Made by a program: the position numbers and the translations under genes
The notes under the pieces: model-generated
Database searches by the model: none
Seen by the model: only the letters and a program-made list of their open reading frames with translations
Told to the model about the DNA's origin: nothing
Shown: piece by piece, positions 1 through 64,000 of the stretch
Position numbering within the stretch: position 1 is the first letter of the stretch
How the letters are laid out: each line of letters starts with the position of its first letter
NCBI GenBank assembly: GCA_965219955.1
Contig: OZ244799.1
Coordinates: 1,920,001-1,984,000 of the forward strand
Source of the DNA: a bacterium
Lineage (GTDB): Bacteria; UBA8248
Direction: 5' to 3'
Length of the DNA: 64,000 nt

Positions 1-2
1 TG

Positions 3-1076
3 TCAGGCGGCCTGTATCCGGGACCACGTCGCCTCGTATAGCCGCGCCACCTCCTCTCCTAGGTAGAGCGCGGGCTCGCACCTCGAAAGCGTCATATCGT
101 CCGGGTATATTACCGGGTTCTCCAGGTAGCTCGCCGGCAGCAGCGCCTTCGCGGCTGCGTTTGGCGTCGCATACCGGATCGTGGCCGCAATTGCCGCCCC
201 GGCCTCGGCCCCCAGGATGAAGTTCAAAAATGCGTGCGCGTTTTCGGGATGCGGCGCGCCGCGGGGTATCGCAAGCGCATCCTCCCACAGGCTCGAACCC
301 TCACGAGGCACGACATAGGATATATCGTCGTCTTTCTCCATCGCCTGAAGGATGTCCCCGTTCCATTCCATTGCGATGTCCACTTCACCGGAAAGCAGCA
401 GTTCCTGGCCGTTGTCCGGCGCGAACTGCTTGATTTGCGGCTTTTGCGCGATAATCATCCTCTCGGCCGCCTTCACGACCTTCGGGTCGCTCGTGTTGAG
501 TGGATGGCCCATGTACTTGAAGGCCGCTCCCAGTACGCTGCTCGCCTCGCTCAAAAGCGCGCAACGCCCCCTGTAGCGCCCCGAATCGAACAGCCAGCGC
601 CAACTGTCGGGGGTTCCGTCGCAACGCGACTTGCGGTAGCCGATCCCCATCGTGCCCCACATGTAGGGGATGGAATGTAGGCGACCGGGATCGAAGGCGG
701 CGTCCCGGAAAGCGTGCTCGATATTCACCATATTGGGGATGGCTTCGTGGTCGAGGGGCGTGAGCATATCGGCCGCGACCATCCGCTCCACGAAATCGTT
801 CGAAGGCGCGATCACGTCGTAGCCGGGATTGCCCGCTTTCAGTTTTGCGAACAACTCCTCATTGTCGGAATAAATGTCCATTCGCACCGATACGCCGGTC
901 TTGGCCTTGAAGTCCGAAAGGGTGGTCTTGCCGACATAGGAGTCCCAATTATAGAAGTTGAGCCTGGGCTCCTCTCTCGCGAATCCGTCGCTCGGCAAAA
1001 GAGAGACCGCAGCCGCCATGCCCATCCCCGCCATGAAGCGGCGCCGCGTCAGCCTGCACATCGAACCCGTTAGCAT
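3..1076 (-). CDS. potD: Spermidine/putrescine ABC transporter substrate-binding protein (PotD/PotF family), Tat-exported
   Basis: Twin-arginine leader LTRRRFM; motifs LNFYNWDSY, DNEELFAKLKAGNPGYDVIAPS, PYMWGTMGIGYR, VPREGSSLWEDALAIP, AHAFLNF. Confidence 0.88.
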   Translation of the reverse strand: MLTGSMCRLTRRRFMAGMGMAAAVSLLPSDGFAREEPRLNFYNWDSYVGKTTLSDFKAKTGVSVRMDIYSDNEELFAKLKAGNPGYDVIAPSNDFVERMVAADMLTPLDHEAIPNMVNIEHAFRDAAFDPGRLHSIPYMWGTMGIGYRKSRCDGTPDSWRWLFDSGRYRGRCALLSEASSVLGAAFKYMGHPLNTSDPKVVKAAERMIIAQKPQIKQFAPDNGQELLLSGEVDIAMEWNGDILQAMEKDDDISYVVPREGSSLWEDALAIPRGAPHPENAHAFLNFILGAEAGAAIAATIRYATPNAAAKALLPASYLENPVIYPDDMTLSRCEPALYLGEEVARLYEATWSRIQAA

Positions 1077-1899
1077 GGCGAACTCCTCTTTTCGTTATAG
1101 TCGTTCAGGTCACGTAGAGCATGACGAAACCCTCAACCTTGCAAAGAATCCGTGGCAAGACTGCACTTGCTGATTTATGACAGCAGAACGCCTGCAGCGC
1201 AAGTTTCTGTAGATGCAGGATATTGGGATACATCTCTTTCGGCAGAAGATTTTCCATGTGGGGGTTTCTTCACAGAGAACCGCTCGTCACTGGAGTTTCC
1301 GCATGCCTTAAAAATGCTGTAATCAGACGCGGCCTTCGAGAGGGCGACCAGCGTGGCGCAAGCAGTTACGACGTAGAAGTGAACCTGTTCCATGGACAAT
1401 CTCCTGAGCGGGAAACTGTATCACTTTGCCCCAGCGTGATGTTGCCGGGATACACAGGGTTATTCTTTTGTCCGCTTTGGATTCGGTTACATTTGAACAA
1501 GACAAATCCTGAGCGAAATACGAGAAAAGCAAATATCTGCTAAGGTTTCAATAAGCTACGAAGTGTTTCACGGCAGTTAGCCATGCACTGGTGTCTCATA
1601 CGGATGATTTCCTCTTTTTCCGGCTATCACCGCCTGAACATTCGACTCGACCATTACTCGTTGCGGTACGGGGAGTGTTCAGAAAGAGTTTGCGCCTCTC
1701 GCACGATCACAACTTAACCGGCAAGATGCCCGTCAACGCATTTCCAGCGTGTCGTTACAATTGTTTTCGTCTTTTTCAAGGGCTATGATGGGATGTTGCA
1801 ACGACTTCAATTCAGGGCAAAAATGTCAATCTTTGCGAGGCTGTCAATCCTTGTAGTCGATCACGGATACTTGGTTAATCTTGGAACCAGGCCAACGTC

Positions 1900-3078
1900 A
1901 TGTTGACTTTTGTCGAGGAGCTTCTCCTGCTGACGGCCGATGAAGACGGCGAGTTGGTTCCGATGCAGGATGACCGATACGAATGCGCCATGGCAGGCGC
2001 CGCGCTGATGGACTTGGCTTTCGCCAACAGGATCGACACCGACCTGCAAATGCTCGTGGTCAGCGACCACACGCCGACCGGCGATTCCATGCTCGACCGT
2101 ATCCTGGCGAAGATTGCGGACCGCAAGCAGGCCGTGGATACGCGGAGGTGGATCAAGGATTTATCCGAAGACGAAGCACTCACGATACAGGAGTCGACGC
2201 TTAACGGCCTTGTCGAGCGCGGCATCCTGAAACACCAGGAGAAAAGATTCCCGTGGACCTCCCGCTCCCGGCGCTGCTTGATGGTTGACGGCAAGGCCCG
2301 GAACGAGGTCAGTCTGCGTATCGAGAATGTGCTGATTTCCGAGGCTATCCCCGATCCCCGGGACATCGCCCTGATCTCTTTGTTGGATGCGTGCGATATC
2401 CTCCCGGATATCTTTCCCGGCGGCTGGATGGAACGATGCCGCCCCCGGCTCGAGCAGCTTCGCAAAATGGACTTGATCGGCCGTGAGGTAGCCGGCGCGA
2501 TCGCCGATGTCGATCGAACGATCATTCTCGCTCTACGAGCCCGGTCGACACGTTTCCGAAAGTTGCTGCTGGCCCTCTCCGCCATGGGCGCTCTGGCTAC
2601 GGCGGCGACGTTGCTGTCTCCCCGCGTCCCCGTACCGGACCGGTTCGGCCCCACGTTCCTTGAGCTTCTCTGGTTCGACGGTCTGTGGCAGCAGTGGAGC
2701 GGCTATGCGCTTCTCGGATTGAGCGGGGCGGGATTCATGGCGGCGGCGCTCAGGAAATGGCGGCCTGCGGCGCGATTGGGCGGCTCCAATTGGTGGCGGC
2801 TCGCCCACCTCGTGATCGGTATCTGCTGCGTGCTCGTCTTGTTCGTCCATACCGGCTTCCGGATAGGCGCGAATATGAACGCGGCGCTCATGATCTGCTA
2901 TCTGGCCATGCTGATGTCCGGCGCGTTGGCCGGAATCTCGATCAACGGAGCGTCTCAGCTCCGTAGAATCGGGGTTTCCCCGAAACCGCTCTACTTTCTG
3001 ATGAAACTCCACGTCATCGCGCTATATCCACTGCCTGCTCTGCTGATCATCCACATCCTCATCGTCTATATGTACTGA
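1900..3078 (+). CDS. Fusion of N-terminal GPP34/GOLPH3(Vps74)-family domain and C-terminal multi-TM His-containing (cytochrome b-like) membrane domain
   Basis: N-term MLTFVEELLLL...AGAALMDLAFANRID...PTGDSMLDRILAKI...LVERGIL...PDPRDIALISLLDAC typical of GPP34; C-term ~5 hydrophobic helices with WRLAH, LFVHTG, KLHV, IIHIL. Confidence 0.75.
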   Translation: MLTFVEELLLLTADEDGELVPMQDDRYECAMAGAALMDLAFANRIDTDLQMLVVSDHTPTGDSMLDRILAKIADRKQAVDTRRWIKDLSEDEALTIQESTLNGLVERGILKHQEKRFPWTSRSRRCLMVDGKARNEVSLRIENVLISEAIPDPRDIALISLLDACDILPDIFPGGWMERCRPRLEQLRKMDLIGREVAGAIADVDRTIILALRARSTRFRKLLLALSAMGALATAATLLSPRVPVPDRFGPTFLELLWFDGLWQQWSGYALLGLSGAGFMAAALRKWRPAARLGGSNWWRLAHLVIGICCVLVLFVHTGFRIGANMNAALMICYLAMLMSGALAGISINGASQLRRIGVSPKPLYFLMKLHVIALYPLPALLIIHILIVYMY

Positions 3079-3089
3079 GAGAACTGCGC

Positions 3090-4580
3090 GTGTCACGGAA
3101 GGCGATTTTCTGGATTCTATGCACAACCGGAACCCTCCTCGCCGTAGCCGTCACGGCGGTGTGGATGTTTTTTGGTGGTGATCGCGGAACGCTGGTGATC
3201 GGCAAAGGCACCGATGCCCACCACCAGATAATGACGACCTGCGAGACCTGTCACGCCGCGCCGGTTTTCGCTGATGCGGCTGCGGCGGAAAGGGCGCTTA
3301 ACAAGACTTGCCGGAACTGCCACGAAGAAGAACTGAAGGCCGCCGGTGACAGCCATTCGCGCAAGAAGTTTCGCGGTCCAAGAATGGCCGCATACTGGGA
3401 AAGACTCGATGCGCGTCGCTGTACAGCCTGCCATATAGAGCACCGTCCCGAGATCACGCGCGCAGGGGCCGTCACCGTCGCGATGGATTTCTGCGTGGCT
3501 TGTCATTCAGAAGGCGATCAGGACGTGCGGAAGGTTCGCCCGAGCCACGCGGGGCTGACCTTTAACACATGTGCGTCGGGGGGCTGTCATAATTACCATG
3601 ACAATCGCGCCCTATATGAGGATTTCCTGGTCAGGCACGCCACTCAGCCCCGGGTTGCGCCCTTACCGGTGCACAGTTTGAGTGCGCGTTACCGAACTCG
3701 GCAACTACCAGAGAAGACGGCGCTCAGAAGGAGAGACGCCATAGCTCCCGAGAGCGCGCTCGCCGAACAGGCGGTGTTGAACCAATGGGCCAGCTCCGGT
3801 CACGCGGCAGGGGGGGTGAACTGCGCCGGTTGCCACGCGCCTGATGTCGCGCAAGGTTCTCCTCGCGCCGAAGTAGAGGCCCGCTGGGTCGACGCGCCGC
3901 GCATGAGGGTTTGCGAAGGTTGCCACAAGATGCAAGCGAGAACATTTGCACGGGGAAGGCACGGCATGCGCGGACACCCATTGATCGCGCCTCCCCGCGA
4001 CCCGGGCCGCCGGCTCGAAGCGATGGGGCTCGGCGGCATCCTGCCGGAGGGAATCGCGGCCCGGTTCGCGGACCCGGCCCCTCCGGCTTTCATGACCGTC
4101 GCCGAGTCGCGTCTGCCGATGCGGGCCGACGCCGTCAGTGGAACGCTCAATTGCGGAACGTGTCACCGGCCCCATGCGGTGGACATCAAGCGGGCCGCGG
4201 TCCAAGCTTGCGCATCCTGCCACGATGACACCCACACCAGAGCCTACTTCGAAAGCACCCACTACGGGTTGTGGCAAGCCGAGCTTGCCGGTGAAGCGCC
4301 GCCGGGCGGTGGCGTCAGCTGTGCGACCTGTCATCTGGTCAAGATCGAACGTCGCGGGAAGATCATGACCAATCACAACCAGAATGACAATCTGCGACCG
4401 AACGAGAAGATGATCCGGTCCGTATGCCTGGATTGTCATGGCCTGGGTTTTGCGCTCGACTCGCTTGCGGACACGGGGCTCGTGGCCCGAAACTTCAGGG
4501 GGAAGCCCGCGGTTCATGTCAGAAGCATCGAATGGGCTAAGCGGCGCGCAGCGGCAACTGGGTGGAACAAAGGACGTTGA
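3090..4580 (+). CDS. Membrane-anchored multiheme cytochrome c (10 CxxCH + 1 CX4CH)
   Basis: N-terminal TM helix; CETCH, CRNCH, CTACH, CVACH, CAGCH, CEGCH, CGTCH, CASCH, CATCH, CLDCH plus CASGGCH. Confidence 0.9.
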   Translation: MSRKAIFWILCTTGTLLAVAVTAVWMFFGGDRGTLVIGKGTDAHHQIMTTCETCHAAPVFADAAAAERALNKTCRNCHEEELKAAGDSHSRKKFRGPRMAAYWERLDARRCTACHIEHRPEITRAGAVTVAMDFCVACHSEGDQDVRKVRPSHAGLTFNTCASGGCHNYHDNRALYEDFLVRHATQPRVAPLPVHSLSARYRTRQLPEKTALRRRDAIAPESALAEQAVLNQWASSGHAAGGVNCAGCHAPDVAQGSPRAEVEARWVDAPRMRVCEGCHKMQARTFARGRHGMRGHPLIAPPRDPGRRLEAMGLGGILPEGIAARFADPAPPAFMTVAESRLPMRADAVSGTLNCGTCHRPHAVDIKRAAVQACASCHDDTHTRAYFESTHYGLWQAELAGEAPPGGGVSCATCHLVKIERRGKIMTNHNQNDNLRPNEKMIRSVCLDCHGLGFALDSLADTGLVARNFRGKPAVHVRSIEWAKRRAAATGWNKGR

Positions 4581-4637
4581 CCAACTGCCACGCATCGTTC
4601 AAAATCCGGGAAGACAAACAGGGAGGATCAGATTGCC

Positions 4638-5258
4638 ATGCGTCTAGGCACACGCAAGCTGGTCGGACTCGCACTCGGCGCGGCGATTTTAATGGCGGCG
4701 GGTGTTGCGGCCGAGGGGATACCGCACCGCCGGGTAGCCGATATGCTGCATCTCGTAGTGTCCTCGGATCGGGCGGTGTATACGCGCAAGGTGGTCCAGC
4801 GTCTTACGAGAGACAAGAAGATCATCACCGCATCGGAGCATTTCGAAGACGATTCGGCATTGCCTCTGCCGGCGCAGATGTTCCGTTTCGGCGCGGAATT
4901 AGTTACCGACAAGACCGAGGACTTCTCGTATTCGCTACTCTCGTTACATCCGATCAACAAGAAAAACGGCCCGGGAACGAATATGGAGAGGAAAGGCCTC
5001 GAATATGTCGAAAATAATCCGGGAAAGAATTACTACGGTGAGGAGAAACTCGGCGGCCGACGCTACTTCACCGCCGTCTACCCCGACTATGCCGTGGCCG
5101 AAGCCTGCGTGAATTGCCACAACAGCCACAAGGACTCTCCCCGCGCCGATGCCACGGTCGGCGACGTGATGGGCGGCGTCGTCATTCGTATCCCGCTGGA
5201 CTTATGTCGGCGGGTTTCGCCCGTTGTCCGGCGTTGTAACCCGTATGAAAAACGATAG
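4638..5258 (+). CDS. DUF3365/Tll0287-like monoheme c-type periplasmic protein
   Basis: Signal peptide; LPLPAQMFR, SYSLLSLHPIN, single CVNCH followed by GDVMGGVVIRIP. Confidence 0.8.
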   Translation: MRLGTRKLVGLALGAAILMAAGVAAEGIPHRRVADMLHLVVSSDRAVYTRKVVQRLTRDKKIITASEHFEDDSALPLPAQMFRFGAELVTDKTEDFSYSLLSLHPINKKNGPGTNMERKGLEYVENNPGKNYYGEEKLGGRRYFTAVYPDYAVAEACVNCHNSHKDSPRADATVGDVMGGVVIRIPLDLCRRVSPVVRRCNPYEKR

Positions 5259-5716
5259 CCGACACGTTTCCGATGGTATGGACGCGCCCTCCCGGAAACT
5301 TCACACCAGAGGCAAGTGATATGGCTTGCCGCGCTGCAGGGGGTTCTCCAGGAAACAGGTTCACATCCGTATCGGTTTTTGTTTTTTGGCGTCGGATGGA
5401 TTTCGAAACGTCACGGCAGTTCCCCTCCGGACCTCGCTGGTACCCCGCATTCACGTGACGATGAAACCTTTGTCGGTCGTTCGCATTATTCTCCGGAGCA
5501 CGAACAAGGAGTAGACCATGTTGCTTTGGAACGAAGGCGGGCGGGTTGCGATTTCCCGACACCCTGTATTATCCTTTCAGAATGCTCGGAACAGGACACG
5601 GCGGAGCGAGGCCGCTACACAATCAATCTTCATGCAAGCCCAATGTGGCCTTGCGGGGAAACACCGACACTTATTCCGAATCGACCGACACACACAACGA
5701 GAACAGGGGGCCAACC

Positions 5717-6754
5717 ATGAAATCCAGAGTTCTTCTTATCTTCGTTTTGACCATCGCCATAGGAACTGCGGCGCTCGTATCCCTGCCGAGCCGGGCGGAT
5801 GCCGCCTGCAGCGTCCGCATCGGCGACCTGAACTGGGACAGCGCGAACTTTCACGATCAGGTGGCCGCCTTCATCCTGGAGCACGGCTACGGCTGCCGGG
5901 TGCGGCTCATCTACGGCGGCACGCTGCCGATCATGACGGCCCACTACGAAGGCAAGAACGACATTATCATGGAACTTTGGTACGACAACGTGAAGGCGCA
6001 GTACGACCCCGCCATGAAGAGCGGCAAGGTCAAGCAGGTGGGAGTCAACACGCCCGACAGCATACAGGGCTGGTTCATCCCGCGCTTCGTTCAGAAGGCG
6101 AATCCCGGCCTCAAGTCTGTCTTCGACCTGCCCAAGTACAAGCATCTCTTCAAGGACCCCGAAGAGCCCTCCAAGGGCCGGTTCGTGAACTGCATCCCCG
6201 GCTGGTCGTGCGAGGTCATCAACACGGTGAAGCTGCGCGCCTACGGGCTGGAGGAGCATTTCACCAACTTCCGGCCCGGCTCCGGCGGCGCGCTCGCGGC
6301 GGCCATCAAGGGCGCGTATCTCAAGAAAAAGCCGGTGCTCGCCTATTACTGGGCGCCGACGCCGCTCCTGGGACAGCTCGACCTCGTGCAGCTCGAAGAG
6401 CCCAAATGGAACGAGGCCGACTGGAACGTGGTGGTGAAACACATGGACGCGCTCAAGAAGGGCGGAATGGAGGCCTTGGGCAACCCCAAGAAGGCGACCG
6501 CCTACCGGACGGCGGAGCTGCCGAAGTCGGTCACCACGAAGTTCGCGGCCAAGCATCCGAAGATCGTCGCCTTCATCGAGAAATACACGCTGCCATCCAA
6601 AGAAGTCTCGAAGATGCTGGCCTATCTCGAGAGCAAAGCCGGCGGCGACGCCAAAGCCACCGCGATCCATTTCCTGAAGACCAACAAGGTCTGGAAGAAG
6701 TGGGTTCCGGCCGACGTAGCGAAAAAGGTCGAGGCGGCGCTCGAATCGGCTTGA
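5717..6754 (+). CDS. Glycine betaine/proline-type ABC transporter substrate-binding protein (ProX/OpuAC family)
   Basis: Start moved to MKSRVLL (signal peptide, AGGGGG SD upstream); DLNWDSA, MELW, FKDPEEPSKGRF, GWSCE, NFRPGSG, YYWAPT motifs. Confidence 0.88.
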   Translation: MKSRVLLIFVLTIAIGTAALVSLPSRADAACSVRIGDLNWDSANFHDQVAAFILEHGYGCRVRLIYGGTLPIMTAHYEGKNDIIMELWYDNVKAQYDPAMKSGKVKQVGVNTPDSIQGWFIPRFVQKANPGLKSVFDLPKYKHLFKDPEEPSKGRFVNCIPGWSCEVINTVKLRAYGLEEHFTNFRPGSGGALAAAIKGAYLKKKPVLAYYWAPTPLLGQLDLVQLEEPKWNEADWNVVVKHMDALKKGGMEALGNPKKATAYRTAELPKSVTTKFAAKHPKIVAFIEKYTLPSKEVSKMLAYLESKAGGDAKATAIHFLKTNKVWKKWVPADVAKKVEAALESA

Positions 6755-6815
6755 GTTGCGCCCGCGCGATGTTTTTTTCTCGTGAAGCGGCGCCTGGTCC
6801 CGGGGAGGTCCGCCG

Positions 6816-7724
6816 ATGATGAAGTTCTTCCGCGGACTATTCCCCGACTGGGCGGTCGAATGGCCCAAGGGCCTGAACCTGCCGCTGAACAAGTGGACCA
6901 ACGATTTCGTCGAATGGCTGGTCTACGAGTACGGGATCATCTTCGAGACCGCCTCGGACGCCATTCTCGTTCTGCTGGTCGGCCTCGAGCGTTTCCTGCG
7001 CGACCTCCCCTGGCTCGTCGTATTCTTGGGCGTGTGCGCGCTCACCTTCTTCTCCAGCGGGCGCAAATGGGGCCTGACCGCGCTGGTGGCCGCCTGTATG
7101 TTCTTCATCGGCCTCACCGATCCCAGGCTGTGGGATTTGTCGATGATGACCCTTTCGGTCATGCTGGTTTCGACCCTGATCTGCATCGGCCTGGGCGTTC
7201 CGATCGGCATCGCGATATCGAGAAACGACCGGATGCGCGACATGGTGCTGCCCGCGCTCGACCTGATGCAGACGATGCCGAGCTTCGTCTATCTCATTCC
7301 GGCGATCATGCTCTTCGGCCTCGGCGCGGTGCCCGCCGTCTTCGCCACGGTGATCTACGCCATCCCGCCGGTGGTCCGCCTGACCGACCTGGGGATCCGC
7401 CTGGTGGATGAGGACATCGTCGAAGCATCCGACGCCATGGGCGCGAGCCGGAGGCAGAAGCTCCTTCGCGTGCAGATACCGATGGCGCTGCCCAACATCA
7501 TGCAGGGAGTCAACCAGACCACGATGATGGCGCTCGCGATGGTGGTGATCGCCTCGATGATCGGAACCCGGGGGCTCGGCACCGAGGTGCTCATCGGCCT
7601 CCAGCAGCTCAACGTCGGGCGCGCGCTCGAGGCCGGCGTGGCCATCGTGCTGCTCGCCATCGTGATGGACCGCGTCACCCAGGCCTACGGCGGGCGCTTC
7701 ATCCGCACGAGCGGGAGGGTCTGA
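6816..7724 (+). CDS. Betaine/proline ABC transporter permease (ProW family)
   Basis: LDLMQTMPSFVYLIP, PPVVRLTDLGIR, EAA-like EASDAMGAS, GVNQTTMMALAMVVIASMIG. Confidence 0.92.
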   Translation: MMKFFRGLFPDWAVEWPKGLNLPLNKWTNDFVEWLVYEYGIIFETASDAILVLLVGLERFLRDLPWLVVFLGVCALTFFSSGRKWGLTALVAACMFFIGLTDPRLWDLSMMTLSVMLVSTLICIGLGVPIGIAISRNDRMRDMVLPALDLMQTMPSFVYLIPAIMLFGLGAVPAVFATVIYAIPPVVRLTDLGIRLVDEDIVEASDAMGASRRQKLLRVQIPMALPNIMQGVNQTTMMALAMVVIASMIGTRGLGTEVLIGLQQLNVGRALEAGVAIVLLAIVMDRVTQAYGGRFIRTSGRV

Positions 7725-7728
7725 GCCG

Positions 7729-8787
7729 ATGGCGCTGATCGAGGTGCGAAACGTCTACAAGATATTCGGAACGGGACGCGCGCTGGAGGCGGCGCTCGAC
7801 CTGGCCCAGACGGGCGTCGAGAAGAACGACGTGCTGGTCGAGACCGGCTGCACGCTGGGCTTAAAGGACGTGAGCCTCTCCATCGAGCGGGGCGAAACAT
7901 TCGTGGTCATGGGCCTTTCGGGTTCGGGAAAGTCGACTCTGATCCGCCACATCAACCGGCTGATCGACCCGACGACGGGCCGGATCCTCGTCGACGGGCG
8001 GGACGTGCTCGAACTCTCGCCCGAGGAGTTGCTCGCGTTCCGCCGAAGCGCCGTGAGCATGGTCTTTCAGCGCTTCGCGCTCTTCCCGCACATGACGGTA
8101 CTGGAGAACGTGGGCTACGGCCTGGAAGTCCAGGGGACCGAGCACGCCGAGCGGCGCAGGCGCGCGATGCGGTGGATTGAGGACGTGGAGCTCAGCGGTT
8201 ACGAGAACGCCTATCCGGCCCAGCTCTCGGGCGGCATGCAGCAGCGCGTGGGCCTGGCGCGCGCCCTGTGCACGGACCCCGAGATTCTGCTCATGGACGA
8301 GCCCTTCAGCGCCCTGGACCCGTTGATACGCAAGCAGATGCAGGAACATCTCATCACCCTTCAGCGCGACCTCAAGAAGACCATCGTGTTCATCACCCAC
8401 GATCTCGACGAGGCGCTCCATCTGGGCGATCATATCGCCATTCTGAAAGACGGCGTGATCGACCAGACGGGCAAGCCCAACGAGATTCTGCTCCGTCCGG
8501 CCACTGACTATGTGCGTGAGTTCGTGCGCGAAGTGAAGCGCGGGCGCATCCTGAAGACGGGTGACGTCATGTGGCCGCCCGATGCGGCGGCGACCGGCCC
8601 GACCATATCGCGCGACGCCGTGCTGCAGGACGCGCTGCCCGTGTCCATGATGAACGAATCCCCGCTGCGCGTGGTGGACGAGACGGGCGCAGTGGTCGGC
8701 GTGCTCTCTCGAACGGCCCTCCTGCGCGGTCTGACCGATCATGGCAGTAAAAAAACAGAAGCGGTTTCGCTGACGAGCCACATATAA
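7729..8787 (+). CDS. Betaine/proline ABC transporter ATP-binding protein (ProV family)
   Basis: Walker [50 protein letters not shown]. Confidence 0.93.
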
Positions 8788-8918
8788 ACGCTCCCTGTAT
8801 TGGCACCCATTTCCCTGATTGGTTTGTCTCGTAATTCCGGCAATCATCGGAATGCCGGTATTCAATAAAAATTTTCAGGGGCCGCTTGAGAGCGACCAAC
8901 GTTCGCGAACGGCCCCGT

Positions 8919-9010
8919 CGATCCATTTCCTGAACACGAACGGGGTCTAGGAGGAAGTGGCTTCCGGCCGACGTAGCGAAAAAGGTCGGGGTGACGGCTC
9001 AAATCGGCGT
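8919..9010 (+). repeat. Degenerate duplicate of the 3' end of the betaine SBP gene (6663-6752)
   Basis: cgatccatttcctgaa...ttccggccgacgtagcgaaaaaggtcg...aatcggc present at both positions with indels and substitutions. Confidence 0.8.
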
Positions 9011-9206
9011 CGTTCGCGCCAGATGAACGAACGAGAGGGCGCTGCGAACCTTGCTGACGAGAGGCTGTTTTTCGCCATGATGAAGGCGATGCGGAAACCG
9101 GAAGGAACTCGCAACTGGGAGCAACCTTTTTGCCGGTTGGCGCCGACGCGCCGAACGACGCGGCTCTCCTGGCCCGAGCGGCCCTACAGCCCTCCGTAAT
9201 GAAATC

Positions 9207-10490
9207 CTAGAAGCTGTATTGAAGTCCTACCTGGAGGCGCGTCGCGTCGCCCTCCTCGCCGCCGTTCGTCTCGCGCCATCCCTGGATGATCTCCGCACCA
9301 ATCCTCGTCTTGGGCGCGGGTGACCACCAGATGGTGGCGTGCAGCGTCTGGAGCGACTGGCTGAGGGCCGGATACGCCGCTTGGGCGGCATCCTCGAAAT
9401 CATTCTCCACCCAGCCGTAATACAAGCCCGAGCTCACCGCGCTGGTCCAGTTATGCGTGATCCCCACGAAACCACCCATGGAATCCAGCGCTTCCAGCTC
9501 GTTGTTTGCGCTCAAGACAGCGGCGGCGGACGCTCCCAGCATGGATTGATCCAATCCGCCCTGGCCGACGTTGAACGTGCCCCACAGGCGGGTGTCCTTG
9601 CCCAGGCCGATGTTCGCGCCGAGGTGGAGAGCACTCATTGTGACGCTTTCTTCCAGCGCGCCGTCTTCGTAGAGAACCTGCCCCAACAGACCCGACACGT
9701 TAATTGCGCCCCAACCCGTTTTCATTCGCAGAGCCGCTACAAGGTTTGGAATCCGCTCCTGGGAGGACGTTTTTCCGCCGTCCTTCAGGATAGTCGGTGC
9801 GCTGGGATCCTCGAGCGCCACCTGCATCGTGAGGTCCTTTCCCATGGCCTGGGAGTAGCGGACTTGTGGCCGGCGGGTTGCGACCACGCCCACAGGACCT
9901 TCGAAATCGATCGTATCGGCGTAGGTGTTCTCGTCCATCAACGTCGTCCAGGTCTGGCCCGCCAGCACCCCGCCCAAAGTGCCGTAGGCGTGACGCAGGC
10001 GCAGGGCGTTGCCGCCACCGTAGAAATCGGTTTCGATTCTGGTTTTGAGGTTCCCCATTTTCGTCGGCGTCAGGCTGTCGAAGCGAAGGCGCGTCTGCCG
10101 GGCGTGCAAGGAGGCCTTGCGCTGACCACTGTCATCGCCCTCCAAGAGAATGCCGCTCGCGCCGCCTCCCCAGTCATAGCCGAAAAAGGAATCACCCATA
10201 TCCTGATCGAAATCGTAGATGGCGTCGAGCTTGACGTAGCCACTGAACGAGACGGAAGTGTTCGATCCCGGCATCTTCCAGGAGCCCGGAAAATCACCGG
10301 TAGCCACGGCCTTTTTCTGGGCGGCTTCCTGGGCGGCCATCATATCGGCCTTCATCTTCTTCTCCCGGGCTTCGAGAGCTTCGAGCCGCTCCATGAGAGC
10401 CTTGATCTGCGCCTTGAGATCGTCTATCTCTCCCCCGGCGGCAGGTGCTGCGAACAACGCCAAGGCCGTTACGCATCCAAGAAGCGCCAA
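9207..10490 (-). CDS. DcaP-family trimeric outer-membrane porin
   Basis: Signal peptide, N-terminal coiled coil, GYVKLDAIYD, ARQTRL, IETDFYG, LRLRHAYG, AGQTWT, C-terminal YSF; true start may be at 10517 (see findings). Confidence 0.85.
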   Translation of the reverse strand: MALLGCVTALALFAAPAAGGEIDDLKAQIKALMERLEALEAREKKMKADMMAAQEAAQKKAVATGDFPGSWKMPGSNTSVSFSGYVKLDAIYDFDQDMGDSFFGYDWGGGASGILLEGDDSGQRKASLHARQTRLRFDSLTPTKMGNLKTRIETDFYGGGNALRLRHAYGTLGGVLAGQTWTTLMDENTYADTIDFEGPVGVVATRRPQVRYSQAMGKDLTMQVALEDPSAPTILKDGGKTSSQERIPNLVAALRMKTGWGAINVSGLLGQVLYEDGALEESVTMSALHLGANIGLGKDTRLWGTFNVGQGGLDQSMLGASAAAVLSANNELEALDSMGGFVGITHNWTSAVSSGLYYGWVENDFEDAAQAAYPALSQSLQTLHATIWWSPAPKTRIGAEIIQGWRETNGGEEGDATRLQVGLQYSF

Positions 10491-11059
10491 ACCGAAACGA
10501 TTTGTTAGGTTTCTGATTGTTCACTCCCTCGTAGCAGGTCAAAAGGGCGGAAAGGGCAACAAATGAAAATACAATGCGTGGAACGATGTTCTTTCGTACC
10601 AAGGGAATTTCCCTGCAATCAGTTGATGCTGCCTGAAGTTTACTATTTTTAGAGTACCCGGGGCAAATCTTCTCTGACTCTTGGCATCTTTTCTTTTCCC
10701 GGCGTAATGACACGAGAGGGGAGCCGGAGGAGTTTGTGGTTAGCGGGTTCGCAAGTCCCCTGGGAACCGAAAACCTTGACATCGGCCTCGCCCCCTCCCG
10801 GCCGGTGACAATGGCTGTGGAGAGAAAATATGCAAAACGAGATAAAATAATCACAAACTGCCTGGAAAATCAGGGGATTTCCAAAAAAATCAGTTGCAAT
10901 CTTTATCATCTCGACTCACATTTGTTTCGTCCGCCTACGCTGCGGTACTGCCTGGGGCGGGATGTCAAATGCGCGAAGGACGTCTTTGCAGCGGCCGCTT
11001 CGGGTTCTGCAAAACTTCCCGCCGCCGTTAGCCCGACGCCGAAGAAAGGGCGAATAACG

Positions 11060-11461
11060 ATGAGAACACAGACGCGGCCCGTCATCATCGATCAAGCGGA
11101 TTTACCCTGGGAAGGATGGGAAGATGCCGATGTCGCCGCAAGCAGCGCCATCCGCTGGAAACTCCTGACCGCGGGCGAACGCACGGGAAGCGCCGGACTC
11201 GTCACCGGAATCGCGGAGATTCCGCCGGGCGAGCGGCTCTTGCTGCATCACCACGGGCCGGAAGAGACCTACTACATCGTGCAGGGGCGCGGGCGCTTGG
11301 AAATCGATGCCCGTGCGGCAGATGTCGGGCCCGGATGCGCCGCCTATATTCCGCCCAATGCGAGACACGCGTTGCACTGCACTGGAGAGGAACCTCTCAT
11401 CCTGGTATTCTCGTTCGCGCGGGACCGCTTCGACCAAGTCGACTACCAATTCGACGAATAG
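11060..11461 (+). CDS. Cupin-fold protein, DMSP lyase DddK/DddW-like
   Basis: IRWKLL...GSAGLVTGIAEIPPG...LHHHGPEETY...YIPPNARHAL...DRFDQVDY matches the remembered DddK/DddW pattern; start placed at MRTQ. Confidence 0.65.
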   Translation: MRTQTRPVIIDQADLPWEGWEDADVAASSAIRWKLLTAGERTGSAGLVTGIAEIPPGERLLLHHHGPEETYYIVQGRGRLEIDARAADVGPGCAAYIPPNARHALHCTGEEPLILVFSFARDRFDQVDYQFDE

Positions 11462-11672
11462 GGCCTCGCCGTCAGATGTGCGGATCAGGCCGTGCAACAC
11501 GATCATGCCATGGCGGCGGCGATCTCCCGCCGGATATATTCAAGCTCCTCATTCGTGCGGCGCTTTGCCGGCTGAAGAGGCAGTCGGGTGGCGACCGCTC
11601 TTCGGGGTCGTCCAGCACCGGGTAGGGAAAGCTTGTGCAGGCCGGTGTCCCGCCGCTACGGGCACGGTGTGT

Positions 11673-11895
11673 TCAGGAGGAGGACGCCCCTGGATTCCCT
11701 CTCAGAATGTCGGCCACGATGATCTCCGATACGAGGAGGGCGGCCTCTCTCGCCGAATCACGCGCGGGATACGCGTAGCGCGCCGTGGTCTCGACCCCTA
11801 TGTGGCCGAGCAGCTTCCCGATAGCGGGCAGGGACTCGCCCAGCGTGAGCGCCCGGCTCGCGAGCAAATGACGCAGGTCAGGAATGCGGACAATA
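11673..11895 (-). pseudogene. Tyrosine integrase C-terminal remnant
   Basis: RIPDLRHLLASRALTLGESLPAIGKLLGHIGVETTARYAY: box II/III catalytic region only. Confidence 0.8.
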
Positions 11896-11899
11896 TCGA

Positions 11900-12080
11900 G
11901 TCCCGCGTGCGCTCGGGGTATTCGGCGAGGGCACGCAGCGAATCATCCGCCGGGCCGTGGAGTCGGAGTTGAGAGCCTTTCTGGAAGAGGATTCTCCCAA
12001 GCGAGACGCGCGAAGTCGTCGCGCGGTGGTGCGCAACGGCTACCTGACTTTGCGGGAAGTGTTGACGGGAATCGGCATGG
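11900..12080 (+). mobile_element. IS256-family transposase N-terminal remnant
   Basis: Frameshifted IIRRAVESELRAFL...VVRNGYL...REVLTGIG segments. Confidence 0.6.
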
Positions 12081-12400
12081 TACGGGAGTGACGTGTCACG
12101 ATATCTGAATGGTTTGTGAAGATTCACAGTGTATGAGCCGGACCCGGCCGGGGCAAACCCGGAAAGAGCCGAGGGATACAACGCGAGCGCACCATGTCGC
12201 CGGGCACCGCGGAGCGGGATTTCCCGAAGATGAGGGCGCGAATTCGCCAGGGCGGAGCATGACGGGAGGGCGGGTTGCATCAAGGCAGGCCGGGAGGGAT
12301 CGTGTCTCTCGCGCTTTTGTTCAAACACCTTGAGTGAAGCGTGCTGCTGAAAGGACGGAAGCACCGGCCTGCCGGCTCGCCCCTCGGCGAATGAAGCCCG

Positions 12401-12860
12401 CTACGGGGCGCATTCGGAACCGGAAGCCCGACTCCAGTCTTCTCCCATGACGTCGTCCGCGATGCTCCCGGCGACCCGCTCCGCGGCCTCCTGCTCCGAG
12501 TTACGCGCGAGGTGCGCGTAGCGCGCCGTCGTCTCCATCCCGCTGTGGCCCAGGAGTTTCCCGATCACGGGCAGCGCCTCGCCGAGCGCCAGCGCCCTCG
12601 ACGCGTAGGAGTGCCTCAAGTCGTCAAGTCTCCAAATTCTCCAGGCCCCCCAAGTCCCTCACGGCCCCCAGTACTAGTGGACGTTCAACGGGCGCGTCCT
12701 TTCCGTTTTGGCCGAGGAACATGTGGGGGTCGTCCCGCGAGCGGGGAACCTCTTGCAACACCCTGAGCACGGGCGCCGTCAGCGAAACCATGTGAGTACC
12801 CGCCTTGGCATCTTAGAGTCTCAATCCGCCCACCGCGCGGTCAATGCCGTCCCAGCGTAT
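12401..12860 (-). pseudogene. Tyrosine integrase remnant (same subfamily as 11673-11895)
   Basis: LDDLRHSYASRALALGEALPVIGKLLGHSGMETTARYAHLAR; upstream degraded DAKAG...VSLTAPVLRVL segment. Confidence 0.8.
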
Positions 12861-13163
12861 TCGTTTTGCTCCGATGCTTTGCTAATCCCCATCACTACAA
12901 GAGAGAACCTTTGCCCGACGTAAACGCGTGTCTATTGGCTTGAGTTGTAATTTATCCGCTTTCGATTTGATTACATTTTATGGAAGGCCGATTTCAAAGG
13001 AAGCTTCTACAAACCAACTCCTCGCATAGTGTCAACAAACTACAGGGATATAACTGTCACTGAAAATCCCCGCCGCCCATAAACGAGCGGATTACAATTT
13101 CCGATGTTCTTTCTTAAAATGCGTGATTTCAAGAAGCCTGAATGGGCGACGGACTTGCATATT

Positions 13164-14582
13164 TCAAATCTGCCAGTCGCCGCCCAGGGCGAGAAAGAGG
13201 TTGACGCGCTGCTCCAGCGCGAGGCGCCGGATGGAGAGCTTGTTGCTCTTCGCTGAGAGCACGCGCTGTTGGATGGCCAGCAGGTCGATCAGGGCGATTT
13301 CGCCTTCCTTGTATCGGAGTTGCGCGATTCGATGCGCTTTTTCCGCTTCGCTCAACGCGACGCCGAGCGCCTCCTCGCGCCGGGCGAGCGTGCCGGCGAG
13401 GTCGAGGTTGGTTTCCACCTCGCTGAACGCGCCCAGCGCGGTTTGGGCGTACGCCGCCAGGGCCTGTTTTTGCTCCGCCGTGGCGATTTCCACCTGCGCT
13501 CTTCTCACGCCGCCGTCGAAGATGGGGGCCAGCAGGTTTCCCACGAGCCGCCAGGCGATGTTGGCCGGATCGACGATGTTCGACAGGGCGTTGGAGGTGC
13601 CGCCGATGTTGCCGGTCAGACTCAACTGCGGCAGGCGCGCGGCCTTCGCCTGTTTGAGGGCGTTGAAGGCGGCGGCGACGCGGCGTTCGCCCGCAATGAG
13701 GTCCGGCCGCCGCTCCAGTATGTCCGAGGGTACGCCCGGCGGCGGCATGGGCGGCAGCGGCGGGAGCGCCGCGCGTACGGCGATATCGCCTTTCGGGTAG
13801 CGTCCCAGCAGCACTTCCAATGCCCGCAGGGCCTCTCTCTCTGACGCTTCCAGCGCGATCAGTTGTTCGCGGGTGGACGCCAAATCGGATTTCGCCAGCG
13901 CGACATCCTGGGCGGTAGCGAGGCCGTTCTCGTATTGCACATTGATGATGCGGACGGTTTCTTTGAGCGATGCGAGGATTTCCCTCAATATGGCCGTTTG
14001 CCGCCCCGCCTCGATGGAGATGAAGTAGGCTTTAGCCGTCGCCGCCGCCAGGGAGTGCTGCGCGTATTTGTAGTCGGCGGCCGCGGCTTCGGCGCTTGCG
14101 ACGGCGGCGCGCCGCCCCGCGCCGATGCGCCCCCACAGGTCGACTTCCCAGTTCAATTGGACCGAGAGCGAGAGGTTCGAGGTCTCGGGCGCGGCGCTCT
14201 CGAGCGCGCCGGCGCGCGAACCGGCGAAGGCCAGTTTCACCTGGGGCTTCAGTTGCGCGCCGGCCTGAACGGCCAACGCCCGGGCGCGCTCCACGTTCGC
14301 CGATGCGGCCATGAGGTCGCGGTTGTTCGCCAGGGTCTGCGCGACGAGTTCGTTCAGCCGGGCGTCCCCGAAGGATTTCAGCCAACCGACCCGCCTCGCG
14401 CTTCTGAGCTGCGTTTCGTCCACGCTCGTCGCCCAGGTTTGCGGCGTGAACGTGGTTTCGCGCGCGATTTTGGCCTTGACGGCCCGGTCGTCGCGGACCT
14501 TGGCGCGGCCGCAGCCGGTCAACGCGACCAGAACACATACCGACAACACCTGAACGGGCAGGAGCGGCCTTTTATTCCGCAT
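13164..14582 (-). CDS. RND efflux outer-membrane factor lipoprotein (OprM/NodT family)
   Basis: Lipobox LTGC; WEVDLWGR, PSDILERRPDL, LFLALGGDW. Confidence 0.93.
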   Translation of the reverse strand: MRNKRPLLPVQVLSVCVLVALTGCGRAKVRDDRAVKAKIARETTFTPQTWATSVDETQLRSARRVGWLKSFGDARLNELVAQTLANNRDLMAASANVERARALAVQAGAQLKPQVKLAFAGSRAGALESAAPETSNLSLSVQLNWEVDLWGRIGAGRRAAVASAEAAAADYKYAQHSLAAATAKAYFISIEAGRQTAILREILASLKETVRIINVQYENGLATAQDVALAKSDLASTREQLIALEASEREALRALEVLLGRYPKGDIAVRAALPPLPPMPPPGVPSDILERRPDLIAGERRVAAAFNALKQAKAARLPQLSLTGNIGGTSNALSNIVDPANIAWRLVGNLLAPIFDGGVRRAQVEIATAEQKQALAAYAQTALGAFSEVETNLDLAGTLARREEALGVALSEAEKAHRIAQLRYKEGEIALIDLLAIQQRVLSAKSNKLSIRRLALEQRVNLFLALGGDWQI

Positions 14583-14585
14583 CGC

Positions 14586-17500
14586 TCACGGCTCCCTCGA
14601 CTTCTGTCGGACGGATTCGGAAAACAAGGCGTAGAGCACCGGCGCGATCACCAGCGTCAGCAGCGTGGCGAAGGTGAGTCCGAATACGAGCACCACGGAC
14701 ATCGACTTGAAGAACGCATCGAAATACAACGGCATCACCCCCAGCACGGTCGTCAGCGCGCCCATCATGACGGGGCGGACGCGGCCGGCCGCCGCATCGA
14801 CCACGGCGTCGAAACGCGGCTTGCCCTCGCCGATCTCCAGATCGGTCTGATCGACGAGCACGATGGCATTCTTGATCAAGAGCCCCGACAAGGACAACAG
14901 GCCCAGTATCGCCATGAACTCCATGGGCGTGCCCGTCGCCAGCAGCCCGACGACCACCCCGATGATGGCGAGCGGCACGACCAGCCAGATCACGACGGGC
15001 TGCCTGACGCTGCCGAAAAGGATGAACACGACGAGTACCATGGCGAGGAAACCCAGCGGGATGGTCGAGGCCAGGTTTTCGTTGGCTTCGCTGGAATCGC
15101 CGTACTCCCCGCCCCATTCGAGCCGATGGCCCTCGGGCAGGTCGATGGCTTCGATCTTCGGACGAAGGCGCGCGAGGAGATCCGCAGGCAGTTCGCTCGG
15201 GTAGGGGTCGCTTTGCGCCTTGATTCGCCAGACGCGGTCCTTGCGCCGTACCAGGCCGTCGCGCCATATCGTCCGGAAGCCTTCGGTCACCTGGGCGATG
15301 GGCACCGCTCTGCCCGTGACCGAACTCAGCACCTGAATGTTGCGGATGTCGTCGATATCCACGCGCTCGTGTTCGGGCGCGCGGGAGATGATCGGGACCA
15401 GTTCGTCCTTCTCGCGGTAGACGCCGACGACACGCCCGGAAAAGTTTCTCTGGAGGGCCTGCGCGAGGTCCTCGCGGGAGACGCCCGCGCGCCGTCCGGC
15501 GCTTTTCGCATAAACGGGTTCGATCACGCTCACCGGCTGGCGCCAGTTGTCCTTTATCGAGAGCGCACCGCCGTCGGCCGCCATGACGGCCTTGGCCCGG
15601 TCCGCCAGGGCGCGAAGCGCCTTCGGTTCGGGCCCGCTGAACTCGGCCTCGATTTTCGACCCGCCGCCGGGCCCCAGCACGAAGCGCCACACCTTCCCCT
15701 GGGCTTGGGGAAAGGCGTTTTCCACGTGTTCTTGAATCTCGGGCATCAGGGCGTCGATCATCTTGTAGTCGTACGTGCGCACCAGCAGTTGTCCGAAAGC
15801 CGGGTTCGCGGACTCGGGGGTATAGACCAGCATGAATCGCGGCGCGCCGGCCCCGATGGACGCCTGCACCGCGCTGACCCCTTCCAGACCCGCGACGAAC
15901 TTCTCAAGCTCCGTGATGTCGCGTGCGGTCCTTGAGATGTCCGTCCCCTCGGGCAGCCAGTAGTCCACGACGAACAGCGGCGTGGTGGATGCGGGGAAAA
16001 ATCCGGACTTGACGAACTTAAATCCCCACGCCGAGGCGAGGAATATGCCCAGGGTGCCGATGAGTACGACGATGCGCATTCTGAGTGCGAAGCGCAGAAA
16101 CCATTTGTATGCCCGCAAGAAGCCACTCTCACCCCTCTCACCGCGGCCCGGGGGCTGCGCGGGCTCTCTGAAGAGCCAGAAGCAGAACAGCGGCGTCAGC
16201 GTGATGGCGAATACCCAGCTGCACATGAGTGAAATCAGGATCACCCAGAACAGATGGCCGGTATACTCGGCGGTGGAGCCGGGGGCGAAGCCGATGGGCG
16301 CGAAGGCGATGATGCCGACCAAGGTGCCTCCCAGCAGCGGCAAGACGGCGCGCTTGACGATGCGGTTCGCGATTTCGAGTTTCTTCGCGCCGCCCTGGAC
16401 GCCGACGAGAATGCCCTCGGTCACCACGATCGCATTATCCACCATCATGCCCAGGGCGATGATGAGCGCGCCGAGTGAGATGCGGTGCATGGGAATATCG
16501 ACGGCGTGCATCGTCGCCAGGGTGGCGAAAATCGTCATCAGCAGGATCGCGCCGATCACGACGGCCGACCTCAGCCCCATGAAGATCAGCAGCGTGACGA
16601 TGACGATGACCAGCGCGGCGACCACGTTGACGACGAAGACCTGTACCGATTCGTCGACGATTTTTCCCTGGTGGTAGAATTGATGGAGCTCGACGCCCAG
16701 GGGGCGAAACCTCTCGCCGTCCGCGATTTTTTCGTCGATGGCCGCGCCGATTTTTACGATGTTCCCGCCCGATACGCCCGAGACGCCCAGCGCAACCGCC
16801 GCCTCACCGTTGTAGCGATAGAGTTTTTCCGCAGGCTCGCGGTACCCCCGCCACACGCGCGCGATGTCCTTCAGAAAAATTACTTTCCCCTTGTTGTCCG
16901 AGGACACGAGAAGGTTCCGGATCGCCTCGACGGAGTCAATCGACCCCGTGGGATCGATCACGATACGCTGATCGCCGATTTTGACGTCGCCGGATGCGAC
17001 GACGGCGTTTTGCCGCGCGAGGGTGTCGTAGATGTTGGATATGGAAAGCCCCAGGGCGGTCGCGTCCTGCCGGGAGATCTCGACGAAAATCGCTTCCCTC
17101 CTCAGTCCGTCCAGCGTTACGCGGGCGACGCCTTCCACTTCCAGCAGCGCGCGCTGCAGGGATTTGCCGTAGCGCTTGAGTTCGGCGGGCGAATAACCAT
17201 CGCCCGTAATGAAGTAGAGCAGACCGAAGACGTCGCCGAAATCATCAGCCACGTAAGGCGTTTCCGCGCCGGGCGGCAGGGCGCGGGCGGCGTCGTTCAC
17301 CTTGTTGCGCAGCTTGGTCCAGATGAGCTGAAGGTCGGTTTTGGTGGGTGAGGCTTCGTATTTTATCTCCACGTTGATTTCGGATTTTCCCGCGGTGGAC
17401 ACCGACTCGATGGAATCGACCTCCGCCAGTTGCTGGATGGCCTTCTCTAGGGGTTCGGTGATTTCGAACGCGACCTCGTGGGGGCCGGCGCCCGGGTAGT

Positions 17501-17648
17501 TCGTGACGACGAGCGCCTGGCGGATGATGAATTCCGGATCCTCGAAACGCGCCATGTTCTGGTAGGCCGACCAGCCGCCCGCAATCGTCAACGCGATGAC
17601 GATGACGCTTAACACGGTGTTCTTGATGGTGAATTCGGCGATTTTCAT
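14586..17648 (-). CDS. RND efflux transporter permease subunit (AcrB/AcrD/AcrF superfamily)
   Basis: 1020 aa; REDP-type N-term (RFEDPEF), GMMVDNAIVV, GLLIKNAIVLVD, RVRPVMM. Confidence 0.95.
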   Translation of the reverse strand: MKIAEFTIKNTVLSVIVIALTIAGGWSAYQNMARFEDPEFIIRQALVVTNYPGAGPHEVAFEITEPLEKAIQQLAEVDSIESVSTAGKSEINVEIKYEASPTKTDLQLIWTKLRNKVNDAARALPPGAETPYVADDFGDVFGLLYFITGDGYSPAELKRYGKSLQRALLEVEGVARVTLDGLRREAIFVEISRQDATALGLSISNIYDTLARQNAVVASGDVKIGDQRIVIDPTGSIDSVEAIRNLLVSSDNKGKVIFLKDIARVWRGYREPAEKLYRYNGEAAVALGVSGVSGGNIVKIGAAIDEKIADGERFRPLGVELHQFYHQGKIVDESVQVFVVNVVAALVIVIVTLLIFMGLRSAVVIGAILLMTIFATLATMHAVDIPMHRISLGALIIALGMMVDNAIVVTEGILVGVQGGAKKLEIANRIVKRAVLPLLGGTLVGIIAFAPIGFAPGSTAEYTGHLFWVILISLMCSWVFAITLTPLFCFWLFREPAQPPGRGERGESGFLRAYKWFLRFALRMRIVVLIGTLGIFLASAWGFKFVKSGFFPASTTPLFVVDYWLPEGTDISRTARDITELEKFVAGLEGVSAVQASIGAGAPRFMLVYTPESANPAFGQLLVRTYDYKMIDALMPEIQEHVENAFPQAQGKVWRFVLGPGGGSKIEAEFSGPEPKALRALADRAKAVMAADGGALSIKDNWRQPVSVIEPVYAKSAGRRAGVSREDLAQALQRNFSGRVVGVYREKDELVPIISRAPEHERVDIDDIRNIQVLSSVTGRAVPIAQVTEGFRTIWRDGLVRRKDRVWRIKAQSDPYPSELPADLLARLRPKIEAIDLPEGHRLEWGGEYGDSSEANENLASTIPLGFLAMVLVVFILFGSVRQPVVIWLVVPLAIIGVVVGLLATGTPMEFMAILGLLSLSGLLIKNAIVLVDQTDLEIGEGKPRFDAVVDAAAGRVRPVMMGALTTVLGVMPLYFDAFFKSMSVVLVFGLTFATLLTLVIAPVLYALFSESVRQKSREP

Positions 17649-17700
17649 GGCGCGGCGCAGTCGATGAGGTGGGTCGGGCCGGGTGGTCGATTCGGGCGCA

Positions 17701-18771
17701 TCATTTCCACTCTCTGATCTTCATGCCCTCCGAGAGATAGGCCGCGCCCGCCCCGGCGATGGTTTCCTCGGCCGCGAGCCCCGCGGTGACGACGACCGTC
17801 TCGCCCACACCCTCTTCGAGCGTGACGGCGCGCTTCGATACCCGCATCGTTTTCCTGTCCACAGCCCAGACGTAGTTGTTCTTCCCGTCGCTGGTCACTG
17901 CGGCCAGCGGCACCGCCACGCGCGGCGTGCGCGCCTTGTTTTCGATTCGCAACTCCACGTTGGCGTTCATGCCGGGCAGGACGAGCAGGTTTTCGGGAGG
18001 ACGGAAGGCGAACGTGACCGCGTAGGTCTGGGACGCCGTATCCGCCAGAAGCGTCGCCTCCTTGAAGGCGGCCCTGATGCGCCGGTCCGGGGCCGCGTCC
18101 AGTATGACGAATGCCTGCTGATTCCTTTTTTCGGCGGTCTTTCTGGGAATCCTGGCCAAAAAAGCGGCGGGCAGATCGATGGCGGCTTCGAACGAGTCGC
18201 CGCTCATGAATTTGACGACGGCCTGGCCCGGCGACACGTTTTGCAGTTTCCTCACCATCGTCTGCGCGATCAGCCCGTCGAAGGGCGCGCGCAGCACGGA
18301 GTCGGCCAGCGTCTTTTCGGCGTGCTCGAGCTGCGCCCGGCTCACGTCCCGCTGGGTCTTGCGCTTCTCCAGCACGGTGCGCGCGATGGCGTCCTGCGCC
18401 GCCAGGCGAACCGCGCGCCGATATTCTTTCTCCGCGTTTTGGTATTGCGACCTGGCCGAGGCGAGGGCGGAGCGGAAATCTCGCTGATCCAGTCTGGCGA
18501 TGAGCGCGCCGCGCTTAAGGCGCTGCGCATCCCGGACCGGGAATTCGCGCAGCATCCCGCCCACCTGGAGGCTGAGCTCGGACAACCGGCCCGCACCGAT
18601 CACCGCCGGGAAGCGGCTCACCCGCGCCCCGCCGGCCGCCTTGACCGTGATCAGCTTGACCGGACGCACGGCCGGGGTTCTGCGCTTCGTTTCCGGGGCG
18701 TCTTCGCAGGCATATAGGAACAGAGCGAGGAACAAAACGACGCACGGGCCGAAGCGGATTCTGGCCGACAT
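17701..18771 (-). CDS. RND efflux periplasmic adaptor (MFP)
   Basis: Lipoprotein leader LYAC; LSLQVGG, LRAPFDG, LPGMNANV, VAVPLAAV; first gene of the RND operon. Confidence 0.93.
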   Translation of the reverse strand: MSARIRFGPCVVLFLALFLYACEDAPETKRRTPAVRPVKLITVKAAGGARVSRFPAVIGAGRLSELSLQVGGMLREFPVRDAQRLKRGALIARLDQRDFRSALASARSQYQNAEKEYRRAVRLAAQDAIARTVLEKRKTQRDVSRAQLEHAEKTLADSVLRAPFDGLIAQTMVRKLQNVSPGQAVVKFMSGDSFEAAIDLPAAFLARIPRKTAEKRNQQAFVILDAAPDRRIRAAFKEATLLADTASQTYAVTFAFRPPENLLVLPGMNANVELRIENKARTPRVAVPLAAVTSDGKNNYVWAVDRKTMRVSKRAVTLEEGVGETVVVTAGLAAEETIAGAGAAYLSEGMKIREWK

Positions 18772-19003
18772 CTGGACGCTTCTCCCTGGGTGGTTTCACG
18801 CGCCAACTGTGAAAGCCTGCACAGCGGAACGACCTTCCTCTCTATATGACGGGCAACAAAAAAAACCTTATTATAGATTATGAACTCTTACAAGCAACGG
18901 AGTATTCATTGCAGACGCTTAAATGGAGTGGATTTCGAGCCATACTAGGGCATTTCAGCGGCAGCAGACATAATTTCCATTGGTGCGATACAGGGACCAG
19001 TGC

Positions 19004-19459
19004 ATGTTGAGACAGATATTCATTGGAACTATCGTTATATTCTTTACGATTGTGATACAGGTGCTGTTCATCAGCACGGCCGCCGAAGTGCTGAGAAGAC
19101 GAAAAGCATGGCTTGTGAAACCGCCTTTCTTCGTCAAGACAATCGTTGCGCTGGTCGGCGTGGTTCTATGGCTAATCGTGGGAATCAGCCTCAGTGCATG
19201 GTCCTGGGCGGGTGTATTGCTGTTTCTCGGCACATTTCGAACCATGGAACCGGCCCTATATTTTTCCATTGTCACATTCACGACGTTGGGGTATGGGGAT
19301 ATCACCGTCGATTCGCAATGGCGCATTCTGGCCAGTTTCGCTGCCGTAGACGGCCTCATCATATTCGGTGTGAACACTGCATTTTTGGTCGAATTCACCA
19401 GGCGCTTGCGGCTGACTCAGCTAGGAATTCTCGAATCGAACAATGCGAACAACGAGTAA
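19004..19459 (+). CDS. Small potassium channel family protein (Ion_trans_2)
   Basis: ALYFSIVTFTTLGYGDI selectivity-filter motif flanked by TM helices. Confidence 0.85.
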   Translation: MLRQIFIGTIVIFFTIVIQVLFISTAAEVLRRRKAWLVKPPFFVKTIVALVGVVLWLIVGISLSAWSWAGVLLFLGTFRTMEPALYFSIVTFTTLGYGDITVDSQWRILASFAAVDGLIIFGVNTAFLVEFTRRLRLTQLGILESNNANNE

Positions 19460-20262
19460 GGAAACAACAGAAGTCCGTTCGTCACAAGAGAAGTACACAC
19501 TCTCCTTGCAAGCATTCTCTCGGGCGTTGATCTATCTCTAGAAAGAGGCCGGAGGCGGTCGCCATACTTTTTTATGGATTCCGATACAGAACAGACTTTG
19601 ATGCTAAATGCTTTCTTGAATACTTTCGCACATTGCGACCGTTCGAACCCGTAAATGCTATAACTTGAATGGTGAAGTCAAAAGCACGTGACATTACTTT
19701 CGAGATATATAAATCCAAGTTGTGGCAGATACGGTGTGCGCGCTCAATTGGAGAAGGTGGCACATCTAAAACCGCTCTTAGTAACGAGGATACTCATCCT
19801 TGCTCTTTCTATCGCGTGGTTAATGGTACGACGAATATTGTTGCGGCAGAGCCTCGGATATTCCTGCTTTGATTATAAGGCATAACACTCGATGGCGATT
19901 TCTCCCGTCCACGCCCGTAGACGCGAGACGTCGTGCCAGATATGCATTCGAAACAGCATGTCCATGCCTACGCCGAATGCCTGTTCGATACGGTGTGTCA
20001 GCTTTTGTGAAAGCGACGCCTTACCGTTCAGCAGGCCGAAAGCGTCGCACGGCGAACGCCAAGAATCCCGACGCTCCTGGTCACGCTCAGACCCAGCGCA
20101 TCGAATACCTCCGTTCTTATGAACATGAACCTGCCGAGACGAGGGCTGGACCTAATAGTGATCGTTTTCTTTTGGAAGCCGATAATTACGGGAAATCTCC
20201 ATCCGCAGGGATGAAAGCAGAAGCGTCGTGAACAACATCGAAGAACAACCCTGGAGACATTT

Positions 20263-21020
20263 CTAAAGACGGGAATCCGTCAAGGGATCGGGTAGGCTCG
20301 CGTGCAAGTGGTCCTGTTCGAGTTCGGGTGGAACGACGCCCTTCAGTTTATCGATCCGGTCGGGGATTCTTTGTACGGTTTCGCGGAACTGCTTCACCGT
20401 CCAGTCGTTGGCGTAGACCTCGGTCACGTCGCTCGGACGGGCATGGTTGAACAGTCTTTTGGTTAGCTTCCTCGGCAGCATGAGTCTACGCTCGGTCACG
20501 GTGATGAAAGCGTTTCTCAGGCCGCGGAACCAGAACTTCACGCCGCCAGCCTTACCGATGCAGGTTTAGTGGATATTTAGTTCCTAGACGTACTCCGAGA
20601 CGTTCGAGGGGTAGGGGAACACCCATTCGCGCAGGTCCGCAGGCCCGGCGTCACAGTTCGCCCTTCGGCCGGAGCGCCAGGGTCTCCCCGAGCTGCTGGG
20701 TAACGGGAAACTCCAGAGGCTCCCCGCTCTTGGTCTCCTCTATGCTGAGGATCCGCCGCTCCATATCCACCTTTTCCCGGCGCAAAGATACGATCTCGCC
20801 CCGGCGCATAACGGTTTAGAGCTCAAACCACAGAAGGTCCCTGTGCACGGGGTCTCGCACTGACCCCTCGGTACCCGCGCGCCAGCGCGGCAGCACTTCT
20901 GCCGAGGAGGATATCATGCGCTGCTTCTTGGAGTGGTAGCGTTCGCCTCCGGCGAGCCACAGTTCGACCGGGTTTCTAAGGATCTCGTTATCGGCGTAGG
21001 GCCTTCTGTACACCGGACGA
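20263..21020 (-). pseudogene. Tyrosine integrase pseudogene (third, different subfamily)
   Basis: Fragments MRRGEIVSLR..., EETKSGEPLEFPVT, KFWFRGLRNAFITV...KRLFNHARPSDVTEVYA with stops and frameshifts. Confidence 0.8.
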
Positions 21021-21049
21021 TTATCGCGAAGATGCGCAATCACGTGATG

Positions 21050-21340
21050 AAATCGATGAATATGAGCGCGGCCTCGCCGTGGGAGAACTTCTTGGTGTCG
21101 AGCCTGATATCGGGGATTTCGGGCGCCTCGCTCGGCGAATGGAGGTTTTTGAGATTTTTAAGCTCGCGCGCGTGAGTAGAGGCTATGGGGTCGCGCGATT
21201 CGCAAACCTTGAGCAGCGTGTCGATGAATATCTCGACGAACCCGCCTCGCCCACCATCCAGCGGGCCATGTCGCGTTCCGCCCGGAAGGTGGAGGCGAAC
21301 GAGGCCGGCACGATAAACCCGGCGTCGAGCATCGTTCCAG
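21050..21340 (-). pseudogene. cysC: Adenylyl-sulfate kinase (CysC/CysNC C-terminal) remnant
   Basis: MLDAGFIVPASFASTFRAERDMAR, then shifted frame FVEIFIDTLLKVCESRDP and EAPEIPDIRLDT. Confidence 0.65.
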
Positions 21341-21543
21341 GCGAACTGTAAACGCGTCGCTTGACAAATGCATCAGACTGCAATTAGGGGATTAATCCCG
21401 TGCATGCAGGCACTCGGGGCCGGCAATGATGCGCCATGGCATGACAGGCACTGCCCTGCCAGGTATCATGAGTCTTCAGCTTGCTCTTCTATATCCAGAT
21501 TCATCGAAAGGCGGCATTGCGCACTGAATGGAGGGGGCGAATC

Positions 21544-22698
21544 GTGAGTGGCTCCGCGCACCGGGAAGTTCCGGAGATTACCCTTGGGGTGGAGGAAGAG
21601 CTGTTTCTCGTCGACCCCGACACCCGCGACCTTCTGGCCGAACCGGACCCGGGCATCCTCGCGGCCTGCGAGAGGAGGCGCGGCCCTCACAAGGTGGTGC
21701 CCGAATTCCTTCGCGCCCAACTCGAAACCAACACACGCGTCTGCGGCTCGGTGGCCGAGGCGTGCGAGGCGCTGCGCGAGACCCGGCGGGTCGTTATCGA
21801 GGCGGCCGAGGAGCACGGCGCGGCCGTGATGGCCGCCTCCACGCATCCTTTCGCGCAATGGCGAACGCAGCTGGTCACGCCGAAGGAGCGCTACGAGCGG
21901 TTCGCGGCCACCTATCAGGAGAGCTTCCGCCGGATCTGCCTGACCGCCATGCATGTCCACGCCGGCTTCGGCGACCCGGAATCGCGCATCCGGGTCATGA
22001 CGTCGCTGCGGAGGCACCTTCCCCTTTTCCACGCGCTGTCGACGTCCTCGCCGTTCTACGGCGGGGGCGAGACCGGCTTGAAATCCTGGCGGCTGAACCT
22101 CCTCGGCGTGCTTCCGCGCACCAGCATTCCCGGCCCGTTGCGCACCCGGGCGGAATACGACCGCATCGTGGAAGACTACCGGCGCATCGAGGTCATCAGG
22201 GACGGCAGCGAAGTGTGGTGGGACATCCGCCCCTCCCACGCTCACCCGACGATAGAGCTTCGCATATGCGATACCTGCCCGCGCCTCGAGGACGCCGCGA
22301 GCATCATCGCCCTCTACGCCTCCCTGATCCGGTGGCTGGCGCGCCTGGACCGCGAGGGCCGCCTCCCGCCCGAGCCGCCCACGGAGATTATCGCCGAGAA
22401 CCGCTGGCTCGCCCAGCGATACGGTGTGCTGGCCTTTCTGGGCGACATGGACCTCGGAGGGCGGGTGGACATCGAGGACTACGCAACGGAGCTGATCGGG
22501 AAACTCTCCCCCGACGCCCGGGCGCTGGCGTGCGAGGATGAAATGCGCCACGTGCTCACCATCATCCGGGAGGGCAGCAGTGCGGACCGGCAAGCCGATC
22601 ATTTCCGTCTTTGCCGCCTGAATGGCGACAACCGCGAAGAGGCCATGCGCTCCGTGGTGGATATGGTGCTCGCCGAAACCCGGGAGGGTGTCCTATGA
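21544..22698 (+). CDS. ybdK: Carboxylate-amine ligase YbdK / glutamate-cysteine ligase GCS2 family
   Basis: TLGVEEELFLVDP, ASTHPF, MHVHAG, ALSTSSPF, WWDIRPS, TIELRICD, ENRWLAQRYG; GTG start with GGAGGGGG SD. Confidence 0.9.
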   Translation: MSGSAHREVPEITLGVEEELFLVDPDTRDLLAEPDPGILAACERRRGPHKVVPEFLRAQLETNTRVCGSVAEACEALRETRRVVIEAAEEHGAAVMAASTHPFAQWRTQLVTPKERYERFAATYQESFRRICLTAMHVHAGFGDPESRIRVMTSLRRHLPLFHALSTSSPFYGGGETGLKSWRLNLLGVLPRTSIPGPLRTRAEYDRIVEDYRRIEVIRDGSEVWWDIRPSHAHPTIELRICDTCPRLEDAASIIALYASLIRWLARLDREGRLPPEPPTEIIAENRWLAQRYGVLAFLGDMDLGGRVDIEDYATELIGKLSPDARALACEDEMRHVLTIIREGSSADRQADHFRLCRLNGDNREEAMRSVVDMVLAETREGVL

Positions 22699-23438
22699 AC
22701 TTTCGGACGGCTCGACATGAAATCAGGACCTCCACCAGAACGCACTCCGGTTTTCATTCCGATAGAAACGGACCCTCCGAAGGCCGAACCTTCGATGTCG
22801 ATGACGTGGGGAATATGTGCGTGTGAGCCCCGGATGCATTTGCTGATTTGGAAGGCGAGACGTATTCCGGCGAGTTGGTGAAGGTTTGGAAAACCGAACA
22901 ATCGGGCGCGTCCACCCCATCGAATACCGAACGGTAACGATTCGGCGGCAGGGTGATGGACATGCTGAAACTGGTGCCTGCATGAGGTATTGTCCGCAAG
23001 CAGTCAGACCAACTCAGTGCCCTAACCACTTCGGCAGTGCGAGGATATTCTGGTGGTACCGATGAATCTCACTGATCGTGGGGATATTGACCTCCATCGT
23101 TAACACTCATTCAGGAGAGTCCGTGGTCCGCTCTATCACCCCACCCAGCGAACGGACACATCGAAACACCTCACCAACACCTCCTATTGTAGAAGACAGG
23201 CCTAAGCCCGACAGGCTTATAGCCCAAATCGGTTTGAACAAGAGATGTTTGCTCGTCCTGTATGGGTTTCCCCCTGCTGATATTCGCCTTTGCAAACCCG
23301 CGCGCTTGGCGATGTGTCCCTTGACGCGAGGCCTTCGGAATCGCTAGTTTGAATTTGTAGCCTGTTCTACCTATTTCTACCGCCACCGAAATTTTTCATT
23401 TCTGCACGCAACGAGGTTCCGATCTCGAAGAGGGTGGG

Positions 23439-24561
23439 ATGAATATCAAAAAAAATTTGAGCCGTATCGCGCGTCGCAAGGGCGCCATGCAGGCTGAATC
23501 AGAAGACCGGCATGAGATTCCGCCTCCGGCGGCCATCGAACCGTTCGTTCCGAATACGACGGGAAATTCGGAAGCGAAGGGGTTTGGTTCGCACCAGGAA
23601 CTGGAATTGATCGCTTCCGGAGAGACTGCGCCAACCGATTCGGCGAACGGCGTGGACTCGGTTGATGGAGGCGATGCTCCCGCTCTGGAGGCATTGGTCG
23701 AGCCGGTCCCGGATGAGTCGCCGGATGCTCCCGAGCCGCCTCTTAAAGCAGCACCGTATGAGGAATATGCCCTCGAACTGGAGTTGCTGACTGAGACGGA
23801 ATCAAAAGCATCGCGGAAAGAAACGGGGTCGTCTCAGAACGATGAATTTGCGGCCCCGGAAGCAATCGATAACTTTGAGGAGGCGTCTGCGTCAGAGGCG
23901 GGAGTGCCACAGGAGACCGAGTCTGAGGCCATGGACGAAATCACTAAGGAGGAGGAACCCTTGGCGCCGGTCACGGATGAGTCGTCGTCGCAGAGTGATG
24001 CAGCGTCGTATGAGGAATATGGCCTCGAACTCGAGTCGCTGATCGAATCGGAATCAGAAGTCTCGCCGGAAGAGCCGGAACCGTCTCTGGATGAATCGTC
24101 TCTCGAAGAAGCCGCTGCCGAGGATAAGGAGATACTGACGGCGTCGGTTTTGCAAGATTCGCCGGATGAAGACGAACCGCCGCTCGTAGACGAAGAAGCA
24201 GACTCGGAGATAGCCGAAAGCGTCGCTGAAGCTACTGCACCTGAACCGGAAATCTCCAAGGAGAGTGAGCCTGCGGAAGATATCACGGAGGATGTTGGGG
24301 GATCCCCTCGCGGCTGCAGTGATACAAGACTCGCCGGATGAATCCCTGGAGCCCGCTCTCGCGGAGAACGGTATTTTCCCCCTCGTGCGGGATGCTCGCG
24401 GCACTTGGCGGTCCGGCAAGGGATTCAGCCGGGGGGAATTGCGCGAAGCGGGCCTGAGCCTCGCCGATGCCTCACGCCTGCATATCCGCTTTGACAAGCG
24501 TCGTCGCAACACGCACCCGGTGAACGTCGCATCCCTCGAACAAGCCAAGAGCGGCGTTTGA
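23439..24561 (+). CDS. Acidic repeat-rich protein with C-terminal ribosomal eL13 (L13e)-like domain; split by a +1 frameshift in a G5 tract (24297-24301)
   Basis: ORF 23439-24341 (E/D/S/P-rich) overlaps ORF 24265-24561; repeat unit xxQDSPDE continues across frames; C-term RSGKGFSRGELREAGL...IRFDKRRRN...NVASL. Confidence 0.75.
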
Positions 24562-24590
24562 GGGGCATGAACCGGCATTGAAAGGAAGCA

Positions 24591-24760
24591 ATGATGAGCG
24601 AATTAGTATTGGAATTCAAAAATTATCACGGATCCACCGAATACGATGAGGAAAACAAAACCCGGCATGGCAAGGTTCTCCCCACGTACGGGATTTGATT
24701 CCCTGCGAAGGCGAAACCGCCAAAGATTTGAGAAGGCGTTTCAGGATTCGATGAACGAGC
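24591..24760 (+). pseudogene. HicB-family antitoxin remnant
   Basis: MMSELVLEFKNYHGSTEYDEENKTRHGKVL then shifted VRDLIPCEGETAKDL...AFQDSM. Confidence 0.6.
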
Positions 24761-24885
24761 ATGGGTGCGTCCATACAAGTTTGCGGTCCGCTCTATGACC
24801 TCACGACCGAATCTCCGGCCGGGTAGGCGGGGGCATTCCCGGAGGAGAGCGAACGAATACCCTTGATGGCGGATGGGTAAGACGT

Positions 24886-25737
24886 TCACTTTCTCGCGCC
24901 ATATGCGCCCATGAGATCGCTGGTTGAGAACGTGCCGCCGACTTCCTCATGGTTCGGCCCGTAAAATGTGCCGTTGATGTTTCCCCAATCGAAAGTCCCG
25001 TTATTTTCGACACTGCGGTTGCGCCATTCGATATTCTCGTAGCTCCCACCCGTGCTTCTGCCTCTGATATTCGTGAAGGAAACATCCATCCGGGCATCAA
25101 CGGCGGACGCCCTGAATTCGAGCCGGGCATCCCCTTCGAGATGCTCTCCCCTGTTCTCTTCTGACGAATCCACCCCCAGCATCACGCCCTCGTAGGTGGC
25201 CGATGTCGCCGGAACACTTCTTGACTTGTTTCCTGCAGACATCCCGAAGCCCATTTCGAAATGAATGCCTTGGATGGTGGTCTCACCCACGAATGCTCCG
25301 AAAAGATTGTGACCCATCCATGCGCCATAACCTTCGACATTCACATCGCCATCATCCATCGGAATGGTTTGGGATGCGCGGTATAATTCAACACCATTCC
25401 TGCCTGCGATTCCGGCGAGCTGAAAGTCATCCGAGATCGAATCTTCCGCATCGATAAAGTCTCCTATGACGAATCGACCTGAATACCCCAATTGTGCATT
25501 GCTCGTGACGCAACCATCGGGAGAGCAGGTGGTGTCAATGGGGAAATCCACCGCCGCTCCTTGTTGGTCTCGGCCATACAGGTACATATCGCTCATCAGC
25601 AATAGCGCATCGTGATTCAACTGGTTGAGTTTGTACGCATCAGGCATTATTTCAGGTTGTTGTGACATCCCGGAGCCGCCACCGCAACCGAGCGCAAGAA
25701 CCGCTACCAAGGAAATTGCCAGAATGTTCCTGATCAT
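24886..25737 (-). CDS. Surface lipoprotein with TbpB-like C-terminal beta-barrel
   Basis: Lipobox LALGC followed by GGGSG; C-term ATYEG...INGTFYGPNHEEVGGTF...GAYGARK. Confidence 0.75.
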   Translation of the reverse strand: MIRNILAISLVAVLALGCGGGSGMSQQPEIMPDAYKLNQLNHDALLLMSDMYLYGRDQQGAAVDFPIDTTCSPDGCVTSNAQLGYSGRFVIGDFIDAEDSISDDFQLAGIAGRNGVELYRASQTIPMDDGDVNVEGYGAWMGHNLFGAFVGETTIQGIHFEMGFGMSAGNKSRSVPATSATYEGVMLGVDSSEENRGEHLEGDARLEFRASAVDARMDVSFTNIRGRSTGGSYENIEWRNRSVENNGTFDWGNINGTFYGPNHEEVGGTFSTSDLMGAYGARK

Positions 25738-25988
25738 TTTTTCATCGTCCCCTTATTGTGAGATATGTCCGTCCGGACCCGAAGACGGGCCTGTCTCCAA
25801 ACAACTCACGGGTTCCTGGTAAATTCCTTTCTGCTCCGACCATTCGGGAATCGTCTTTGTTGAAATTCCATTTATTCGAACGACATTCCGTGCCTGTATC
25901 TCTGGTAGCTACCCCACGCCGCGCAAACGGACAGCCAAGACGGGAGCGCATGTCAGCCCGCCGACGACCCATGAGACGGACGATCAAC

Positions 25989-28900
25989 CTAGAAGCGCAT
26001 CCTAAGAGTCACCCGCCCGGCGTATTCCGAATCGTCGGAACCCAGGCCATACACCGACACCTCGCCGCCGAGCGAGAAGCGGCCCTTGCGGTAGACGCCG
26101 CCCAGCCCGAACAGGAACCGCGTCTCGGGCGATTTCGATACGAGCCTCTCTCCCGACACGTCGACGGCAGTCTCCGCGTCGCCGAGTTTCTGTTCGAGGT
26201 CCACCGAACCCCGTAGCGAGAACATCCCTCCATCCCAGGTGCGCTCCATCTTGGCCACTAATCCGACGCCGCCCGCGAGGCGCCTCGCATCATCAATAGA
26301 GAATCGAGCGCCCGCCGAGTCGTTGAATTTGTCGATGGAAACTTCCGAGCGCGTCGCCCAGGCGCGGGGCGTGAGGTTCATCCGCTCGCTCATCTTGATA
26401 CGCCTGCCTGCTTCGAGGCTCATGAGTGTGCCGCGCGAGGCGGCGTCGCGCTTCAAGGTTCCCACATCCGCGTCGCCGGAGATGATGTCCACGTCGTAAT
26501 CCGTCAGCGAGAGGCTCCCGTTCGCGTAGTAGCCGCCCGCGCCCTTCCAGGAGGCGGCCAGCGACACGCCGGTTCCTTTCGCCTTGATGTCTCCGCCGCC
26601 TGTTGGTGCGGAAACGTCCGCAGAACCCTTCACTTGGAGCAACGATATCGAGCCGGTGAAATGCTCTCCCATTCCGATGTCCAGCCCGGCTTGCGCCGTG
26701 AAGCGATTGAAGTCGTATTCCGCGCCGACGCTCGCGCGCTCAGGCTCGTACGAGCCCCTGCCGCCGGAGAGCTTTGTCCACACCGGCGAGCCGGGCGAGC
26801 GTAACCGTTCCCCTTCAGGCGCCCCGCTGTTCAGGCGAAGTAAAAAGCCGGGCAGGGCCTCGTAGAGAGCCGCGCGTGGAGCGTAGACCTCGAGAAGGTT
26901 GCTCGAGTTGCGGGCTTCGATAACACCCGCGGCCAGCTCGCCGGCGGCCTGGTCGCCGTTCGTCAGAAAATCGGCCGCCGCATTGCCCAAGCCGCCGAAT
27001 ACATACTTAACGACCCGGCCGCCGCCTTTGTGAAAAACGGACACCGCTTTGCCTGAGCCGTCGAACACACGAATCGGCGGATTCATGCAGTCCGGCGGCG
27101 TGCCGACCTGCCCTTCCGGACAGGTGGGCGGCGTCTCGATGAAATCTCCGGCGGAAAAATCCCGGTCAGCGATGACGCCCGCAGCCGGTTCGCTGATAAC
27201 CCAGTTCACCGGGTTCGAGCCGATACGCTCCGTTACGGTAACCCCTTCCGCTCTTATCGTGACATTCCACGCCCCGTTGTGAGCCACAGCGTTGGGGACG
27301 ACGCCCTTCCCGCCATCGTGAAGCATAACCTCGTTGACCACGATGGTGGTCTCTCCCCCGTCGTTGATAATCCAGTCGTCCCCGATTACGTCACGCACCC
27401 GGCGGCCGTTCAGATTCATATCGACAAGCAGCCTGGGATCATTTCCCGCTGCATGGATTGCGACCCCATACTGCGTGCGTATCGTTCCCTCGGGTCCGAT
27501 GCAGACCTCGCCCCCGGCCGGGAGATAAACACCCGCCAAGCTGTACACGTCGCCGAATATGGGCCTGTCCACCACGACCTTTCGAGGCATCGGCGGAGGC
27601 GGCGGAGGCGGCGGTGGTGGAGGCGGCGGTGGTGGAGGCGGTGGTGGCGGCCGCGTCTCGTTGAAGTCCGCCGACGAGAAATCCCGGTCGGCGACGACGC
27701 CTGCGGCCGGTTCTGTGATCACCCAGTTCGCCGGGTCCGTGCGATCTACGGTGACGCCTTCTTCTCTCATACGGACGTTCCACGCCCCGTTGCGAGCTAC
27801 CGCGTCGGTGACCGTTTCGCCGGCGTGTAGCACGGTGCCGTTGACCGCGATGGTGGTCTCTCCCCCGTCGTTGATGATCCAGTCATCGCCGATGGCCTGC
27901 GACACCCGGCGGCCGGCGAGGTTCAGATCCACACGCAGCCTGGGTGGAATGGCCGGGAGCACGTTATCCGGGTCGGTATTGTCTTCCGCTACGGTGCCCG
28001 TGGCCAGGATCGCAATACCCGAGCCTGAGCTGATGCTGCCCTGTGGCCCGATGATCACTTTGCCGCCACCGGCAAGGTACACACCCTCTGCCGCACTGTT
28101 TATTGCCCCGTTGACCGTAACGGTCTGCTCGCGATAGCCCAATGCATCCAGGGACGCCGTAAGGAATGGCATGTTATTGCTGACTGCGCCCACCTGCACG
28201 CCACGTGCGCCCGCACCGCTCACATCGATCCTGCCACCCACCGTGACGTCCATGCTGCGTCCTGCAGCCGTCCCTCTATGATAGACCACGATGCCGTGAC
28301 CATTGGGACCCGTCGTGGTGATCCTGTTATTTGCTCCCGTGGCAAGGTTGACGTTGCCGGATCCAAAGTGCAGGCCGTAAATACCGTAAGAGTGGGTCCC
28401 GGCCGTAGTGATGGTGCCCTGCGTGTCGACATGGACGTCGCCGGTACCCTCATGAAGTCCGTAAATGCCGTGGGCCGAAGTAATGGCGTTATCCTGCGAG
28501 ATCAAACCCACACTTTCCGTGGTGATGGCGTAATCGCCTTTTATGTCGATCCGGCCCTCGCCGCTTGAGCTTGCATGATGCCAGCTGAGAACGCCATGTC
28601 CCTGTGTGCCTCTTGTCGTGATGCTGCAGGGAACTGCAGGGGAGTCCGTACAGACCAGATTGATCGCCTGGTCACCTGTACCGGAATGCTGGCTAATTAT
28701 GGCATAACCGATATCACCTCCGGTCATGATTGTAGTGTCCCTGAGCGTCATGTGGACATCGCCAGGCCCGCCCTCTCGCAAGGCAAAAAGGCCGTGCGAC
28801 CTGTTCGTCGTAACGGAAATCCCCTGGGTCAGGAGAGTGATGTTGTTTACCTGGTCTGCAGTGTAATTCTCTTTTGCGATGCGGACACCGATTCCTGCGG

Positions 28901-29489
28901 TATCAATCGTCACACCGCTCCTCAAGTCCACTTCAATGTGGCCATTGCCCCTATGCTGGGCAACCAGTCCCCAGGAAGTAGTATCTTGTGTGCGGATTCC
29001 GGTATCTTCCAATGTGAAGGTGAGGGTGCCTTCACCACTCAAGTGGGCCCAGACACCGTGTGTAACTCTGCCCGTCGTGTCGATCATCGAGCGGGTGGTT
29101 GTCATGCCTGTTGTGATACCGGCGATGCTGATATCCACATCCCCGCTGCCGAGATGCGTAGCCCTCACACCCGCGTTGGTGGTGCCGGTCCCAGTCAAGT
29201 CGATATCGATACCCATCGCATCGATGTCGATATTGTTGGTCGATGTTTCACTTTCTTCACATTCAATATGATTCCCTGTGCCAGGTGTGTTGCTGCATAC
29301 AGGCGCAGCCCGCACTTCGCCTTGGGCAAAGGCAACCAGCAGAACCGAGGCGCAAAGCCTGAGCAAGACCCGCCTCAGTTCACCGGCACACCTCCGCTTA
29401 CTCGCAAATATGAGCATATGCACAGCCTGTAACGTAGAGCGCCCCAGCAAGTCAGCGGAAGAGAGTCGTGGCATATGCCTGAAGGACAT
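25989..29489 (-). CDS. Autotransporter (type Va) adhesin-like protein with poly-Pro linker and duplicated ~140-aa passenger module
   Basis: G/T-rich beta-helix repeats (ITTxGxxxHGI), Pro20 tract at 27591-27650, YAPRAALYEALP linker, C-terminal beta-barrel ending LRMRF. Confidence 0.88.
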   Translation of the reverse strand: MSFRHMPRLSSADLLGRSTLQAVHMLIFASKRRCAGELRRVLLRLCASVLLVAFAQGEVRAAPVCSNTPGTGNHIECEESETSTNNIDIDAMGIDIDLTGTGTTNAGVRATHLGSGDVDISIAGITTGMTTTRSMIDTTGRVTHGVWAHLSGEGTLTFTLEDTGIRTQDTTSWGLVAQHRGNGHIEVDLRSGVTIDTAGIGVRIAKENYTADQVNNITLLTQGISVTTNRSHGLFALREGGPGDVHMTLRDTTIMTGGDIGYAIISQHSGTGDQAINLVCTDSPAVPCSITTRGTQGHGVLSWHHASSSGEGRIDIKGDYAITTESVGLISQDNAITSAHGIYGLHEGTGDVHVDTQGTITTAGTHSYGIYGLHFGSGNVNLATGANNRITTTGPNGHGIVVYHRGTAAGRSMDVTVGGRIDVSGAGARGVQVGAVSNNMPFLTASLDALGYREQTVTVNGAINSAAEGVYLAGGGKVIIGPQGSISSGSGIAILATGTVAEDNTDPDNVLPAIPPRLRVDLNLAGRRVSQAIGDDWIINDGGETTIAVNGTVLHAGETVTDAVARNGAWNVRMREEGVTVDRTDPANWVITEPAAGVVADRDFSSADFNETRPPPPPPPPPPPPPPPPPPPPMPRKVVVDRPIFGDVYSLAGVYLPAGGEVCIGPEGTIRTQYGVAIHAAGNDPRLLVDMNLNGRRVRDVIGDDWIINDGGETTIVVNEVMLHDGGKGVVPNAVAHNGAWNVTIRAEGVTVTERIGSNPVNWVISEPAAGVIADRDFSAGDFIETPPTCPEGQVGTPPDCMNPPIRVFDGSGKAVSVFHKGGGRVVKYVFGGLGNAAADFLTNGDQAAGELAAGVIEARNSSNLLEVYAPRAALYEALPGFLLRLNSGAPEGERLRSPGSPVWTKLSGGRGSYEPERASVGAEYDFNRFTAQAGLDIGMGEHFTGSISLLQVKGSADVSAPTGGGDIKAKGTGVSLAASWKGAGGYYANGSLSLTDYDVDIISGDADVGTLKRDAASRGTLMSLEAGRRIKMSERMNLTPRAWATRSEVSIDKFNDSAGARFSIDDARRLAGGVGLVAKMERTWDGGMFSLRGSVDLEQKLGDAETAVDVSGERLVSKSPETRFLFGLGGVYRKGRFSLGGEVSVYGLGSDDSEYAGRVTLRMRF

Positions 29490-29499
29490 GCGATCTAAT

Positions 29500-29559
29500 C
29501 TTGAGGCTTGAGGCTTGAGGCTTGAGGCTTGAGGCTTGAGGCTTGAGGCTTGAGGCTTG
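29500..29559. repeat. Heptamer simple sequence repeat (CTTGAGG)x8 + CTTG
   Basis: Eight perfect units counted directly, 10 bp upstream of the autotransporter ATG. Confidence 0.97.
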
Positions 29560-29937
29560 TTCCAAATTAGGTTCAGGACCCGCTGATGTCAAGTTTGTTT
29601 GAGTCTCAGTGCTCTTTGCGCCGGAACCATGAAACGCCGTTGAACCATCGCTCTCAGAAAGGGATAATTTCAAGTGCATTCCGCCTATCGCTCTTTGAAG
29701 TTCAGTGAGAATTTACGCCCAAGGAGTCCTTCGGTAAAAAGGGCTGAAACTCCGCCTTGGGCATTTCTGGTGCGATGAATTTCGGGCGAATCTCCTGTTG
29801 AGTGAGGTTTTTCTTCTAGGTGGATGCCCTCACTCGGTAAAATCACGATGATAATAAAGTATATAAGGCAGAATTTTCAAGACTGATGGGGCAATGTTCT
29901 TCTCCCATGAGCCGTCCCTACCCGAGGACCTTGCATG

Positions 29938-30769
29938 GCCGGGTAGGCGGGGGCATTGCTGCGCCACTCCCCCCACAGAGCCGGACGTGCGGGCACTACC
30001 GCATCCGGTTCCTCACGTGTCGGGTTTGCTCAAGGACGTTGTCGCCCCTGATCCGCAGATGCCGGGAACCACAGCCCCCCGGCGCCTGGCATGGCTATCC
30101 GCCGCCGTTACGTTGACGCGAGTGACGGAGCTCAGTGTCTCCCCCGCGTGTCCCGTCAGCGGGTCCGATCACGCGGTGCCCCCCTTCCCTCGGACGGGTC
30201 CCGATGGCCACGGTTCCCCGCCTTCAACGGTAATATGAGGGCGCTACGACTCCCGACACTGCATCCATCGGACTTATTGTTTTCGCCTTTCAGTACCATG
30301 CGCGCCTGCTCTGTTCGTGCCGTCGCTCACGCGCTCCCGACGCCCCGCAGGCAGGGTATCATCGGGCCGGGGTTTGGATTTAGGGCCGGTTACACCCCCG
30401 ACCGGCCATCGTTCACATGGACAGTGCCGGGCCTCTCAGGTTCCCTGGCGACCCATCCCGTGACTTTGCAGCGTTCTACGACCCCGGAGGGTCCTGCAAC
30501 GCCTCACCCGTAGCGGCGTCTGCGGTGCAGCCCCCATGACACTTAAACACAAAGGCACCCTCGCATTACGATTTCGAGGCTCAATAGCGCTGCTTCGCCA
30601 CCCCCTGTGTACGCTTCTCGACGTGCGTTGCCGTCCGCCACGCAACACTCGGTTCCGGCTGGCTGGCATGGCCTTTGCCGCGCGGGAGTTGAACCCGCTG
30701 GGTCGCGATGAAGAGTTTCAGCGATTTCAGGTCATCACATCCTCCCTTCCAGAGCTTAGCCTGACGCAA
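29938..30769 (-). mobile_element. ORF-less group II intron (~830 nt)
   Basis: 5' TTGCG start; domain I motifs (ccggaaccgagtgttgcgtgg...gcgtacacag...tgagcctcgaaa); gggagtcgtag...gagggaagggg; domain V gaaccggatgcggtagtgcccgcacgtccggctctgtgggggg; domain VI ending cctacccggc; no RT ORF. Confidence 0.85.
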
Positions 30770-31409
30770 TAAACGTTCGGCGGCAAGGTGATGGAAGACT
30801 AGAAAACACAGGCTCAAGCTGGCTAGACCGCGTAATTCCTAGAAATGTCTTCGGCATCGCCTGTGTTATCACCCCACGACCGAACGGTTATTACCCGGCC
30901 CCCGACACTCGCCCGCAGGGATACGCAGGGGTTGGAATGAATCCGCTTGCGGCTTGATTACAGACTCTACGGGGCCGATTCGGGATCAGGCCGGAATCAG
31001 TTCGGAAAATGAGTTAACAGATATAAAATCAACGCGATAGCGAAATCTCAGACATGACGGAAAATTCTCGATAACCCCGGATTCCTGGATAATTCGATAA
31101 ATTCAGATAAATTCACGGGGTTTTTCGATAAATAAATGGGAATTTATTTGCTTTGAAATGACGCCGCGAAATCCGGGCGCAGGGGGGATTCTGCCATGGC
31201 CCGCCAGACCTGCGGTGACGGCAAATGCGGGGAGTTGCGGGAGCGGAATTCCCCCGGATTCACGGGTCACACGGTCCGCAAGGATCCGGAATCGGCGGAA
31301 ATCGCGATGATTTTACGGGGAGTTCCTGAACACAAGACAGGCGGAACGATTGTGATATCCTGCTTTAGGTACTACATGTAATATATTGATATATAGTCGG
31401 TTATTTATT

Positions 31410-31937
31410 TCATTTCGCACGCCAGCAGCGCGGGTCGTGAGGTTCGGGTATCCTGCCGACGCTCTCGAGGTAGGCTTCCGCGATCTTGGGCCCCATAAAC
31501 GTGAATTCCGCGCGAAATATCTTTTGAAGCGAGGGAAGATCGTCCGGCAGTGAGGCGAGATAGCGGTTGAACGAGCCGTGTTTTTTCTTGATGGCGAGGA
31601 ATTTCTTGGCGTTCTCGATTGTCGCCTCGATTTTCTTGCGGTTGCGCACGACGCCCGGGTTTCCGAGAATGCGCTCGATGTCCTTCTCGGTGAAACGGGC
31701 GACTTTTTCGGGTGAGAACCCCATGAATTCCTTTCTGAACGCCTCGCGCTTATGGAGGATGGTGCGCCAGGAGAGGCCCGCCTGAAAGATTTCGAGCGTC
31801 AGTTGCTCGAAGTGTTTCCGGGTCGTACGGACGGGAAAGCCCCACTCCTCGTCGTGGTATTTCTCCATCACCGGGTCGCCCTCGGCCCACGTGCATCTCG
31901 TGGGGTTGGGGATGTCTTTTCTCGTTCTGGGGGACAT
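31410..31937 (-). CDS. tag: DNA-3-methyladenine glycosylase I
   Basis: RCTW...YHDEEWG, LEIFQAGLSWRTILHKRE, VRNRKKIEA, HDPRC. Confidence 0.92.
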   Translation of the reverse strand: MSPRTRKDIPNPTRCTWAEGDPVMEKYHDEEWGFPVRTTRKHFEQLTLEIFQAGLSWRTILHKREAFRKEFMGFSPEKVARFTEKDIERILGNPGVVRNRKKIEATIENAKKFLAIKKKHGSFNRYLASLPDDLPSLQKIFRAEFTFMGPKIAEAYLESVGRIPEPHDPRCWRAK

Positions 31938-31963
31938 ACGCTCTCTCGACAGGCGGCTAGGGG

Positions 31964-32626
31964 CTACAGGGGCCACTCCTCCATCTTCCAGCTCATATCC
32001 CAGAAGAGGTATTCATACCGCGTGCCCATCAGGAAATGCGCTCGCATGCGCCCGCGCTCGGCGGGGCCCGCCGTCGATGCGGCCTCATCGAACATTTCGC
32101 GCAGCCAGCGGGCGAGCCCGGCGAACTCTTCGGACGCATAGGTCTCAATCCACTCGGCGTGGAGCGGCGCGTTTTCGGGTATGCCCCTGGCGGCGAGCAA
32201 CTCGCCGATGATGGCGTAGTCCCACTGGCAGGGGAGCATGGCGGCGGCGACTTCTCCGAACGTGCCCGCATAGGCCGCCTCGAGCAGGAAGTCGGTGTAT
32301 CCCTTGCACGTCGGCGCAGGCTTCGTCGCCTCGATCTCGTCCTCCGAGATGCCGAATTTCGCCGCGAACCCCCGGTGGAGTTCCATCTCGGTGTTCAGCG
32401 TGGCGTTCAGCAGGTCGGCGAAACGCCCCATCTCCGCCAGTTCGGGGGCCTTTGCGACGGCCAGGGCGATGACGCGGCTGTATTCCTTCAAAAAAATGTA
32501 GTCCTGACACATATAGAAGCGGAACTGCGCGAGCGGCAGGGTGCCGTCCCCGATGCCCCGGACGAAGGGGTGCTCGTGAATTTTTTCCCAAAGCGGCGCA
32601 GCCTCCGCGCGGAGCGCATCGCTCAT
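31964..32626 (-). CDS. tenA: Thiaminase II (TenA)
   Basis: HPFVRGIGDGTL, FRFYMCQDY, E.ELH, YTDFL, LPCQWDY, WIETY, EYLFWDM. Confidence 0.92.
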   Translation of the reverse strand: MSDALRAEAAPLWEKIHEHPFVRGIGDGTLPLAQFRFYMCQDYIFLKEYSRVIALAVAKAPELAEMGRFADLLNATLNTEMELHRGFAAKFGISEDEIEATKPAPTCKGYTDFLLEAAYAGTFGEVAAAMLPCQWDYAIIGELLAARGIPENAPLHAEWIETYASEEFAGLARWLREMFDEAASTAGPAERGRMRAHFLMGTRYEYLFWDMSWKMEEWPL

Positions 32627-32651
32627 CCTCGTTTCCGGGTTCAAGATGGCC

Positions 32652-32984
32652 TCACAGGTTATCGAGAATTTTTTTCGAGCGCCCCTTTTCCAGGGTTTCG
32701 CCGAAAGAATCGCCCAGGTCGACACCCAGTTGCTGGGCGCGCTTCTGGGCCCAGAGCCCGATGTTGCGATCGTCCTTGTAGAAGGAGCTGTCCTGCGGCT
32801 TCGAGGGGTCGAACGAATCGAGACGCTGGGCTTCCGTCTGATGCGAGGAGAAGCGCGACATGATTTTCCTGAGTTTCTTGTTCCCGCAGGAGCGGCAGGT
32901 GAGTTTTCTCCTGTCCGATGGCTTCATCACCAGATGGCCGGAGACGAAGCCGCATTCCCTGCACTCGTATTCATAGATCGGCAT
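32652..32984 (-). CDS. FmdB-family zinc-ribbon protein
   Basis: MPIYEYECRECG...CRSCG...LRKIMSRF. Confidence 0.85.
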   Translation of the reverse strand: MPIYEYECRECGFVSGHLVMKPSDRRKLTCRSCGNKKLRKIMSRFSSHQTEAQRLDSFDPSKPQDSSFYKDDRNIGLWAQKRAQQLGVDLGDSFGETLEKGRSKKILDNL

Positions 32985-34260
32985 CGGGTGAATCCCTCTT
33001 CTCCATCTCCGCGCCAAGTGACGCCATGCGCTCGCAAAAATCAGGGAATGTTACCGCCATCGCCTCCGCCGTGTCGACCGATACGCCCTCTTGCGCCGCG
33101 AGTCCGGCAACGGCGGCGGACATGACGATTCTGTGGTCGCCGAACCCGTGGGCCGCTCCGCCCCTGAGGCCGCCGCCCTGGACGATGATGCCGTCCGCCA
33201 GTTCTCTCGCTTCGCCGCCCAGCGATTCGATGACTTCGCGCATGGCGGAGATTCTGTCCGTCTCCTTGATGCGGGCCTGGGGCGTGTTGACGAGCCGGGT
33301 CTCTCCCTCCCCGAACGCGCCGAGCACGGCCATGACGGGCAGCAGATCGGGCGTGGCGTTCAGGTCGAATTCCCCTCCGCGCAGCGCATCGCCGCGGATT
33401 CGTACACCGTCCTCCGATACGAGAACCTCGGCCCCCATTTCCTCGACGAAGCGGAGAATCTCCTTGTCGCCCTGTGAGTCGTCGAGGTCCAGACCCTCGA
33501 GCGTCACGTCGCCGCCCGGCAAAGCGCCTGCGGCCACCAAAAAGGCGGCGGAACTCCAGTCGGCGGGCACGGTGACCTCGAATCCCGAAAGCGCCTGTCC
33601 GCCCGGAACGGTGAAACTGCGGTATTCATCGCGCTCGTATTCCAGGCCCAGACGGTCCAGCCACCATAGCGTCATCTCGACGTAGGGGCGCTCGTTCAAA
33701 TCAATCGGCTCGATGGTGGTCGTCTCCTCGCCGAAGGGCGCGTTCAGGAGCAAAGAAGACGTGAACTGGCTGGTCGTGCCGTCGACTTTCGTCCTGCCGC
33801 CGCGCCACGGGCCGCCGACAGCGACGGGCAGATATCCGTTATTGCTCGATTGCGCCCTTGCTCCCAGGTTCGAGAGCGCGTCCAGCAGCGGCCCCATCGG
33901 GCGTTTTCTGGTCTGGGCGTCGCCGTCGAATCGCGCTTCGCCCTCCCGCATCAAGGCGGCGGTGCCGAGCGCCATCCGGCAGGTGGTTCCTGAATTCCCC
34001 ACGTCGAGAATCCCTTGCGGGGCTTCGGGCCGGGCGCCGAAGCCCGCCACCGACCAGACGTCTTCCTCCTTGTTTATCCCGGCGCCGAAACTCCCGTAGA
34101 CGCTCGCCGCCGAGAGGCCGTCCGAAGAATCGAGGGGGTTCAGGATCACGCTTTTCCCGGAAGCCAGGGACGCGAACGCGACGGCGCGGATGGAGTGGGA
34201 TTTCGAGCCGGGAACGCCGGTGGTTCCCCTGGCGACGGATGGCCTGACCGAGAGTATCAT
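32971..34260 (-). CDS. aroA: 3-phosphoshikimate 1-carboxyvinyltransferase
   Basis: PGSKSHSIR, GNSGTTCR, RPMGPL, SQFTSSLL, DWSSA, RIKETDRI, DHRIVM. Confidence 0.96.
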   Translation of the reverse strand: MILSVRPSVARGTTGVPGSKSHSIRAVAFASLASGKSVILNPLDSSDGLSAASVYGSFGAGINKEEDVWSVAGFGARPEAPQGILDVGNSGTTCRMALGTAALMREGEARFDGDAQTRKRPMGPLLDALSNLGARAQSSNNGYLPVAVGGPWRGGRTKVDGTTSQFTSSLLLNAPFGEETTTIEPIDLNERPYVEMTLWWLDRLGLEYERDEYRSFTVPGGQALSGFEVTVPADWSSAAFLVAAGALPGGDVTLEGLDLDDSQGDKEILRFVEEMGAEVLVSEDGVRIRGDALRGGEFDLNATPDLLPVMAVLGAFGEGETRLVNTPQARIKETDRISAMREVIESLGGEARELADGIIVQGGGLRGGAAHGFGDHRIVMSAAVAGLAAQEGVSVDTAEAMAVTFPDFCERMASLGAEMEKRDSPDADL

Positions 34261-34287
34261 GACGATGAGCGTGTCTGGCGGCGGTTG

Positions 34288-34650
34288 TTAGCGGTCATCG
34301 CTCAGGTAGCGGCCCAGCATGTCGCGGGAGTGTTCATCCTCGTGGCAATCCACGCACAGATTCTCCCAGTTGCTCCCGTCGGGAGGGTTGTTCTTGTGGT
34401 TGCCGTCGCGGTGGTGGACCGTCAGGACGTGGAGGTTGTTTTCATCGAAATCCCGGCCGCATTTCGCGCAGAACCAGCCGTGGATTTCGAGCGACTTTCG
34501 TCTGTAATCCTGCGCGCTCTTGCCCACGCTTGCCGAGGACTTGAGGCGCGCGGCGATTTGTTTCGCGCTTTCGCCGGTAGGAGCGGCCGGTTTGGGAGCG
34601 CTTCTTCTCCCCGGTCGGCGTCTGCTTGCGCTGAATCTCGTTCTGGCCAT
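34288..34650 (-). CDS. YajD-family HNH nuclease
   Basis: CAKCGRDF...LTVHHRDGNHKNNPPDGSNWENLCVDCHEDEHSR. Confidence 0.88.
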   Translation of the reverse strand: MARTRFSASRRRPGRRSAPKPAAPTGESAKQIAARLKSSASVGKSAQDYRRKSLEIHGWFCAKCGRDFDENNLHVLTVHHRDGNHKNNPPDGSNWENLCVDCHEDEHSRDMLGRYLSDDR

Positions 34651-34784
34651 CGGATCAACCTCCCGTGTTCGGGAGCCATCCTAGCAAATCGCGCTATAAT
34701 GAGGAAGAGATGGATTGGACGACGATTGTCATCCTGGCGGATCAAAGAATGGAAAATGACATGCTTGCGCCGAGGAGAACCTGA

Positions 34785-35408
34785 ATGCGAAGCTCCCGGA
34801 GACGCTGGTGGCGGTGGCTGATCCTCCTCGTCTTGCTGTCCCCCCTCCTCGGGGTCGGCAGTCTGTACGGGATACGCGCCGTGGAGTCCTACGATCCGTT
34901 CTGTACGGTCTGCCACTTACAGGATCACCAGGATTATCTCGACGACGGGGCGCGCGCGGAGAACATGGTCAAGACGCTGGGCGGGTGGCACAAGAATGCG
35001 GGCGGCGTGAAGTGCATATCATGCCACGGGGAAGAGGGCATCACGGGGATGATCCGCACGACGATTCTGGCGAACAAGGACCTTTACAAATTCATCATCG
35101 GTGATTATGAGCAGCCCTCGCGCGTTTTCCATCCCATCCTCGATAAGGACTGTGTGAAGTGTCACGACGAGGAGCGTCTCCTGGAGTTGTCCGACGACGC
35201 GTTTCACGCCATCTCGGACCACGCGGAGCTCAAGGCGGACTGCGTGCAGTGCCATAATGGTCACCGCGTCGGGGGCGAGCGAGAAAAAGGGTTCATGGTG
35301 GCGGCCACGGCGCAGCCGCGTTGTGACGCCTGCCACGACGAACTGGAGCAAAAAGTGGATTTGAAGGATATTGAGCCGTTTCCCAGGAAGAGAGAATCTG
35401 ATAGTTAG
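34785..35408 (+). CDS. Membrane-anchored pentaheme cytochrome c (NapC/NirT-like N-terminus)
   Basis: N-terminal TM; FCTVCH, CISCH, CVKCH, CVQCH, CDACH. Confidence 0.85.
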   Translation: MRSSRRRWWRWLILLVLLSPLLGVGSLYGIRAVESYDPFCTVCHLQDHQDYLDDGARAENMVKTLGGWHKNAGGVKCISCHGEEGITGMIRTTILANKDLYKFIIGDYEQPSRVFHPILDKDCVKCHDEERLLELSDDAFHAISDHAELKADCVQCHNGHRVGGEREKGFMVAATAQPRCDACHDELEQKVDLKDIEPFPRKRESDS

Positions 35409-35483
35409 GGGCGTGTTTTCCCGGATTTCACCCGCCGCCTGATTCCCGGTATAGATCGGATTCACTGAAAGGACAGGCAGGAA

Positions 35484-36359
35484 TTGCGATTTTTCGTTTT
35501 GATCTTCACCGTCACCTTTCTGTGGGGTCTGAGCTTTCCGGCGGCCAAGATAGGCCTTCGCGGCGTGGAGCCTTTCACGTTCCTCTGGCTCAGGGGCATC
35601 ATCTCCTCGGCGAGCGTTTTCCTGATCATGTTCGCCCGAAAGATGCCGGTCCTGCCGCCGCGACCGTCCTGGAGAGGGGAGAGCCGCGATTTCTGGATCA
35701 ACGCCTGCCTGCACAACCTCATGTTCATCACCTATTATCACGGCGTGGACCACACCACCGCCGGGCGCGCCTCGCTGTTCCTCTACTCCCAGCCCCTGCT
35801 CCTGACGGCGCTCGCGGCGTGGATTCTGCCCCAGGAGAGGGTGGGCGTCCGCGCGGTTTCGGGCTTCATGGCGGCGAGCTTCGGCATGGTGCTCCTCTTC
35901 GGCGACAAGCTCTCATCAGCCGGCGGATCCACCTGGTACGGGGACGCCATCGTCGTCCTGGCGGCCGTGGTATGGGCGGTGCAGTCGATCTTTTTGAAAA
36001 TGCGCTTAAGGAGTTTCGACGCCTTCAGAATCACGGCCTGGACGCAGCTTCTGGCCGTGCTCCCGTTCTTCATCGTCGCCTCGTTTCTGGGCGAGCCCTG
36101 GCCCGACCTGACGGACGCGAACGTGCTCACCGGCGTGGGCTACAGCGGCCTCATCGGCACGGGGCTGGCCATGATCCCCTGGCTGTGGCTGCTGACGGAC
36201 TACCCGGCGAGCCGCGTGGGCGTGTTCATGTTCCTGACGCCCGTGTTCGGGGTCCTGACGGGCGCCTTGCTGCTCGCGGAACCTTTGACGATGCTTATGC
36301 TCGGAGGGGCCGTCCTCATCTCATTGGGCATATATTTTGTGAATTCCGATTCGAAATAA
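35484..36359 (+). CDS. DMT/EamA family transporter
   Basis: LWGLSFPAAKIG, ~10 TM helices, FMFLTPVFGV. Confidence 0.88.
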   Translation: MRFFVLIFTVTFLWGLSFPAAKIGLRGVEPFTFLWLRGIISSASVFLIMFARKMPVLPPRPSWRGESRDFWINACLHNLMFITYYHGVDHTTAGRASLFLYSQPLLLTALAAWILPQERVGVRAVSGFMAASFGMVLLFGDKLSSAGGSTWYGDAIVVLAAVVWAVQSIFLKMRLRSFDAFRITAWTQLLAVLPFFIVASFLGEPWPDLTDANVLTGVGYSGLIGTGLAMIPWLWLLTDYPASRVGVFMFLTPVFGVLTGALLLAEPLTMLMLGGAVLISLGIYFVNSDSK

Positions 36360-36523
36360 AACCGATAATTCTATTTATTTCAGTAATATATGAATTATAA
36401 TTAATGTTTTTTCTCGCTTGGCGAGTCTGTGCCGGCGTAGTACGGGTCGACGGAACCTGGACTGAGCCGGAGCGGACCGTCCTCCTCCAAATCGCTGCGG
36501 GCACGGGCAATTCGGGCATTTGT

Positions 36524-37570
36524 TCATCCTATCCGCCAAGCCGTCACGCCACCCTGCGCGTCGAGCGCGGCAAGCGCGCGCCCGTCCGGACGCCAATACA
36601 GCTTCGCCCCGATGCCCGCCAATACCGCGGTCCCGATCGGACGGCCATTTCCGTCTCTCTCGAGCGACCACACCACTACGGCGCCATCCCGTGCCGCCGA
36701 TGCCAGGCGCATCCCGCGGCGAGCGAAGGCAAGCGTCGTAACGGGTTGAACATGACGCTCCAGAACACCGGGCCGCGTGCCTTCGGGGCCATCTCCCTCG
36801 AAGCTCCAGACCGTCACCGCCTCCCCTCCGCCGGTGGCCAGAAGGGTGCCGGTATCATCGAAAGCCAGGGCCGATGGCTTGGCGGAATATCCTGACATCA
36901 TGGCGTCCTGCTCCGTGGAGCGACGCCAGAAGTGCACGGTGTTGTCCTGGCTGCCGCAGGCCACGATATCCCCGTCCGGGCTCAGCACCATCGACACCAG
37001 GGATCCCTGCCACTCCAGCTTCTGGCGAAGCTCGCCGGTGGGCGCGTCGAAGAACGTCACTCGGCCGTAACAGGCCGTCGCCAGCTCCCCTGCGCCCGAC
37101 CAGGCGATCGCGCTGACCGTGCTGGGTTGATCATCAGATCGCCAAACCTCCGCGCCGTCCACGCCATACGCGCGAACCTGCCGGGAGCAGGAGGCCGCCA
37201 ACCACTGGCCGTCCGGCGACCACGCCACGTTCTCCACCCAACCGCCCCCGATGTCGATAGCCTGTTGTACCTGACCTTCGGCGACACCCCAGATGAGGAC
37301 TCGTCCGTCCTGGCCGGCCGTAGCGAACGCGGTTCCGCTCGGGTGGATCGCCACCGCGAGCACACCGCCTTCATGAACCCCGCGCCGCTCCCAGGTGGTC
37401 GCGCCGGACTTGCCGTCGAATGCGTAAACGCCGCCCGCAGCGTCACCGACCATCAGCGCCTCACCACGCAGGCTCCAGCCACCGGCAATAGCGTAGTCGC
37501 CAACCGCCGCAGACCAGCCCCGGCGAAGAACACCCCTTGGGCCGTCGTCATTTTGAAGTGCCGCCGACAT
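36524..37570 (-). CDS. WD40 repeat protein
   Basis: Repeats TAGQDGRVLIW, VAWSPDG, CGSQDNTVHFW, SAARDGAVVVW; start placed at MSAALQ. Confidence 0.88.
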   Translation of the reverse strand: MSAALQNDDGPRGVLRRGWSAAVGDYAIAGGWSLRGEALMVGDAAGGVYAFDGKSGATTWERRGVHEGGVLAVAIHPSGTAFATAGQDGRVLIWGVAEGQVQQAIDIGGGWVENVAWSPDGQWLAASCSRQVRAYGVDGAEVWRSDDQPSTVSAIAWSGAGELATACYGRVTFFDAPTGELRQKLEWQGSLVSMVLSPDGDIVACGSQDNTVHFWRRSTEQDAMMSGYSAKPSALAFDDTGTLLATGGGEAVTVWSFEGDGPEGTRPGVLERHVQPVTTLAFARRGMRLASAARDGAVVVWSLERDGNGRPIGTAVLAGIGAKLYWRPDGRALAALDAQGGVTAWRIG

Positions 37571-37571
37571 C

Positions 37572-37799
37572 TCAATCAGCCTCGGCAGCCGCAATCGCTG
37601 CGATGTTGGCCAACAGCCATGCGGATGCAGCAAACAACTGCAACCAATCCCCACCGGACCTGATCCCGTAAGTCAGCATGCTGCCAATCCAGCAAAGGCT
37701 GGCAGCCGTTTGTCCGAGCCATTCGATGCTCCGCACCCTGGCTAGTCGGCTTCGCCTCGCGCCAGACGCGACGGCCCCTTCGTCGTTTCCCGTCAACAT
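37572..37799 (-). CDS. Small two-TM membrane protein
   Basis: WLGQTAASLCW...DWLQLFAASAWLLAN; abuts both neighbours in the operon. Confidence 0.65.
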   Translation of the reverse strand: MLTGNDEGAVASGARRSRLARVRSIEWLGQTAASLCWIGSMLTYGIRSGGDWLQLFAASAWLLANIAAIAAAEAD

Positions 37800-38923
37800 A
37801 CGCAATCCGCCCCACAATAGGAGAGGTCATCGAGATACATGCCCCAGTTGCGGTACTCTTTCAAGTCTTCCGCCGGCAGCCCCAACGAGGTCGCAATTGC
37901 TTTGGCGACAACGGCGAATCGTTGTCGATACTTGTAGATAAAGCAGAAGACGTGATTGTCATGGCGAACTGCGGGGCCGCAGAGAAATACTCCCGGTACG
38001 ATGGTTGATTCATCGTGTTCGCTCAGAAGCGGAAAGCCATCGTCGCGTCGCTCAAACAAATCCGCGATGAACTTGTGACTCCCCTCAAATCCGCCCGCCC
38101 ATAGTGGCGGCACGCGGGTTTCAAACCGATGCCCGTCTCGAGCCGTAACTTCATACATGGCGTTTACGCGAGTGACCGATTCGATAGGTGTGTGCGGAAA
38201 CAGCTCCACTTGCTCGACAAACCAGTCTTCACGCATCCGTTCGAGCGTAAACGGGGAAAGCGCGACACTGGGATCGGAACTCTCTTCCTCCCACGGACAA
38301 TCCTTGTCGAACAACCGCACTCGTTTGTCGCGACACGCCAGATGGTAGGCCACGTCGACACCACTTTCGTAGCCGCCCACAACGATGAAGTCGTCACCGT
38401 CAAGCTCTCCATAACTGGCGATGGTCGCGGTGTGACGACACAATTGGCTGCCGACAAACCCATTCAAGCGTGGGTATTGGAACTCGCCAGCGGCCCAAAT
38501 GACATGCCTGGCTTGCAAGGTCTCGTCGGCCGTATCAATACGAAAGCCGTCGCCAACCTTTGCTATCTGCATCACGTCGGTATCCTGGCGTACAGGTAAC
38601 TCAAAGAAATGTGCGACTGCACGCAAATATATCGCGTACTCTTCACCCGTCGGATGCTCAACCTCCAAACTGAAAGCGGGTGAAGTTCCAATCGCGATCG
38701 AGTTCAAATCGAGCATGCCAATCGAATTGGTTGGGTACGAGGGCGTGATGAAGCGAGTCTCGGCCGGCCATGAGGCGAACGATGCGCCGACCGTGTGACG
38801 ATCGAGAACTACGAAGTTCTCGATGCCGGCATGCCTGAGAGCCACCGCGGCGCCCACGCCTGCGGCGCCGGCGCCGACGATCGCTACGTCATAGCAGGTT
38901 TTACTGCTCTCGGCGCCGATCAT
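37793..38923 (-). CDS. NAD(P)/FAD-dependent oxidoreductase with Cys-rich C-terminus
   Basis: IVGAGAAG, WAAGEFQYP, VGGYESG, FCFIYKYRQRF, ends CGADCVC. Confidence 0.85.
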   Translation of the reverse strand: MIGAESSKTCYDVAIVGAGAAGVGAAVALRHAGIENFVVLDRHTVGASFASWPAETRFITPSYPTNSIGMLDLNSIAIGTSPAFSLEVEHPTGEEYAIYLRAVAHFFELPVRQDTDVMQIAKVGDGFRIDTADETLQARHVIWAAGEFQYPRLNGFVGSQLCRHTATIASYGELDGDDFIVVGGYESGVDVAYHLACRDKRVRLFDKDCPWEEESSDPSVALSPFTLERMREDWFVEQVELFPHTPIESVTRVNAMYEVTARDGHRFETRVPPLWAGGFEGSHKFIADLFERRDDGFPLLSEHDESTIVPGVFLCGPAVRHDNHVFCFIYKYRQRFAVVAKAIATSLGLPAEDLKEYRNWGMYLDDLSYCGADCVC

Positions 38924-39371
38924 GCAGATACCTCCTGTCGATATTCAAACCAGACATGCCTCGAATCCCTGCCGCATGCTCTGTTCATCGAGGTCGCGGC
39001 CGATGAAGACGAGCTGATTGCGCCGGGGCGAGTCTCCCCATGGAGAATCCGGCTGGCTGTCTATGAGCATGTGAACCCCCTGGAAGACGAAGCGACGCGA
39101 CTCACCCGCGAGGCTGATGGAGCCCTTCATTCGGAAGATGTCCACCCCGCGCTCACGGAGCAGTTCGCCAATCCAGGCGTCGAGCTTTTCGGGATCGACG
39201 TCACCGTCCCTCTCGATCGCGATCGAGCCCACCTCGTCGTCGTGTTCGTGCTGTGCGACCCAGGTGCGCTCGGCCTCTGGCCTGATTGCCGCTCCTTCCG
39301 CGTTCCTCAGTTGGAGATCGAACTCATCCGCGCCGTGCTCGGCGTAGAGGGCAACCCGCACCTGCGTGTCG

Positions 39372-40744
39372 TATATGGACGCCCACGAGAATGCAAGCGG
39401 TTTTTGGGGAGGGTTCGGCGCAAAGCGGTTCGGCTCAGTCGTATATCCGGCCTCTTCGTTGCGGCGCTTTACTCTGGCCGCGGGCCCGTATGGAGATAGG
39501 TGGACCGGGTCCAAATCGACCTGGTGAGCTCGGTGGCTCTGGACATATATCTGGTTTTCCCGGTCCCGTCTCGATGACCGTTTGCCCTTACCCTTCCTCC
39601 GGCCTGCTCACATTCCTCCCGGCTCTATCCGTGCGCCCGCCGCTCAGGCGAGGGGCGCCGGCTCCCTGTAGACATCCTTGTTCCGCATCAGCGCCCACGC
39701 GATGCGCGCCATCCGGTTCGCCAGCGCCACCGCCACCACCTTCCTCGGCTTGCGCGCCAGCATCCGCGCCAGCCACGGACACGGCGGCTTCCGGCGACGC
39801 CCCGCCCAGCGTATCTCCGACATCGCGCCCGATATCAACAGACGCCTCACGTCGCGCTGGCCCATCTTCGACATGCCCCCCAGACGGGGCTTGCCCCCCG
39901 TGGAGTGCTGCCGGGGAACCAGACCCAGCCAGGCCGAGAAGTCACGGCCCCGACGGAAGTTCTCCACCGGCGGCGCGAACGCCCGGATCGCCGACGCCGT
40001 AATCGGACCAACACCCGGGATGCTCATCAGACGCCGCGCCTCCTCGTCCGCGTATGCGCTCGCCCGGAGCCGTCCGGTCAACTCCCGGACCTTCGCATCG
40101 AGGCCGCCAATCTGGGCGAGCAGAATCCCGCCCAACTCGCGGACCTCCTCGGGCAGGCCCGATTCCGCTCCCCGAACCGCCGCCGCCAGCCGTGTGAGGC
40201 CCACGGGCCCTTGCCGCTCGACGACCCCGAACTCCGCCAGGTGGCTGCGCAGCGCGTTGCGCGCCTGCGTGCGCTGACCCACCAGCAAATCCCGCGTGCG
40301 GTACTCCATCCCACACCCCTGCTGCGCTTCGCTCTTCACCGCCACGAAGCGCATCGTCGCCCGGGTGGCCGCCTCGCAAATGGCCTCCGCATCCGCCGCG
40401 TCGTTCTTGTGGCGCTTCACGTAGGGCTTCACGTAGACCGGCGGCATGAGCCGAACCTCATGGCCGAGCTTGCCGACCTCGCGCCCCCAGTAGTGCGCGC
40501 TCGCGCACGCCTCCATCGCCACCACGCATCGAGGCTGCGACGACAGAAACTCCAGCACCTTCGCCCGCGTCAGCTTCTTGCGGAACGCGACCCGCCCGTC
40601 CGCCCACGCGCCGTGGAGTTGAAAACTGTGTTTCGCCAAGTCGACCCCGATGATGTAGACTCCTCCCATGGTCGTCTCCTTCCGGGCGGTGTGTGACGTC
40701 GTCTCGCCACATTCTAATCCGCCGGAAGGAGGCGTCCACCCCAT
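39372..40744 (-). mobile_element. IS110 family, IS1111-type insertion sequence
   Basis: Subterminal inverted repeats tggacgcc/ggcgtcca; ends tatatggac...ccccat; TCG shared at both junctions; ~270-nt non-coding region downstream of the transposase. Confidence 0.9.
39644..40669 (-). CDS. IS110/IS1111 DEDD recombinase/transposase
   Basis: IGVDLAKHSFQ, MEACASAHYW, KNDAADAEAI, SIPGVGPITA, GLVPRQHSTGGK, VALANRMARIAW. Confidence 0.95.
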   Translation of the reverse strand: MGGVYIIGVDLAKHSFQLHGAWADGRVAFRKKLTRAKVLEFLSSQPRCVVAMEACASAHYWGREVGKLGHEVRLMPPVYVKPYVKRHKNDAADAEAICEAATRATMRFVAVKSEAQQGCGMEYRTRDLLVGQRTQARNALRSHLAEFGVVERQGPVGLTRLAAAVRGAESGLPEEVRELGGILLAQIGGLDAKVRELTGRLRASAYADEEARRLMSIPGVGPITASAIRAFAPPVENFRRGRDFSAWLGLVPRQHSTGGKPRLGGMSKMGQRDVRRLLISGAMSEIRWAGRRRKPPCPWLARMLARKPRKVVAVALANRMARIAWALMRNKDVYREPAPLA

Positions 40745-41666
40745 CGACCTCCAGGAAGAACGATTTGCGCCCCGGGGAATCGAGTAAGAGGTTCACATGC
40801 TTTCCGAGGGGAATCTCTTCCCCCGGGCGAATGAGCTCCGCAGGTTCGGCGTACTGCCGCACACACCACTCCGCACCCTCACGGAGGGCAGCGTCATCCG
40901 TCCCCTGGTCGGACACGACGACGAGCGACATCGCCGGATCAGGTCCATCGGCGAGGCCGAGTTCGTAGCGGCCGATATCGAGCGAATAGACTCCGGTCCA
41001 TTCGAACGGATACTCCGGCTCGAGGAAGGTGGGACGACGCTCGAGCACCTGGTCCAGGTCGAAGGCGCCGAGGTTGAGGACCGTGTCGACCGAGACGTTC
41101 GCCCGCTCGCTGCGCACGACGCGCGCCATTCGGTTCATGTCCCGGAGCCGGGCTTCGAGACTGTCGAGCGCCTCGCCGTTGACGAGGTCCGTCTTGTTGA
41201 GCACCAGGACGTCCGCGAACGCGATTTGCTCGGTGCTTTCGTCGCTTCGGCCGAGTTGTTGCTCGATGTGGGCTGCATCGACGAGCGTGACGATCCCGTC
41301 AAGCGCGAACTCCGCGCGAATCTCGTCGTCCATGAAGAAGGTCTGAGCGACCGGGCCGGGATCGGCGAGCCCTGTGGTCTCCACCAACACATAGTCGAAC
41401 TTGTCGCGGCGCTTCATGAGATTGCCGAGCACGCGAATCAGGTCTCCGCGCACCGTGCAACAGATGCAGCCGTTCGCCATCTCGAAGATCTCTTCGTCAG
41501 CGTTGATGACGAGCGCCTGATCGATGCCGACCTCCCCGTACTCGTTCTCGATCACGGCGATGCGCTTGCCGTGCTCTTCACTCAATATCCGGTTGAGCAG
41601 GGTCGTTTTGCCAGAGCCGAGGAAACCGGTGAGGATGGAAACAGGTACTTTTCGCGGCGTGTTCAT

Positions 41667-41915
41667 TTAGTTCTCCTGGAGCAGAGGTATGGGTATTGGA
41701 ATTTGGACGTCGAACGTCCGCGTGATGGCCCAATGGGCTCTCATGCAACGTCGCGCGAAGCTCTGGATAGATTTGAATCCGGCTCGACTCTCTCGCGGCT
41801 CACGCGGAGAGCCGGGCGCCCTGCAGGACGCGCGCATGTGAGATGCGGATGACCGAGAGGCGCCACGAGATGCCGGTGACCCTTTCGCCAAAACGGACGA
41901 GACAGTTGCGGTCAT
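41667..41915 (-). CDS. Small hypothetical protein, coupled to both neighbours
   Basis: ATGA overlap with upstream GTPase stop; TAA directly followed by the ATG of the next GTPase; no recognisable motif. Confidence 0.35.
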
Positions 41916-43126
41916 GCCGGCTCCTCGTCCATGAGAAGCTCCGGAAACGGGTTCCGGAGCTCTGCCCAGGCCTTGCTGTCAGCGGAGGCGAGGCGCTCGT
42001 CGAGCAGGCACGCGTCGAGGCGGGCGCGTATCTCCGCCTCGTGCATCTGCTGGCCGATGAAGACGAGCTGCTGCGTGCGGTCGCCGAAGCGAGGATGCCA
42101 GTCCGGCTGCTGGTCAGGTCGCTGATCCTCGGGGTGCTCCCAGTGTTCGCGAGGCAAGGCCGCCCACCACATCCCGGCGGGGCTCACGTCGCTGACGCCG
42201 CCGGCCAGAGCCCACTCGTAGGCGATCCGATGGTCAGCGGCGACCCAGAAAAAGCCCTTCGAGCGGAGCACGCCGCTCCAGTTCTCGTCGTCGTGCAGGA
42301 ACGCCCACAGCTTCTCGGCGTCGAAGGGCTGCGGCGTCCGATAGGTGAAGCTCGAGATCCCGTATTCCTCGGTCTCCGGCGTGTGCTCACCCTGAAGCTC
42401 TCGAATCCAGCCAGCGGAGCTCTCCGCCTTCTCGTAGTCGAACAGGCCCGTGTCGAGCACGCATTCGAGCGGGACCTGTCCGCGCGTCGCCATGAGGATC
42501 TTCGCGCCGGGGTTGAGCGCTTTCACGATAGCCTCGACCTCGCGAGCCTGGTCGTTGCTCACGAGATCGATCTTGTTGAGCACGATGACGTCGGCGAACT
42601 CGATCTGGTCGATGAGCAGGTCGGTCACCGTCCGTTGATCTTCTTCGCCCAGCGACTCACCGCGGTCCTGGAGCGCTTCGGCGGCGTTGTAGTCCCTCAG
42701 GAAGCTCTCCGCGTCCACGATCGTGACCATCGTGTCGAGGCGCGAAACCTGACCCAGGCTCACACCGTTCTCGTCCTCGAAGGTGAAGGTCTGCGCGACG
42801 GGAATGGGCTCGGAGATCCCGGTGGACTCGATGAGCAGGTAGTCGAAGCGTCCCTCCTGCGCGAGTCGTGAGACCTCGGCGAGCAGGTCGTCTCGCAGCG
42901 TACAGCAGATGCAGCCGTTCGACATCTCGACCAGTTTCTCCTCGGTCCGCGAGAGTTCCGCACCGCCGCGCTCAACGAGCGCCGCGTCGATGTTGACCTC
43001 GCTCATATCGTTGACGATGACCGCGACGCGCATGCCCTCGCGGTTTTTGAGCACGTTGTTGAGAAGAGTGGTCTTGCCTGCGCCGAGAAAGCCGGACAGG
43101 ACAGTAACGGGAAGTCTCTCTGGCAT
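41912..43126 (-). CDS. COG0523 zinc metallochaperone GTPase (ZigA/YciC-like)
   Basis: [67 protein letters not shown]. Confidence 0.93.
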
Positions 43127-43146
43127 GGGCACTTTGGTTCCCTCAC

Positions 43147-43524
43147 TCAAAGGGTGATGACGAGGTCGGGCGCGGCGGGGGCGAGCGCGGCGTAGAACTG
43201 CGGGAAGCAGCCGGCGCCCACGCCGGCCACCAGGCCCTTCGCCTTGACGTCGCCGGAGCCGCACTGTTCGAACGTGCCCTCGGCGAGGTTGCGCCGCACG
43301 GCGCACTGATCGCAGACCATGAGGAGGATGTTCTGCTCCGCGGCGACCTTGGCCAGGCGCTCGCCCACCTCGTCGCCCTCGCGCAGGCAGAACAGGTTGT
43401 CGTCGAAGAAGAACATGCCGACGACGTTCACCCCGTGGTTGCCCGCTTCGAGTTGCGGGAGGATCATGGTGCCCAGCTTGTAGGTCGCCGACATGTCGGT
43501 GGCGAAAACGTATGCGATGTTCAT
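43147..43524 (-). CDS. DsrE-related protein, SaoD-like
   Basis: [24 protein letters not shown]...CDQCAVRR...GCFPQFY matches the remembered SaoD/DsrE pattern. Confidence 0.7.
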
Positions 43525-43697
43525 CCTTCAGGTTCCTCCTGGATTGCGTCTTTCAAACGGTGGATGATGACTCTGCTACCCCTGTTTTTCAGCGAATACC
43601 ACGCCCGGCTTTGTGCGGCCGGGGCACACCTGCTGCCGCCCTGCGCCGAATTGCGGGGAACCTCCTTTCCGCAGGGTCCGCCCGTACCTGGCGCCGG

Positions 43698-44834
43698 CTA
43701 AAATTCGGCGGCCAACTGGACGGTGAAGTTGTCGGTGTGCTCGCCGCTTCCGCCTTCATCGGCGCCGTAGTCCGTATCACGCGCCCATTCGACGCCGAGT
43801 GAAAGCCCGTCCATCACCTCGGACGAAAGACCGATCAGCATTCGTTTTTTCGGCAACTCAAGCGCCAGCGCCTCATCCGTCGTCTGGTAGCTCGCGGCCA
43901 GCGTCGCCTCCTTGCCTGCCAGCTCGAACCCGTAGGCCACCTCGACCATCCAGGCAGAGGGTTTCGCGCCGTAGTCGCCGAACGCAACATAGTCCGCGCC
44001 GAACGTATCCATCGCTCCCAGATACTCGCCGAGCACCGAGATGCTTCCAATCGTCAGCATCGCGCTCGCCGAAATGCCCGCAACGCGGTCGTAGCCTTCC
44101 GCACCTTCGACCTCCAGACCGTCCGAATCACCCAGGTCGTTGGTGTAGGAGAGATTTAGCCCGAGCTCGAAGCTGTCCGTCTCGACCGAATAGCCCGCCG
44201 CGAAGCCGAAGCCCTGGATGAGGTTGTCGCCGTCTTCCATGTTGTCGCCCTTGAAGACGAATACCGACCCGCTCAGGGCGCCGGCCGAGCCGTCGAGTTG
44301 GAAGGCGGTCTGTCTCGTCTCGCCGATGTCGAGCGTCAGGGGATCGGAGATCAGGTTCGTCTCGAACACGCCGAAGGGGATGTAGAGTTGACCGCCCGTG
44401 AGGGACCATGCGCCCTCGGGCGGGCCGATCGTCACCGTCGCGGTATCCACGTCCACGGGACCTTCGCCCTGTTCCCAGAGGAGCACGACCTCTCCTTTCA
44501 CCCAGTCGCTCACCTCCACGCCTATGCCGAGTTCAACCGTGCCCACGGCCAAATCCGCTTCGGTATCTCCCTCGGGGGGTTTTGTCACGGTTCCTTCGAT
44601 TTCGATGGCGCCGCCAATCTCCACGGCTTCGAACCACTTGTCTCCACCGGTGAGTTTGGCTATTTGCTTGTCTTTCTCGACAATGACTTTATCCTGCGCG
44701 GAGACGCGCTCTTCCAACTGCCTGATGCGCTTTTCCATGTTGAGGAGGCGTTCCTCGACGGACTGTTGAGCCAGGGCGGGCGCGTTCCAGAAAAGCGCGG
44801 CCGCGGCGGCCAATAACAAAACTCTTGCTTTCAC
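43698..44834 (-). CDS. LbtU-like outer-membrane porin
   Basis: Signal peptide, coiled coil, GGQLYIPFGVFETNLISDPLTLDIGETR, EYLGA, KPSAWMVE, C-terminal QLAAEF. Confidence 0.75.
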   Translation of the reverse strand: MKARVLLLAAAAALFWNAPALAQQSVEERLLNMEKRIRQLEERVSAQDKVIVEKDKQIAKLTGGDKWFEAVEIGGAIEIEGTVTKPPEGDTEADLAVGTVELGIGVEVSDWVKGEVVLLWEQGEGPVDVDTATVTIGPPEGAWSLTGGQLYIPFGVFETNLISDPLTLDIGETRQTAFQLDGSAGALSGSVFVFKGDNMEDGDNLIQGFGFAAGYSVETDSFELGLNLSYTNDLGDSDGLEVEGAEGYDRVAGISASAMLTIGSISVLGEYLGAMDTFGADYVAFGDYGAKPSAWMVEVAYGFELAGKEATLAASYQTTDEALALELPKKRMLIGLSSEVMDGLSLGVEWARDTDYGADEGGSGEHTDNFTVQLAAEF

Positions 44835-45014
44835 CGATTTCTCCTTTCCCTTTCAGACTTCCCGTTCACGATGCGCCATGAAGCGCTGGAGCGGTTCGCT
44901 TGCTTGACCGACCACACAGGTCTCCGGACAGACTCCTGCCCCTGTCCGGCTACAGAACCTCCGAAACTCCCTCTCCCTTCGGTTCCGTACGCCGCTACGA
45001 AAATTGCGGGCGGC

Positions 45015-45064
45015 TCCCGGGGATATGCGAGGGGAATAGAGCGTGCTGGTTCATATCCCCGGGA
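45015..45064. other. Intercistronic stem-loop downstream of znuA
   Basis: Perfect 13-bp inverted repeat tcccggggatatg / catatccccggga. Confidence 0.5.
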
Positions 45065-45078
45065 AGCGCCGCCTCAAA

Positions 45079-46275
45079 TTATTTCCGCGAAAGACACGTA
45101 TTGAGAGATTTCGCCATGTTGCGCAGGAGGGTGAAATACGCGTCCTCACCGGCGGGAATATCCGCGCCCAGGGGGTCGAGCACGCCGGTTCCGGCGCCCG
45201 TTCCCTCCATGACGACCCTCACCAGTTTCGGCTGGAACTGCGGCTCGCTGAACACGCAGATCGATTTCGTATCCTTGATCTTCTTGCGAATCTCGACGAG
45301 GCGCGCCGCGCCCGGCTTTTTCTCGGGCGAGAGGGTCACCGAACCGATGGCGTTCAGCCCGTAGCGTTTCTCAAAGTATTGATACGCATCGTGAAAAACG
45401 ATGTAGGGCGCGCCTTTCAGAGGCGCGAGCGTGCCTTTCAATTCCTCATGCAGGGCGTCTAACCGGGTCATCAGCCTCTTTTCGTTCGCCTCGTATTTTG
45501 CCTTGTTCGCAGGGTCCGCCTCTTCGAGCTCATGCGTGATTTCATGCACCCACTTCTTGGCGTACATGGGGTCGAGCCAGGCGTGCTCGTCGAGACCGCC
45601 GTGATGATGCCCGTGATGACCCCCGGCCTTCTCGTCGTGATGATCATCCTTGGCTTTCTCGTGTTTATGATCATCGTGGTGATCGTCTTTTCCCTTGGCG
45701 TGTTTGTGATCATCGTCGTGATGGTCGTCTTTTTTGGCCTTGGCGTGTTTATGATCGTCGTGGTGGTCGGCGTCTTTGCCTTTTTCGTGCTTATGATCGT
45801 CGTGATGGTCGTCTTTTTTGGCCATGCCGTGCTTATGCTCATCGTGGTGGTCGCCTTTTTCGTCCTCACCGTGATGATCGTCGTGCCCTTCCCACAAGCC
45901 GCCTTCCCTGAGCTTCAACAGTTTCAGACCCTTTATCTCCGTCATGGCGACGACTTCCGCCCGTTTCGGCAGAACTTCGAGGGGCCGCTTGAGGCTCGGG
46001 GCGAGCAGCTCACCCACCCAGAAAATCACGCGCGCCCGCTCAATCTCTCTGGCGTCGGAGGGTTTGAGCGAAAACGTATGCGGCGAAGCGGCGCCTTTTA
46101 TCAGCAGATAAGGTTCGCCGATCCCCTTCATGACGCCCGAGACCAGCGCATGAAGCGGCTTGATGGAGGCCACCACCTTGGGCGCGGCCGATGCGGGGGC
46201 GGCCAGGCGCGCAATAAGCGTCATTGCCAGGGCCGCAGTGAACAACATATATTTCATGGATTCGCTCCTATTCAT
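45079..46275 (-). CDS. znuA: Zinc ABC transporter substrate-binding protein with long His-rich loop
   Basis: VVASIKPLH, ASPHTFSLKPSD, DEHAWLDP, FHDAYQYFE, CVFSEPQF, LDPLG. Confidence 0.95.
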   Translation of the reverse strand: MNRSESMKYMLFTAALAMTLIARLAAPASAAPKVVASIKPLHALVSGVMKGIGEPYLLIKGAASPHTFSLKPSDAREIERARVIFWVGELLAPSLKRPLEVLPKRAEVVAMTEIKGLKLLKLREGGLWEGHDDHHGEDEKGDHHDEHKHGMAKKDDHHDDHKHEKGKDADHHDDHKHAKAKKDDHHDDDHKHAKGKDDHHDDHKHEKAKDDHHDEKAGGHHGHHHGGLDEHAWLDPMYAKKWVHEITHELEEADPANKAKYEANEKRLMTRLDALHEELKGTLAPLKGAPYIVFHDAYQYFEKRYGLNAIGSVTLSPEKKPGAARLVEIRKKIKDTKSICVFSEPQFQPKLVRVVMEGTGAGTGVLDPLGADIPAGEDAYFTLLRNMAKSLNTCLSRK

Positions 46276-46322
46276 GAATTCTTTCCTTTCGGTGTGAAAT
46301 GGGATTGAAATAGTTTTCTATT

Positions 46323-46337
46323 TGTTATATTATAACA
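46323..46337. promoter_or_regulatory. Zur box between divergent znuA and zur-znuCB
   Basis: Perfect 7-1-7 palindrome TGTTATA-T-TATAACA, matching the proteobacterial Zur consensus core. Confidence 0.9.
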
Positions 46338-46366
46338 TTACTATTTTGCTCGTCAAGGAATTATGG

Positions 46367-46855
46367 ATGACATCGATGAAAAAGAATTTTCCCGGCAGGG
46401 ATCACGACCAAGGGGCCTGCGTCGAGAACGCCCTGGAACAGGCCGAAGCGCTTTGCAGGGAGCGCGGCGCGAGGCTCACGCCGCTCAGGAGGCGGGTGCT
46501 GGAGATCATCTGGGAGAGCCACGCGCCCCTGGGCGCCTATGACGTACTCCAGCGCATGAACGCGGAAGGGGGGCGAAACGCCCCGCCCACGGTCTACCGG
46601 GCGCTGGATTTCCTCTTGAAGCACGGCCTCATCCACCGCATCGAGAGTCAAAAGGCGTTCGTGGGCTGCGCCACACCGGAAAACGCCCACAAGGCGCAGT
46701 TCTTCATTTGCCGCGATTGCGGAAACGTGGCCGAGACGCACAGCGAGGAAATCGGCGAGGCCATCGAGGCAAGCGCCACCCGGGCCGGTTTTCTGGTGGA
46801 GACGCCCGTCATGGAAATCAGCGGCAGGTGCAAGGAGTGTCATGACGATGAATGA
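46367..46855 (+). CDS. zur: Zinc uptake regulator (Fur family)
   Basis: RLTPLRRRVLE, GAYDVL, PPTVYRALDFL, HRIES, CRDC and CKEC; located in the znu locus. Confidence 0.93.
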   Translation: MTSMKKNFPGRDHDQGACVENALEQAEALCRERGARLTPLRRRVLEIIWESHAPLGAYDVLQRMNAEGGRNAPPTVYRALDFLLKHGLIHRIESQKAFVGCATPENAHKAQFFICRDCGNVAETHSEEIGEAIEASATRAGFLVETPVMEISGRCKECHDDE

Positions 46856-47633
46856 CGCGCGGCGCTCTCTCGTCACCGCCGCGAACCTCCATCTCCGAAT
46901 CGGCGGAACGACGATACTCCACAATGTGGGCCTCGACATTTCGGCGGGTGAAATACTGACCCTCATCGGCCCGAACGGCGCGGGCAAGACCACGCTCGTC
47001 CGCGTGGTGCTCGGCCTGCTCAAGCCCGATTCGGGAGAAGTCCGCCGGAAAGAGGGACTCTCGGTCGGCTACCTGCCCCAGTCCTTCGAGGTGGACCACT
47101 CGCTACCGCTGACCGTACGCAGATTGCTGCGCCTCACGCAGAAGGCATCTACCGAGGAGATGGAGGAGGGCCTCGAGGAAGTCGGCGCCGGAGACCTGCT
47201 GGATCATCCCGTCCAGAGCCTCTCCGGCGGGGAGCGCCAGCGCGTGCTGCTGGCCCGCGCCCTGCTGCGCAACCCCGAACTGCTCGTTCTCGACGAACCC
47301 ATCCAGAACGTGGACGTCAACGGGCAGAGCGAACTCTACCGCCTGATCGCGAAGATCAGGGCAGACAGGGGCTGCGGCGTCATCCTGATCTCGCACGACC
47401 TCCACCTCGTCATGGCGTTCACCGACCGCGTGGTGTGCCTCAACAGGCACATCTGCTGCACGGGGCATCCCGAAGCCGTGAGCAAAAACCCCGAATACCT
47501 CGCCCTGTTCGGCAAGCATGCGGCCGAGAGCCTCGCCGTCTACACCCACAAGCACGACCACGTTCACGGCTCGGAAGGAGAAATACTTCCCAACGAAGTC
47601 GAAGAAACCCACCATCATCACGGAGGCGCGTGA
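46842..47633 (+). CDS. znuC: Zinc ABC transporter ATP-binding protein
   Basis: GPNGAGKTT, LSGGERQR, SHDLHLVM, CLNRHICCTGHP, His-rich tail. Confidence 0.94.
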   Translation: MTMNDARRSLVTAANLHLRIGGTTILHNVGLDISAGEILTLIGPNGAGKTTLVRVVLGLLKPDSGEVRRKEGLSVGYLPQSFEVDHSLPLTVRRLLRLTQKASTEEMEEGLEEVGAGDLLDHPVQSLSGGERQRVLLARALLRNPELLVLDEPIQNVDVNGQSELYRLIAKIRADRGCGVILISHDLHLVMAFTDRVVCLNRHICCTGHPEAVSKNPEYLALFGKHAAESLAVYTHKHDHVHGSEGEILPNEVEETHHHHGGA

Positions 47634-48427
47634 TGGAGGATTTCATGCTCAGGGGGCTCATGGGCGGGGTGGGCGTCGCCCTGGTGACGGGCCCGGTGGG
47701 TTGTTTCATCGTCTGGCGCAAGATGGCCTACTTTGGAAACTCCATGGCCCACACGGCGCTCCTCGGCGTGGCGATAGGCTTCGCCTTCGGGATCGACCTG
47801 CGGCTCGGCATCCTCATCTCCTGCATGAGCCTCACGATCATCCTGGTCTTTCTACAGAGCCGGAAAACACTCTCCACCGACACGCTGCTCGGCATCCTGG
47901 CCCACATGGCGCTTGCGGTGGGCTTCATCGCCGTCAGCGTGCTGGATACGCTCCGGGTGGACCTGATGGGCTATCTCTTCGGGGATATCCTGGCGGTCGG
48001 GGCGCTTGATTTGTGGTGGATATATCTCGGCGGGGCGGCGGCGCTGGGCGTGCTCGCGTGGCTGTGGCGGGGGCTTCTCGCCGTCACGGTGAACGAGGAA
48101 CTGGCGAGCGCCGAGGGGGTCCCGACCTTCCGCGTGAAACTCGTCTTCATGCTCCTGATCGCCTTCATCATCGCCGTCGCCATGAAGCTGATCGGGATTC
48201 TGCTCATCATCTCGATGCTCATCATACCGCCGGCGGCGGCGCGGCGTTTCTCCAAAACGCCCGAGCAGATGGCGGCGCTCGCCGTTCTGGCGGGGGTCGT
48301 CTCCGTCGCGGTCGGCCTCTGGGCCTCTTTGGAGTGGGACGCGCCCGCCGGGCCCTGTGTCGTCGTGGCGGCGTCGGCGCTGTTCCTCCTCAGCTACACA
48401 TGGGAAATGCTGACTGGCAGGGGATAG
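47633..48427 (+). CDS. znuB: Zinc ABC transporter permease
   Basis: GPVGCFIVWRKMAYFG, DTLLGILAH, DLMGYLFGDIL; TGATG overlap with znuC. Confidence 0.94.
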   Translation: MEDFMLRGLMGGVGVALVTGPVGCFIVWRKMAYFGNSMAHTALLGVAIGFAFGIDLRLGILISCMSLTIILVFLQSRKTLSTDTLLGILAHMALAVGFIAVSVLDTLRVDLMGYLFGDILAVGALDLWWIYLGGAAALGVLAWLWRGLLAVTVNEELASAEGVPTFRVKLVFMLLIAFIIAVAMKLIGILLIISMLIIPPAAARRFSKTPEQMAALAVLAGVVSVAVGLWASLEWDAPAGPCVVVAASALFLLSYTWEMLTGRG

Positions 48428-48599
48428 GGAATGCAGGTCTCTTGCTCATGGCGCACTCTGCTCGAGCGTGACGGACGACCCTGTCGCAACCCCGTAATGA
48501 CAAAAGCAATCAAACCCGAACCCGAACAAACCACTTTCCTTGCTATTATGCAAAAGCAAGGCATATTTATAATCAGCAAGGCAACGAGGAGATCGCAAG

Positions 48600-48836
48600 A
48601 TGTTCGAATCCACGATTACCTCGAAGGGCCGGACGACGCTGCCCAAGCCGGTGCGCGAAGCCCTCGGCGTGCGGCCGGGCGACCGCGTGCGTTATATCAT
48701 CACCGGCGATGAGGTGCGCATCATCCCGGTGCGGCCCCTCGCCCGGCTGTTCGGCGCGCTGAAAGGCACGGTGACGATCCCGAAGGATACGGACCTGACT
48801 TCACCCGCCGAAGCGGATTGGGACGCCGAGCGATAG
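48600..48836 (+). CDS. AbrB/MazE-family antitoxin, orphan paralog with a different C-terminus
   Basis: ESTITSKGRTTLPKPVREALGVRPGDRV; near-identical to 49656 copy over ~52 codons; no toxin gene downstream. Confidence 0.7.
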   Translation: MFESTITSKGRTTLPKPVREALGVRPGDRVRYIITGDEVRIIPVRPLARLFGALKGTVTIPKDTDLTSPAEADWDAER

Positions 48837-48839
48837 TCC

Positions 48840-49099
48840 TCGCCGCCTTCACATATCCTCAAGTCCCGTCTCTCGAACAACAGACCGTCATAAAGAAAAG
48901 CGCTGCGGATAACCTCGCAGTCGCGTTCGCTCACGCAGACGCGGCGCATCGTCGTGAACCATGAGGCGCGCACCGTATCGACGATACGCGAGAAGATGGC
49001 CCCGGCCTCATCCGCGCCGAGGAGAAAACTGCCCGCCGTCACGAACTCCGTCTCACCGGACAGGACGATTTTGACGAAGCACTCGCCCTCAGAAGTCAT
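48840..49099 (-). pseudogene. HipA-family toxin with large internal deletion
   Basis: N-term MTSEGECFVKIVLSGETEFVTAG joined directly to C-term FLL..EAGAIF...VSERDCEVIRSAFLY; kinase core absent; start overlaps the HTH antitoxin stop. Confidence 0.6.
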
Positions 49100-49430
49100 T
49101 GTCGAGTCTCCTGCGGCGCGGCGCGGACTTCGGGCTTCTGGCGCTTTCGAGCGTCTTGCCCTCCTCATCCCTGTCGGGATCAGCCACCTCGCTCATGCCC
49201 TCAAGCAGGCCGAGCGCCCACAGCGCCCCGGCATAGGCGGCCATCGACGCGCCCGGCTTGCCCTTCTCGACGTCCGCGACCGTGAAGCGCGAAGCGCCGA
49301 TGCTATTCGCCACGTCTTCGATGCGCAGCCTCCGGCGCAGGCGCGCCGTGCGGATGTTCCGGCCCAGACGCCGAATGGCCTCCTCGACGGCGGCCGGCTG
49401 TGTCCGTGTAATCCTGCTTTTCTTCGACAT
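49089..49430 (-). CDS. XRE/HipB-like HTH antitoxin
   Basis: LGRNIRTARLRRRL...IGASRFTVADVEKGKPG...ALWALGL...DPDRDEEG. Confidence 0.8.
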   Translation of the reverse strand: MSKKSRITRTQPAAVEEAIRRLGRNIRTARLRRRLRIEDVANSIGASRFTVADVEKGKPGASMAAYAGALWALGLLEGMSEVADPDRDEEGKTLESARSPKSAPRRRRLDNDF

Positions 49431-49655
49431 GTTGTAAATATCCATCACATAAGAGTTATATGTTGATTATAACCATCATAAAAGATACGAGAATTGCGTT
49501 TCCCCCGTCAAGCGAATAGGGATTATGCGTTTCTTAGCGACATTATATGGAATTTATAAACCGGCTAAATTCAGTATAAACGAGCTAGTTTTATCCTTGA
49601 TTTAACTCAAAAAGTAATGCATTATTCTATAAAGTAAGGAACAGGAGGGTTCCCC

Positions 49656-49889
49656 ATGGTCGAATCCACAATTACCTCGAAAGGCCAGACGACGCTGCCA
49701 AAGCCGGTACGCGATGCCCTCGGCGTAGGGCCGGGCGACCGCGTGCGCTATATCATCATTGACGATGAGGTGCGCATCATCCCGATGCGGCCCATCGCCC
49801 GGCTGTTCGGCATGCTCAAATACGAAGGTCCCCCGAAAACGCTCGAAGATATGGAGCGCGCTATCGCCGAGGGGGCGAGTGAGGAGTGA
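49656..49889 (+). CDS. AbrB/MazE-family antitoxin (VapB-like)
   Basis: STITSKGQTTLPKPVRDALG; GGAGG SD; GTGA overlap with PIN toxin. Confidence 0.88.
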   Translation: MVESTITSKGQTTLPKPVRDALGVGPGDRVRYIIIDDEVRIIPMRPIARLFGMLKYEGPPKTLEDMERAIAEGASEE

Positions 49890-50293
49890 TCGCGCTCGAC
49901 ACGAACGTCCTCGTCCGATATCTGGTCGAGGATGATGCGGCCCAGACCGAAGCGGCCCGAGGTCTGATGGCGGGGCTGACTGCCGAGCGGCCCGGCTTTA
50001 TTTGCCGCGAGGTGACTGTCGAACTCGTCTGGGTGCTCGAGCGAACCTATCGGTTATCCCGTGAACGAATCGCAGAAGTGTTGGATGAACTCATCGCCAG
50101 CGTGGAACTCGAAATCGAATCGGCGGACGACGTGGCCCGCGCCGCTTTCCATTACCGAAGCGGCGGGGCCGGTTTTTCCGACCTCATGATCGCAGCCGCC
50201 GCGAACCGAAGCGGCGCGCATCCTCTCTATACCTTCGACAGACGAGCAGCGCAGATAGAGGGGGTGGAGTTGGTGGGGGAGTATTCCGGCTGA
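49886..50293 (+). CDS. vapC: VapC PIN-domain toxin
   Basis: IALDTNVLVRYL, ELVWVL, FSDLMI, YTFDR. Confidence 0.9.
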   Translation: MIALDTNVLVRYLVEDDAAQTEAARGLMAGLTAERPGFICREVTVELVWVLERTYRLSRERIAEVLDELIASVELEIESADDVARAAFHYRSGGAGFSDLMIAAAANRSGAHPLYTFDRRAAQIEGVELVGEYSG

Positions 50294-50652
50294 GGAAGAA
50301 CTGGGTCGCGCTCTACGCGAATACGGCGAGAAAGGGCCATGCGCGGGTGATGGGGTGTTGAGGGGGGAAAATGAGAGCCGTCGTGATTTATGGCGATCGA
50401 GTTAAGACAGGGACAAGCGCATCAGCCACCCTCGCCTCCTTGCAATAAGCAGGAAATTATTAAAGACTAAAAGCAAACACGAGGATTCTTAAAGACCCGA
50501 ATCCACGGTTACATCATTGGGGCAAACGATTTTGCCCAAGCCCGTTGGGTAGGCGCTCGGCTTGCGTCCAAATATCGCGTCACCTACCTCTCCTTGGGAG
50601 ATGAGGTGCGAAATACGCCGGTGCGGCCCATTGTCGATGCGACATTTGAGGA

Positions 50653-51579
50653 ATGAAGATGGGCATTAAATTCGTGCTCGCCCTCACGGATAAAGACTGG
50701 TTTGAGACACTTCGGCGGCATCCTAGTCTGGATGAGGTCAATTTTTGGGCCCCCTCACCAACGAATTTCCGCGCGCTCCAACCAGGTGAACTATTCTTGT
50801 TCAAATTGCATTCACCTCACAATGTGATCGTAGGCGGTGGCGTCTTCGCCTATGCAAACTCACTACCATGTTCTCTGGCCTGGGAGGCTTTCGGTGAGAC
50901 CAATGGTGCACGATCTGCACGGGAAATGCGCACCCGAATTGCCAGGTATCGAAGGCAAGAGCCAAACGATCCGAGCGATTTTGAAATCGGTTGTCGAATC
51001 CTAACCCAGCCTTTCTTTTTCGACGAAGCGGATTGGATTCCTCAGCCAGCAAGTTGGAGTCCGAATATCGTCTCCCTCAAAACCTACAACACAGATAACG
51101 TCGAGGGTCTGCAGCTTTGGGAGGATGTAAATGACCGTCTGAGCAGACAACCTGGAAATGAATTGGCAGAAGAACTCGAGCGATATGGGAAGCCACAACG
51201 CATTCGGCCCCGACTTGGGCAAGGCGCTTTTCGCGTACTTGTGACTGACATTTACGGAAGGCGGTGTGCAGTTACACAAGAGCGGACTTTGCCTGCTCTG
51301 GAAGCAGCTCATATCCGTCCCTATGGTTGCGGTGGTACGCATGATGCACAAAATGGGCTCCTCTTGCGACGTGATATTCACAGCCTATTCGATTCCGGCT
51401 ATGTCACCGTAACACCCGATCTCAACTTCGAAGTCAGCCGACGTATTCGTGAAGAGTATGAAAATGGCAGACACTACTACGCCCTACATGGAAAGCGAAT
51501 TAACGCGCCCGACTTGCTCGACGAACGCCCTGACCATGCTGCTTTGACCTGGCACAACGAACATTGTTTCAAAGGATAA
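50653..51579 (+). CDS. HNH endonuclease with N-terminal EVE/PUA-like domain
   Basis: TDKDWF...EVNFWAP...ELFLFK...IVGGGVF; RLGQGAFR...CAVT...LEAAHI...NGLLLRRDIHSLFD. Confidence 0.85.
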   Translation: MKMGIKFVLALTDKDWFETLRRHPSLDEVNFWAPSPTNFRALQPGELFLFKLHSPHNVIVGGGVFAYANSLPCSLAWEAFGETNGARSAREMRTRIARYRRQEPNDPSDFEIGCRILTQPFFFDEADWIPQPASWSPNIVSLKTYNTDNVEGLQLWEDVNDRLSRQPGNELAEELERYGKPQRIRPRLGQGAFRVLVTDIYGRRCAVTQERTLPALEAAHIRPYGCGGTHDAQNGLLLRRDIHSLFDSGYVTVTPDLNFEVSRRIREEYENGRHYYALHGKRINAPDLLDERPDHAALTWHNEHCFKG

Positions 51580-51582
51580 ACG

Positions 51583-52518
51583 GTGGCCTTGATTCCTGAT
51601 AACGACCAAGATACGCAGATGAGAATGGCCGCTTTCGATCGCGTTCGGGAATTACAGGAAATACATGATCACCTGACTGCAAATGAGTTAAGTCCGGGTT
51701 TTACTTTCGAGGGCAAACGCTTCCCGCTCGTCAATCCGCAACGCGGCATTTTCAAACCCCGACAAATGCGATTCTTGCTTTCGATCAGGACTGTATTTCC
51801 GGCGCCGGGCGGAAGAATCTGGTATGACGATCAGCGCGAAGTTCACCGCCAGATATATGAGGGCGACGAAACGGTTGATTACGCGTTCATGGGGGAAAAC
51901 CCGGAAGCTGCCGACAATCGTTGGCTGCGCGAGGCATTCGAGAACAAAGTGCCGGTGATCTATTTCCTCGGCGTTGCCCCGAGGAGGTACCAGGCCATCC
52001 TCCCGGTTTTCATCACAGGATGGGACGCCGGAGCATTGAAGGCGCAAGTTGCGTTTGGAGCGCCGGGCCAAGAGATACTCGCACCGCCGAATAATGTCGT
52101 GGAGCGTCGTTATGCTCTGCGTTCGGTGAAACATCGGCTGCATCAAACATCGTTTCGAGAGGCCGTCATCACTGCCTATAACGGCCGTTGCGCGCTGTCG
52201 GGAATACCCGAACCACGTCTGTTGGATGCAGCGCACATTATTTCAGATAGGGATGAACGGCTCGGCCAACCGGTAATCCCCAACGGCATCCCGTTGTCGA
52301 AAACCCATCATGCCGCCTTCGATAAACATCTGATCGGGATCGACCCGGACTACCGTGTGCATGTCTCCGACCAACTGCTTGGCAAGCATGATGGCCCCAT
52401 GCTCGAAGCGCTGAAGCAACTCGATGGTGGATCCATTCATCTCCCTAGACGCGTTAAGGACCAACCGGATCAAGACCGGCTTGCGCTGCGTTTCGAGCGC
52501 TTCAAGGCAACGGCGTAA
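51583..52518 (+). CDS. HNH endonuclease with N-terminal SRA-like domain
   Basis: RGIFKP...LSIRT...YDD...DNRWLREA...VIYFLG; RLHQTSFR...CALSG...LDAAHI...NGIPLSKTHHAAFD. Confidence 0.85.
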   Translation: MALIPDNDQDTQMRMAAFDRVRELQEIHDHLTANELSPGFTFEGKRFPLVNPQRGIFKPRQMRFLLSIRTVFPAPGGRIWYDDQREVHRQIYEGDETVDYAFMGENPEAADNRWLREAFENKVPVIYFLGVAPRRYQAILPVFITGWDAGALKAQVAFGAPGQEILAPPNNVVERRYALRSVKHRLHQTSFREAVITAYNGRCALSGIPEPRLLDAAHIISDRDERLGQPVIPNGIPLSKTHHAAFDKHLIGIDPDYRVHVSDQLLGKHDGPMLEALKQLDGGSIHLPRRVKDQPDQDRLALRFERFKATA

Positions 52519-52674
52519 GACATTCTATTACGTGATACTTCAGAATCGATTATCTCGGGACACAAACGATATGCTTTGGTAGGAACGCGTCTCATATGTT
52601 CAGAACGTAAACTTCCTTGATAAATTTAAGTGATATAGTTTCTGAGATGAGAACGTTTATTTCCATTCTCAACC

Positions 52675-53304
52675 CTACCTCCTCATCTCCCGCGTCTCAA
52701 TCTCCCCGCCCTCTTCCCTCTCACCACCCGTCATGCCCTGGAGCTTCTCCTTCACCGCGCCGACGCCCTCTTTGGCCGAGTCGAGTTTGTCGCCGAGTTT
52801 CTCTTTGGCGGCGTTCATGCCTTCCTCGATATCCGCCTTGTCGAACGCCTGGATGTAGGCGCTCACCTCCCGCACATACGGGAGGAGCCTGTCCCCGCCG
52901 CCTGTGGGCAAAAAGCCGGACGCATGGGGTTCGAAAGCCGCCAGCCCCAGGGCGATGAAGAAAACGCCCTTGGCGCACCCGATGAGGCCGCCGCCGAGCC
53001 TGGAGAACAACCCGGGCGTGGCGATCGACAAGACGCCGAACATCATACGGAAGAACCAGGCGGCGAGCACCCATACGCTAAAGAAGAGAAGCGGCTTGAC
53101 GAACGAATCGAGCCGGCCCGCCTCGCCCAGGAGGTAGGCGAGGTAGGAACGCGTAAGGTCGGTGAACTGCATGGTGACGAGAACCGCGATTCCCAGCGCG
53201 ACCACGGAGAATGTTTCGCGGAAAAAACCACGCACGCAGCCGCGGATGAGGAACGCGCCGACGAATACGGCGATGACGATGTCGGGAAACGTGAAGGAAA
53301 TCAT
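52675..53304 (-). CDS. cvpA: CvpA (colicin V production) family membrane protein
   Basis: DIVI...RGCVRGFFRE...SRLGGGLIGCAKG. Confidence 0.8.
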   Translation of the reverse strand: MISFTFPDIVIAVFVGAFLIRGCVRGFFRETFSVVALGIAVLVTMQFTDLTRSYLAYLLGEAGRLDSFVKPLLFFSVWVLAAWFFRMMFGVLSIATPGLFSRLGGGLIGCAKGVFFIALGLAAFEPHASGFLPTGGGDRLLPYVREVSAYIQAFDKADIEEGMNAAKEKLGDKLDSAKEGVGAVKEKLQGMTGGEREEGGEIETREMRR

Positions 53305-53409
53305 ATAAATTTTGAGTCTCTACGGACGGAAACTGTACGGCCTCGTGATAGAGCGGGCTTAATCTAGAAAAATAACAATGCGTTTGTCACTTCAAATTCA
53401 AGCGCCTGC

Positions 53410-53883
53410 TCAAATTTTTTCCTTCCACATCACCAGGGCGTCTTCGCGGTTGTCGGGGTAATAGCGCGGGCGCATGGCCGCCGCCGTGAACCCCCACTTC
53501 TCATACAAGGCGATGGCGGCGGCGTTGCCGAGGCGCACCTCCAGGGTGGCGCGGAGGAGGCCCCTGCCCTTCGCATCTTCGAGAACCCTCCCCAGTAGAA
53601 CATCCGCCACCCCCTTGCGCCTGTGGGCGGGCGCGACGGCGAAATTCGTGATGTGGCACTCATCCACCACCTCCCACCAGCAGGCGTAGCCCATGACGCC
53701 GGCGCCCGAAGTTTCGGGTATACCGGGGGCATCTTCATCCTCCGTCACGACCAGGAGACGGGAATTGTCGATCTCGCGAATCTCGCGGAGAAAACTCTCC
53801 CTGGACCACGGAAGCGGAAAGGAGAGGCGTTCGATGGCGTGCACCTGCTCTACGTCTTCGACTCTCATGGGCCTGGTATTCAC
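53410..53883 (-). CDS. rimI: Ribosomal protein S18 alanine N-acetyltransferase
   Basis: IERLSFPLPWS, HITNFAV, TLEVR.GN.AAIALY, RPRYYPDNREDALVM. Confidence 0.92.
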   Translation of the reverse strand: MNTRPMRVEDVEQVHAIERLSFPLPWSRESFLREIREIDNSRLLVVTEDEDAPGIPETSGAGVMGYACWWEVVDECHITNFAVAPAHRRKGVADVLLGRVLEDAKGRGLLRATLEVRLGNAAAIALYEKWGFTAAAMRPRYYPDNREDALVMWKEKI

Positions 53884-54072
53884 GGCTTTTCATCCTCTCA
53901 CGCAGCCGGAAACGGCGAATGAAGCGAATTCCCCTGAAACTCTTTCGCCCCGAAGTTTTCGGGACTATAATGCGCCGACCGAACTTCAGAACATTTGAAC
54001 ACAAACCGACGCCGCAAACGTAGCGCGTTCGCGGTCGAGCGAAAACCCAAGAAACCGATACGGAGGATCATC

Positions 54073-54783
54073 ATGGGCGCAACTCTTACTTATCTGGGAC
54101 ATTCCACTTTCGTCGGTCAGTCAGGCGGGGGCAAGACCTTCTACATCGATCCCTGGCTCGAAGGGAACCCGCGCTGCCCCGAAGGCCACACCAGCCCGCA
54201 GAAAGCGGACCTGATCGCCCTCACCCACGGCCATTTCGATCACATCGCCGCCGTCATGGACGTCTACGGCCAGGGCGGATGCCCCGTCGCGGGCCCCTAC
54301 GAACTGGTGAACCTCATCGCCCAGAACGAGGGCTTTGCGGAAGAGCACGCGGGCGCGATGGGCAAGGGCGGCACGGTGGATTTCGGCGGCATCGGCGTCA
54401 CCCTCACCCACGCCATGCACAGCTCCAGCTACAACGATCCGGGCGTCTACGCAGGCGAGCCCGCCGGCCTCGTCATGACCTTCGAGGACGGAAAGCGCGT
54501 CTACCACGCGGGGGATACCGCCGTTTTCGGCGACATGAAGATCATCGGCGAGTTGTATCAGCCCGATCTCTGCCTCCTGCCCATCGGCAGCCGGTTCACG
54601 ATGGACCCGCGCGAGGCGGCCCTCGCCGTCGAGCTTCTGGGCGCGAGCCGGGTCGTGCCCATCCACCACTCGACCTTCCCGCCGCTCACGGGCACGCCCG
54701 AGCAGTTCGCGGAAGAAGTCGCGGCGCGGGGTCTCTCGCCCGAGATCACCGTGATGGAGCCGGGCGATTCCATCAGCGTGTAA
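54073..54783 (+). CDS. Metal-dependent hydrolase, MBL fold (UPF0173-like)
   Basis: YLGHST, IDPWL, THGHFDH, AMHSS, YHAGDT, LPIGSRFTM, PIH. Confidence 0.9.
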   Translation: MGATLTYLGHSTFVGQSGGGKTFYIDPWLEGNPRCPEGHTSPQKADLIALTHGHFDHIAAVMDVYGQGGCPVAGPYELVNLIAQNEGFAEEHAGAMGKGGTVDFGGIGVTLTHAMHSSSYNDPGVYAGEPAGLVMTFEDGKRVYHAGDTAVFGDMKIIGELYQPDLCLLPIGSRFTMDPREAALAVELLGASRVVPIHHSTFPPLTGTPEQFAEEVAARGLSPEITVMEPGDSISV

Positions 54784-54814
54784 ACGCAGGGGAATGATAT
54801 ATAACCCGACAGCG

Positions 54815-55065
54815 GGTTCCGGGTTCGGGGTTGGAAAGCCCGACCCTTGAGGGTTTTGCCATCCAAGGAGGAGGAGAAATCGACTCCCCCCTTGAGGGGG
54901 AGTCGAAGAAGCCTTTGTCATAGGAGCAACCCCCCCTACCCCCCCTTGTCAGGGGGGTAAAAAAAGGCGACACCAACCGCCGGTTGAGGGGCTTTTGTTT
55001 TTTCTTGCCCCCCTGTTAAGGGGGGGTAGGGGGGGTTGCCTTTATCCCCTGACAAGGGGGACTTT
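54815..55065. repeat. Cluster of C-run/G-run palindromic intergenic repeats
   Basis: ctccccccttgagggggag (54883), cccccttgtcagggggg (54941), ccccctgttaaggggggg, cccctgacaagggg. Confidence 0.75.
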
Positions 55066-55206
55066 TTCATTGACCTTCAAAGAGGAATAGCAAAACCCGG
55101 GCGGAAAGAAGTAGCCCCCAACTGAAGCATATAACTCTCAAACGCAGGCGCCGAAGAAACGGAAAAACAGGAATTCGTTATCAACGCCAAAAGAAAGGAA
55201 CCACGC

Positions 55207-56976
55207 ATGAGTGAGGCCCCCCAAGTCAACGCGAGAACGGAAGACCGCGACGGAATGCGGATCACCTGGCACCAGCCCATCGAGATGGACGACGGCCTCG
55301 TGCTCCGCGCCGACGTGTTCCGGCCCATCGAGGAAGGGAAATACCCCGTCATCCTGACCTACGGCATCTACGCCAAGGGGGTGGCCTACCAGGAGGGCTA
55401 TCACCACCAGTGGAACAAGATGGTGGCGGATTATCCCGAAATTCTCGAGATGTCCACCAACAAGTACCAGAACTGGGAGGTCACGGACCCCGAGTGCTGG
55501 ATTCCGCACGGCTACGTCTGCATCCGCGTGGACTCGCGCGGGGCGGGCTGGTCGCCCGGCTTCATGGCGCCCAACTCCCCTCGGGAGATCGACGACCTCT
55601 ACGAGTGCATCGAATGGGCGGGCGTACAGGAGTGGAGCAACGGGAAGGTGGGGATGCTGGGCATCTCCTATTACGCGCGCAACCAGTGGCGCATCGCGGG
55701 CAGAAAGCCCCCGCACCTGACCGCCATCATCCCCTGGGAGGGCGGGAACGACACGTACCGCGATTCGGGCTACCACGGGGGAATCCTAAGCCAGTTCCAG
55801 GAGCAGTGGTCGAAGGTGCAGGTGATGAACGTCCAGTACGGACGCGGCGAGAACGCGCGGAAACACCCCGTGACGGGAGAGTCCGTCGCGGGCCCCATCA
55901 CGCTGACCGAAGAGCAACTCGCCCAGAACCGCGTGAACGCCTTCGAGGAACTCAAGAAACACCCCTTCGACGGCCCGTGGCACCGGGACCGCTCAGGCGA
56001 CCTCTCGAAAGTCACCCTCCCGCTCCTCACCTGCGCCAACTGGGGCGGACAGGGCATCCACCCGCGCGGGAATTTCAACGGCTACATCGAATCGCCCTCG
56101 GAACAGAAATGGCTGGAAGCGCACGGCGATTCGCACTGGTCGCTGTTTTCGAGCGCGTACGGGCTGGACCTCCAGAAGCGCTTTTTCGACCATTTCCTGA
56201 AAGGGATCGACAACGGCTGGGAGAAGACCCCGCGCGTGGCCCTCAACGTCCGCCACCCGGGGCCGAAATTCGTCCACCGCTACGAGAACGAGTGGCCCCT
56301 GGCGCGCACGCAGTGGACGAAGTTCTATCTCGATCTCGAGAACAAGGCGCTCAGCACCGAACCCGTTGCCGGGGAGGCGAGCCTCGAATACGACGGCATG
56401 GGAGACGGCGTGACGTTCTGGATGCCGCCGATGGAGGAGGCAACCGAGATTACGGGGCCGATGGCGGCGAAGCTGTTCGTCTCCTCATCCACCGAGGATG
56501 CGGACCTCTTCCTCATCGTGCGCGTGTTCGACCCGGAGGGCAAGGAACTCACCTTCATGGGCTCCACCGACCCGCACACGCCGATTGCGAACGGCTGGCT
56601 GCGCGTCTCGCACCGCGCCCTGGACCCCGAGAAGAGCACCTTCTACCGGCCCTACCATCCCCACGACAAGGCGGAGAAGCTCACGCCGGGCGAGGCGTAC
56701 GAGTGCGACGTGGAGATCGTCACCTCCTGCATCGTCGTGCCCGCCGGCTGGCAGGTGGCGTTCACCGTGCGCGGAAAGGACTACGAGTACACGGGCGAGC
56801 TCAGCGAGTTCGGCAAGCAGTTCCACTACTCCACGAAAGGCACGGGCGGCATGACGCACAACGACCCCGACGACAGGCCGCCCGCGGTCTTCGACAACAA
56901 GGTGACTCTCCACGCCGGCGGCGGGCGCGACCCCTACCTGCTCCTGCCCATCATCCCGCCGAAAGAGGGGGAGTAG
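55207..56976 (+). CDS. CocE/NonD-family serine hydrolase
   Basis: MDDGLVLRADVFRP, VDSRGAG.SPG, WSNGKVGMLGISYYA nucleophile elbow, GIHPRGN. Confidence 0.9.
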   Translation: MSEAPQVNARTEDRDGMRITWHQPIEMDDGLVLRADVFRPIEEGKYPVILTYGIYAKGVAYQEGYHHQWNKMVADYPEILEMSTNKYQNWEVTDPECWIPHGYVCIRVDSRGAGWSPGFMAPNSPREIDDLYECIEWAGVQEWSNGKVGMLGISYYARNQWRIAGRKPPHLTAIIPWEGGNDTYRDSGYHGGILSQFQEQWSKVQVMNVQYGRGENARKHPVTGESVAGPITLTEEQLAQNRVNAFEELKKHPFDGPWHRDRSGDLSKVTLPLLTCANWGGQGIHPRGNFNGYIESPSEQKWLEAHGDSHWSLFSSAYGLDLQKRFFDHFLKGIDNGWEKTPRVALNVRHPGPKFVHRYENEWPLARTQWTKFYLDLENKALSTEPVAGEASLEYDGMGDGVTFWMPPMEEATEITGPMAAKLFVSSSTEDADLFLIVRVFDPEGKELTFMGSTDPHTPIANGWLRVSHRALDPEKSTFYRPYHPHDKAEKLTPGEAYECDVEIVTSCIVVPAGWQVAFTVRGKDYEYTGELSEFGKQFHYSTKGTGGMTHNDPDDRPPAVFDNKVTLHAGGGRDPYLLLPIIPPKEGE

Positions 56977-57029
56977 GCGAAATCCTGATTTCGTGATTTG
57001 GCGTATGGGGCCGACCGGGGAGGGGGGGT

Positions 57030-57590
57030 CCGTAAGGACAGGCACGGGGGCCTGTCCCTACATTCTCGTTTATCGACCGAGCAAAGGCATCGTCATTCCG
57101 GCGAAAGCCGGAATCCATTCTCAAGCAGTATGACTATGCTCCGGCTTTTTATCTCCTCGTCATTGGCGAGAACCAATCAGAAAATAAAAACCAAAGGCAA
57201 AAAATGGATTCCGGCTTTCGCCGGAATGACGAACCAGGGTGAGAGCCACATTTTTCCGTAGGGGTCGTTCGCGAACGACCCTTGCCGGAGGAACGGGCGC
57301 TTCACGAAGCGCCCCTACGGAACTTCTACCCCCCTTGTCAGGGTTGTTGAAAAAGCCTCGATGAACGAGGGATGGCGAATTATGGCCGCGCTCGCCGCGG
57401 ATGAAAATTTCAACCGTAGGGGCGGGCCTCTGTGCCCGCCCGTATCGGGAATGTCCATGCCCGTAAGAGACCTCGGACAGGCACGGAGGCCTGTCCCTAC
57501 GGCGAACAATCTCGAAGGTCGGATAGGGGTTTTTCAACAACCCCTTGTCAGGGGGACTTTTTCAACGGCCCCCTCCGGGAGGGGGAAACA
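57030..57590. repeat. Composite REP/MITE cluster
   Basis: GTAG-type REPs (ggacaggcacggnggcctgtccctac; gtaggggtcgttcgcgaacgaccc; gggcgcttcacgaagcgcccctac); 141-bp element 57091-57231; TIR-bounded element 57341-57543. Confidence 0.85.
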
Positions 57591-57596
57591 TCAACA

Positions 57597-58367
57597 TCAC
57601 CCCGCGGCGCCGCGGCCGCCGTCCACGACGATGTGCTGTCCGGTGAGATAATCCGAAGCCGAAGAGCACAGAAAAAGCGCCGCTCCCGTCAGATCCTCAG
57701 GAACCCCCGCGCGGCCTGCGGGCGTGCGCGCGTGGACTTCCGCCATTTTCTCTTGATTGGCGAACAGGCCTCCCGTCATCGGCGTCTTGGTGAGTTGCGG
57801 CCCCAGGGCGTTCACCTGGATGTCGTGCGGCGCCCATTCGAGCGCCAGCGCGCGCGTCAGGGAGACGACCGCGCCCTTGGTGGCGACGTAGACGGCCTGG
57901 TTGGGGACTGCGCGCTCGGCCACCATGGAGGTCAGGAGAACGATTTTCCCGCCGCCCTGATCGACCATGACTTTGGCGGCCTCCTGCGCGCAGAGAAACG
58001 CGCCGCGCACGTTCGAGGCCAGGAGCGCGTCCACGTCTTCGGGCGCGTGGTCGAGCGCGGGCTTCACGATGTTGATCGCCGCGCTGTTCACCATGACGTT
58101 CAGCCCGCCGTGGCTCGATATGACCTCTCCCACCATCGCGGAGACGGAGTCTGCGTCCCCGACGTCGCAGGCGAGAAACTGCGCATCGAGACCATCCGCC
58201 CGGAGGGCTTCAAGCGCCTCGTCTCCCCGCTCCTTCGAGCGGCCCGCGATGACGACCCTGGCGCCCGCATCCGCGAGCGCCTTCGCAATCGCCAGGCCGA
58301 TGCCCGAGGTGCCGCCCGTAACGAGGGCGACGCGGCCGTCCATCCTGAATTGTTTTATCATCGCCAC
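57597..58367 (-). CDS. SDR-family oxidoreductase (gluconate 5-dehydrogenase-like)
   Basis: TGGTSGIG, VNSAA, YVATKG, QVNALGP, YLTGQHIVVDGG. Confidence 0.9.
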   Translation of the reverse strand: MAMIKQFRMDGRVALVTGGTSGIGLAIAKALADAGARVVIAGRSKERGDEALEALRADGLDAQFLACDVGDADSVSAMVGEVISSHGGLNVMVNSAAINIVKPALDHAPEDVDALLASNVRGAFLCAQEAAKVMVDQGGGKIVLLTSMVAERAVPNQAVYVATKGAVVSLTRALALEWAPHDIQVNALGPQLTKTPMTGGLFANQEKMAEVHARTPAGRAGVPEDLTGAALFLCSSASDYLTGQHIVVDGGRGAAG

Positions 58368-58386
58368 ACCTCCGAAAGGCTGCTAC

Positions 58387-59196
58387 TCACAGGCGCGGCC
58401 TCAGATATTCGATCGTCTTGGTCGCCGCCGTCTCGAAGTCGGGCTTCTGGGCGAGTTGGGCCGAGAGAAAGCCCGCATAGCCCACCTCCTTGAGCGCGCC
58501 GATGATCTCATCGAAGGGAATGTGGCCCGAACCCGGGTAGGTGCGCATGTTGTCGGCGATGTGGAAATAATCGATCCTGTCGCCCGCCTCTCGTATCGCG
58601 CCCCCGAACGAGGCGTCCTCGATGTTCATGTGGAAGCTGTCGATCAGGAAACCCACCGCCTCGTGATTCATCTCGTCCAGAAAATCCAGGCCCTCTCTCG
58701 TGGAGCGCACGAAGTTCGTGTTGAAGCGGTGGTGCGGCTCGAAGAGCATTTTGATGCCGCGCTCCCCCGCCCTGTCGGCGCCCGCACGCAGTCCATCCCA
58801 CATCCACGCTTCGGACTCGGCCCTCCGCTCGTCTTCCAGAAAATTCCCCCGGAAGCGGCCGATGTTCACCGGACAGCCCAACTCGCCCCCGAAGTCGATG
58901 TGGCCGAAAAGGCGCTCGATGGCCTTCGCGCGAACGTCGGCGTCTGCGTGGCAGATTTCGATCTCGTCCTGATAGGAGATCGGCGCCGTACCGATGAGGG
59001 AGACTTCGAGACCGGTTTCCTCGATCGTGCGGCGCAGCTCATCCTTGTCGAAAGCGCCCGTGTCGCGCGTCGCGAGTTCCACGCCGTCGAAACCCAGATC
59101 CCTCAAAAACATGAGATTGTCCCGGAACGCGCCGCGCACCGCGGGCATGAGCGGCGTCGTCACGTCGGGCGTTGCAACCACATATCCGATTTTCAT
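58387..59196 (-). CDS. Sugar phosphate isomerase/epimerase (xylose isomerase-like TIM barrel)
   Basis: GFDGVEL, FEP..RF, DSFHMNIED, HIADN.R.YPGSGHI. Confidence 0.88.
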   Translation of the reverse strand: MKIGYVVATPDVTTPLMPAVRGAFRDNLMFLRDLGFDGVELATRDTGAFDKDELRRTIEETGLEVSLIGTAPISYQDEIEICHADADVRAKAIERLFGHIDFGGELGCPVNIGRFRGNFLEDERRAESEAWMWDGLRAGADRAGERGIKMLFEPHHRFNTNFVRSTREGLDFLDEMNHEAVGFLIDSFHMNIEDASFGGAIREAGDRIDYFHIADNMRTYPGSGHIPFDEIIGALKEVGYAGFLSAQLAQKPDFETAATKTIEYLRPRL

Positions 59197-59387
59197 CCTG
59201 CCCTGCTCCTTTCACGCAATCGTTTCACCAAATTTCAATACGCATACGGTTCTCGTTTTCCTGCGGGTGCGGCGACACTATAGCCGCAAGGGCGCCGGGG
59301 CGAAAGAGGAAGATGCGTTGCCCGAACGGCGGCGATTCTGTAGCTTTAACAGGTACCCGACACCACACAAAACCCGAAAGGAACGGC

Positions 59388-60335
59388 ATGAGAGAAGACC
59401 AGAGGCTGCTGCACGGCGCAATCGACACCCACATCCACGCATCGCCCAGCCTGTTCCCGCGCGTATGCGACCACATCGAGTGCGCGCGCGGGGCGGCTTC
59501 GGTCGGGATGCGCGGCGTGGTGTTCAAGGTTCACCACGGCGACACGTCGGGCCGCATCCCCATCGTGCGCGAGGTGATGGGCGACGCCATCGAGATATAC
59601 GGGGGGGTCACGCTGAACAGCCCGGTGGGCGGGTTCAACCCCTTCGCCGTGGACACCGCCATCAAGATGGGGGCGAAGATGGTGTGGATGCCCACCATCA
59701 GTTCGCTGAACCACCTGGAAAAGCTGGGCGCGCCCCATTTCCCGGGCATGAAGCAGACCAGCGGCGTGAACCTGAAGGAAGAGGGCCTCACCATCTTCGC
59801 GGATGAGAAGCGCACCAAGATTCATCCGGAAGTGAGAACCATCTGCAAGCTCATCGCCGATGCGGGCATCTGCCTGAGCACGGGGCACCTGGACGTGGAC
59901 GAGGTGCGCGTGCTCATCCCCCTCGCGAAGGAAGAGGGGGTGAAGCACATCATCGTCCAGCACCCCGAATACATCGTGGACGCGTCCATCGAGGAGCAGG
60001 TGGAATTCGCAAAGATGGGGGCCTACATCGAGCATCTGGCGATCTTCTGCTTCACCCACTGGGGCGCGTATCCGACCGATGAGAACGCGCCGCCCATATC
60101 CGTCAGGGAACAAGCCAAGATGGTGAAGGCCGTGGGCGCGGCGAAGACGATCCTCTCCACCGACCTCGGCCAGCTCCACAACGCGCCCCCCTGGGAGGGC
60201 CTGCGCGTGTTCGTTCAGCTCTTGCTCGAAAACGGAATCAAACCCCGCGAGATCGAGACGATGCTCCACAAAAACCCCGCCCGCGTCCTGGGTCTGCCCT
60301 TGAAGGCGCCGAAGAGAGAGGTGGAATCAACCTAA
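59388..60335 (+). CDS. Amidohydrolase-fold protein (DUF6282-like)
   Basis: GAIDTHIHASP, GMRGVVFK.H, GGVTLNSPVGGFNP, VWMPT, STGHL, STDLGQ, NPARVLG. Confidence 0.8.
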   Translation: MREDQRLLHGAIDTHIHASPSLFPRVCDHIECARGAASVGMRGVVFKVHHGDTSGRIPIVREVMGDAIEIYGGVTLNSPVGGFNPFAVDTAIKMGAKMVWMPTISSLNHLEKLGAPHFPGMKQTSGVNLKEEGLTIFADEKRTKIHPEVRTICKLIADAGICLSTGHLDVDEVRVLIPLAKEEGVKHIIVQHPEYIVDASIEEQVEFAKMGAYIEHLAIFCFTHWGAYPTDENAPPISVREQAKMVKAVGAAKTILSTDLGQLHNAPPWEGLRVFVQLLLENGIKPREIETMLHKNPARVLGLPLKAPKREVEST

Positions 60336-60337
60336 AG

Positions 60338-60772
60338 CGCAGGGGCGGTTCGCGAACCGCCCCTACAGTCATAAAATCGAAGGTGTCGGACGGAGAAGAT
60401 GCCACCCAGGTTGTAGAGGTCGCATTCGGGGTTGTTGAAAAACCCCGCACAGGACCCTGCGAATAGAAGGCTTGTAGGGACAGGCCTCCGTGCCTGTCCC
60501 TGTGAAGCGTAGCCACGGGGATGAACATATACCGTCCACAGGGGGCCGCCCCTACGGGTGAATGTGTTTTTGATCGTTATTCCGGCGAAAGCCGGAATCC
60601 ATTTGTTTCGTCTTTGTTTTTTATTTCTTGATTGCATCCCCCAATGACGAGGAGATGAAAAGCCAGCGCATTGTCATTCTGCTGGAGAATGGATTCCGGC
60701 TTTCGCCGGAATGACGGCGATGGCGAATTCGGAGCGAGCGACCTCGGACAGGCACGGAGGCCTGTCCCTACT
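60338..60772. repeat. Composite REP/MITE cluster (same families as 57030-57590)
   Basis: aggggcggttcgcgaaccgcccctac; gtagggacaggcctccgtgcctgtcc; 142-bp element 60575-60716; ggacaggcacggaggcctgtccctac. Confidence 0.85.
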
Positions 60773-60792
60773 TCAGTTCTCGATTCCGCCTC

Positions 60793-62082
60793 TTACAACC
60801 TATACCCCGCATCCTGGACGAATCTCGCGAGACTCGCCTTCGTCTCATCGCCAAAACGCTCGAACATCTCGAGGGTGGCCTGCTTGCTGCCCTCGACGGC
60901 CGGCTGATCGAAAGGGTTCACCCCGCGCAGCAGGCCGCCGTACACCGCCGCCCACTGCCAGAGCGCGATGAGGCCGCACACGTCGGCTACGGCCAGGGAA
61001 TCGAGCGTGAGTACCATGTGGGGCGTCCCCCTGCTCTCGGCTTCGGCGACGACGCCCGCGTGCTCCAGGTGCAAAAACTCCGTGCAGGTGACTCCTCCCG
61101 CCAGATTCTCATCCTCCTGAAATCTGCCGGCGCACAGCGACAGCCCCGCGACGTTCTCCCGCCCCCCGAAATACCGCTGGTTCGTGTGGTGCTGGCTCTC
61201 GGGCGCGCCTGCTGCGAGGATCGTCTGCCCGCACCCGGCCTTGCAGTAGCTCTCATGCACCAGTTGCACGATGAGTTCGCCCGCGCCTGAGAGCGCATGG
61301 GCGTAAATCGGCATGAAGACCTCCGTGCAGCCGGCCCGCTCCGCCCGCCAGAGTTCGAGGGCGAGGGTCTTCGCCATGTTCTCGCTCAAGGGCGCGTCGG
61401 CTCCGAGCTTTTTATGGGCCTCAGCGAAGGCGGCGTCAATCTCCCCGGCCAGCTTCGTATCCCCCTCCAGCATCGCCAGGGGCAGGAGCGCGTTGTTCTG
61501 CGCGGCGGTGAAGCGCCCGCCCACATCGTCCGGATGCGGGAAAGTGTCGAGATTCGCCTCGGCGACCATCGCGGCCAGCTTGCTCGGGCCCGAGGAGGTG
61601 ATCGCCAGCGCCGGATAGCCGCGCTCCATCAGGAGGGCGGTCTCCTGAATCACGTTTTCGGTATTGCCCGACTTGCTCACCGGAACGATGAGCGTGTTCT
61701 CGGGGTTGAACGCGTCGCCTTCGCGCAGCAACTCTCCGAGCAGTCCGCTCATGTCCGTGCCGTCGAGCAGGTGCAGCTTCCGGGCGAATCCACGACCTGA
61801 GAGCGCCAGATAGAGCGCCCACACGTTTCGTATCGAGCCCCCGTTCCCGATGACGACGACGTGCTCTTTTCCCTCCGCCGCCCCGAGTTTCGCCGCCATG
61901 CCGGAGACGTCGGCGCGCTCGGTGGCAAAATACGGCTCTCCCGGCCCGTCCTGATACCCTGCAATCAACTCTGCGCACTTTGCTGCGTCGTCGAGAAGAG
62001 CGCTCTTCTCGCGCCAGAGGTCGTCTTTACCCCTCTCGCCGAGCGGCGTCTCGAAACTCCTCACATACAGGTGCAGGCTCAA
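60793..62082 (-). CDS. pgi: Glucose-6-phosphate isomerase (short, divergent type)
   Basis: IGNGGS, SKSGNTE, VGGRFT, QLVHES.CK, QHHTNQ, VNPFDQPAVEGSK. Confidence 0.8.
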   Translation of the reverse strand: MSLHLYVRSFETPLGERGKDDLWREKSALLDDAAKCAELIAGYQDGPGEPYFATERADVSGMAAKLGAAEGKEHVVVIGNGGSIRNVWALYLALSGRGFARKLHLLDGTDMSGLLGELLREGDAFNPENTLIVPVSKSGNTENVIQETALLMERGYPALAITSSGPSKLAAMVAEANLDTFPHPDDVGGRFTAAQNNALLPLAMLEGDTKLAGEIDAAFAEAHKKLGADAPLSENMAKTLALELWRAERAGCTEVFMPIYAHALSGAGELIVQLVHESYCKAGCGQTILAAGAPESQHHTNQRYFGGRENVAGLSLCAGRFQEDENLAGGVTCTEFLHLEHAGVVAEAESRGTPHMVLTLDSLAVADVCGLIALWQWAAVYGGLLRGVNPFDQPAVEGSKQATLEMFERFGDETKASLARFVQDAGYRL

Positions 62083-62126
62083 AGCCGGACTCCTCGTATC
62101 TCAAGTGGTGGACAATTCTTCGCCAA

Positions 62127-63032
62127 TTATATCGGCCCCTCGTCCAGATGGGCCTTCATGCTGCGCAGGACGATGGGGATGAGACCCGCGCGCGGGAGAT
62201 CAAGGCGCTCGAAAACGAACGCAGCCGCCTCCTGGGGCGAAACGTCACCTCCCTTTTGAGACAAAACCTCCTGAATCAGCCCGTCGATTTCTCTCAAATA
62301 ACCCACCCCGCTCTTGATATGGCTTGCGACTGCCTCATCGCGTGAGACGGCCCGGCTCATGGCGGAGAGCAGGACGTTCACTCCATCGAGGGCCTTCAAC
62401 CTCTCCAGGCTCGCCAGCGTGTCCCCCACGCTCTCATAAATCGGCAGCGTGCCCGGTTCGGGCAGCACGTCGCCTGAGATGAGCGCGCCGTCTTCCGGCA
62501 CAAAGAAAGAAAGGCTCCCCGCCGAATGGCCCGGCGTGTGGATCACTCGGACTTTGACGCCTCCAGGGGATATCTCATCGCCTTCCGCGAGAAAACCGGC
62601 GAGCTTAACGGGGCCGGACACCGCATCGCGCATCCTCCCCACCGGGCGGACGCTGTGCTGATAGTCCAGATCCTCTATCATCCGCCTCTCGGCTTCGGGG
62701 CCCAGAAACTCAGGGTTTGCCCGCCCGGCGATCAGGCCGTTTCCGCCGATGTGATCGAAATGGGAGTGCGTGAGCAGGACGTGCGCTATCTCTTCGGGCT
62801 TCCTGCCGATGGATTCGATGTAGGCGAAAATGTCCGGCGCTGTTGAGGCGACGCCCGTATCGATCAGGGTGAGCGTATCGCCCGCGAGGATATAGGACGT
62901 GACGAACCGGGGAATCCGTTCGCCCTGCGGCGTCTTGATCTCGAATTCCAGCCAGAGGCAATGCACGCGCGGCGTGATCTGCATGGAATCATCCTTGACG
63001 ATGGGGGAAAGGCGTATCGGTTCACCCGACAC
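62127..63032 (-). CDS. MBL-fold metallo-hydrolase
   Basis: LIDTG, THSHFDHIGG, HTPGHSAGS, SGD; start may be at MQITPR (62984). Confidence 0.88.
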   Translation of the reverse strand: MSGEPIRLSPIVKDDSMQITPRVHCLWLEFEIKTPQGERIPRFVTSYILAGDTLTLIDTGVASTAPDIFAYIESIGRKPEEIAHVLLTHSHFDHIGGNGLIAGRANPEFLGPEAERRMIEDLDYQHSVRPVGRMRDAVSGPVKLAGFLAEGDEISPGGVKVRVIHTPGHSAGSLSFFVPEDGALISGDVLPEPGTLPIYESVGDTLASLERLKALDGVNVLLSAMSRAVSRDEAVASHIKSGVGYLREIDGLIQEVLSQKGGDVSPQEAAAFVFERLDLPRAGLIPIVLRSMKAHLDEGPI

Positions 63033-63066
63033 CGGGAATCTACCAAAAGCGCAAGCCGCGCGAAAC

Positions 63067-63490
63067 GGGGTTGTTGAAAAAGTCTGGAAGGAAATAAATC
63101 ACTCCCCCCTTGAGGGGCTTGTTGATAAACCCCGAGAAGAAAATTTGTTTGTGTGTAGGGGTCGCATATATGCGACCCTGATTTTTTTGCCCACTACAAG
63201 GGCCGCATATATGCGGCCCCTACAATCCCTTCGGCAAGGCGGTATCCCATTGCCGACATTGCAGGGTTTTTCAACAGCCCCTTGAGAGGGTCGTTGAAAA
63301 AGCCTGGTCTGCTCCTCCGCTAACCGCCAACGCCTCTTTCCTCACCCTGAGTAGCCGCCGAAGGCGGCGTATCGAAGGGCGCAGGGAGTCGAACGCCTCG
63401 CGCCGGGCGAGAGGGCATCCTTCGATACGCGGCTCCGCCGCTACTCAGGATGAGGCGGAGAGGGGGGTTTTTAAACAGCCCCTTGAGGGA
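63067..63490. mobile_element. Two tandem TIR-bounded MITEs carrying REP doublets, separated by CTTGAG direct repeats
   Basis: cttgag at 63109, 63281, 63482; ends ggg(c/t)..ttga(a/t)aaa and tttt.aacagccc. Confidence 0.75.
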
Positions 63491-63699
63491 GTGGTTGGTT
63501 CACGCTCTGCAAGCGAGGAGTAAAGTTTCATCCCTCCATGACCGGCTCCATAAGTGGAATCACAAAATCACGAAATCCTCATCTTTTCCTCGTCCCTATC
63601 TTGCTGTATAAAGCCGCTTTGCGGCGCGTCGGCCAAAAAACTCGGCCTTCGAGCGAACAGCCCGCCGCGTGCGGAGAACATTTTCTCAGGGAGTTCATC

Positions 63700-64000
63700 A
63701 TGAACACGACCGCCTTGGGGCTGACCCTGCTCGCCGTCCTGTGCTTCGGCGTCTGGGGGTTCTTCATGAAGCTGGGCCAGGAGCGCCTGGGCGCCATGCC
63801 CCACCTGATGGGCATGGGCGTCACGACCGCGGTCGTCGTGGTCATCGCCGTCTTGAGCAGGCAGTTCCCGCTCCCGCCGATGCGCGCGGAGGTCATGTGG
63901 CTGCCCGTGGTCGCCACGGTGGCCACCCTGCTCGCCATGCTCTTTCTCGTGCTGGCGCTGTCGAAGGCGCAGGGCCAGACGGCGGGCGTGGTCGCGCTCT
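63700..64000 (+). CDS. EamA-family small membrane transporter (runs off window)
   Basis: MNTTALGLTLLAVLCFGVWGFFMKLG...LALSKAQGQTAGVVAL; AGGGAG SD. Confidence 0.7.
   Translation, partial: MNTTALGLTLLAVLCFGVWGFFMKLGQERLGAMPHLMGMGVTTAVVVVIAVLSRQFPLPPMRAEVMWLPVVATVATLLAMLFLVLALSKAQGQTAGVVAL

Follow-up and report, generated by a model that had tools for sequence, protein, structure and literature searches.

A GPP34 domain joined to a putative di-heme b membrane domain in an operon with an undecaheme cytochrome c and a DUF3365 monoheme protein

Introduction

Metal-reducing bacteria possess inner-membrane modules that combine a cytochrome b with a multiheme cytochrome c, such as CbcL of Geobacter. 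Modules of the CbcL type are fed by quinol and are not known to have GPP34 or DUF3365 as a partner. MsrQ receives electrons from a separate soluble flavin reductase. DUF4405 proteins are reported to bind heme b via four central His residues (bioRxiv 10.1101/2024.03.13.584918). [quoted passage not shown]

GPP34 is best described in eukaryotes. GOLPH3 and Vps74 oligomerise via a hairpin region, and the PI4P pocket of GOLPH3 consists of W81, R90, R171 and R174 (PMC2806290). The sole study found on the role of GPP34 in bacteria proposes that in sponge symbionts it is a secreted, PI4P-binding effector that aids escape from digestion, and distinguishes short forms (200–250 aa), long GPP34+P450 forms (620–700 aa) and rare GPP34+Rieske and GPP34+PotA fusions (PMC11706023). 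Its main text and spreadsheet supplement give 0 hits for 'transmembrane' and 'heme' and make no mention of a class of ~392 aa that carries a membrane heme domain within a multiheme operon. Such an architecture is described here. The preliminary description called it undescribed, and it is indeed absent from the literature as far as our searches reach.

Organization and conservation of the locus

The locus lies on the + strand of a 64,000-nucleotide stretch of bacterial DNA (the window; GCA_965219955.1 OZ244799.1:1920001-1984000). ORF calling returns three tightly spaced, co-oriented genes with exactly the coordinates of the preliminary description, which had also named the protein families, correctly for all three. 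Gene A (1900..3078, 392 aa) encodes a GPP34 domain followed by a five-helix membrane domain with four His, a putative di-heme b site. Gene B (3090..4580, 496 aa, GTG start) encodes a membrane-anchored periplasmic undecaheme cytochrome c, and gene C (4638..5258, 206 aa) a stand-alone Tll0287/DUF3365 (sCache_heme) monoheme protein with a signal peptide. The three genes, separated by 11 nt (A–B) and 57 nt (B–C), form one operon. The conserved stretch immediately upstream (1806..1899, +) is likely its promoter or 5' leader: a second locus, L002, has 94.9% nucleotide similarity to the window from 1806 onward, i.e. 94 nt before the start of A, and the two sequences diverge upstream of that position. 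A consensus scan detected no sigma-70-like site in 1806..1899, a promoter and terminator scan near the operon start gave nothing exceeding shuffled sequence, and Rfam returned no RNA element from the 820-nt gap upstream of the operon.

Eighty loci were retained from public genomes, some of them from records titled as whole chromosomes, and the GPP34–membrane fusion is found in 64. The gene order is A-B-C in 54 of these and C-A-B in one; three have A-B without C, one has A alone, three are cut by contig ends and two are decayed. The trio is therefore not obligatory, given that C is missing from three fusion loci and both B and C from another. The A–B spacing is almost constant. In the 44 complete loci GPP34 is on average 55% identical to its counterpart in the window and the membrane domain 58%; B reaches 64%, and C, the best conserved of the three genes, 71%. 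By this sequence comparison all parts of A-B-C evolve under constraint.

Outside the operon the neighbourhoods differ. Every other gene family turns up in 13 of the 80 loci at most, and these neighbourhoods offer no gene for a candidate partner of GPP34. A P450 gene adjoins A in one of the 64 fusion loci, and the P450 signature occurs in one ORF alone among the 80 loci and the window. An ORF following A in locus L004 was rejected as a cytochrome, the resemblance being a composition artefact. Elsewhere in the window, a separate ORF (34785-35405) matches PF03264 (NapC/NirT/NrfH).

The GPP34 domain of gene A

Residues 1–215 (1900..2544, +) constitute the GPP34 (GOLPH3/Vps74-like) domain, predicted to be cytoplasmic. 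PF05719 matches residues 6–203 over profile positions 3–200 of 201 (E 1.4e-38; 133.4 bits against a cut-off of 29.1), residues 1–215 taken alone score E 2.9e-39, and the GPP34 profile recognises the solved GOLPH3 structure 3kn1 (E 7e-14). The AF2 model has a pLDDT of ~80–90 over residues 1–200; Foldseek assigns it the GOLPH3 fold (9qpq_B, E 2.6e-9, TM-score 0.67) and also returns 3kn1 and Vps74 2zih, in agreement with the sequence and profile matches. Stand-alone GPP34 proteins of 217 aa are 52–58% identical to the domain and collinear with it to its end; their gene neighbours (STAS, thiolase, NmrA, MFS, HlyD) include no shared redox partner. The GPP34 of A is not a soluble peripheral protein, as five hydrophobic helices follow in-frame in 64 loci. 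It has no evident cofactor motif, and A has no Pfam match to Pyr_redox, FNR or Fer2_BFD, whose place GPP34 occupies.

In the window the equivalents of the GOLPH3 PI4P-pocket residues W81, R90, R171 and R174 are Q23, A32, L94 and Q97. Among 120 relatives of A, none has Trp at position 23 and none Arg or Lys at position 32 (Ala in 105), while position 94 is Ala, Pro, Gly or Asp; the equivalents of W81, R90 and R171 are thus kept in 0/120, and only that of R174 recurs, as Arg at position 97 in 70/120. Judged from this alignment, the eukaryotic PI4P pocket is not conserved in the GPP34 of A, which disfavours lipid docking in its eukaryotic, PI4P-dependent form, one of the roles first suggested for the domain.

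The membrane domain of gene A

The remainder of A, residues 216–392 (2545..3075, +), is delimited by hydropathy and His positions. Residues ~220–390 contain five hydrophobic helices, at about 220–241, 266–286, 299–320, 326–350 and 366–390. The only His residues of this part are H303 and H317 on helix 3 and H371 and H385 on helix 5, each pair 14 residues apart, so that two membrane helices each carry two kept His, the arrangement of DUF4405/ferric-reductase-like domains. All four are kept in 120/120 close relatives and are invariant or at least 90% conserved in a wider 51-member alignment of distant relatives. The domain has 528 relatives at E<=1e-3, and A has more than 100 full-length relatives of ~392 aa with 54–91% identity. 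DUF4405 is matched by 16 of the 51 distant relatives (E<=0.01; best 3e-7), Ni_hydr_CYTB (cytochrome b561) by nine and Ferric_reduct by four. A of the window reaches 18.4 bits against DUF4405, below the cut-off of 26.7, and the relative P0231 reaches 27.4 bits. NCBIfam yields no family match for A or C.

The loop charges fit the predicted topology, in which the N-terminus is inside and GPP34 would be cytoplasmic: the segments on the cytoplasmic side average 11.2 K+R and 0.9 D+E, those on the periplasmic side 3.5 K+R and 3.1 D+E. The AF2 model is poor over the membrane part (pLDDT ~50–60), and the heme geometry proposed below is for this reason derived from sequence.

Interchangeable cytoplasmic heads

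The domains preceding the membrane domain were surveyed in 151 sequences, i.e. the window and the best 150 representatives of the domain. Pyr_redox heads are present in 77, the BFD [2Fe-2S] piece only in 26, FNR-type heads in seven and GPP34 in seven; 34 have none, most of these being fragments. The NirB-like head that the preliminary description had given for this membrane domain is thus real, and the head of one relative, P0130, is ~40% identical to the N-terminus of NirB; an Atlas search with P0130 yielded automatic names only, e.g. 'FAD-dependent oxidoreductase'. A single replacement of such a head by GPP34 fits the tree, in which the membrane domains with a GPP34 head group together as one clade (SH-aLRT 100) adjoining two forms with flavoprotein heads (support 89). 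The tree has no root, and some BFD columns missing from the GPP34 forms stayed in its alignment; that the swap went from a flavoprotein head to GPP34 is suggested by the head counts.

An association of the whole trio with a flavoprotein, as the preliminary description had put it, is seen in one clear case, in which an FNR+[2Fe-2S] reductase beside B-like and C-like genes is encoded separately. Plasmid p1 of Flammeovirga kamogawensis (NZ_CP076130.1) carries a DUF3365 gene, a homologue of the membrane domain, the reductase and a cytochrome side by side. The membrane protein has 158 aa (hmmsearch 2.3e-8; hhalign probability 91%), the 5-heme cytochrome c3 family protein matches B residues 8–207 (E 1e-15), and the DUF3365 protein matches C (E 4e-16). 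The cluster is annotated and apparently unstudied. None of 1500 plasmid records reaches at least 80% coverage of a full-length flavoprotein–membrane fusion.

The periplasmic proteins B and C

B has a single N-terminal hydrophobic segment (residues 4–29), CxxCH motifs at residues 51, 74, 111, 135, 245, 275, 355, 374, 411 and 446, and one CX4CH (CASGGCH) at residue 161, the same ten plus one that had been counted before. All 11 heme motifs are invariant in 21/21 aligned orthologues, the CX4CH reading CX2CH in two, and 13 further His are invariant in 21/21. Conservation of this order, like that of the four His of A, is not due to chance. Pfam recognises only c3, c7 and paired-CXXCH models in B, with no match to PF03264 (the quinol dehydrogenases NapC/NirT/NrfH); NCBIfam gives sub-threshold decaheme matches only, and tblastn of B against plasmids no match. 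Towards its C-terminus B contains modules similar to octaheme nitrite reductase (whole match E 1.2e-10, local to residues 400–465 and 240–301) and to NrfA (2e-6). However, the CxxCK motif of the catalytic heme is absent from B, where His follows all 11 Cys pairs, and an assignment as NrfA or octaheme nitrite reductase was rejected on this ground and on the local nature of the similarity. B may nevertheless have a catalytic role, given its nitrite-reductase-related modules. The 'undecaheme' Uet cluster of Tenderiales is a different system.

C belongs to PF11845 (Tll0287-like, DUF3365; E 5.4e-20, 72.7 bits against a cut-off of 24.1) and consists of a signal-peptide-like N-terminus and one domain without an output domain, the stand-alone, non-signalling architecture. 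Its one CxxCH lies at residue 157, and C157, C160 and H161 are invariant in 20/20 sequences, as are H68, H164, M36 and M81. A Cys distal heme ligand of the Tll0287 type is missing: no Cys precedes the motif, and the remaining ones (190, 200) lie in a tail found in the window alone. The invariant H68 and M81 are candidate heme ligands. A sequence search against solved structures gave nothing meaningful for C (best E 0.26). Matches to C on Rhizobium plasmids were set aside, being 530-aa signalling fusions that have neither a membrane-domain gene nor a multiheme gene beside them.

A model for the operon and its alternatives

The best explanation, to which we give about an even chance, is that A-B-C is a transmembrane module passing electrons from heme b to multiheme c, in which a GPP34 adaptor has replaced the input head. 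Heme-based transfer across the inner membrane would run through the five helices of A's C-terminal half, which is cytochrome b-like and of the DUF4405/ferric-reductase-like kind. Helices 3 and 5, lying parallel and each supplying two His, would bind two hemes b, the first close to the cytoplasmic face (H303 and H371) and the second close to the periplasmic face (H317 and H385). B, held by its N-terminal helix and probably in contact with A and C, would extend the chain with eleven mostly bis-His c-hemes in the periplasm, and C, a soluble periplasmic c-heme Cache protein, could be an end carrier or a redox-sensing chain end. In the wider family a fused NAD(P)H/FAD/[2Fe-2S] head presumably feeds the membrane domain from the cytoplasm, the Flammeovirga reductase being separate. 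In the lineage of the window a complete GPP34 domain has taken the place of the head, once, and may now act as an adaptor, keeping at the inner heme either a regulator or a cytoplasmic redox partner encoded by a separate gene.

It is possible, though on the unlikely side, that the membrane domain instead trades electrons with the quinone pool, in the manner of many di-heme cytochromes b, and that the periplasmic undecaheme cytochrome receives or supplies them, with GPP34 off the electron path and regulating or positioning the complex, e.g. by binding anionic bacterial lipids or by oligomerising. A retains no cytoplasmic redox cofactor domain, nine of the 51 distant relatives weakly match Ni_hydr_CYTB (cytochrome b561; b561-type quinone-reactive subunits), basic residues directly precede helix 1 (mean 3.8 K+R), and the AF2 model predicts a hairpin at residues 110–128, at the oligomerising region of GOLPH3/Vps74. 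Yet the closest relatives all draw on an NAD(P)H flavoprotein, fused to them or encoded next door, and not on quinol, and no quinone-site motif was identified. Moreover, GPP34 is conserved much like the membrane domain (55% vs 58%) in a layout near-identical to that of the stand-alone forms, which suggests a specific binding function. Signalling rather than flux is a distinctly unlikely purpose: C and B would sense NO, nitrite or how reduced the periplasm is, and the redox state of the b-hemes would alter GPP34, which would then bind or release a cytoplasmic target. The sensor fold of DUF3365 and its frequent fusion to outputs lend themselves to such a role, as do cyclic-nucleotide-binding domains in the heads of 5/45 scanned relatives of A, an Rrf2-family regulator that adjoins the operon in 8/64 loci at two different positions, and the globin gene neighbouring the Flammeovirga cluster. 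Eleven c-hemes would be a costly sensor, however; the stand-alone DUF3365 class that includes C bound NO and O2 poorly and was unlinked to signalling genes in the one study concerned, and the surroundings of the 80 loci share no conserved output domain or kinase.

Delivery of GPP34 to a host, where it would bind PI4P on phagosomes, is very improbable for this subfamily, even though GPP34 is enriched in sponge symbionts, where such a role was proposed (PMC11706023), and several of our loci come from records titled with sponge-associated lineages. The domain lacks a signal peptide, the five membrane helices after it show the charge pattern of an inside N-terminus, three of the four pocket residues are kept in none of the 120 relatives, and gene A is locked into an operon with periplasmic cytochromes. 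Fixed at the inner membrane, lacking the PI4P pocket and placed where its relatives carry an NAD(P)H/FAD/[2Fe-2S] input, the subfamily contradicts the effector picture for itself; the pocket loss and the predicted cytoplasmic side both argue against it. That two genes were fused by an error of sequencing, assembly or gene calling has practically no probability: no point in its favour was found, and it is refuted by recurrence, since a frame of 390–400 aa recurs in the 64 loci from ~53 assemblies of Alpha- and Gammaproteobacteria and over 100 protein clusters, drawn from several sources, contain the fusion.

The adaptor model admits an extension. The reported GPP34+P450 and GPP34+Rieske fusions make GPP34 look tied to redox chemistry, and such proteins are encoded by the same kinds of bacteria. 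As a long shot, GPP34 might be a docking module that links redox enzymes to one another through GPP34–GPP34 association at the conserved hairpin. The membrane GPP34–heme b protein would then recruit GPP34-P450, GPP34-Rieske and stand-alone GPP34, and electrons could move between cytoplasmic oxygenases and the eleven-heme wire of the periplasm with no need of a classical ferredoxin/reductase pair. If true, the role of GPP34 in bacteria would be to scaffold a redox metabolon and not to bind lipids as a host effector. The conserved trio in any case places the poorly understood bacterial GPP34 in an electron-transfer setting and offers a concrete, co-expressible three-gene system for asking what GPP34 binds. 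A widespread module that has gone unstudied also emerges, made up of a four-His membrane domain with interchangeable cytoplasmic heads, a multiheme cytochrome and a heme-Cache protein; it ranges over at least Pseudomonadota and Bacteroidota.

Comparison with known systems

The nearest tree neighbours of A are the NirB-like fusions (Pyr_redox_2 + Rubredoxin_C + Fer2_BFD), uncharacterised and only automatically named, in which the homologous four-His membrane domain is always C-terminal. Their heads have FAD/NAD(P)H and [2Fe-2S] sites, whereas the head of A is GPP34 without a cofactor motif. In Flammeovirga, homologues of all three window components are adjacent, but the ferredoxin-NADP reductase with its Fer2 domain is a separate gene, GPP34 is missing, and the cytochrome has 5 hemes instead of 11 and matches B residues 8–207 only. 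DUF4405, MsrQ and the NOX-like ferric-reductase domains use two helices, each with two His 13–14 residues apart, to stack two hemes b across the membrane, as A is predicted to do. A differs in having five helices rather than six and in scoring below the DUF4405 cut-off, and its periplasmic partner is a multiheme cytochrome rather than a flavinylated or molybdo-enzyme. CbcL-type modules resemble A-B in their logic, a di-heme b membrane part, putative in A, coupled to a periplasmic multiheme c. Eukaryotic GOLPH3/Vps74 and A have the fold, the Pfam family and the hairpin region in common, but A is without the PI4P pocket, covalently anchored to a bacterial membrane protein and devoid of a Golgi context. 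The sponge-symbiont proteins are of the same GPP34 kind, the stand-alone ones being collinear with A at the identities given above, and, like their P450 and Rieske fusions, A joins GPP34 to a protein that needs or carries electrons (PMC11706023, main text and spreadsheet supplement).

Operon architecture

The operon comprises three genes on the forward strand. Gene A (1900..3078) encodes 392 aa; gene B (3090..4580; 496 aa) begins with a GTG 11 nt past the A stop, and gene C (4638..5258; 206 aa) follows 57 nt past B. Pfam assigns residues 6-203 of A to GPP34 (PF05719; E 1.4e-38, 133.4 bits vs a cut-off of 29.1), and hydrophobic helices lie within the final 175 residues, where H303, H317, H371 and H385 are the only histidines. 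B matches the c3/c7/paired-CXXCH cytochrome families and contains, by script count, ten CxxCH motifs and a CASGGCH. C is a Tll0287-like protein (PF11845, formerly DUF3365; E 5.4e-20) with one CxxCH; like B, it has one N-terminal hydrophobic segment. NCBIfam has a model for neither A nor C. Since ORF positions, Pfam matches and motif and hydropathy counts agree with it in all particulars, the preliminary description of a GPP34-membrane fusion heading a multiheme operon is accurate throughout.

Recurrence and genomic context

A protein search (8000 candidates scored) returned 971 relatives. All of the best 120 of these contain PF05719 and align at 54-91% identity across 95-100% of the query; 119 are 388-456 aa long and the remaining one is a 249-aa fragment. 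Six are named, each as 'GPP34 family phosphoprotein'. In a scan of one genome per species, 303 stretches encode a relative, 80 of which were retained as loci. Within these 80, tblastn detects the GPP34-membrane fusion in 64 and a stand-alone GPP34 of ~217 aa in 16. The fusion loci come from Gammaproteobacteria and Alphaproteobacteria only. Their gene order is A-B-C in 54 and C-A-B in one (L005); three have A-B with space for C, yet C is absent (L003, L006, L059), and one has A without B or C (L004, where the ORF 3' of A is a composition artefact). A contig end interrupts three further loci (L029, L044, L052), and two appear decayed or interrupted (L040, L058). The spacing from A to B is near-constant. 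Constraint acts on each part of the module: across the 44 loci in which every part is complete (near-copies L001 and L002 omitted), GPP34 averages 55% identity to the window, the membrane domain 58%, B 64% and C 71%. Two or three copies occur in at least seven assemblies, and these numbers are lower bounds, as only 80 of 303 loci were retained. In L058 (8001-8984, 14130-15689), the fusion gene stops at residue ~351, and a further membrane-domain piece lies ~5 kb away with truncated B and C. B is reduced to residues 15-150 in L040 (9234-9641), and A and B are spread over several frames in L060 (8001-11252).

Outside the trio, every gene family is confined to 13 or fewer of the 80 loci; the trio is therefore a self-contained cassette whose surroundings change. 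This holds even between close relatives: L001 (1359-10887) shows synteny with window 1-9460, the nucleotide identity being 92.8%, while L002 has in common with the window only the operon and ~850 nt downstream (window 1806-6086). The ~820 nt upstream of the operon (1077-1899) contain no convincing gene and are low in G+C (0.49-0.52 vs about 0.6); neither an Rfam family nor a consensus promoter was found there, and the final 94 nt alone are common to L002.

An Rrf2-family (iron-sulfur type) transcription regulator adjoins the operon in eight of the 64 fusion loci, directly after C in three and directly before A in five (L019 11455-11895; L032 7758-8198; L035 9527-9967; L042 3519-3944; L043 1580-2005; L044 692-1114; L047 4976-5398; L052 5650-6042); the window has none. 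In L014, a cytochrome P450 gene (6608-7927; PF00067, E 2e-35) immediately precedes the GPP34-membrane gene; no other ORF in the window or the 80 loci has a P450 signature. Two Binatia loci have a STAS-domain gene immediately upstream of stand-alone GPP34 (L066 7608-7991, L069 7587-7991), and a thiolase gene is found downstream of it in L069 and L072.

The GPP34 domain

Human GOLPH3 (3kn1, E 7e-14) and yeast Vps74 are recovered by a profile built from 20 members of the family. The AF2 model of A is confident over residues 1-200 (pLDDT about 80-90), and its significant Foldseek matches are to GOLPH3 and Vps74 only (eight at E<=0.001; best 2.6e-9, TM-score 0.67). In GOLPH3, the PI4P pocket is lined by W81, R90, R171 and R174 (PMC2806290). 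These residues map, via the printed profile alignment, to A positions 23, 32, 94 and 97, which are Q, A, L and Q in the window. Among the 120 relatives, position 23 holds R/Q/N/E and in none W; 105 have A at position 32 and none a basic residue there; position 94 is A/P/G/D, and 70 have R at position 97. Judged from these alignments, the canonical PI4P pocket is not conserved in this GPP34 subfamily. Invariant instead are an RIDTD motif (44-48) and MDLIGRE (190-196); C165 is kept in 120/120 relatives and C29 in 110/120. The stand-alone GPP34s (Alphaproteobacteria, Binatia and one Thermodesulfobacteriota record) share 52-58% identity with A and are collinear with it to residue ~212. At that point they terminate and A continues into the membrane domain, indicating that a complete GPP34 unit was fused to it.

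The membrane domain and its heads

Five helices are placed at about 220-241, 266-286, 299-320, 326-350 and 366-390 of A. Helix 3 carries H303/H317 and helix 5 H371/H385, with 14 residues between the members of each pair. In cytochrome b and ferric-reductase domains, a pair of parallel helices with this spacing binds two hemes b, one per membrane face. The segment before helix 1 together with loops 2-3 and 4-5 has a mean of 11.2 K+R and 0.9 D+E, against 3.5 and 3.1 for loops 1-2 and 3-4 and the C-terminus, a charge pattern consistent with a predicted topology in which the N-terminus is inside. The AF2 model of this part has low confidence.

An exhaustive representative search with A 210-392 found 528 relatives at E<=1e-3, 300 at 1e-10 and eight at 1e-30. 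The four histidines are invariant or at least 90% conserved in a 51-row alignment of distant members. When these were scanned singly, 16 of the 51 matched DUF4405 (best 3e-7), nine Ni_hydr_CYTB and four Ferric_reduct; the window's own domain scores below the DUF4405 cut-off. Purified DUF4405 binds heme b via four central histidines (bioRxiv 10.1101/2024.03.13.584918).

The membrane domain is C-terminal in all 151 sequences labelled by BLAST, and the domain N-terminal to it, here called the head, varies: 77 have a Pyr_redox head, 26 only the [2Fe-2S] BFD piece, seven a ferredoxin-NADP reductase (FNR) type and seven GPP34, the 34 with no head being mostly fragments. Pfam analysis of 45 chosen relatives gives Pyr_redox_2, usually with Rubredoxin_C and Fer2_BFD, in 19; cNMP-binding, BFD, FAD_binding_6 and NAD_binding_1 in five; BFD with or without Rubredoxin_C only in 16, many of them truncated gene calls; GPP34 in four; and no head match in one. 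Flavoprotein-headed relatives are named in the Atlas merely 'NAD(P)/FAD-dependent oxidoreductase', and the head of one, P0130, shares ~40% identity with NirB over the first 490 residues of the latter. In a quick maximum-likelihood tree of the 118 sequences with a complete membrane domain (33 fragments left out), the five GPP34-headed rows form a single clade (SH-aLRT 100), which joins the Pyr_redox-headed P0129 and P0130 with support of 89. Because this tree is unrooted and retains some BFD columns, the direction of change, from flavoprotein to GPP34, is inferred from the head numbers.

A split form of the module in Flammeovirga

With C as the query, tblastn against plasmids identified an annotated cluster on plasmid p1 of Flammeovirga kamogawensis (NZ_CP076130.1 4217-8112), a cultured member of the Bacteroidota. 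Here a globin gene is followed by those for a DUF3365 protein (275 aa), a hypothetical protein (158 aa), a 'ferredoxin-NADP reductase' (352 aa; FAD_binding_6, NAD_binding_1 and Fer2) and a 'cytochrome c3 family protein' (228 aa), in this order. The hypothetical protein contains two His-13-His pairs and is homologous to the membrane domain (hmmsearch 2.3e-8; hhalign probability 91%). The cytochrome, a 5-heme protein whose fifth motif is CX2CH, is collinear with B 8-207 including the anchor (BLASTP 1e-15), and the DUF3365 protein matches C (4e-16). In this cluster the module is split, its flavin/[2Fe-2S] input being encoded by a gene of its own. As a single case, it is the only direct support for an association of the trio with a flavoprotein, and this flavoprotein is of the FNR and not the expected NirB type.

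Cytochrome B and heme-Cache protein C

All eleven heme motifs of B and 13 further histidines are invariant in 21 aligned orthologues, enough for bis-His ligation at every heme. This potential, read from sequence, favours a role as a wire over an enzymatic one. A profile search of solved structures shows the C-terminal half of B to consist of modules also present in octaheme nitrite reductase (E 1.2e-10, over residues 400-465 and 240-301) and in NrfA (2e-6); B contains no CxxCK motif, and a catalytic site, though possible, is therefore not indicated. In C, residues C157, C160, H161, H164, H68, M36 and M81 are kept in 20/20 orthologues. The window C ends in an 18-residue tail with two cysteines (5202-5255). 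None of the 19 aligned orthologues has this tail: all stop at IRIPxD, even the L002 copy, which is 97% identical. The tail looks like the result of a lost or shifted stop codon.

Other features of the window

Domains D1-D4 of a group II intron lie at 30472-30691 (-) (Rfam RF02005; 136.9 bits vs a gathering score of 49, E 8e-39). On the same strand, 38948-41666 looks like a CobW-type gene interrupted by an insertion sequence: a CobW_C-only ORF (38948-39514), an IS110-family transposase (39647-40744) and an ORF with only the cobW nucleotide-binding domain (40461-41666). Beyond it are a complete CobW paralogue and a znuA/zur/znuCB-like set (41915-48424). A second membrane cytochrome c, small, of NapC/NirT type and unlinked to the operon, is encoded at 34785-35405 (+) (PF03264, E 3.9e-8). 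The window also encodes a WD40-repeat protein, a eukaryote-like repeat (36527-37654, -), an autotransporter of 1166 aa (25992-29489, -) and two tandem HNH_2 endonuclease paralogues (50653-52515, +).

Proposed function and comparison with known systems

The A-B-C operon may encode a transmembrane electron-transfer module, in which the chain would run from an inner to an outer heme b, through the eleven c-hemes to the heme-Cache protein and then to whatever lies beyond, a GPP34 adaptor having taken the place of the cytoplasmic electron-input head. This proposal builds on what is established here: which domains are present, that they are conserved and linked, that the membrane domain takes alternative heads, and that the PI4P pocket has been lost. 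Heme b binding, the topology, the contacts and the direction of electron flow are what these features would predict. The most uncertain element of the proposal is the role of GPP34, which might keep a redox partner encoded by another gene in place at the inner heme. Alternatively, the module could be quinol-linked, with GPP34 merely regulating or localising it. A transmembrane redox sensor would be another reading, hinted at by the cNMP-binding heads of some membrane-domain relatives, by the Rrf2 regulator at two different positions beside the operon and by the globin neighbour in Flammeovirga.

Full-text searches covering few subscription journals found one relevant paper on bacterial or symbiont GPP34 and no description of the A-B-C operon or of the flavoprotein-headed module. 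That paper distinguishes short GPP34 forms (200-250 aa) from long GPP34+P450 forms (620-700 aa; P450 fusion in 656 of 663 long forms), reports rare Rieske and PotA fusions, and proposes that GPP34 is a secreted PI4P-binding effector (PMC11706023); 'transmembrane' and 'heme' do not occur in its main text, nor 'transmembrane' in its spreadsheet supplement. For the subfamily described here, membrane anchoring and loss of the PI4P pocket argue against such a secreted role, and electron transfer is the reading we prefer. At the far end of the proposed chain, C differs from Tll0287, which is Cys/His-ligated, whereas the window C has no cysteine N-terminal of its CxxCH motif. DUF3365 proteins are defined as heme-Cache domains, and stand-alone members are described as behaving like redox proteins (+123 mV) with weak NO/O2 binding and no known genetic partners (bioRxiv 10.64898/2026.02.01.703092). 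The A-B-C operon provides such partners for a stand-alone DUF3365 protein.

Follow-up and report, generated by a model that had tools for sequence, protein, structure and literature searches.

An eL13-like C-terminal domain in a genus-confined family of acidic-repeat proteins and its frameshifted copy at one bacterial locus

Closest described systems

Ribosomal protein eL13 is considered to belong to the ribosomes of archaea and eukaryotes. The proteins described here come from a bacterial genus (Nitrospinota by record titles) and end in a domain that resembles the core of eL13. The two have the pattern R-x-G-[KR]-G-F-S-x-x-E-L-x-x-A-G-L, followed by D-K-R-R-R-N and N-V, in common, and their predicted folds are alike, but only part of the eL13 profile is covered by the bacterial domain. 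In contrast to eL13, the domain is located at the C-terminus of an acidic protein of 240-540 aa, its copy number is variable, its copies are often broken, and its genes lie outside any ribosomal-protein operon.

The other comparable system is type III Druantia. Its DruE partner, DruH, is reported to bind ssDNA (bioRxiv 10.64898/2026.05.12.722862). The nearest relatives of the eL13-like domain are found in a family of long bacterial proteins, which are encoded just upstream of DruE-like helicases at 7 of 13 metagenome loci. DruH-DruE and this pair are both two-gene units, with the gene of a large partner directly adjoining or overlapping that of a DruE-like helicase, whereas the window locus has no helicase. 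A literature search found no report of L13e in connection with Nitrospinae or sponges, or with defence, helicases or phages, and none of an eL13-like domain in bacteria. The text of a survey of YprA helicases (PMC12458937) yielded no L13e or Ig-like partner, though its supplementary tables may list one.

The window locus and its reading frames

The window, the whole stretch of DNA analysed, comprises 64,000 nucleotides. The locus under study spans positions 23439-24561, and its 1123 nt (3n+1) consist of two frames and not of a single ORF. ORF A (23439-24341, + strand, frame 0) encodes 300 aa and ends at a premature TGA at 24339-24341. Its N-terminus is conserved and basic (MNIKKNLSRIARRK) and is followed by the motif EIPPPAAIEP, as seen in the N-terminal alignment and by tblastn to an intact paralog. 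ORF A contains 82 D+E compared to 17 K+R residues (pI 4.05), and acidic Pro/Ala/Ser-rich repeats, which are probably disordered, account for about 260 aa of it. The motif YEEY(A/G)LELE.L, which recurs in orthologues, is present as YEEYALELELL (23757-23789, + strand, aa 107-117) and as YEEYGLELESL (24009-24041, + strand, aa 191-201). The acidic-repeat region also contains a DNA self-match of 100 nt with 77% identity (23748-23847 and 24000-24096), and QDSPDE occurs twice. The long acidic region with internal repeats, as described in the sequence-only reading, is therefore confirmed.

ORF B (24265-24561, + strand, frame +1) begins at GTG 24265 or ATG 24292 and ends at TGA 24559-24561. The +1 frame is open from 24214, and ORF B comprises the end of the acidic region and the eL13-like domain. 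Since the second QDSPDE belongs to the +1 frame, the sequence-only reading had passed across a frameshift. Comparison with the intact paralog locates the frameshift at an extra G in a run of five (G5, 24297-24301, + strand), and tblastn against the same paralog places the frame switch between EDVG and DPLAA. Without one G of the G5 run, the locus becomes an uninterrupted fusion ORF of 373 codons; the premature TGA of ORF A is thus a consequence of the frameshift.

The locus is part of a stretch of lower GC (22700-26000; 0.53-0.59 compared to 0.62-0.68 in the flanks), which contains the acidic/eL13-like gene, a hicB remnant, and a TbpB-like lipoprotein gene. The GC3 of the ORFs in this stretch is 0.50-0.60, compared to 0.71-0.84 in the large flanking genes, GCS2 and the autotransporter. 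The large genes neighbouring the acidic/eL13-like gene are intact, and a WD40-repeat gene occurs elsewhere in the same window. No tRNA genes were found in the window, an Rfam scan of 18800-26200 gave a single match at chance level, no promoter came up in a scan for them, and terminators were no more numerous than in shuffled sequences. RNA-library contigs cover the gene, but this coverage is not counted as proof of expression because DNA carry-over is possible.

Alleles of the frameshift

In two studies, the runs bearing this DNA carry the label sponge metagenome. The G5 allele of the window is also present in runs X2 and X11. The G4 allele, in which the letter at 24297 is absent and the fusion is intact, is present in X6 (a DNA run, depth 20.4/20.4) and in X10 (an RNA library, 14.4/14.4). 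The G4 contigs also contain SNPs, four of which are common to X6 and X10. Frameshift status differs among the sponge-metagenome runs bearing this DNA. The gene would be off or nearly so in the window strain, and a slight amount of full-length product through slippage at G5 is conceivable.

An assembly chimera or a sequencing error that creates the apparent fusion or frameshift is extremely improbable and has already been largely refuted. The break does fall in a homopolymer, and the Logan contigs of all four runs end at a repeated 31-mer (24146-24175). Against this, contigs from two other studies show the G5 form without differences and those from two further studies the G4 form; intact fusions at 14 loci of other genomes have their parts in the same order, and the large genes alongside are intact. 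The contigs of four studies that cover the locus, together with the conserved synteny of its orthologues, show that it is not chimeric. It is also quite unlikely that the gene is phase-variable, with G4 and G5 switching its expression, or that ribosomal or transcriptional slippage rescues the full-length protein. Both alleles do exist across runs, and after a +1 slip on GGG-GGA the reading would again be exactly the conserved VGDPLAA. However, the tract is only 4-5 bases long, other broken copies of the family are interrupted at other sites, and the comparison is made at contig level between runs, with the G4 allele linked to SNPs, which points to a different strain rather than to a switch within one population.

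The eL13-like domain

The core of the domain (24373-24558, + strand, before the stop at 24559-24561) reads PLVRD...GKGFSRGELREAGLS...FDKRRRN...NVASLEQAKSGV and is net basic. These last ~62 codons read as they had been quoted in the sequence-only reading, which had assigned them to eL13. The Pfam profile Ribosomal_L13e (PF01294) matches with 31.9 bits, above the gathering score of 24.9 (E 1.5e-7, profile positions 25-98 of 180). The archaeal L13e model of NCBIfam (PRK12277) matches with 51.6 bits, which is under its equivalog cut-off of 96, with positions 25-73 of 83 aligned. A profile built from 16 family members finds eL13 chains in solved ribosome structures (E 2e-10 to 6e-5).

The AlphaFold2 model of the domain (pLDDT 80.7) comprises a predicted beta-hairpin and three helices. 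The 50 Foldseek matches listed for this model all come from eukaryotic ribosomes or pre-60S particles (TMq 0.57-0.71); 31 of the 50 have E <= 0.001, and at least 20 are chains or entries named eL13 in the profile search. DKRRRN is invariant in the family and common to eL13, and the net charge of the last 62 residues varies from +6 to +10 among family members. The domain has a dN/dS of 0.05-0.47 over 14 pairs, indicating purifying selection; for the window domain, the values are 0.16-0.38 against intact type B copies and 0.24-0.39 against broken copies. Sequence and predicted fold both support the homology of the C-terminal module to the eL13 core, in agreement with the earlier assignment.

The acidic family in the genus

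The genome that contains the window has three copies of the gene, two of them broken, and 1-3 copies per genome are found overall. Its intact paralog encodes a fusion of 416 aa at locus L001, about 154 kb from the window locus, which is itself a frameshifted allele of one paralog, termed type B. At 14 of 22 unique loci the gene is intact, from the ATG at the conserved N-terminus through to the stop, and at 4 of 22 it is frame-broken. PF01294 matches 17 of the 22 other species of the genus and none of 18 genomes outside it. The five remaining congeners lack a PF01294 match, and three of these match neither PF01294 nor the long-family query P0107, which in turn finds no match in 27 of 28 genomes of the phylum outside the genus. 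In the genomes searched, the family occurs in a single genus only.

The normal product consists of three parts, with both termini conserved and the middle variable in family alignments. The N-terminal peptide is conserved and basic and contains an IPPPxAIEP motif; it is followed by 140-440 aa of variable, strongly acidic repeats in which the motif YG-x-[DE]-hydrophobic-[DE]-x-L is conserved, and the protein ends in the conserved basic C-terminal domain of about 60 aa that is homologous, by the comparisons above, to the eL13 core. The fusion of acidic repeats with the eL13-like domain is the normal architecture of the family. The fusion proposed from the window therefore holds for the family, with 14 of 22 loci intact, but not for the window copy, which is frameshifted.

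The flanking genes are metabolic, and there is no ribosomal-protein operon or other linkage to translation genes. The low and variable copy number, the broken loci, and the metabolic neighbours indicate that this is not a core ribosomal gene; with three copies in one genome, two of them broken, and five congeners without a match, it is not a universal single-copy component of the ribosome. The ESM Atlas gave no usable matches for P0107 or the L001 protein, and PADLOC gave no match for the L001 acidic protein. A complex prediction of the conserved N-terminal 80 aa with the C-terminal domain, run without controls, scored 0.00 and does not speak for or against self-masking.

Downstream of the window gene lies the hicB remnant (24591-24798, + strand), which was found by tblastn with the HicB of L001. 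It contains at least two frameshifts and is split over three frames, with aa 1-29 and 30-50 of the L001 HicB matching in different frames; no further indels are seen in four runs. The hicA gene is absent at the window locus, and hicA and hicB form an intact pair at L001. HicB (PF05534) is matched on the L001 copy and HicA_toxin (PF07927) on the L015 copy. HicAB genes adjoin the intact paralog and several orthologues on the downstream side, and the acidic protein itself matches neither the HicB nor the HicA family.

Bacterial relatives and origin of the domain

A search with the domain profile gave 766 matches. The best 150 of these are mostly long proteins of bacterial type, and the rest are short L13e of archaeal type. 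The top relatives are C-terminal modules of the bacterial long family (P0107 at 95 bits, P0108 at 79 bits), compared to at most 66.6 bits for short archaeal-type L13e and at most 43 bits for eukaryotic eL13 in the PDB. In a domain tree of 62 columns (supports 81-90, no eukaryotic sequences), which is weakly resolved, the Nitrospinota domains form one clade inside the bacterial cluster, and the archaeal side includes eight long-family domains. On sequence comparison, the window domain groups with eL13-like C-terminal modules of bacteria, most of which are carried by Ig-like-repeat proteins whose genes lie immediately upstream of those of DruE-like helicases. The idea in the sequence-only reading that this bacterium acquired the domain by transfer between domains of life is not favoured by these scores or by the clade position. 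Descent from bacterial modules is ranked above a direct transfer from co-resident archaea or the host sponge because of the order of scores and the tree, which has no eukaryotic rows. An older transfer of the domain from archaea to bacteria is possible.

At least 291 proteins make up the long family. Among 149 sequences examined, 120 have the eL13-like tail and 29 have other tails, which include Ribosomal_S5 (68 bits) and Ribosomal_S6 (30 bits); P0298 and P0317 are members with such uS5- or bS6-like tails. Precomputed annotation places PF01294 in 96 of 97 relatives of 228-728 aa, and some relatives are automatically annotated as 'ribosomal protein L13e', a label that is misleading for bacterial relatives. 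The only name found in the long family is 'hypothetical protein [Verrucomicrobia subdivision 3 bacterium]' for P0213; cluster look-ups for 10 long-family proteins gave no names, and a viral-contig scan with P0107 found no relatives. The middle region of about 450 aa is predicted to be a string of Ig-like/beta-sandwich domains, which the Nitrospinota short family lacks. P0108 and P0117 also have long acidic N-terminal repeats. The short family may descend from the long family, as judged from the C-terminal domain only. A homology of the basic/amphipathic N-terminal helices of the short and long families was a visual impression only; hhalign gave a probability of 0.3 and nothing was found.

Link to DruE-like helicases

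At 7 of 13 metagenome loci, the long-family gene is directly followed by a gene for a helicase of about 1400 aa (DEAD, Helicase_C, MZB). The three helicases scanned match DruE of PADLOC at E 1e-146 to 1e-155, and Pfam finds only DEAD, Helicase_C, and MZB on them and no nuclease domain. Two species of the same genus as the window, G007 (pair at L057 9959-16202) and G009, carry the pair of long-family and helicase genes, and both are without a PF01294 match. The genome of the window has no DruE-like helicase in a search with a 1413-aa query, and none is present among the window neighbours, so any role of the acidic protein in defence would be independent of the helicase.

PADLOC gave no match for seven long-family proteins. 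It likewise gave nothing for the partner encoded with a bona fide DruE-like gene on a Clostridium butyricum plasmid, and the blank for the long family thus says little. When aligned to this C. butyricum partner by hhalign, the long family reaches a probability of 0.4. In this comparison the long family is unlike the C. butyricum DruE partner, and its analogy to DruH is one of position only.

Possible functions

The roles put forward in the sequence-only reading, namely a ribosome-associated factor, a host-directed mimic or a tail that mimics nucleic acid, are speculative. The homology to a protein that resides on rRNA, the family-invariant DKRRRN that is common to eL13, and the uS5- or bS6-like domains at the same position in the long family would fit a theme directed at the ribosome or rRNA. 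The domain could then dock on the rRNA or ribosome of its own cell, with the acidic tail acting there, perhaps in ribosome assembly or hibernation or as a stalk-like recruiter. This is nevertheless unlikely, given the five of 22 congeners without a PF01294 match (three matching neither query), the variable copy number with frequent breakage, and the lack of linkage to translation genes. That the protein is a functional partner of the HicAB toxin-antitoxin module, or its third component, is very improbable. An intact or remnant hicB is directly downstream on the same strand at 16 of 22 unique loci, hicA sits between the acidic gene and hicB at six, and about 30 nt separate the two where there is no hicA. 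However, the acidic gene is intact at many loci that have lost hicA and have a truncated hicB, five loci have no hicB, and the match at L029 is only upstream and on the opposite strand. This pattern looks like the decay of an old neighbouring insertion. The 'eukaryote-like' appearance of the N-terminus, acidic tract, and eL13-like domain could also suggest export to mimic nucleolar or ribosome-biogenesis components of the sponge. The sponge-metagenome labels of runs in two studies, the confinement to one genus in the genomes searched, the variable repeats, and the WD40-repeat gene in the same window are in line with it. We consider it highly doubtful, since the N-terminus is basic with no hydrophobic signal peptide visible by eye, secretion-system genes are absent next to the gene, and the nearest relatives are cytoplasmic-looking proteins associated with bacterial defence and not host eL13.

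The best explanation as a whole, to which we give about an even chance, is a protein with a small nucleic-acid-binding head and a polyanionic tail, which is not a ribosomal protein and is frameshifted in the window. Its ancestry and charge suggest that the eL13-like module may serve as a small portable head that binds RNA or ssDNA. The acidic tail would be disordered and polyanionic, and its role would be to mask the basic head or to compete with nucleic acid for binding to basic partners. The short family would in that case be related to the helicase partner but stand alone, having lost its dependence on the helicase.

A broader proposal, possible but more doubtful than probable, is that ribosomal-protein-derived domains (eL13-, uS5-, and bS6-like) are interchangeable nucleic-acid-reading heads on the Ig-repeat partner of a DruE-like helicase, which would represent an undescribed Druantia-type subtype. 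The acidic Nitrospinota proteins would be its stand-alone offshoot, comprising a head and a polyanionic tail, and may act as a decoy or mimic against phage or host. The link to DruE-like helicases and the exchange with uS5- and bS6-like domains make this idea of recruitment testable.

Biological meaning

The eL13 core is a widespread and mobile C-terminal module in bacterial proteins. If the proposal of recruitment is true, anti-phage systems may have taken up ribosomal-protein folds to sense or bind nucleic acids. In the biology of sponge symbionts, the short acidic family is a candidate for a role in conflict or host interaction, because it evolves fast, is lineage-specific, and has strongly conserved ends.

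The eL13-like domain

The C-terminal domain of the gene under study (23439-24561, + strand) matches Pfam Ribosomal_L13e (PF01294) with 31.9 bits, above the gathering score of 24.9 (E 1.5e-7). It scores 51.6 bits against the archaeal NCBIfam model PRK12277, under the equivalog cut-off of 96. A profile of 16 short-family members (A1) picks out eL13 chains in ribosome structures (E 2e-10 to 6e-5), and all of the 60 matches shown are eL13/L13 chains except two to IcmE/DotG, which have no qualifying stretch. For the last 75 residues, AlphaFold2 predicts a beta-hairpin and three helices (pLDDT 80.7). All 50 PDB matches listed by Foldseek for this model come from eukaryotic ribosomes or pre-60S particles (27-38% identity, TMq 0.57-0.71), and at least 20 of these 50 are chains or entries named eL13 in the A1 profile search. 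The similarity to eL13 is real, and the domain proposed in the sequence-only reading is thus borne out by both profile and structure. Contig chimerism was looked for at the locus and none was found, with contigs of four public sequencing runs covering 23350-24850.

Reading frames and strain variation

The single-frame translation of 23439-24561 is interrupted by a TGA at 24339-24341, and the span of 1123 nt equals 3n+1. ORF A (23439-24341, +) encodes a 300-aa protein of pI 4.05, in which 82 acidic residues (D+E) face 17 basic ones (K+R), and contains YEEYALELELL at aa 107 and YEEYGLELESL at aa 191. ORF B lies in frame +1, is open from 24214 to the stop at 24559-24561, has possible starts at GTG 24265 and ATG 24292, and contains the eL13-like sequence. 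The motif QDSPDE occurs once in each of the two frames, and a 100-nt DNA self-match with 77% identity links the two repeat regions of the gene. The acidic repeats and the eL13-like part described earlier as a fusion in one ORF are therefore both real, but they are divided between two overlapping frames.

The window's own genome is a single contig of 4.28 Mb with 61% GC and three eL13-like loci. One of them, L001, is an intact paralog some 154 kb from the window copy, and its 416-aa protein has all the parts in a single uninterrupted frame and in the same order. Alignment of this protein to the window places the frame switch between EDVG and DPLAA, at a G5 run (24297-24301). When contigs of the four runs were compared with window 23350-24850, those of X6 (a DNA run) and X10 (an RNA library) had one letter fewer at 24297, while those of X2 and X11, from two further studies, were identical to the window over this interval. 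No other indel is listed in the comparison. Chimerism and a private sequencing error are ruled out as causes of the frameshift, because both tract lengths recur across runs. The G4 contigs of X6 and X10 also carry SNPs, four of them common to both, and so represent another strain and not an RNA-level correction. The frameshift is a real polymorphism between runs with window DNA, which are labelled sponge metagenome (two studies), marine metagenome, and a coded organism. Phase variation, in which the G4/G5 tract itself would switch the gene, is given lower weight; both tract lengths do occur, and the shorter one comes with these SNPs. Most likely the window copy is off or nearly so in its own strain, and the gene is intact in the sister strain. 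One of the SNPs in the X10 contig, at window 23441, turns the start codon ATG into ATA. Together with three loci whose conserved N-terminus has no canonical start codon (L010, L014, and L027), this suggests that the true start of the gene may be non-canonical or a few codons downstream.

A stretch of about 220 bp that precedes the gene (window 22934-23156) has two more genomic copies (C1:4085358-4085590 and C1:2822726-2822943) with 77-79% identity; this repeat has no Rfam family or tRNA match. Downstream, on the minus strand, lies a 283-aa protein (24886-25737) with a C-terminal match to the beta-barrel lobe of TbpB (PF01298). It adjoins a 1166-aa autotransporter (25989-29489, -) in which some 20 prolines stand in a row and a segment of the passenger is duplicated internally. 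The minus strand also encodes, at 36524-37654, a 376-aa WD40 beta-propeller protein; this repeat type is common in eukaryotes.

The short acidic family

Of 22 other genomes in the window's genus, 17 have a PF01294 match, as against none of 18 genomes outside it (two from other genera of the same family, two of the same order, seven of the same class, and seven unrelated). In a search limited to proteins of 228-728 aa, 97 share 71% identity or more across the 77 C-terminal residues, and four of these bear the NCBI label 'ribosomal protein L13e'. L009 and L025 have identical frames, as do L011 and L019. In 14 of 22 unique loci the reading frame is complete: an ATG stands at the conserved N-terminus, and the frame stays open up to the stop. 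It is broken in four (the window, L003, L009, and L032) and truncated by the contig end in one (L011), and the remaining three are those without a canonical start.

The N-terminal ~60 residues are conserved, with MKKKFLSRIARRK..., IPPPxAIEPGVPYS, and YGSHxELELL (alignment A3), as are the C-terminal ~60 residues, with 25 invariant columns. The middle region of 140-440 aa has 26-31% D+E and 9-15% Pro, and basic residues are almost absent. Over 60 C-terminal codons, dN/dS is 0.05-0.47 (14 pairs); for the window copy it is 0.16-0.38 against intact type B copies and 0.24-0.39 against the broken L032 and L003.

The paralogs fall into two types. Type A has a conserved neighbourhood: ilvD, PEGA, a luciferase-like or alpha/beta-hydrolase gene, the family gene, NmrA-like, DctP, molybdopterin oxidoreductase, and cytochrome b561. 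Type B has the N-terminus MNIKKN...AES and is a second copy in varied contexts; three of its six members (the window copy, L003, L026, L029, L031, and L032) are broken. A lower-GC stretch surrounds the window copy, and tRNA-Asn adjoins L001. The third own-genome copy, L003 (G000:C1:1851203-1854316, 383-1656), lies directly past the 3' end of a tyrosine-recombinase (integrase) gene. It is split elsewhere than the window copy and has altered residues that are otherwise invariant (RRRN to RRPN, FSR to FSG), and looks like an older pseudogene. A near-identical ORF (P0001) is present in other assemblies.

Downstream of L001 are hicA (84 aa) and then hicB (116 aa); Pfam recognises HicB in the L001 copy and HicA_toxin in the L015 orthologue. 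A role of the acidic protein as a HicAB partner would agree with the fact that 16 of 22 unique loci have hicB or its remnant directly downstream. hicA is found in only 6 of 22, and in the window it is missing, with hicB (24591-24798) scattered over three frames. The partner role is given lower weight, and HicAB is read as an old insertion beside the gene, now in decay.

Relatives and origin of the domain

A profile search of 1.84 billion representatives (E <= 1e-3) gave 766 matches to the short-family domain. After the close family, the top scores belong to long proteins (580-970 aa) that carry the domain at their very C-terminal end (P0107, 95 bits; P0108, 79 bits). Short proteins of 55-130 aa score at most 66.6 bits, below the long ones, and include three clusters named archaeal or L13E. 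One archaeal locus, from Hydrothermarchaeota, is 56% identical, and no eukaryotic eL13 in the PDB scores above 43 bits. In a quick maximum-likelihood tree of 196 domains and 62 columns, poorly resolved and without eukaryotic rows, the 33 Nitrospinota domains form one clade (SH-aLRT 90) inside a cluster with 95 long-family domains. The other cluster, of 57 short and 8 long-family domains, is split off at support 81. Bit scores and this tree favour kinship of the Nitrospinota domain with bacterial modules, deeper origin aside, over the acquisition by inter-domain transfer proposed previously. Of the archaeal and eukaryotic forms, the archaeal one looks closer to the bacterial modules.

The long family and the DruE-like helicase

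The long family has at least 291 members of 378-1206 aa, and the only name found among them is 'hypothetical protein [Verrucomicrobia subdivision 3 bacterium]'. The L13e tail is the sole Pfam match in 27 of 33 scanned proteins. In the AlphaFold2 model of one member, P0150 (pLDDT 82), a helix at the N-terminus is followed by a disordered linker, then by beta-sandwich domains over ~430 residues, and finally by the eL13-like tail. Across the family the linker is acidic and variable, and the beta-sandwiches are Ig-like. Foldseek pairs the P0150 model with S-layer proteins, complement MG domains, and Ig receptors; the TM scores are low, which is normal for beads-on-a-string domains. P0108 and P0117 have long acidic N-terminal repeats, and other members have PIN or HTH N-termini or a DUF4389 domain.

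The tail is eL13-like in 120 of 149 members compared and different in 29. In P0298, residues 692-812 match the Ribosomal_S5 N- and C-domains (31 and 68 bits); in P0317, residues 847-925 match Ribosomal_S6 (30 bits), as P0314 does more weakly. Several other, unassigned tails are basic, such as a K/R-rich coiled coil or a winged-helix-like segment with an Arg-rich end. Judged from these sequences, small nucleic-acid-binding modules seem to be swapped at the C-terminus.

Directly 3' of the long-family gene, 7 of 13 metagenome loci (L034-L046) encode a ~1400-aa protein that combines DEAD, Helicase_C, and MrfA Zn-binding domains. The three helicases scanned all match PADLOC DruE models (E 1e-146 to 1e-155), and none of the PADLOC models matches the long family, which is also unlike the partner of the DruE-like gene on a Clostridium butyricum plasmid. 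The pair is found in two congeners, G007 (L057 9959-16202) and G009 (L058 8742-15498), which have no PF01294 match; the G009 tail is not eL13-like. The short family occurs in 17 congeners and the own genome, and G007 and G009 carry the long-family pair instead. With the queries used, no genome has both, and the own genome has neither the DruE-like helicase nor the long family's beta-sandwich region. The G007 pair lies between a molybdopterin-oxidoreductase-like fragment and an alpha/beta-hydrolase, both type A flanks, with a short flank match of 35 aa. One long-family member of 1331 aa (L046 3472-7467) has an extra N-terminal region that matches the PADLOC model MzaA (E 3.5e-65), which points to modular exchange with another defence system. 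The long family and the DruE-like helicase may represent an undescribed Druantia-type two-gene system.

Proposed function

The eL13-like module would be a small basic head (net +6 to +10) with putative nucleic-acid binding, probably reused in bacteria where other RNA-binding ribosomal-protein folds can replace it. DruH, the DruE partner in type III Druantia, is reported to bind ssDNA, which would fit such a head. In the short family, the head would be attached to a polyanionic tail, probably disordered, in which short motifs are conserved; this tail could shield the head or bind basic partners in competition with nucleic acids. The protein is no ordinary ribosomal protein, because 5 of 22 congeners lack a PF01294 match, the number of copies differs between genomes, and broken copies are frequent. 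A ribosome-bound factor, to which the eL13 fold would lend itself, and an exported host mimic are both given lower weight than the tethered head.

The eL13 domain itself is already known. The literature searches, supplements aside, turned up neither its bacterial distribution nor the acidic fusion nor the association with DruE-like helicases. The window locus is a modest, broken member of its family, and it led to the testable idea that ribosomal-protein folds may serve as swappable heads in a Druantia-like system.
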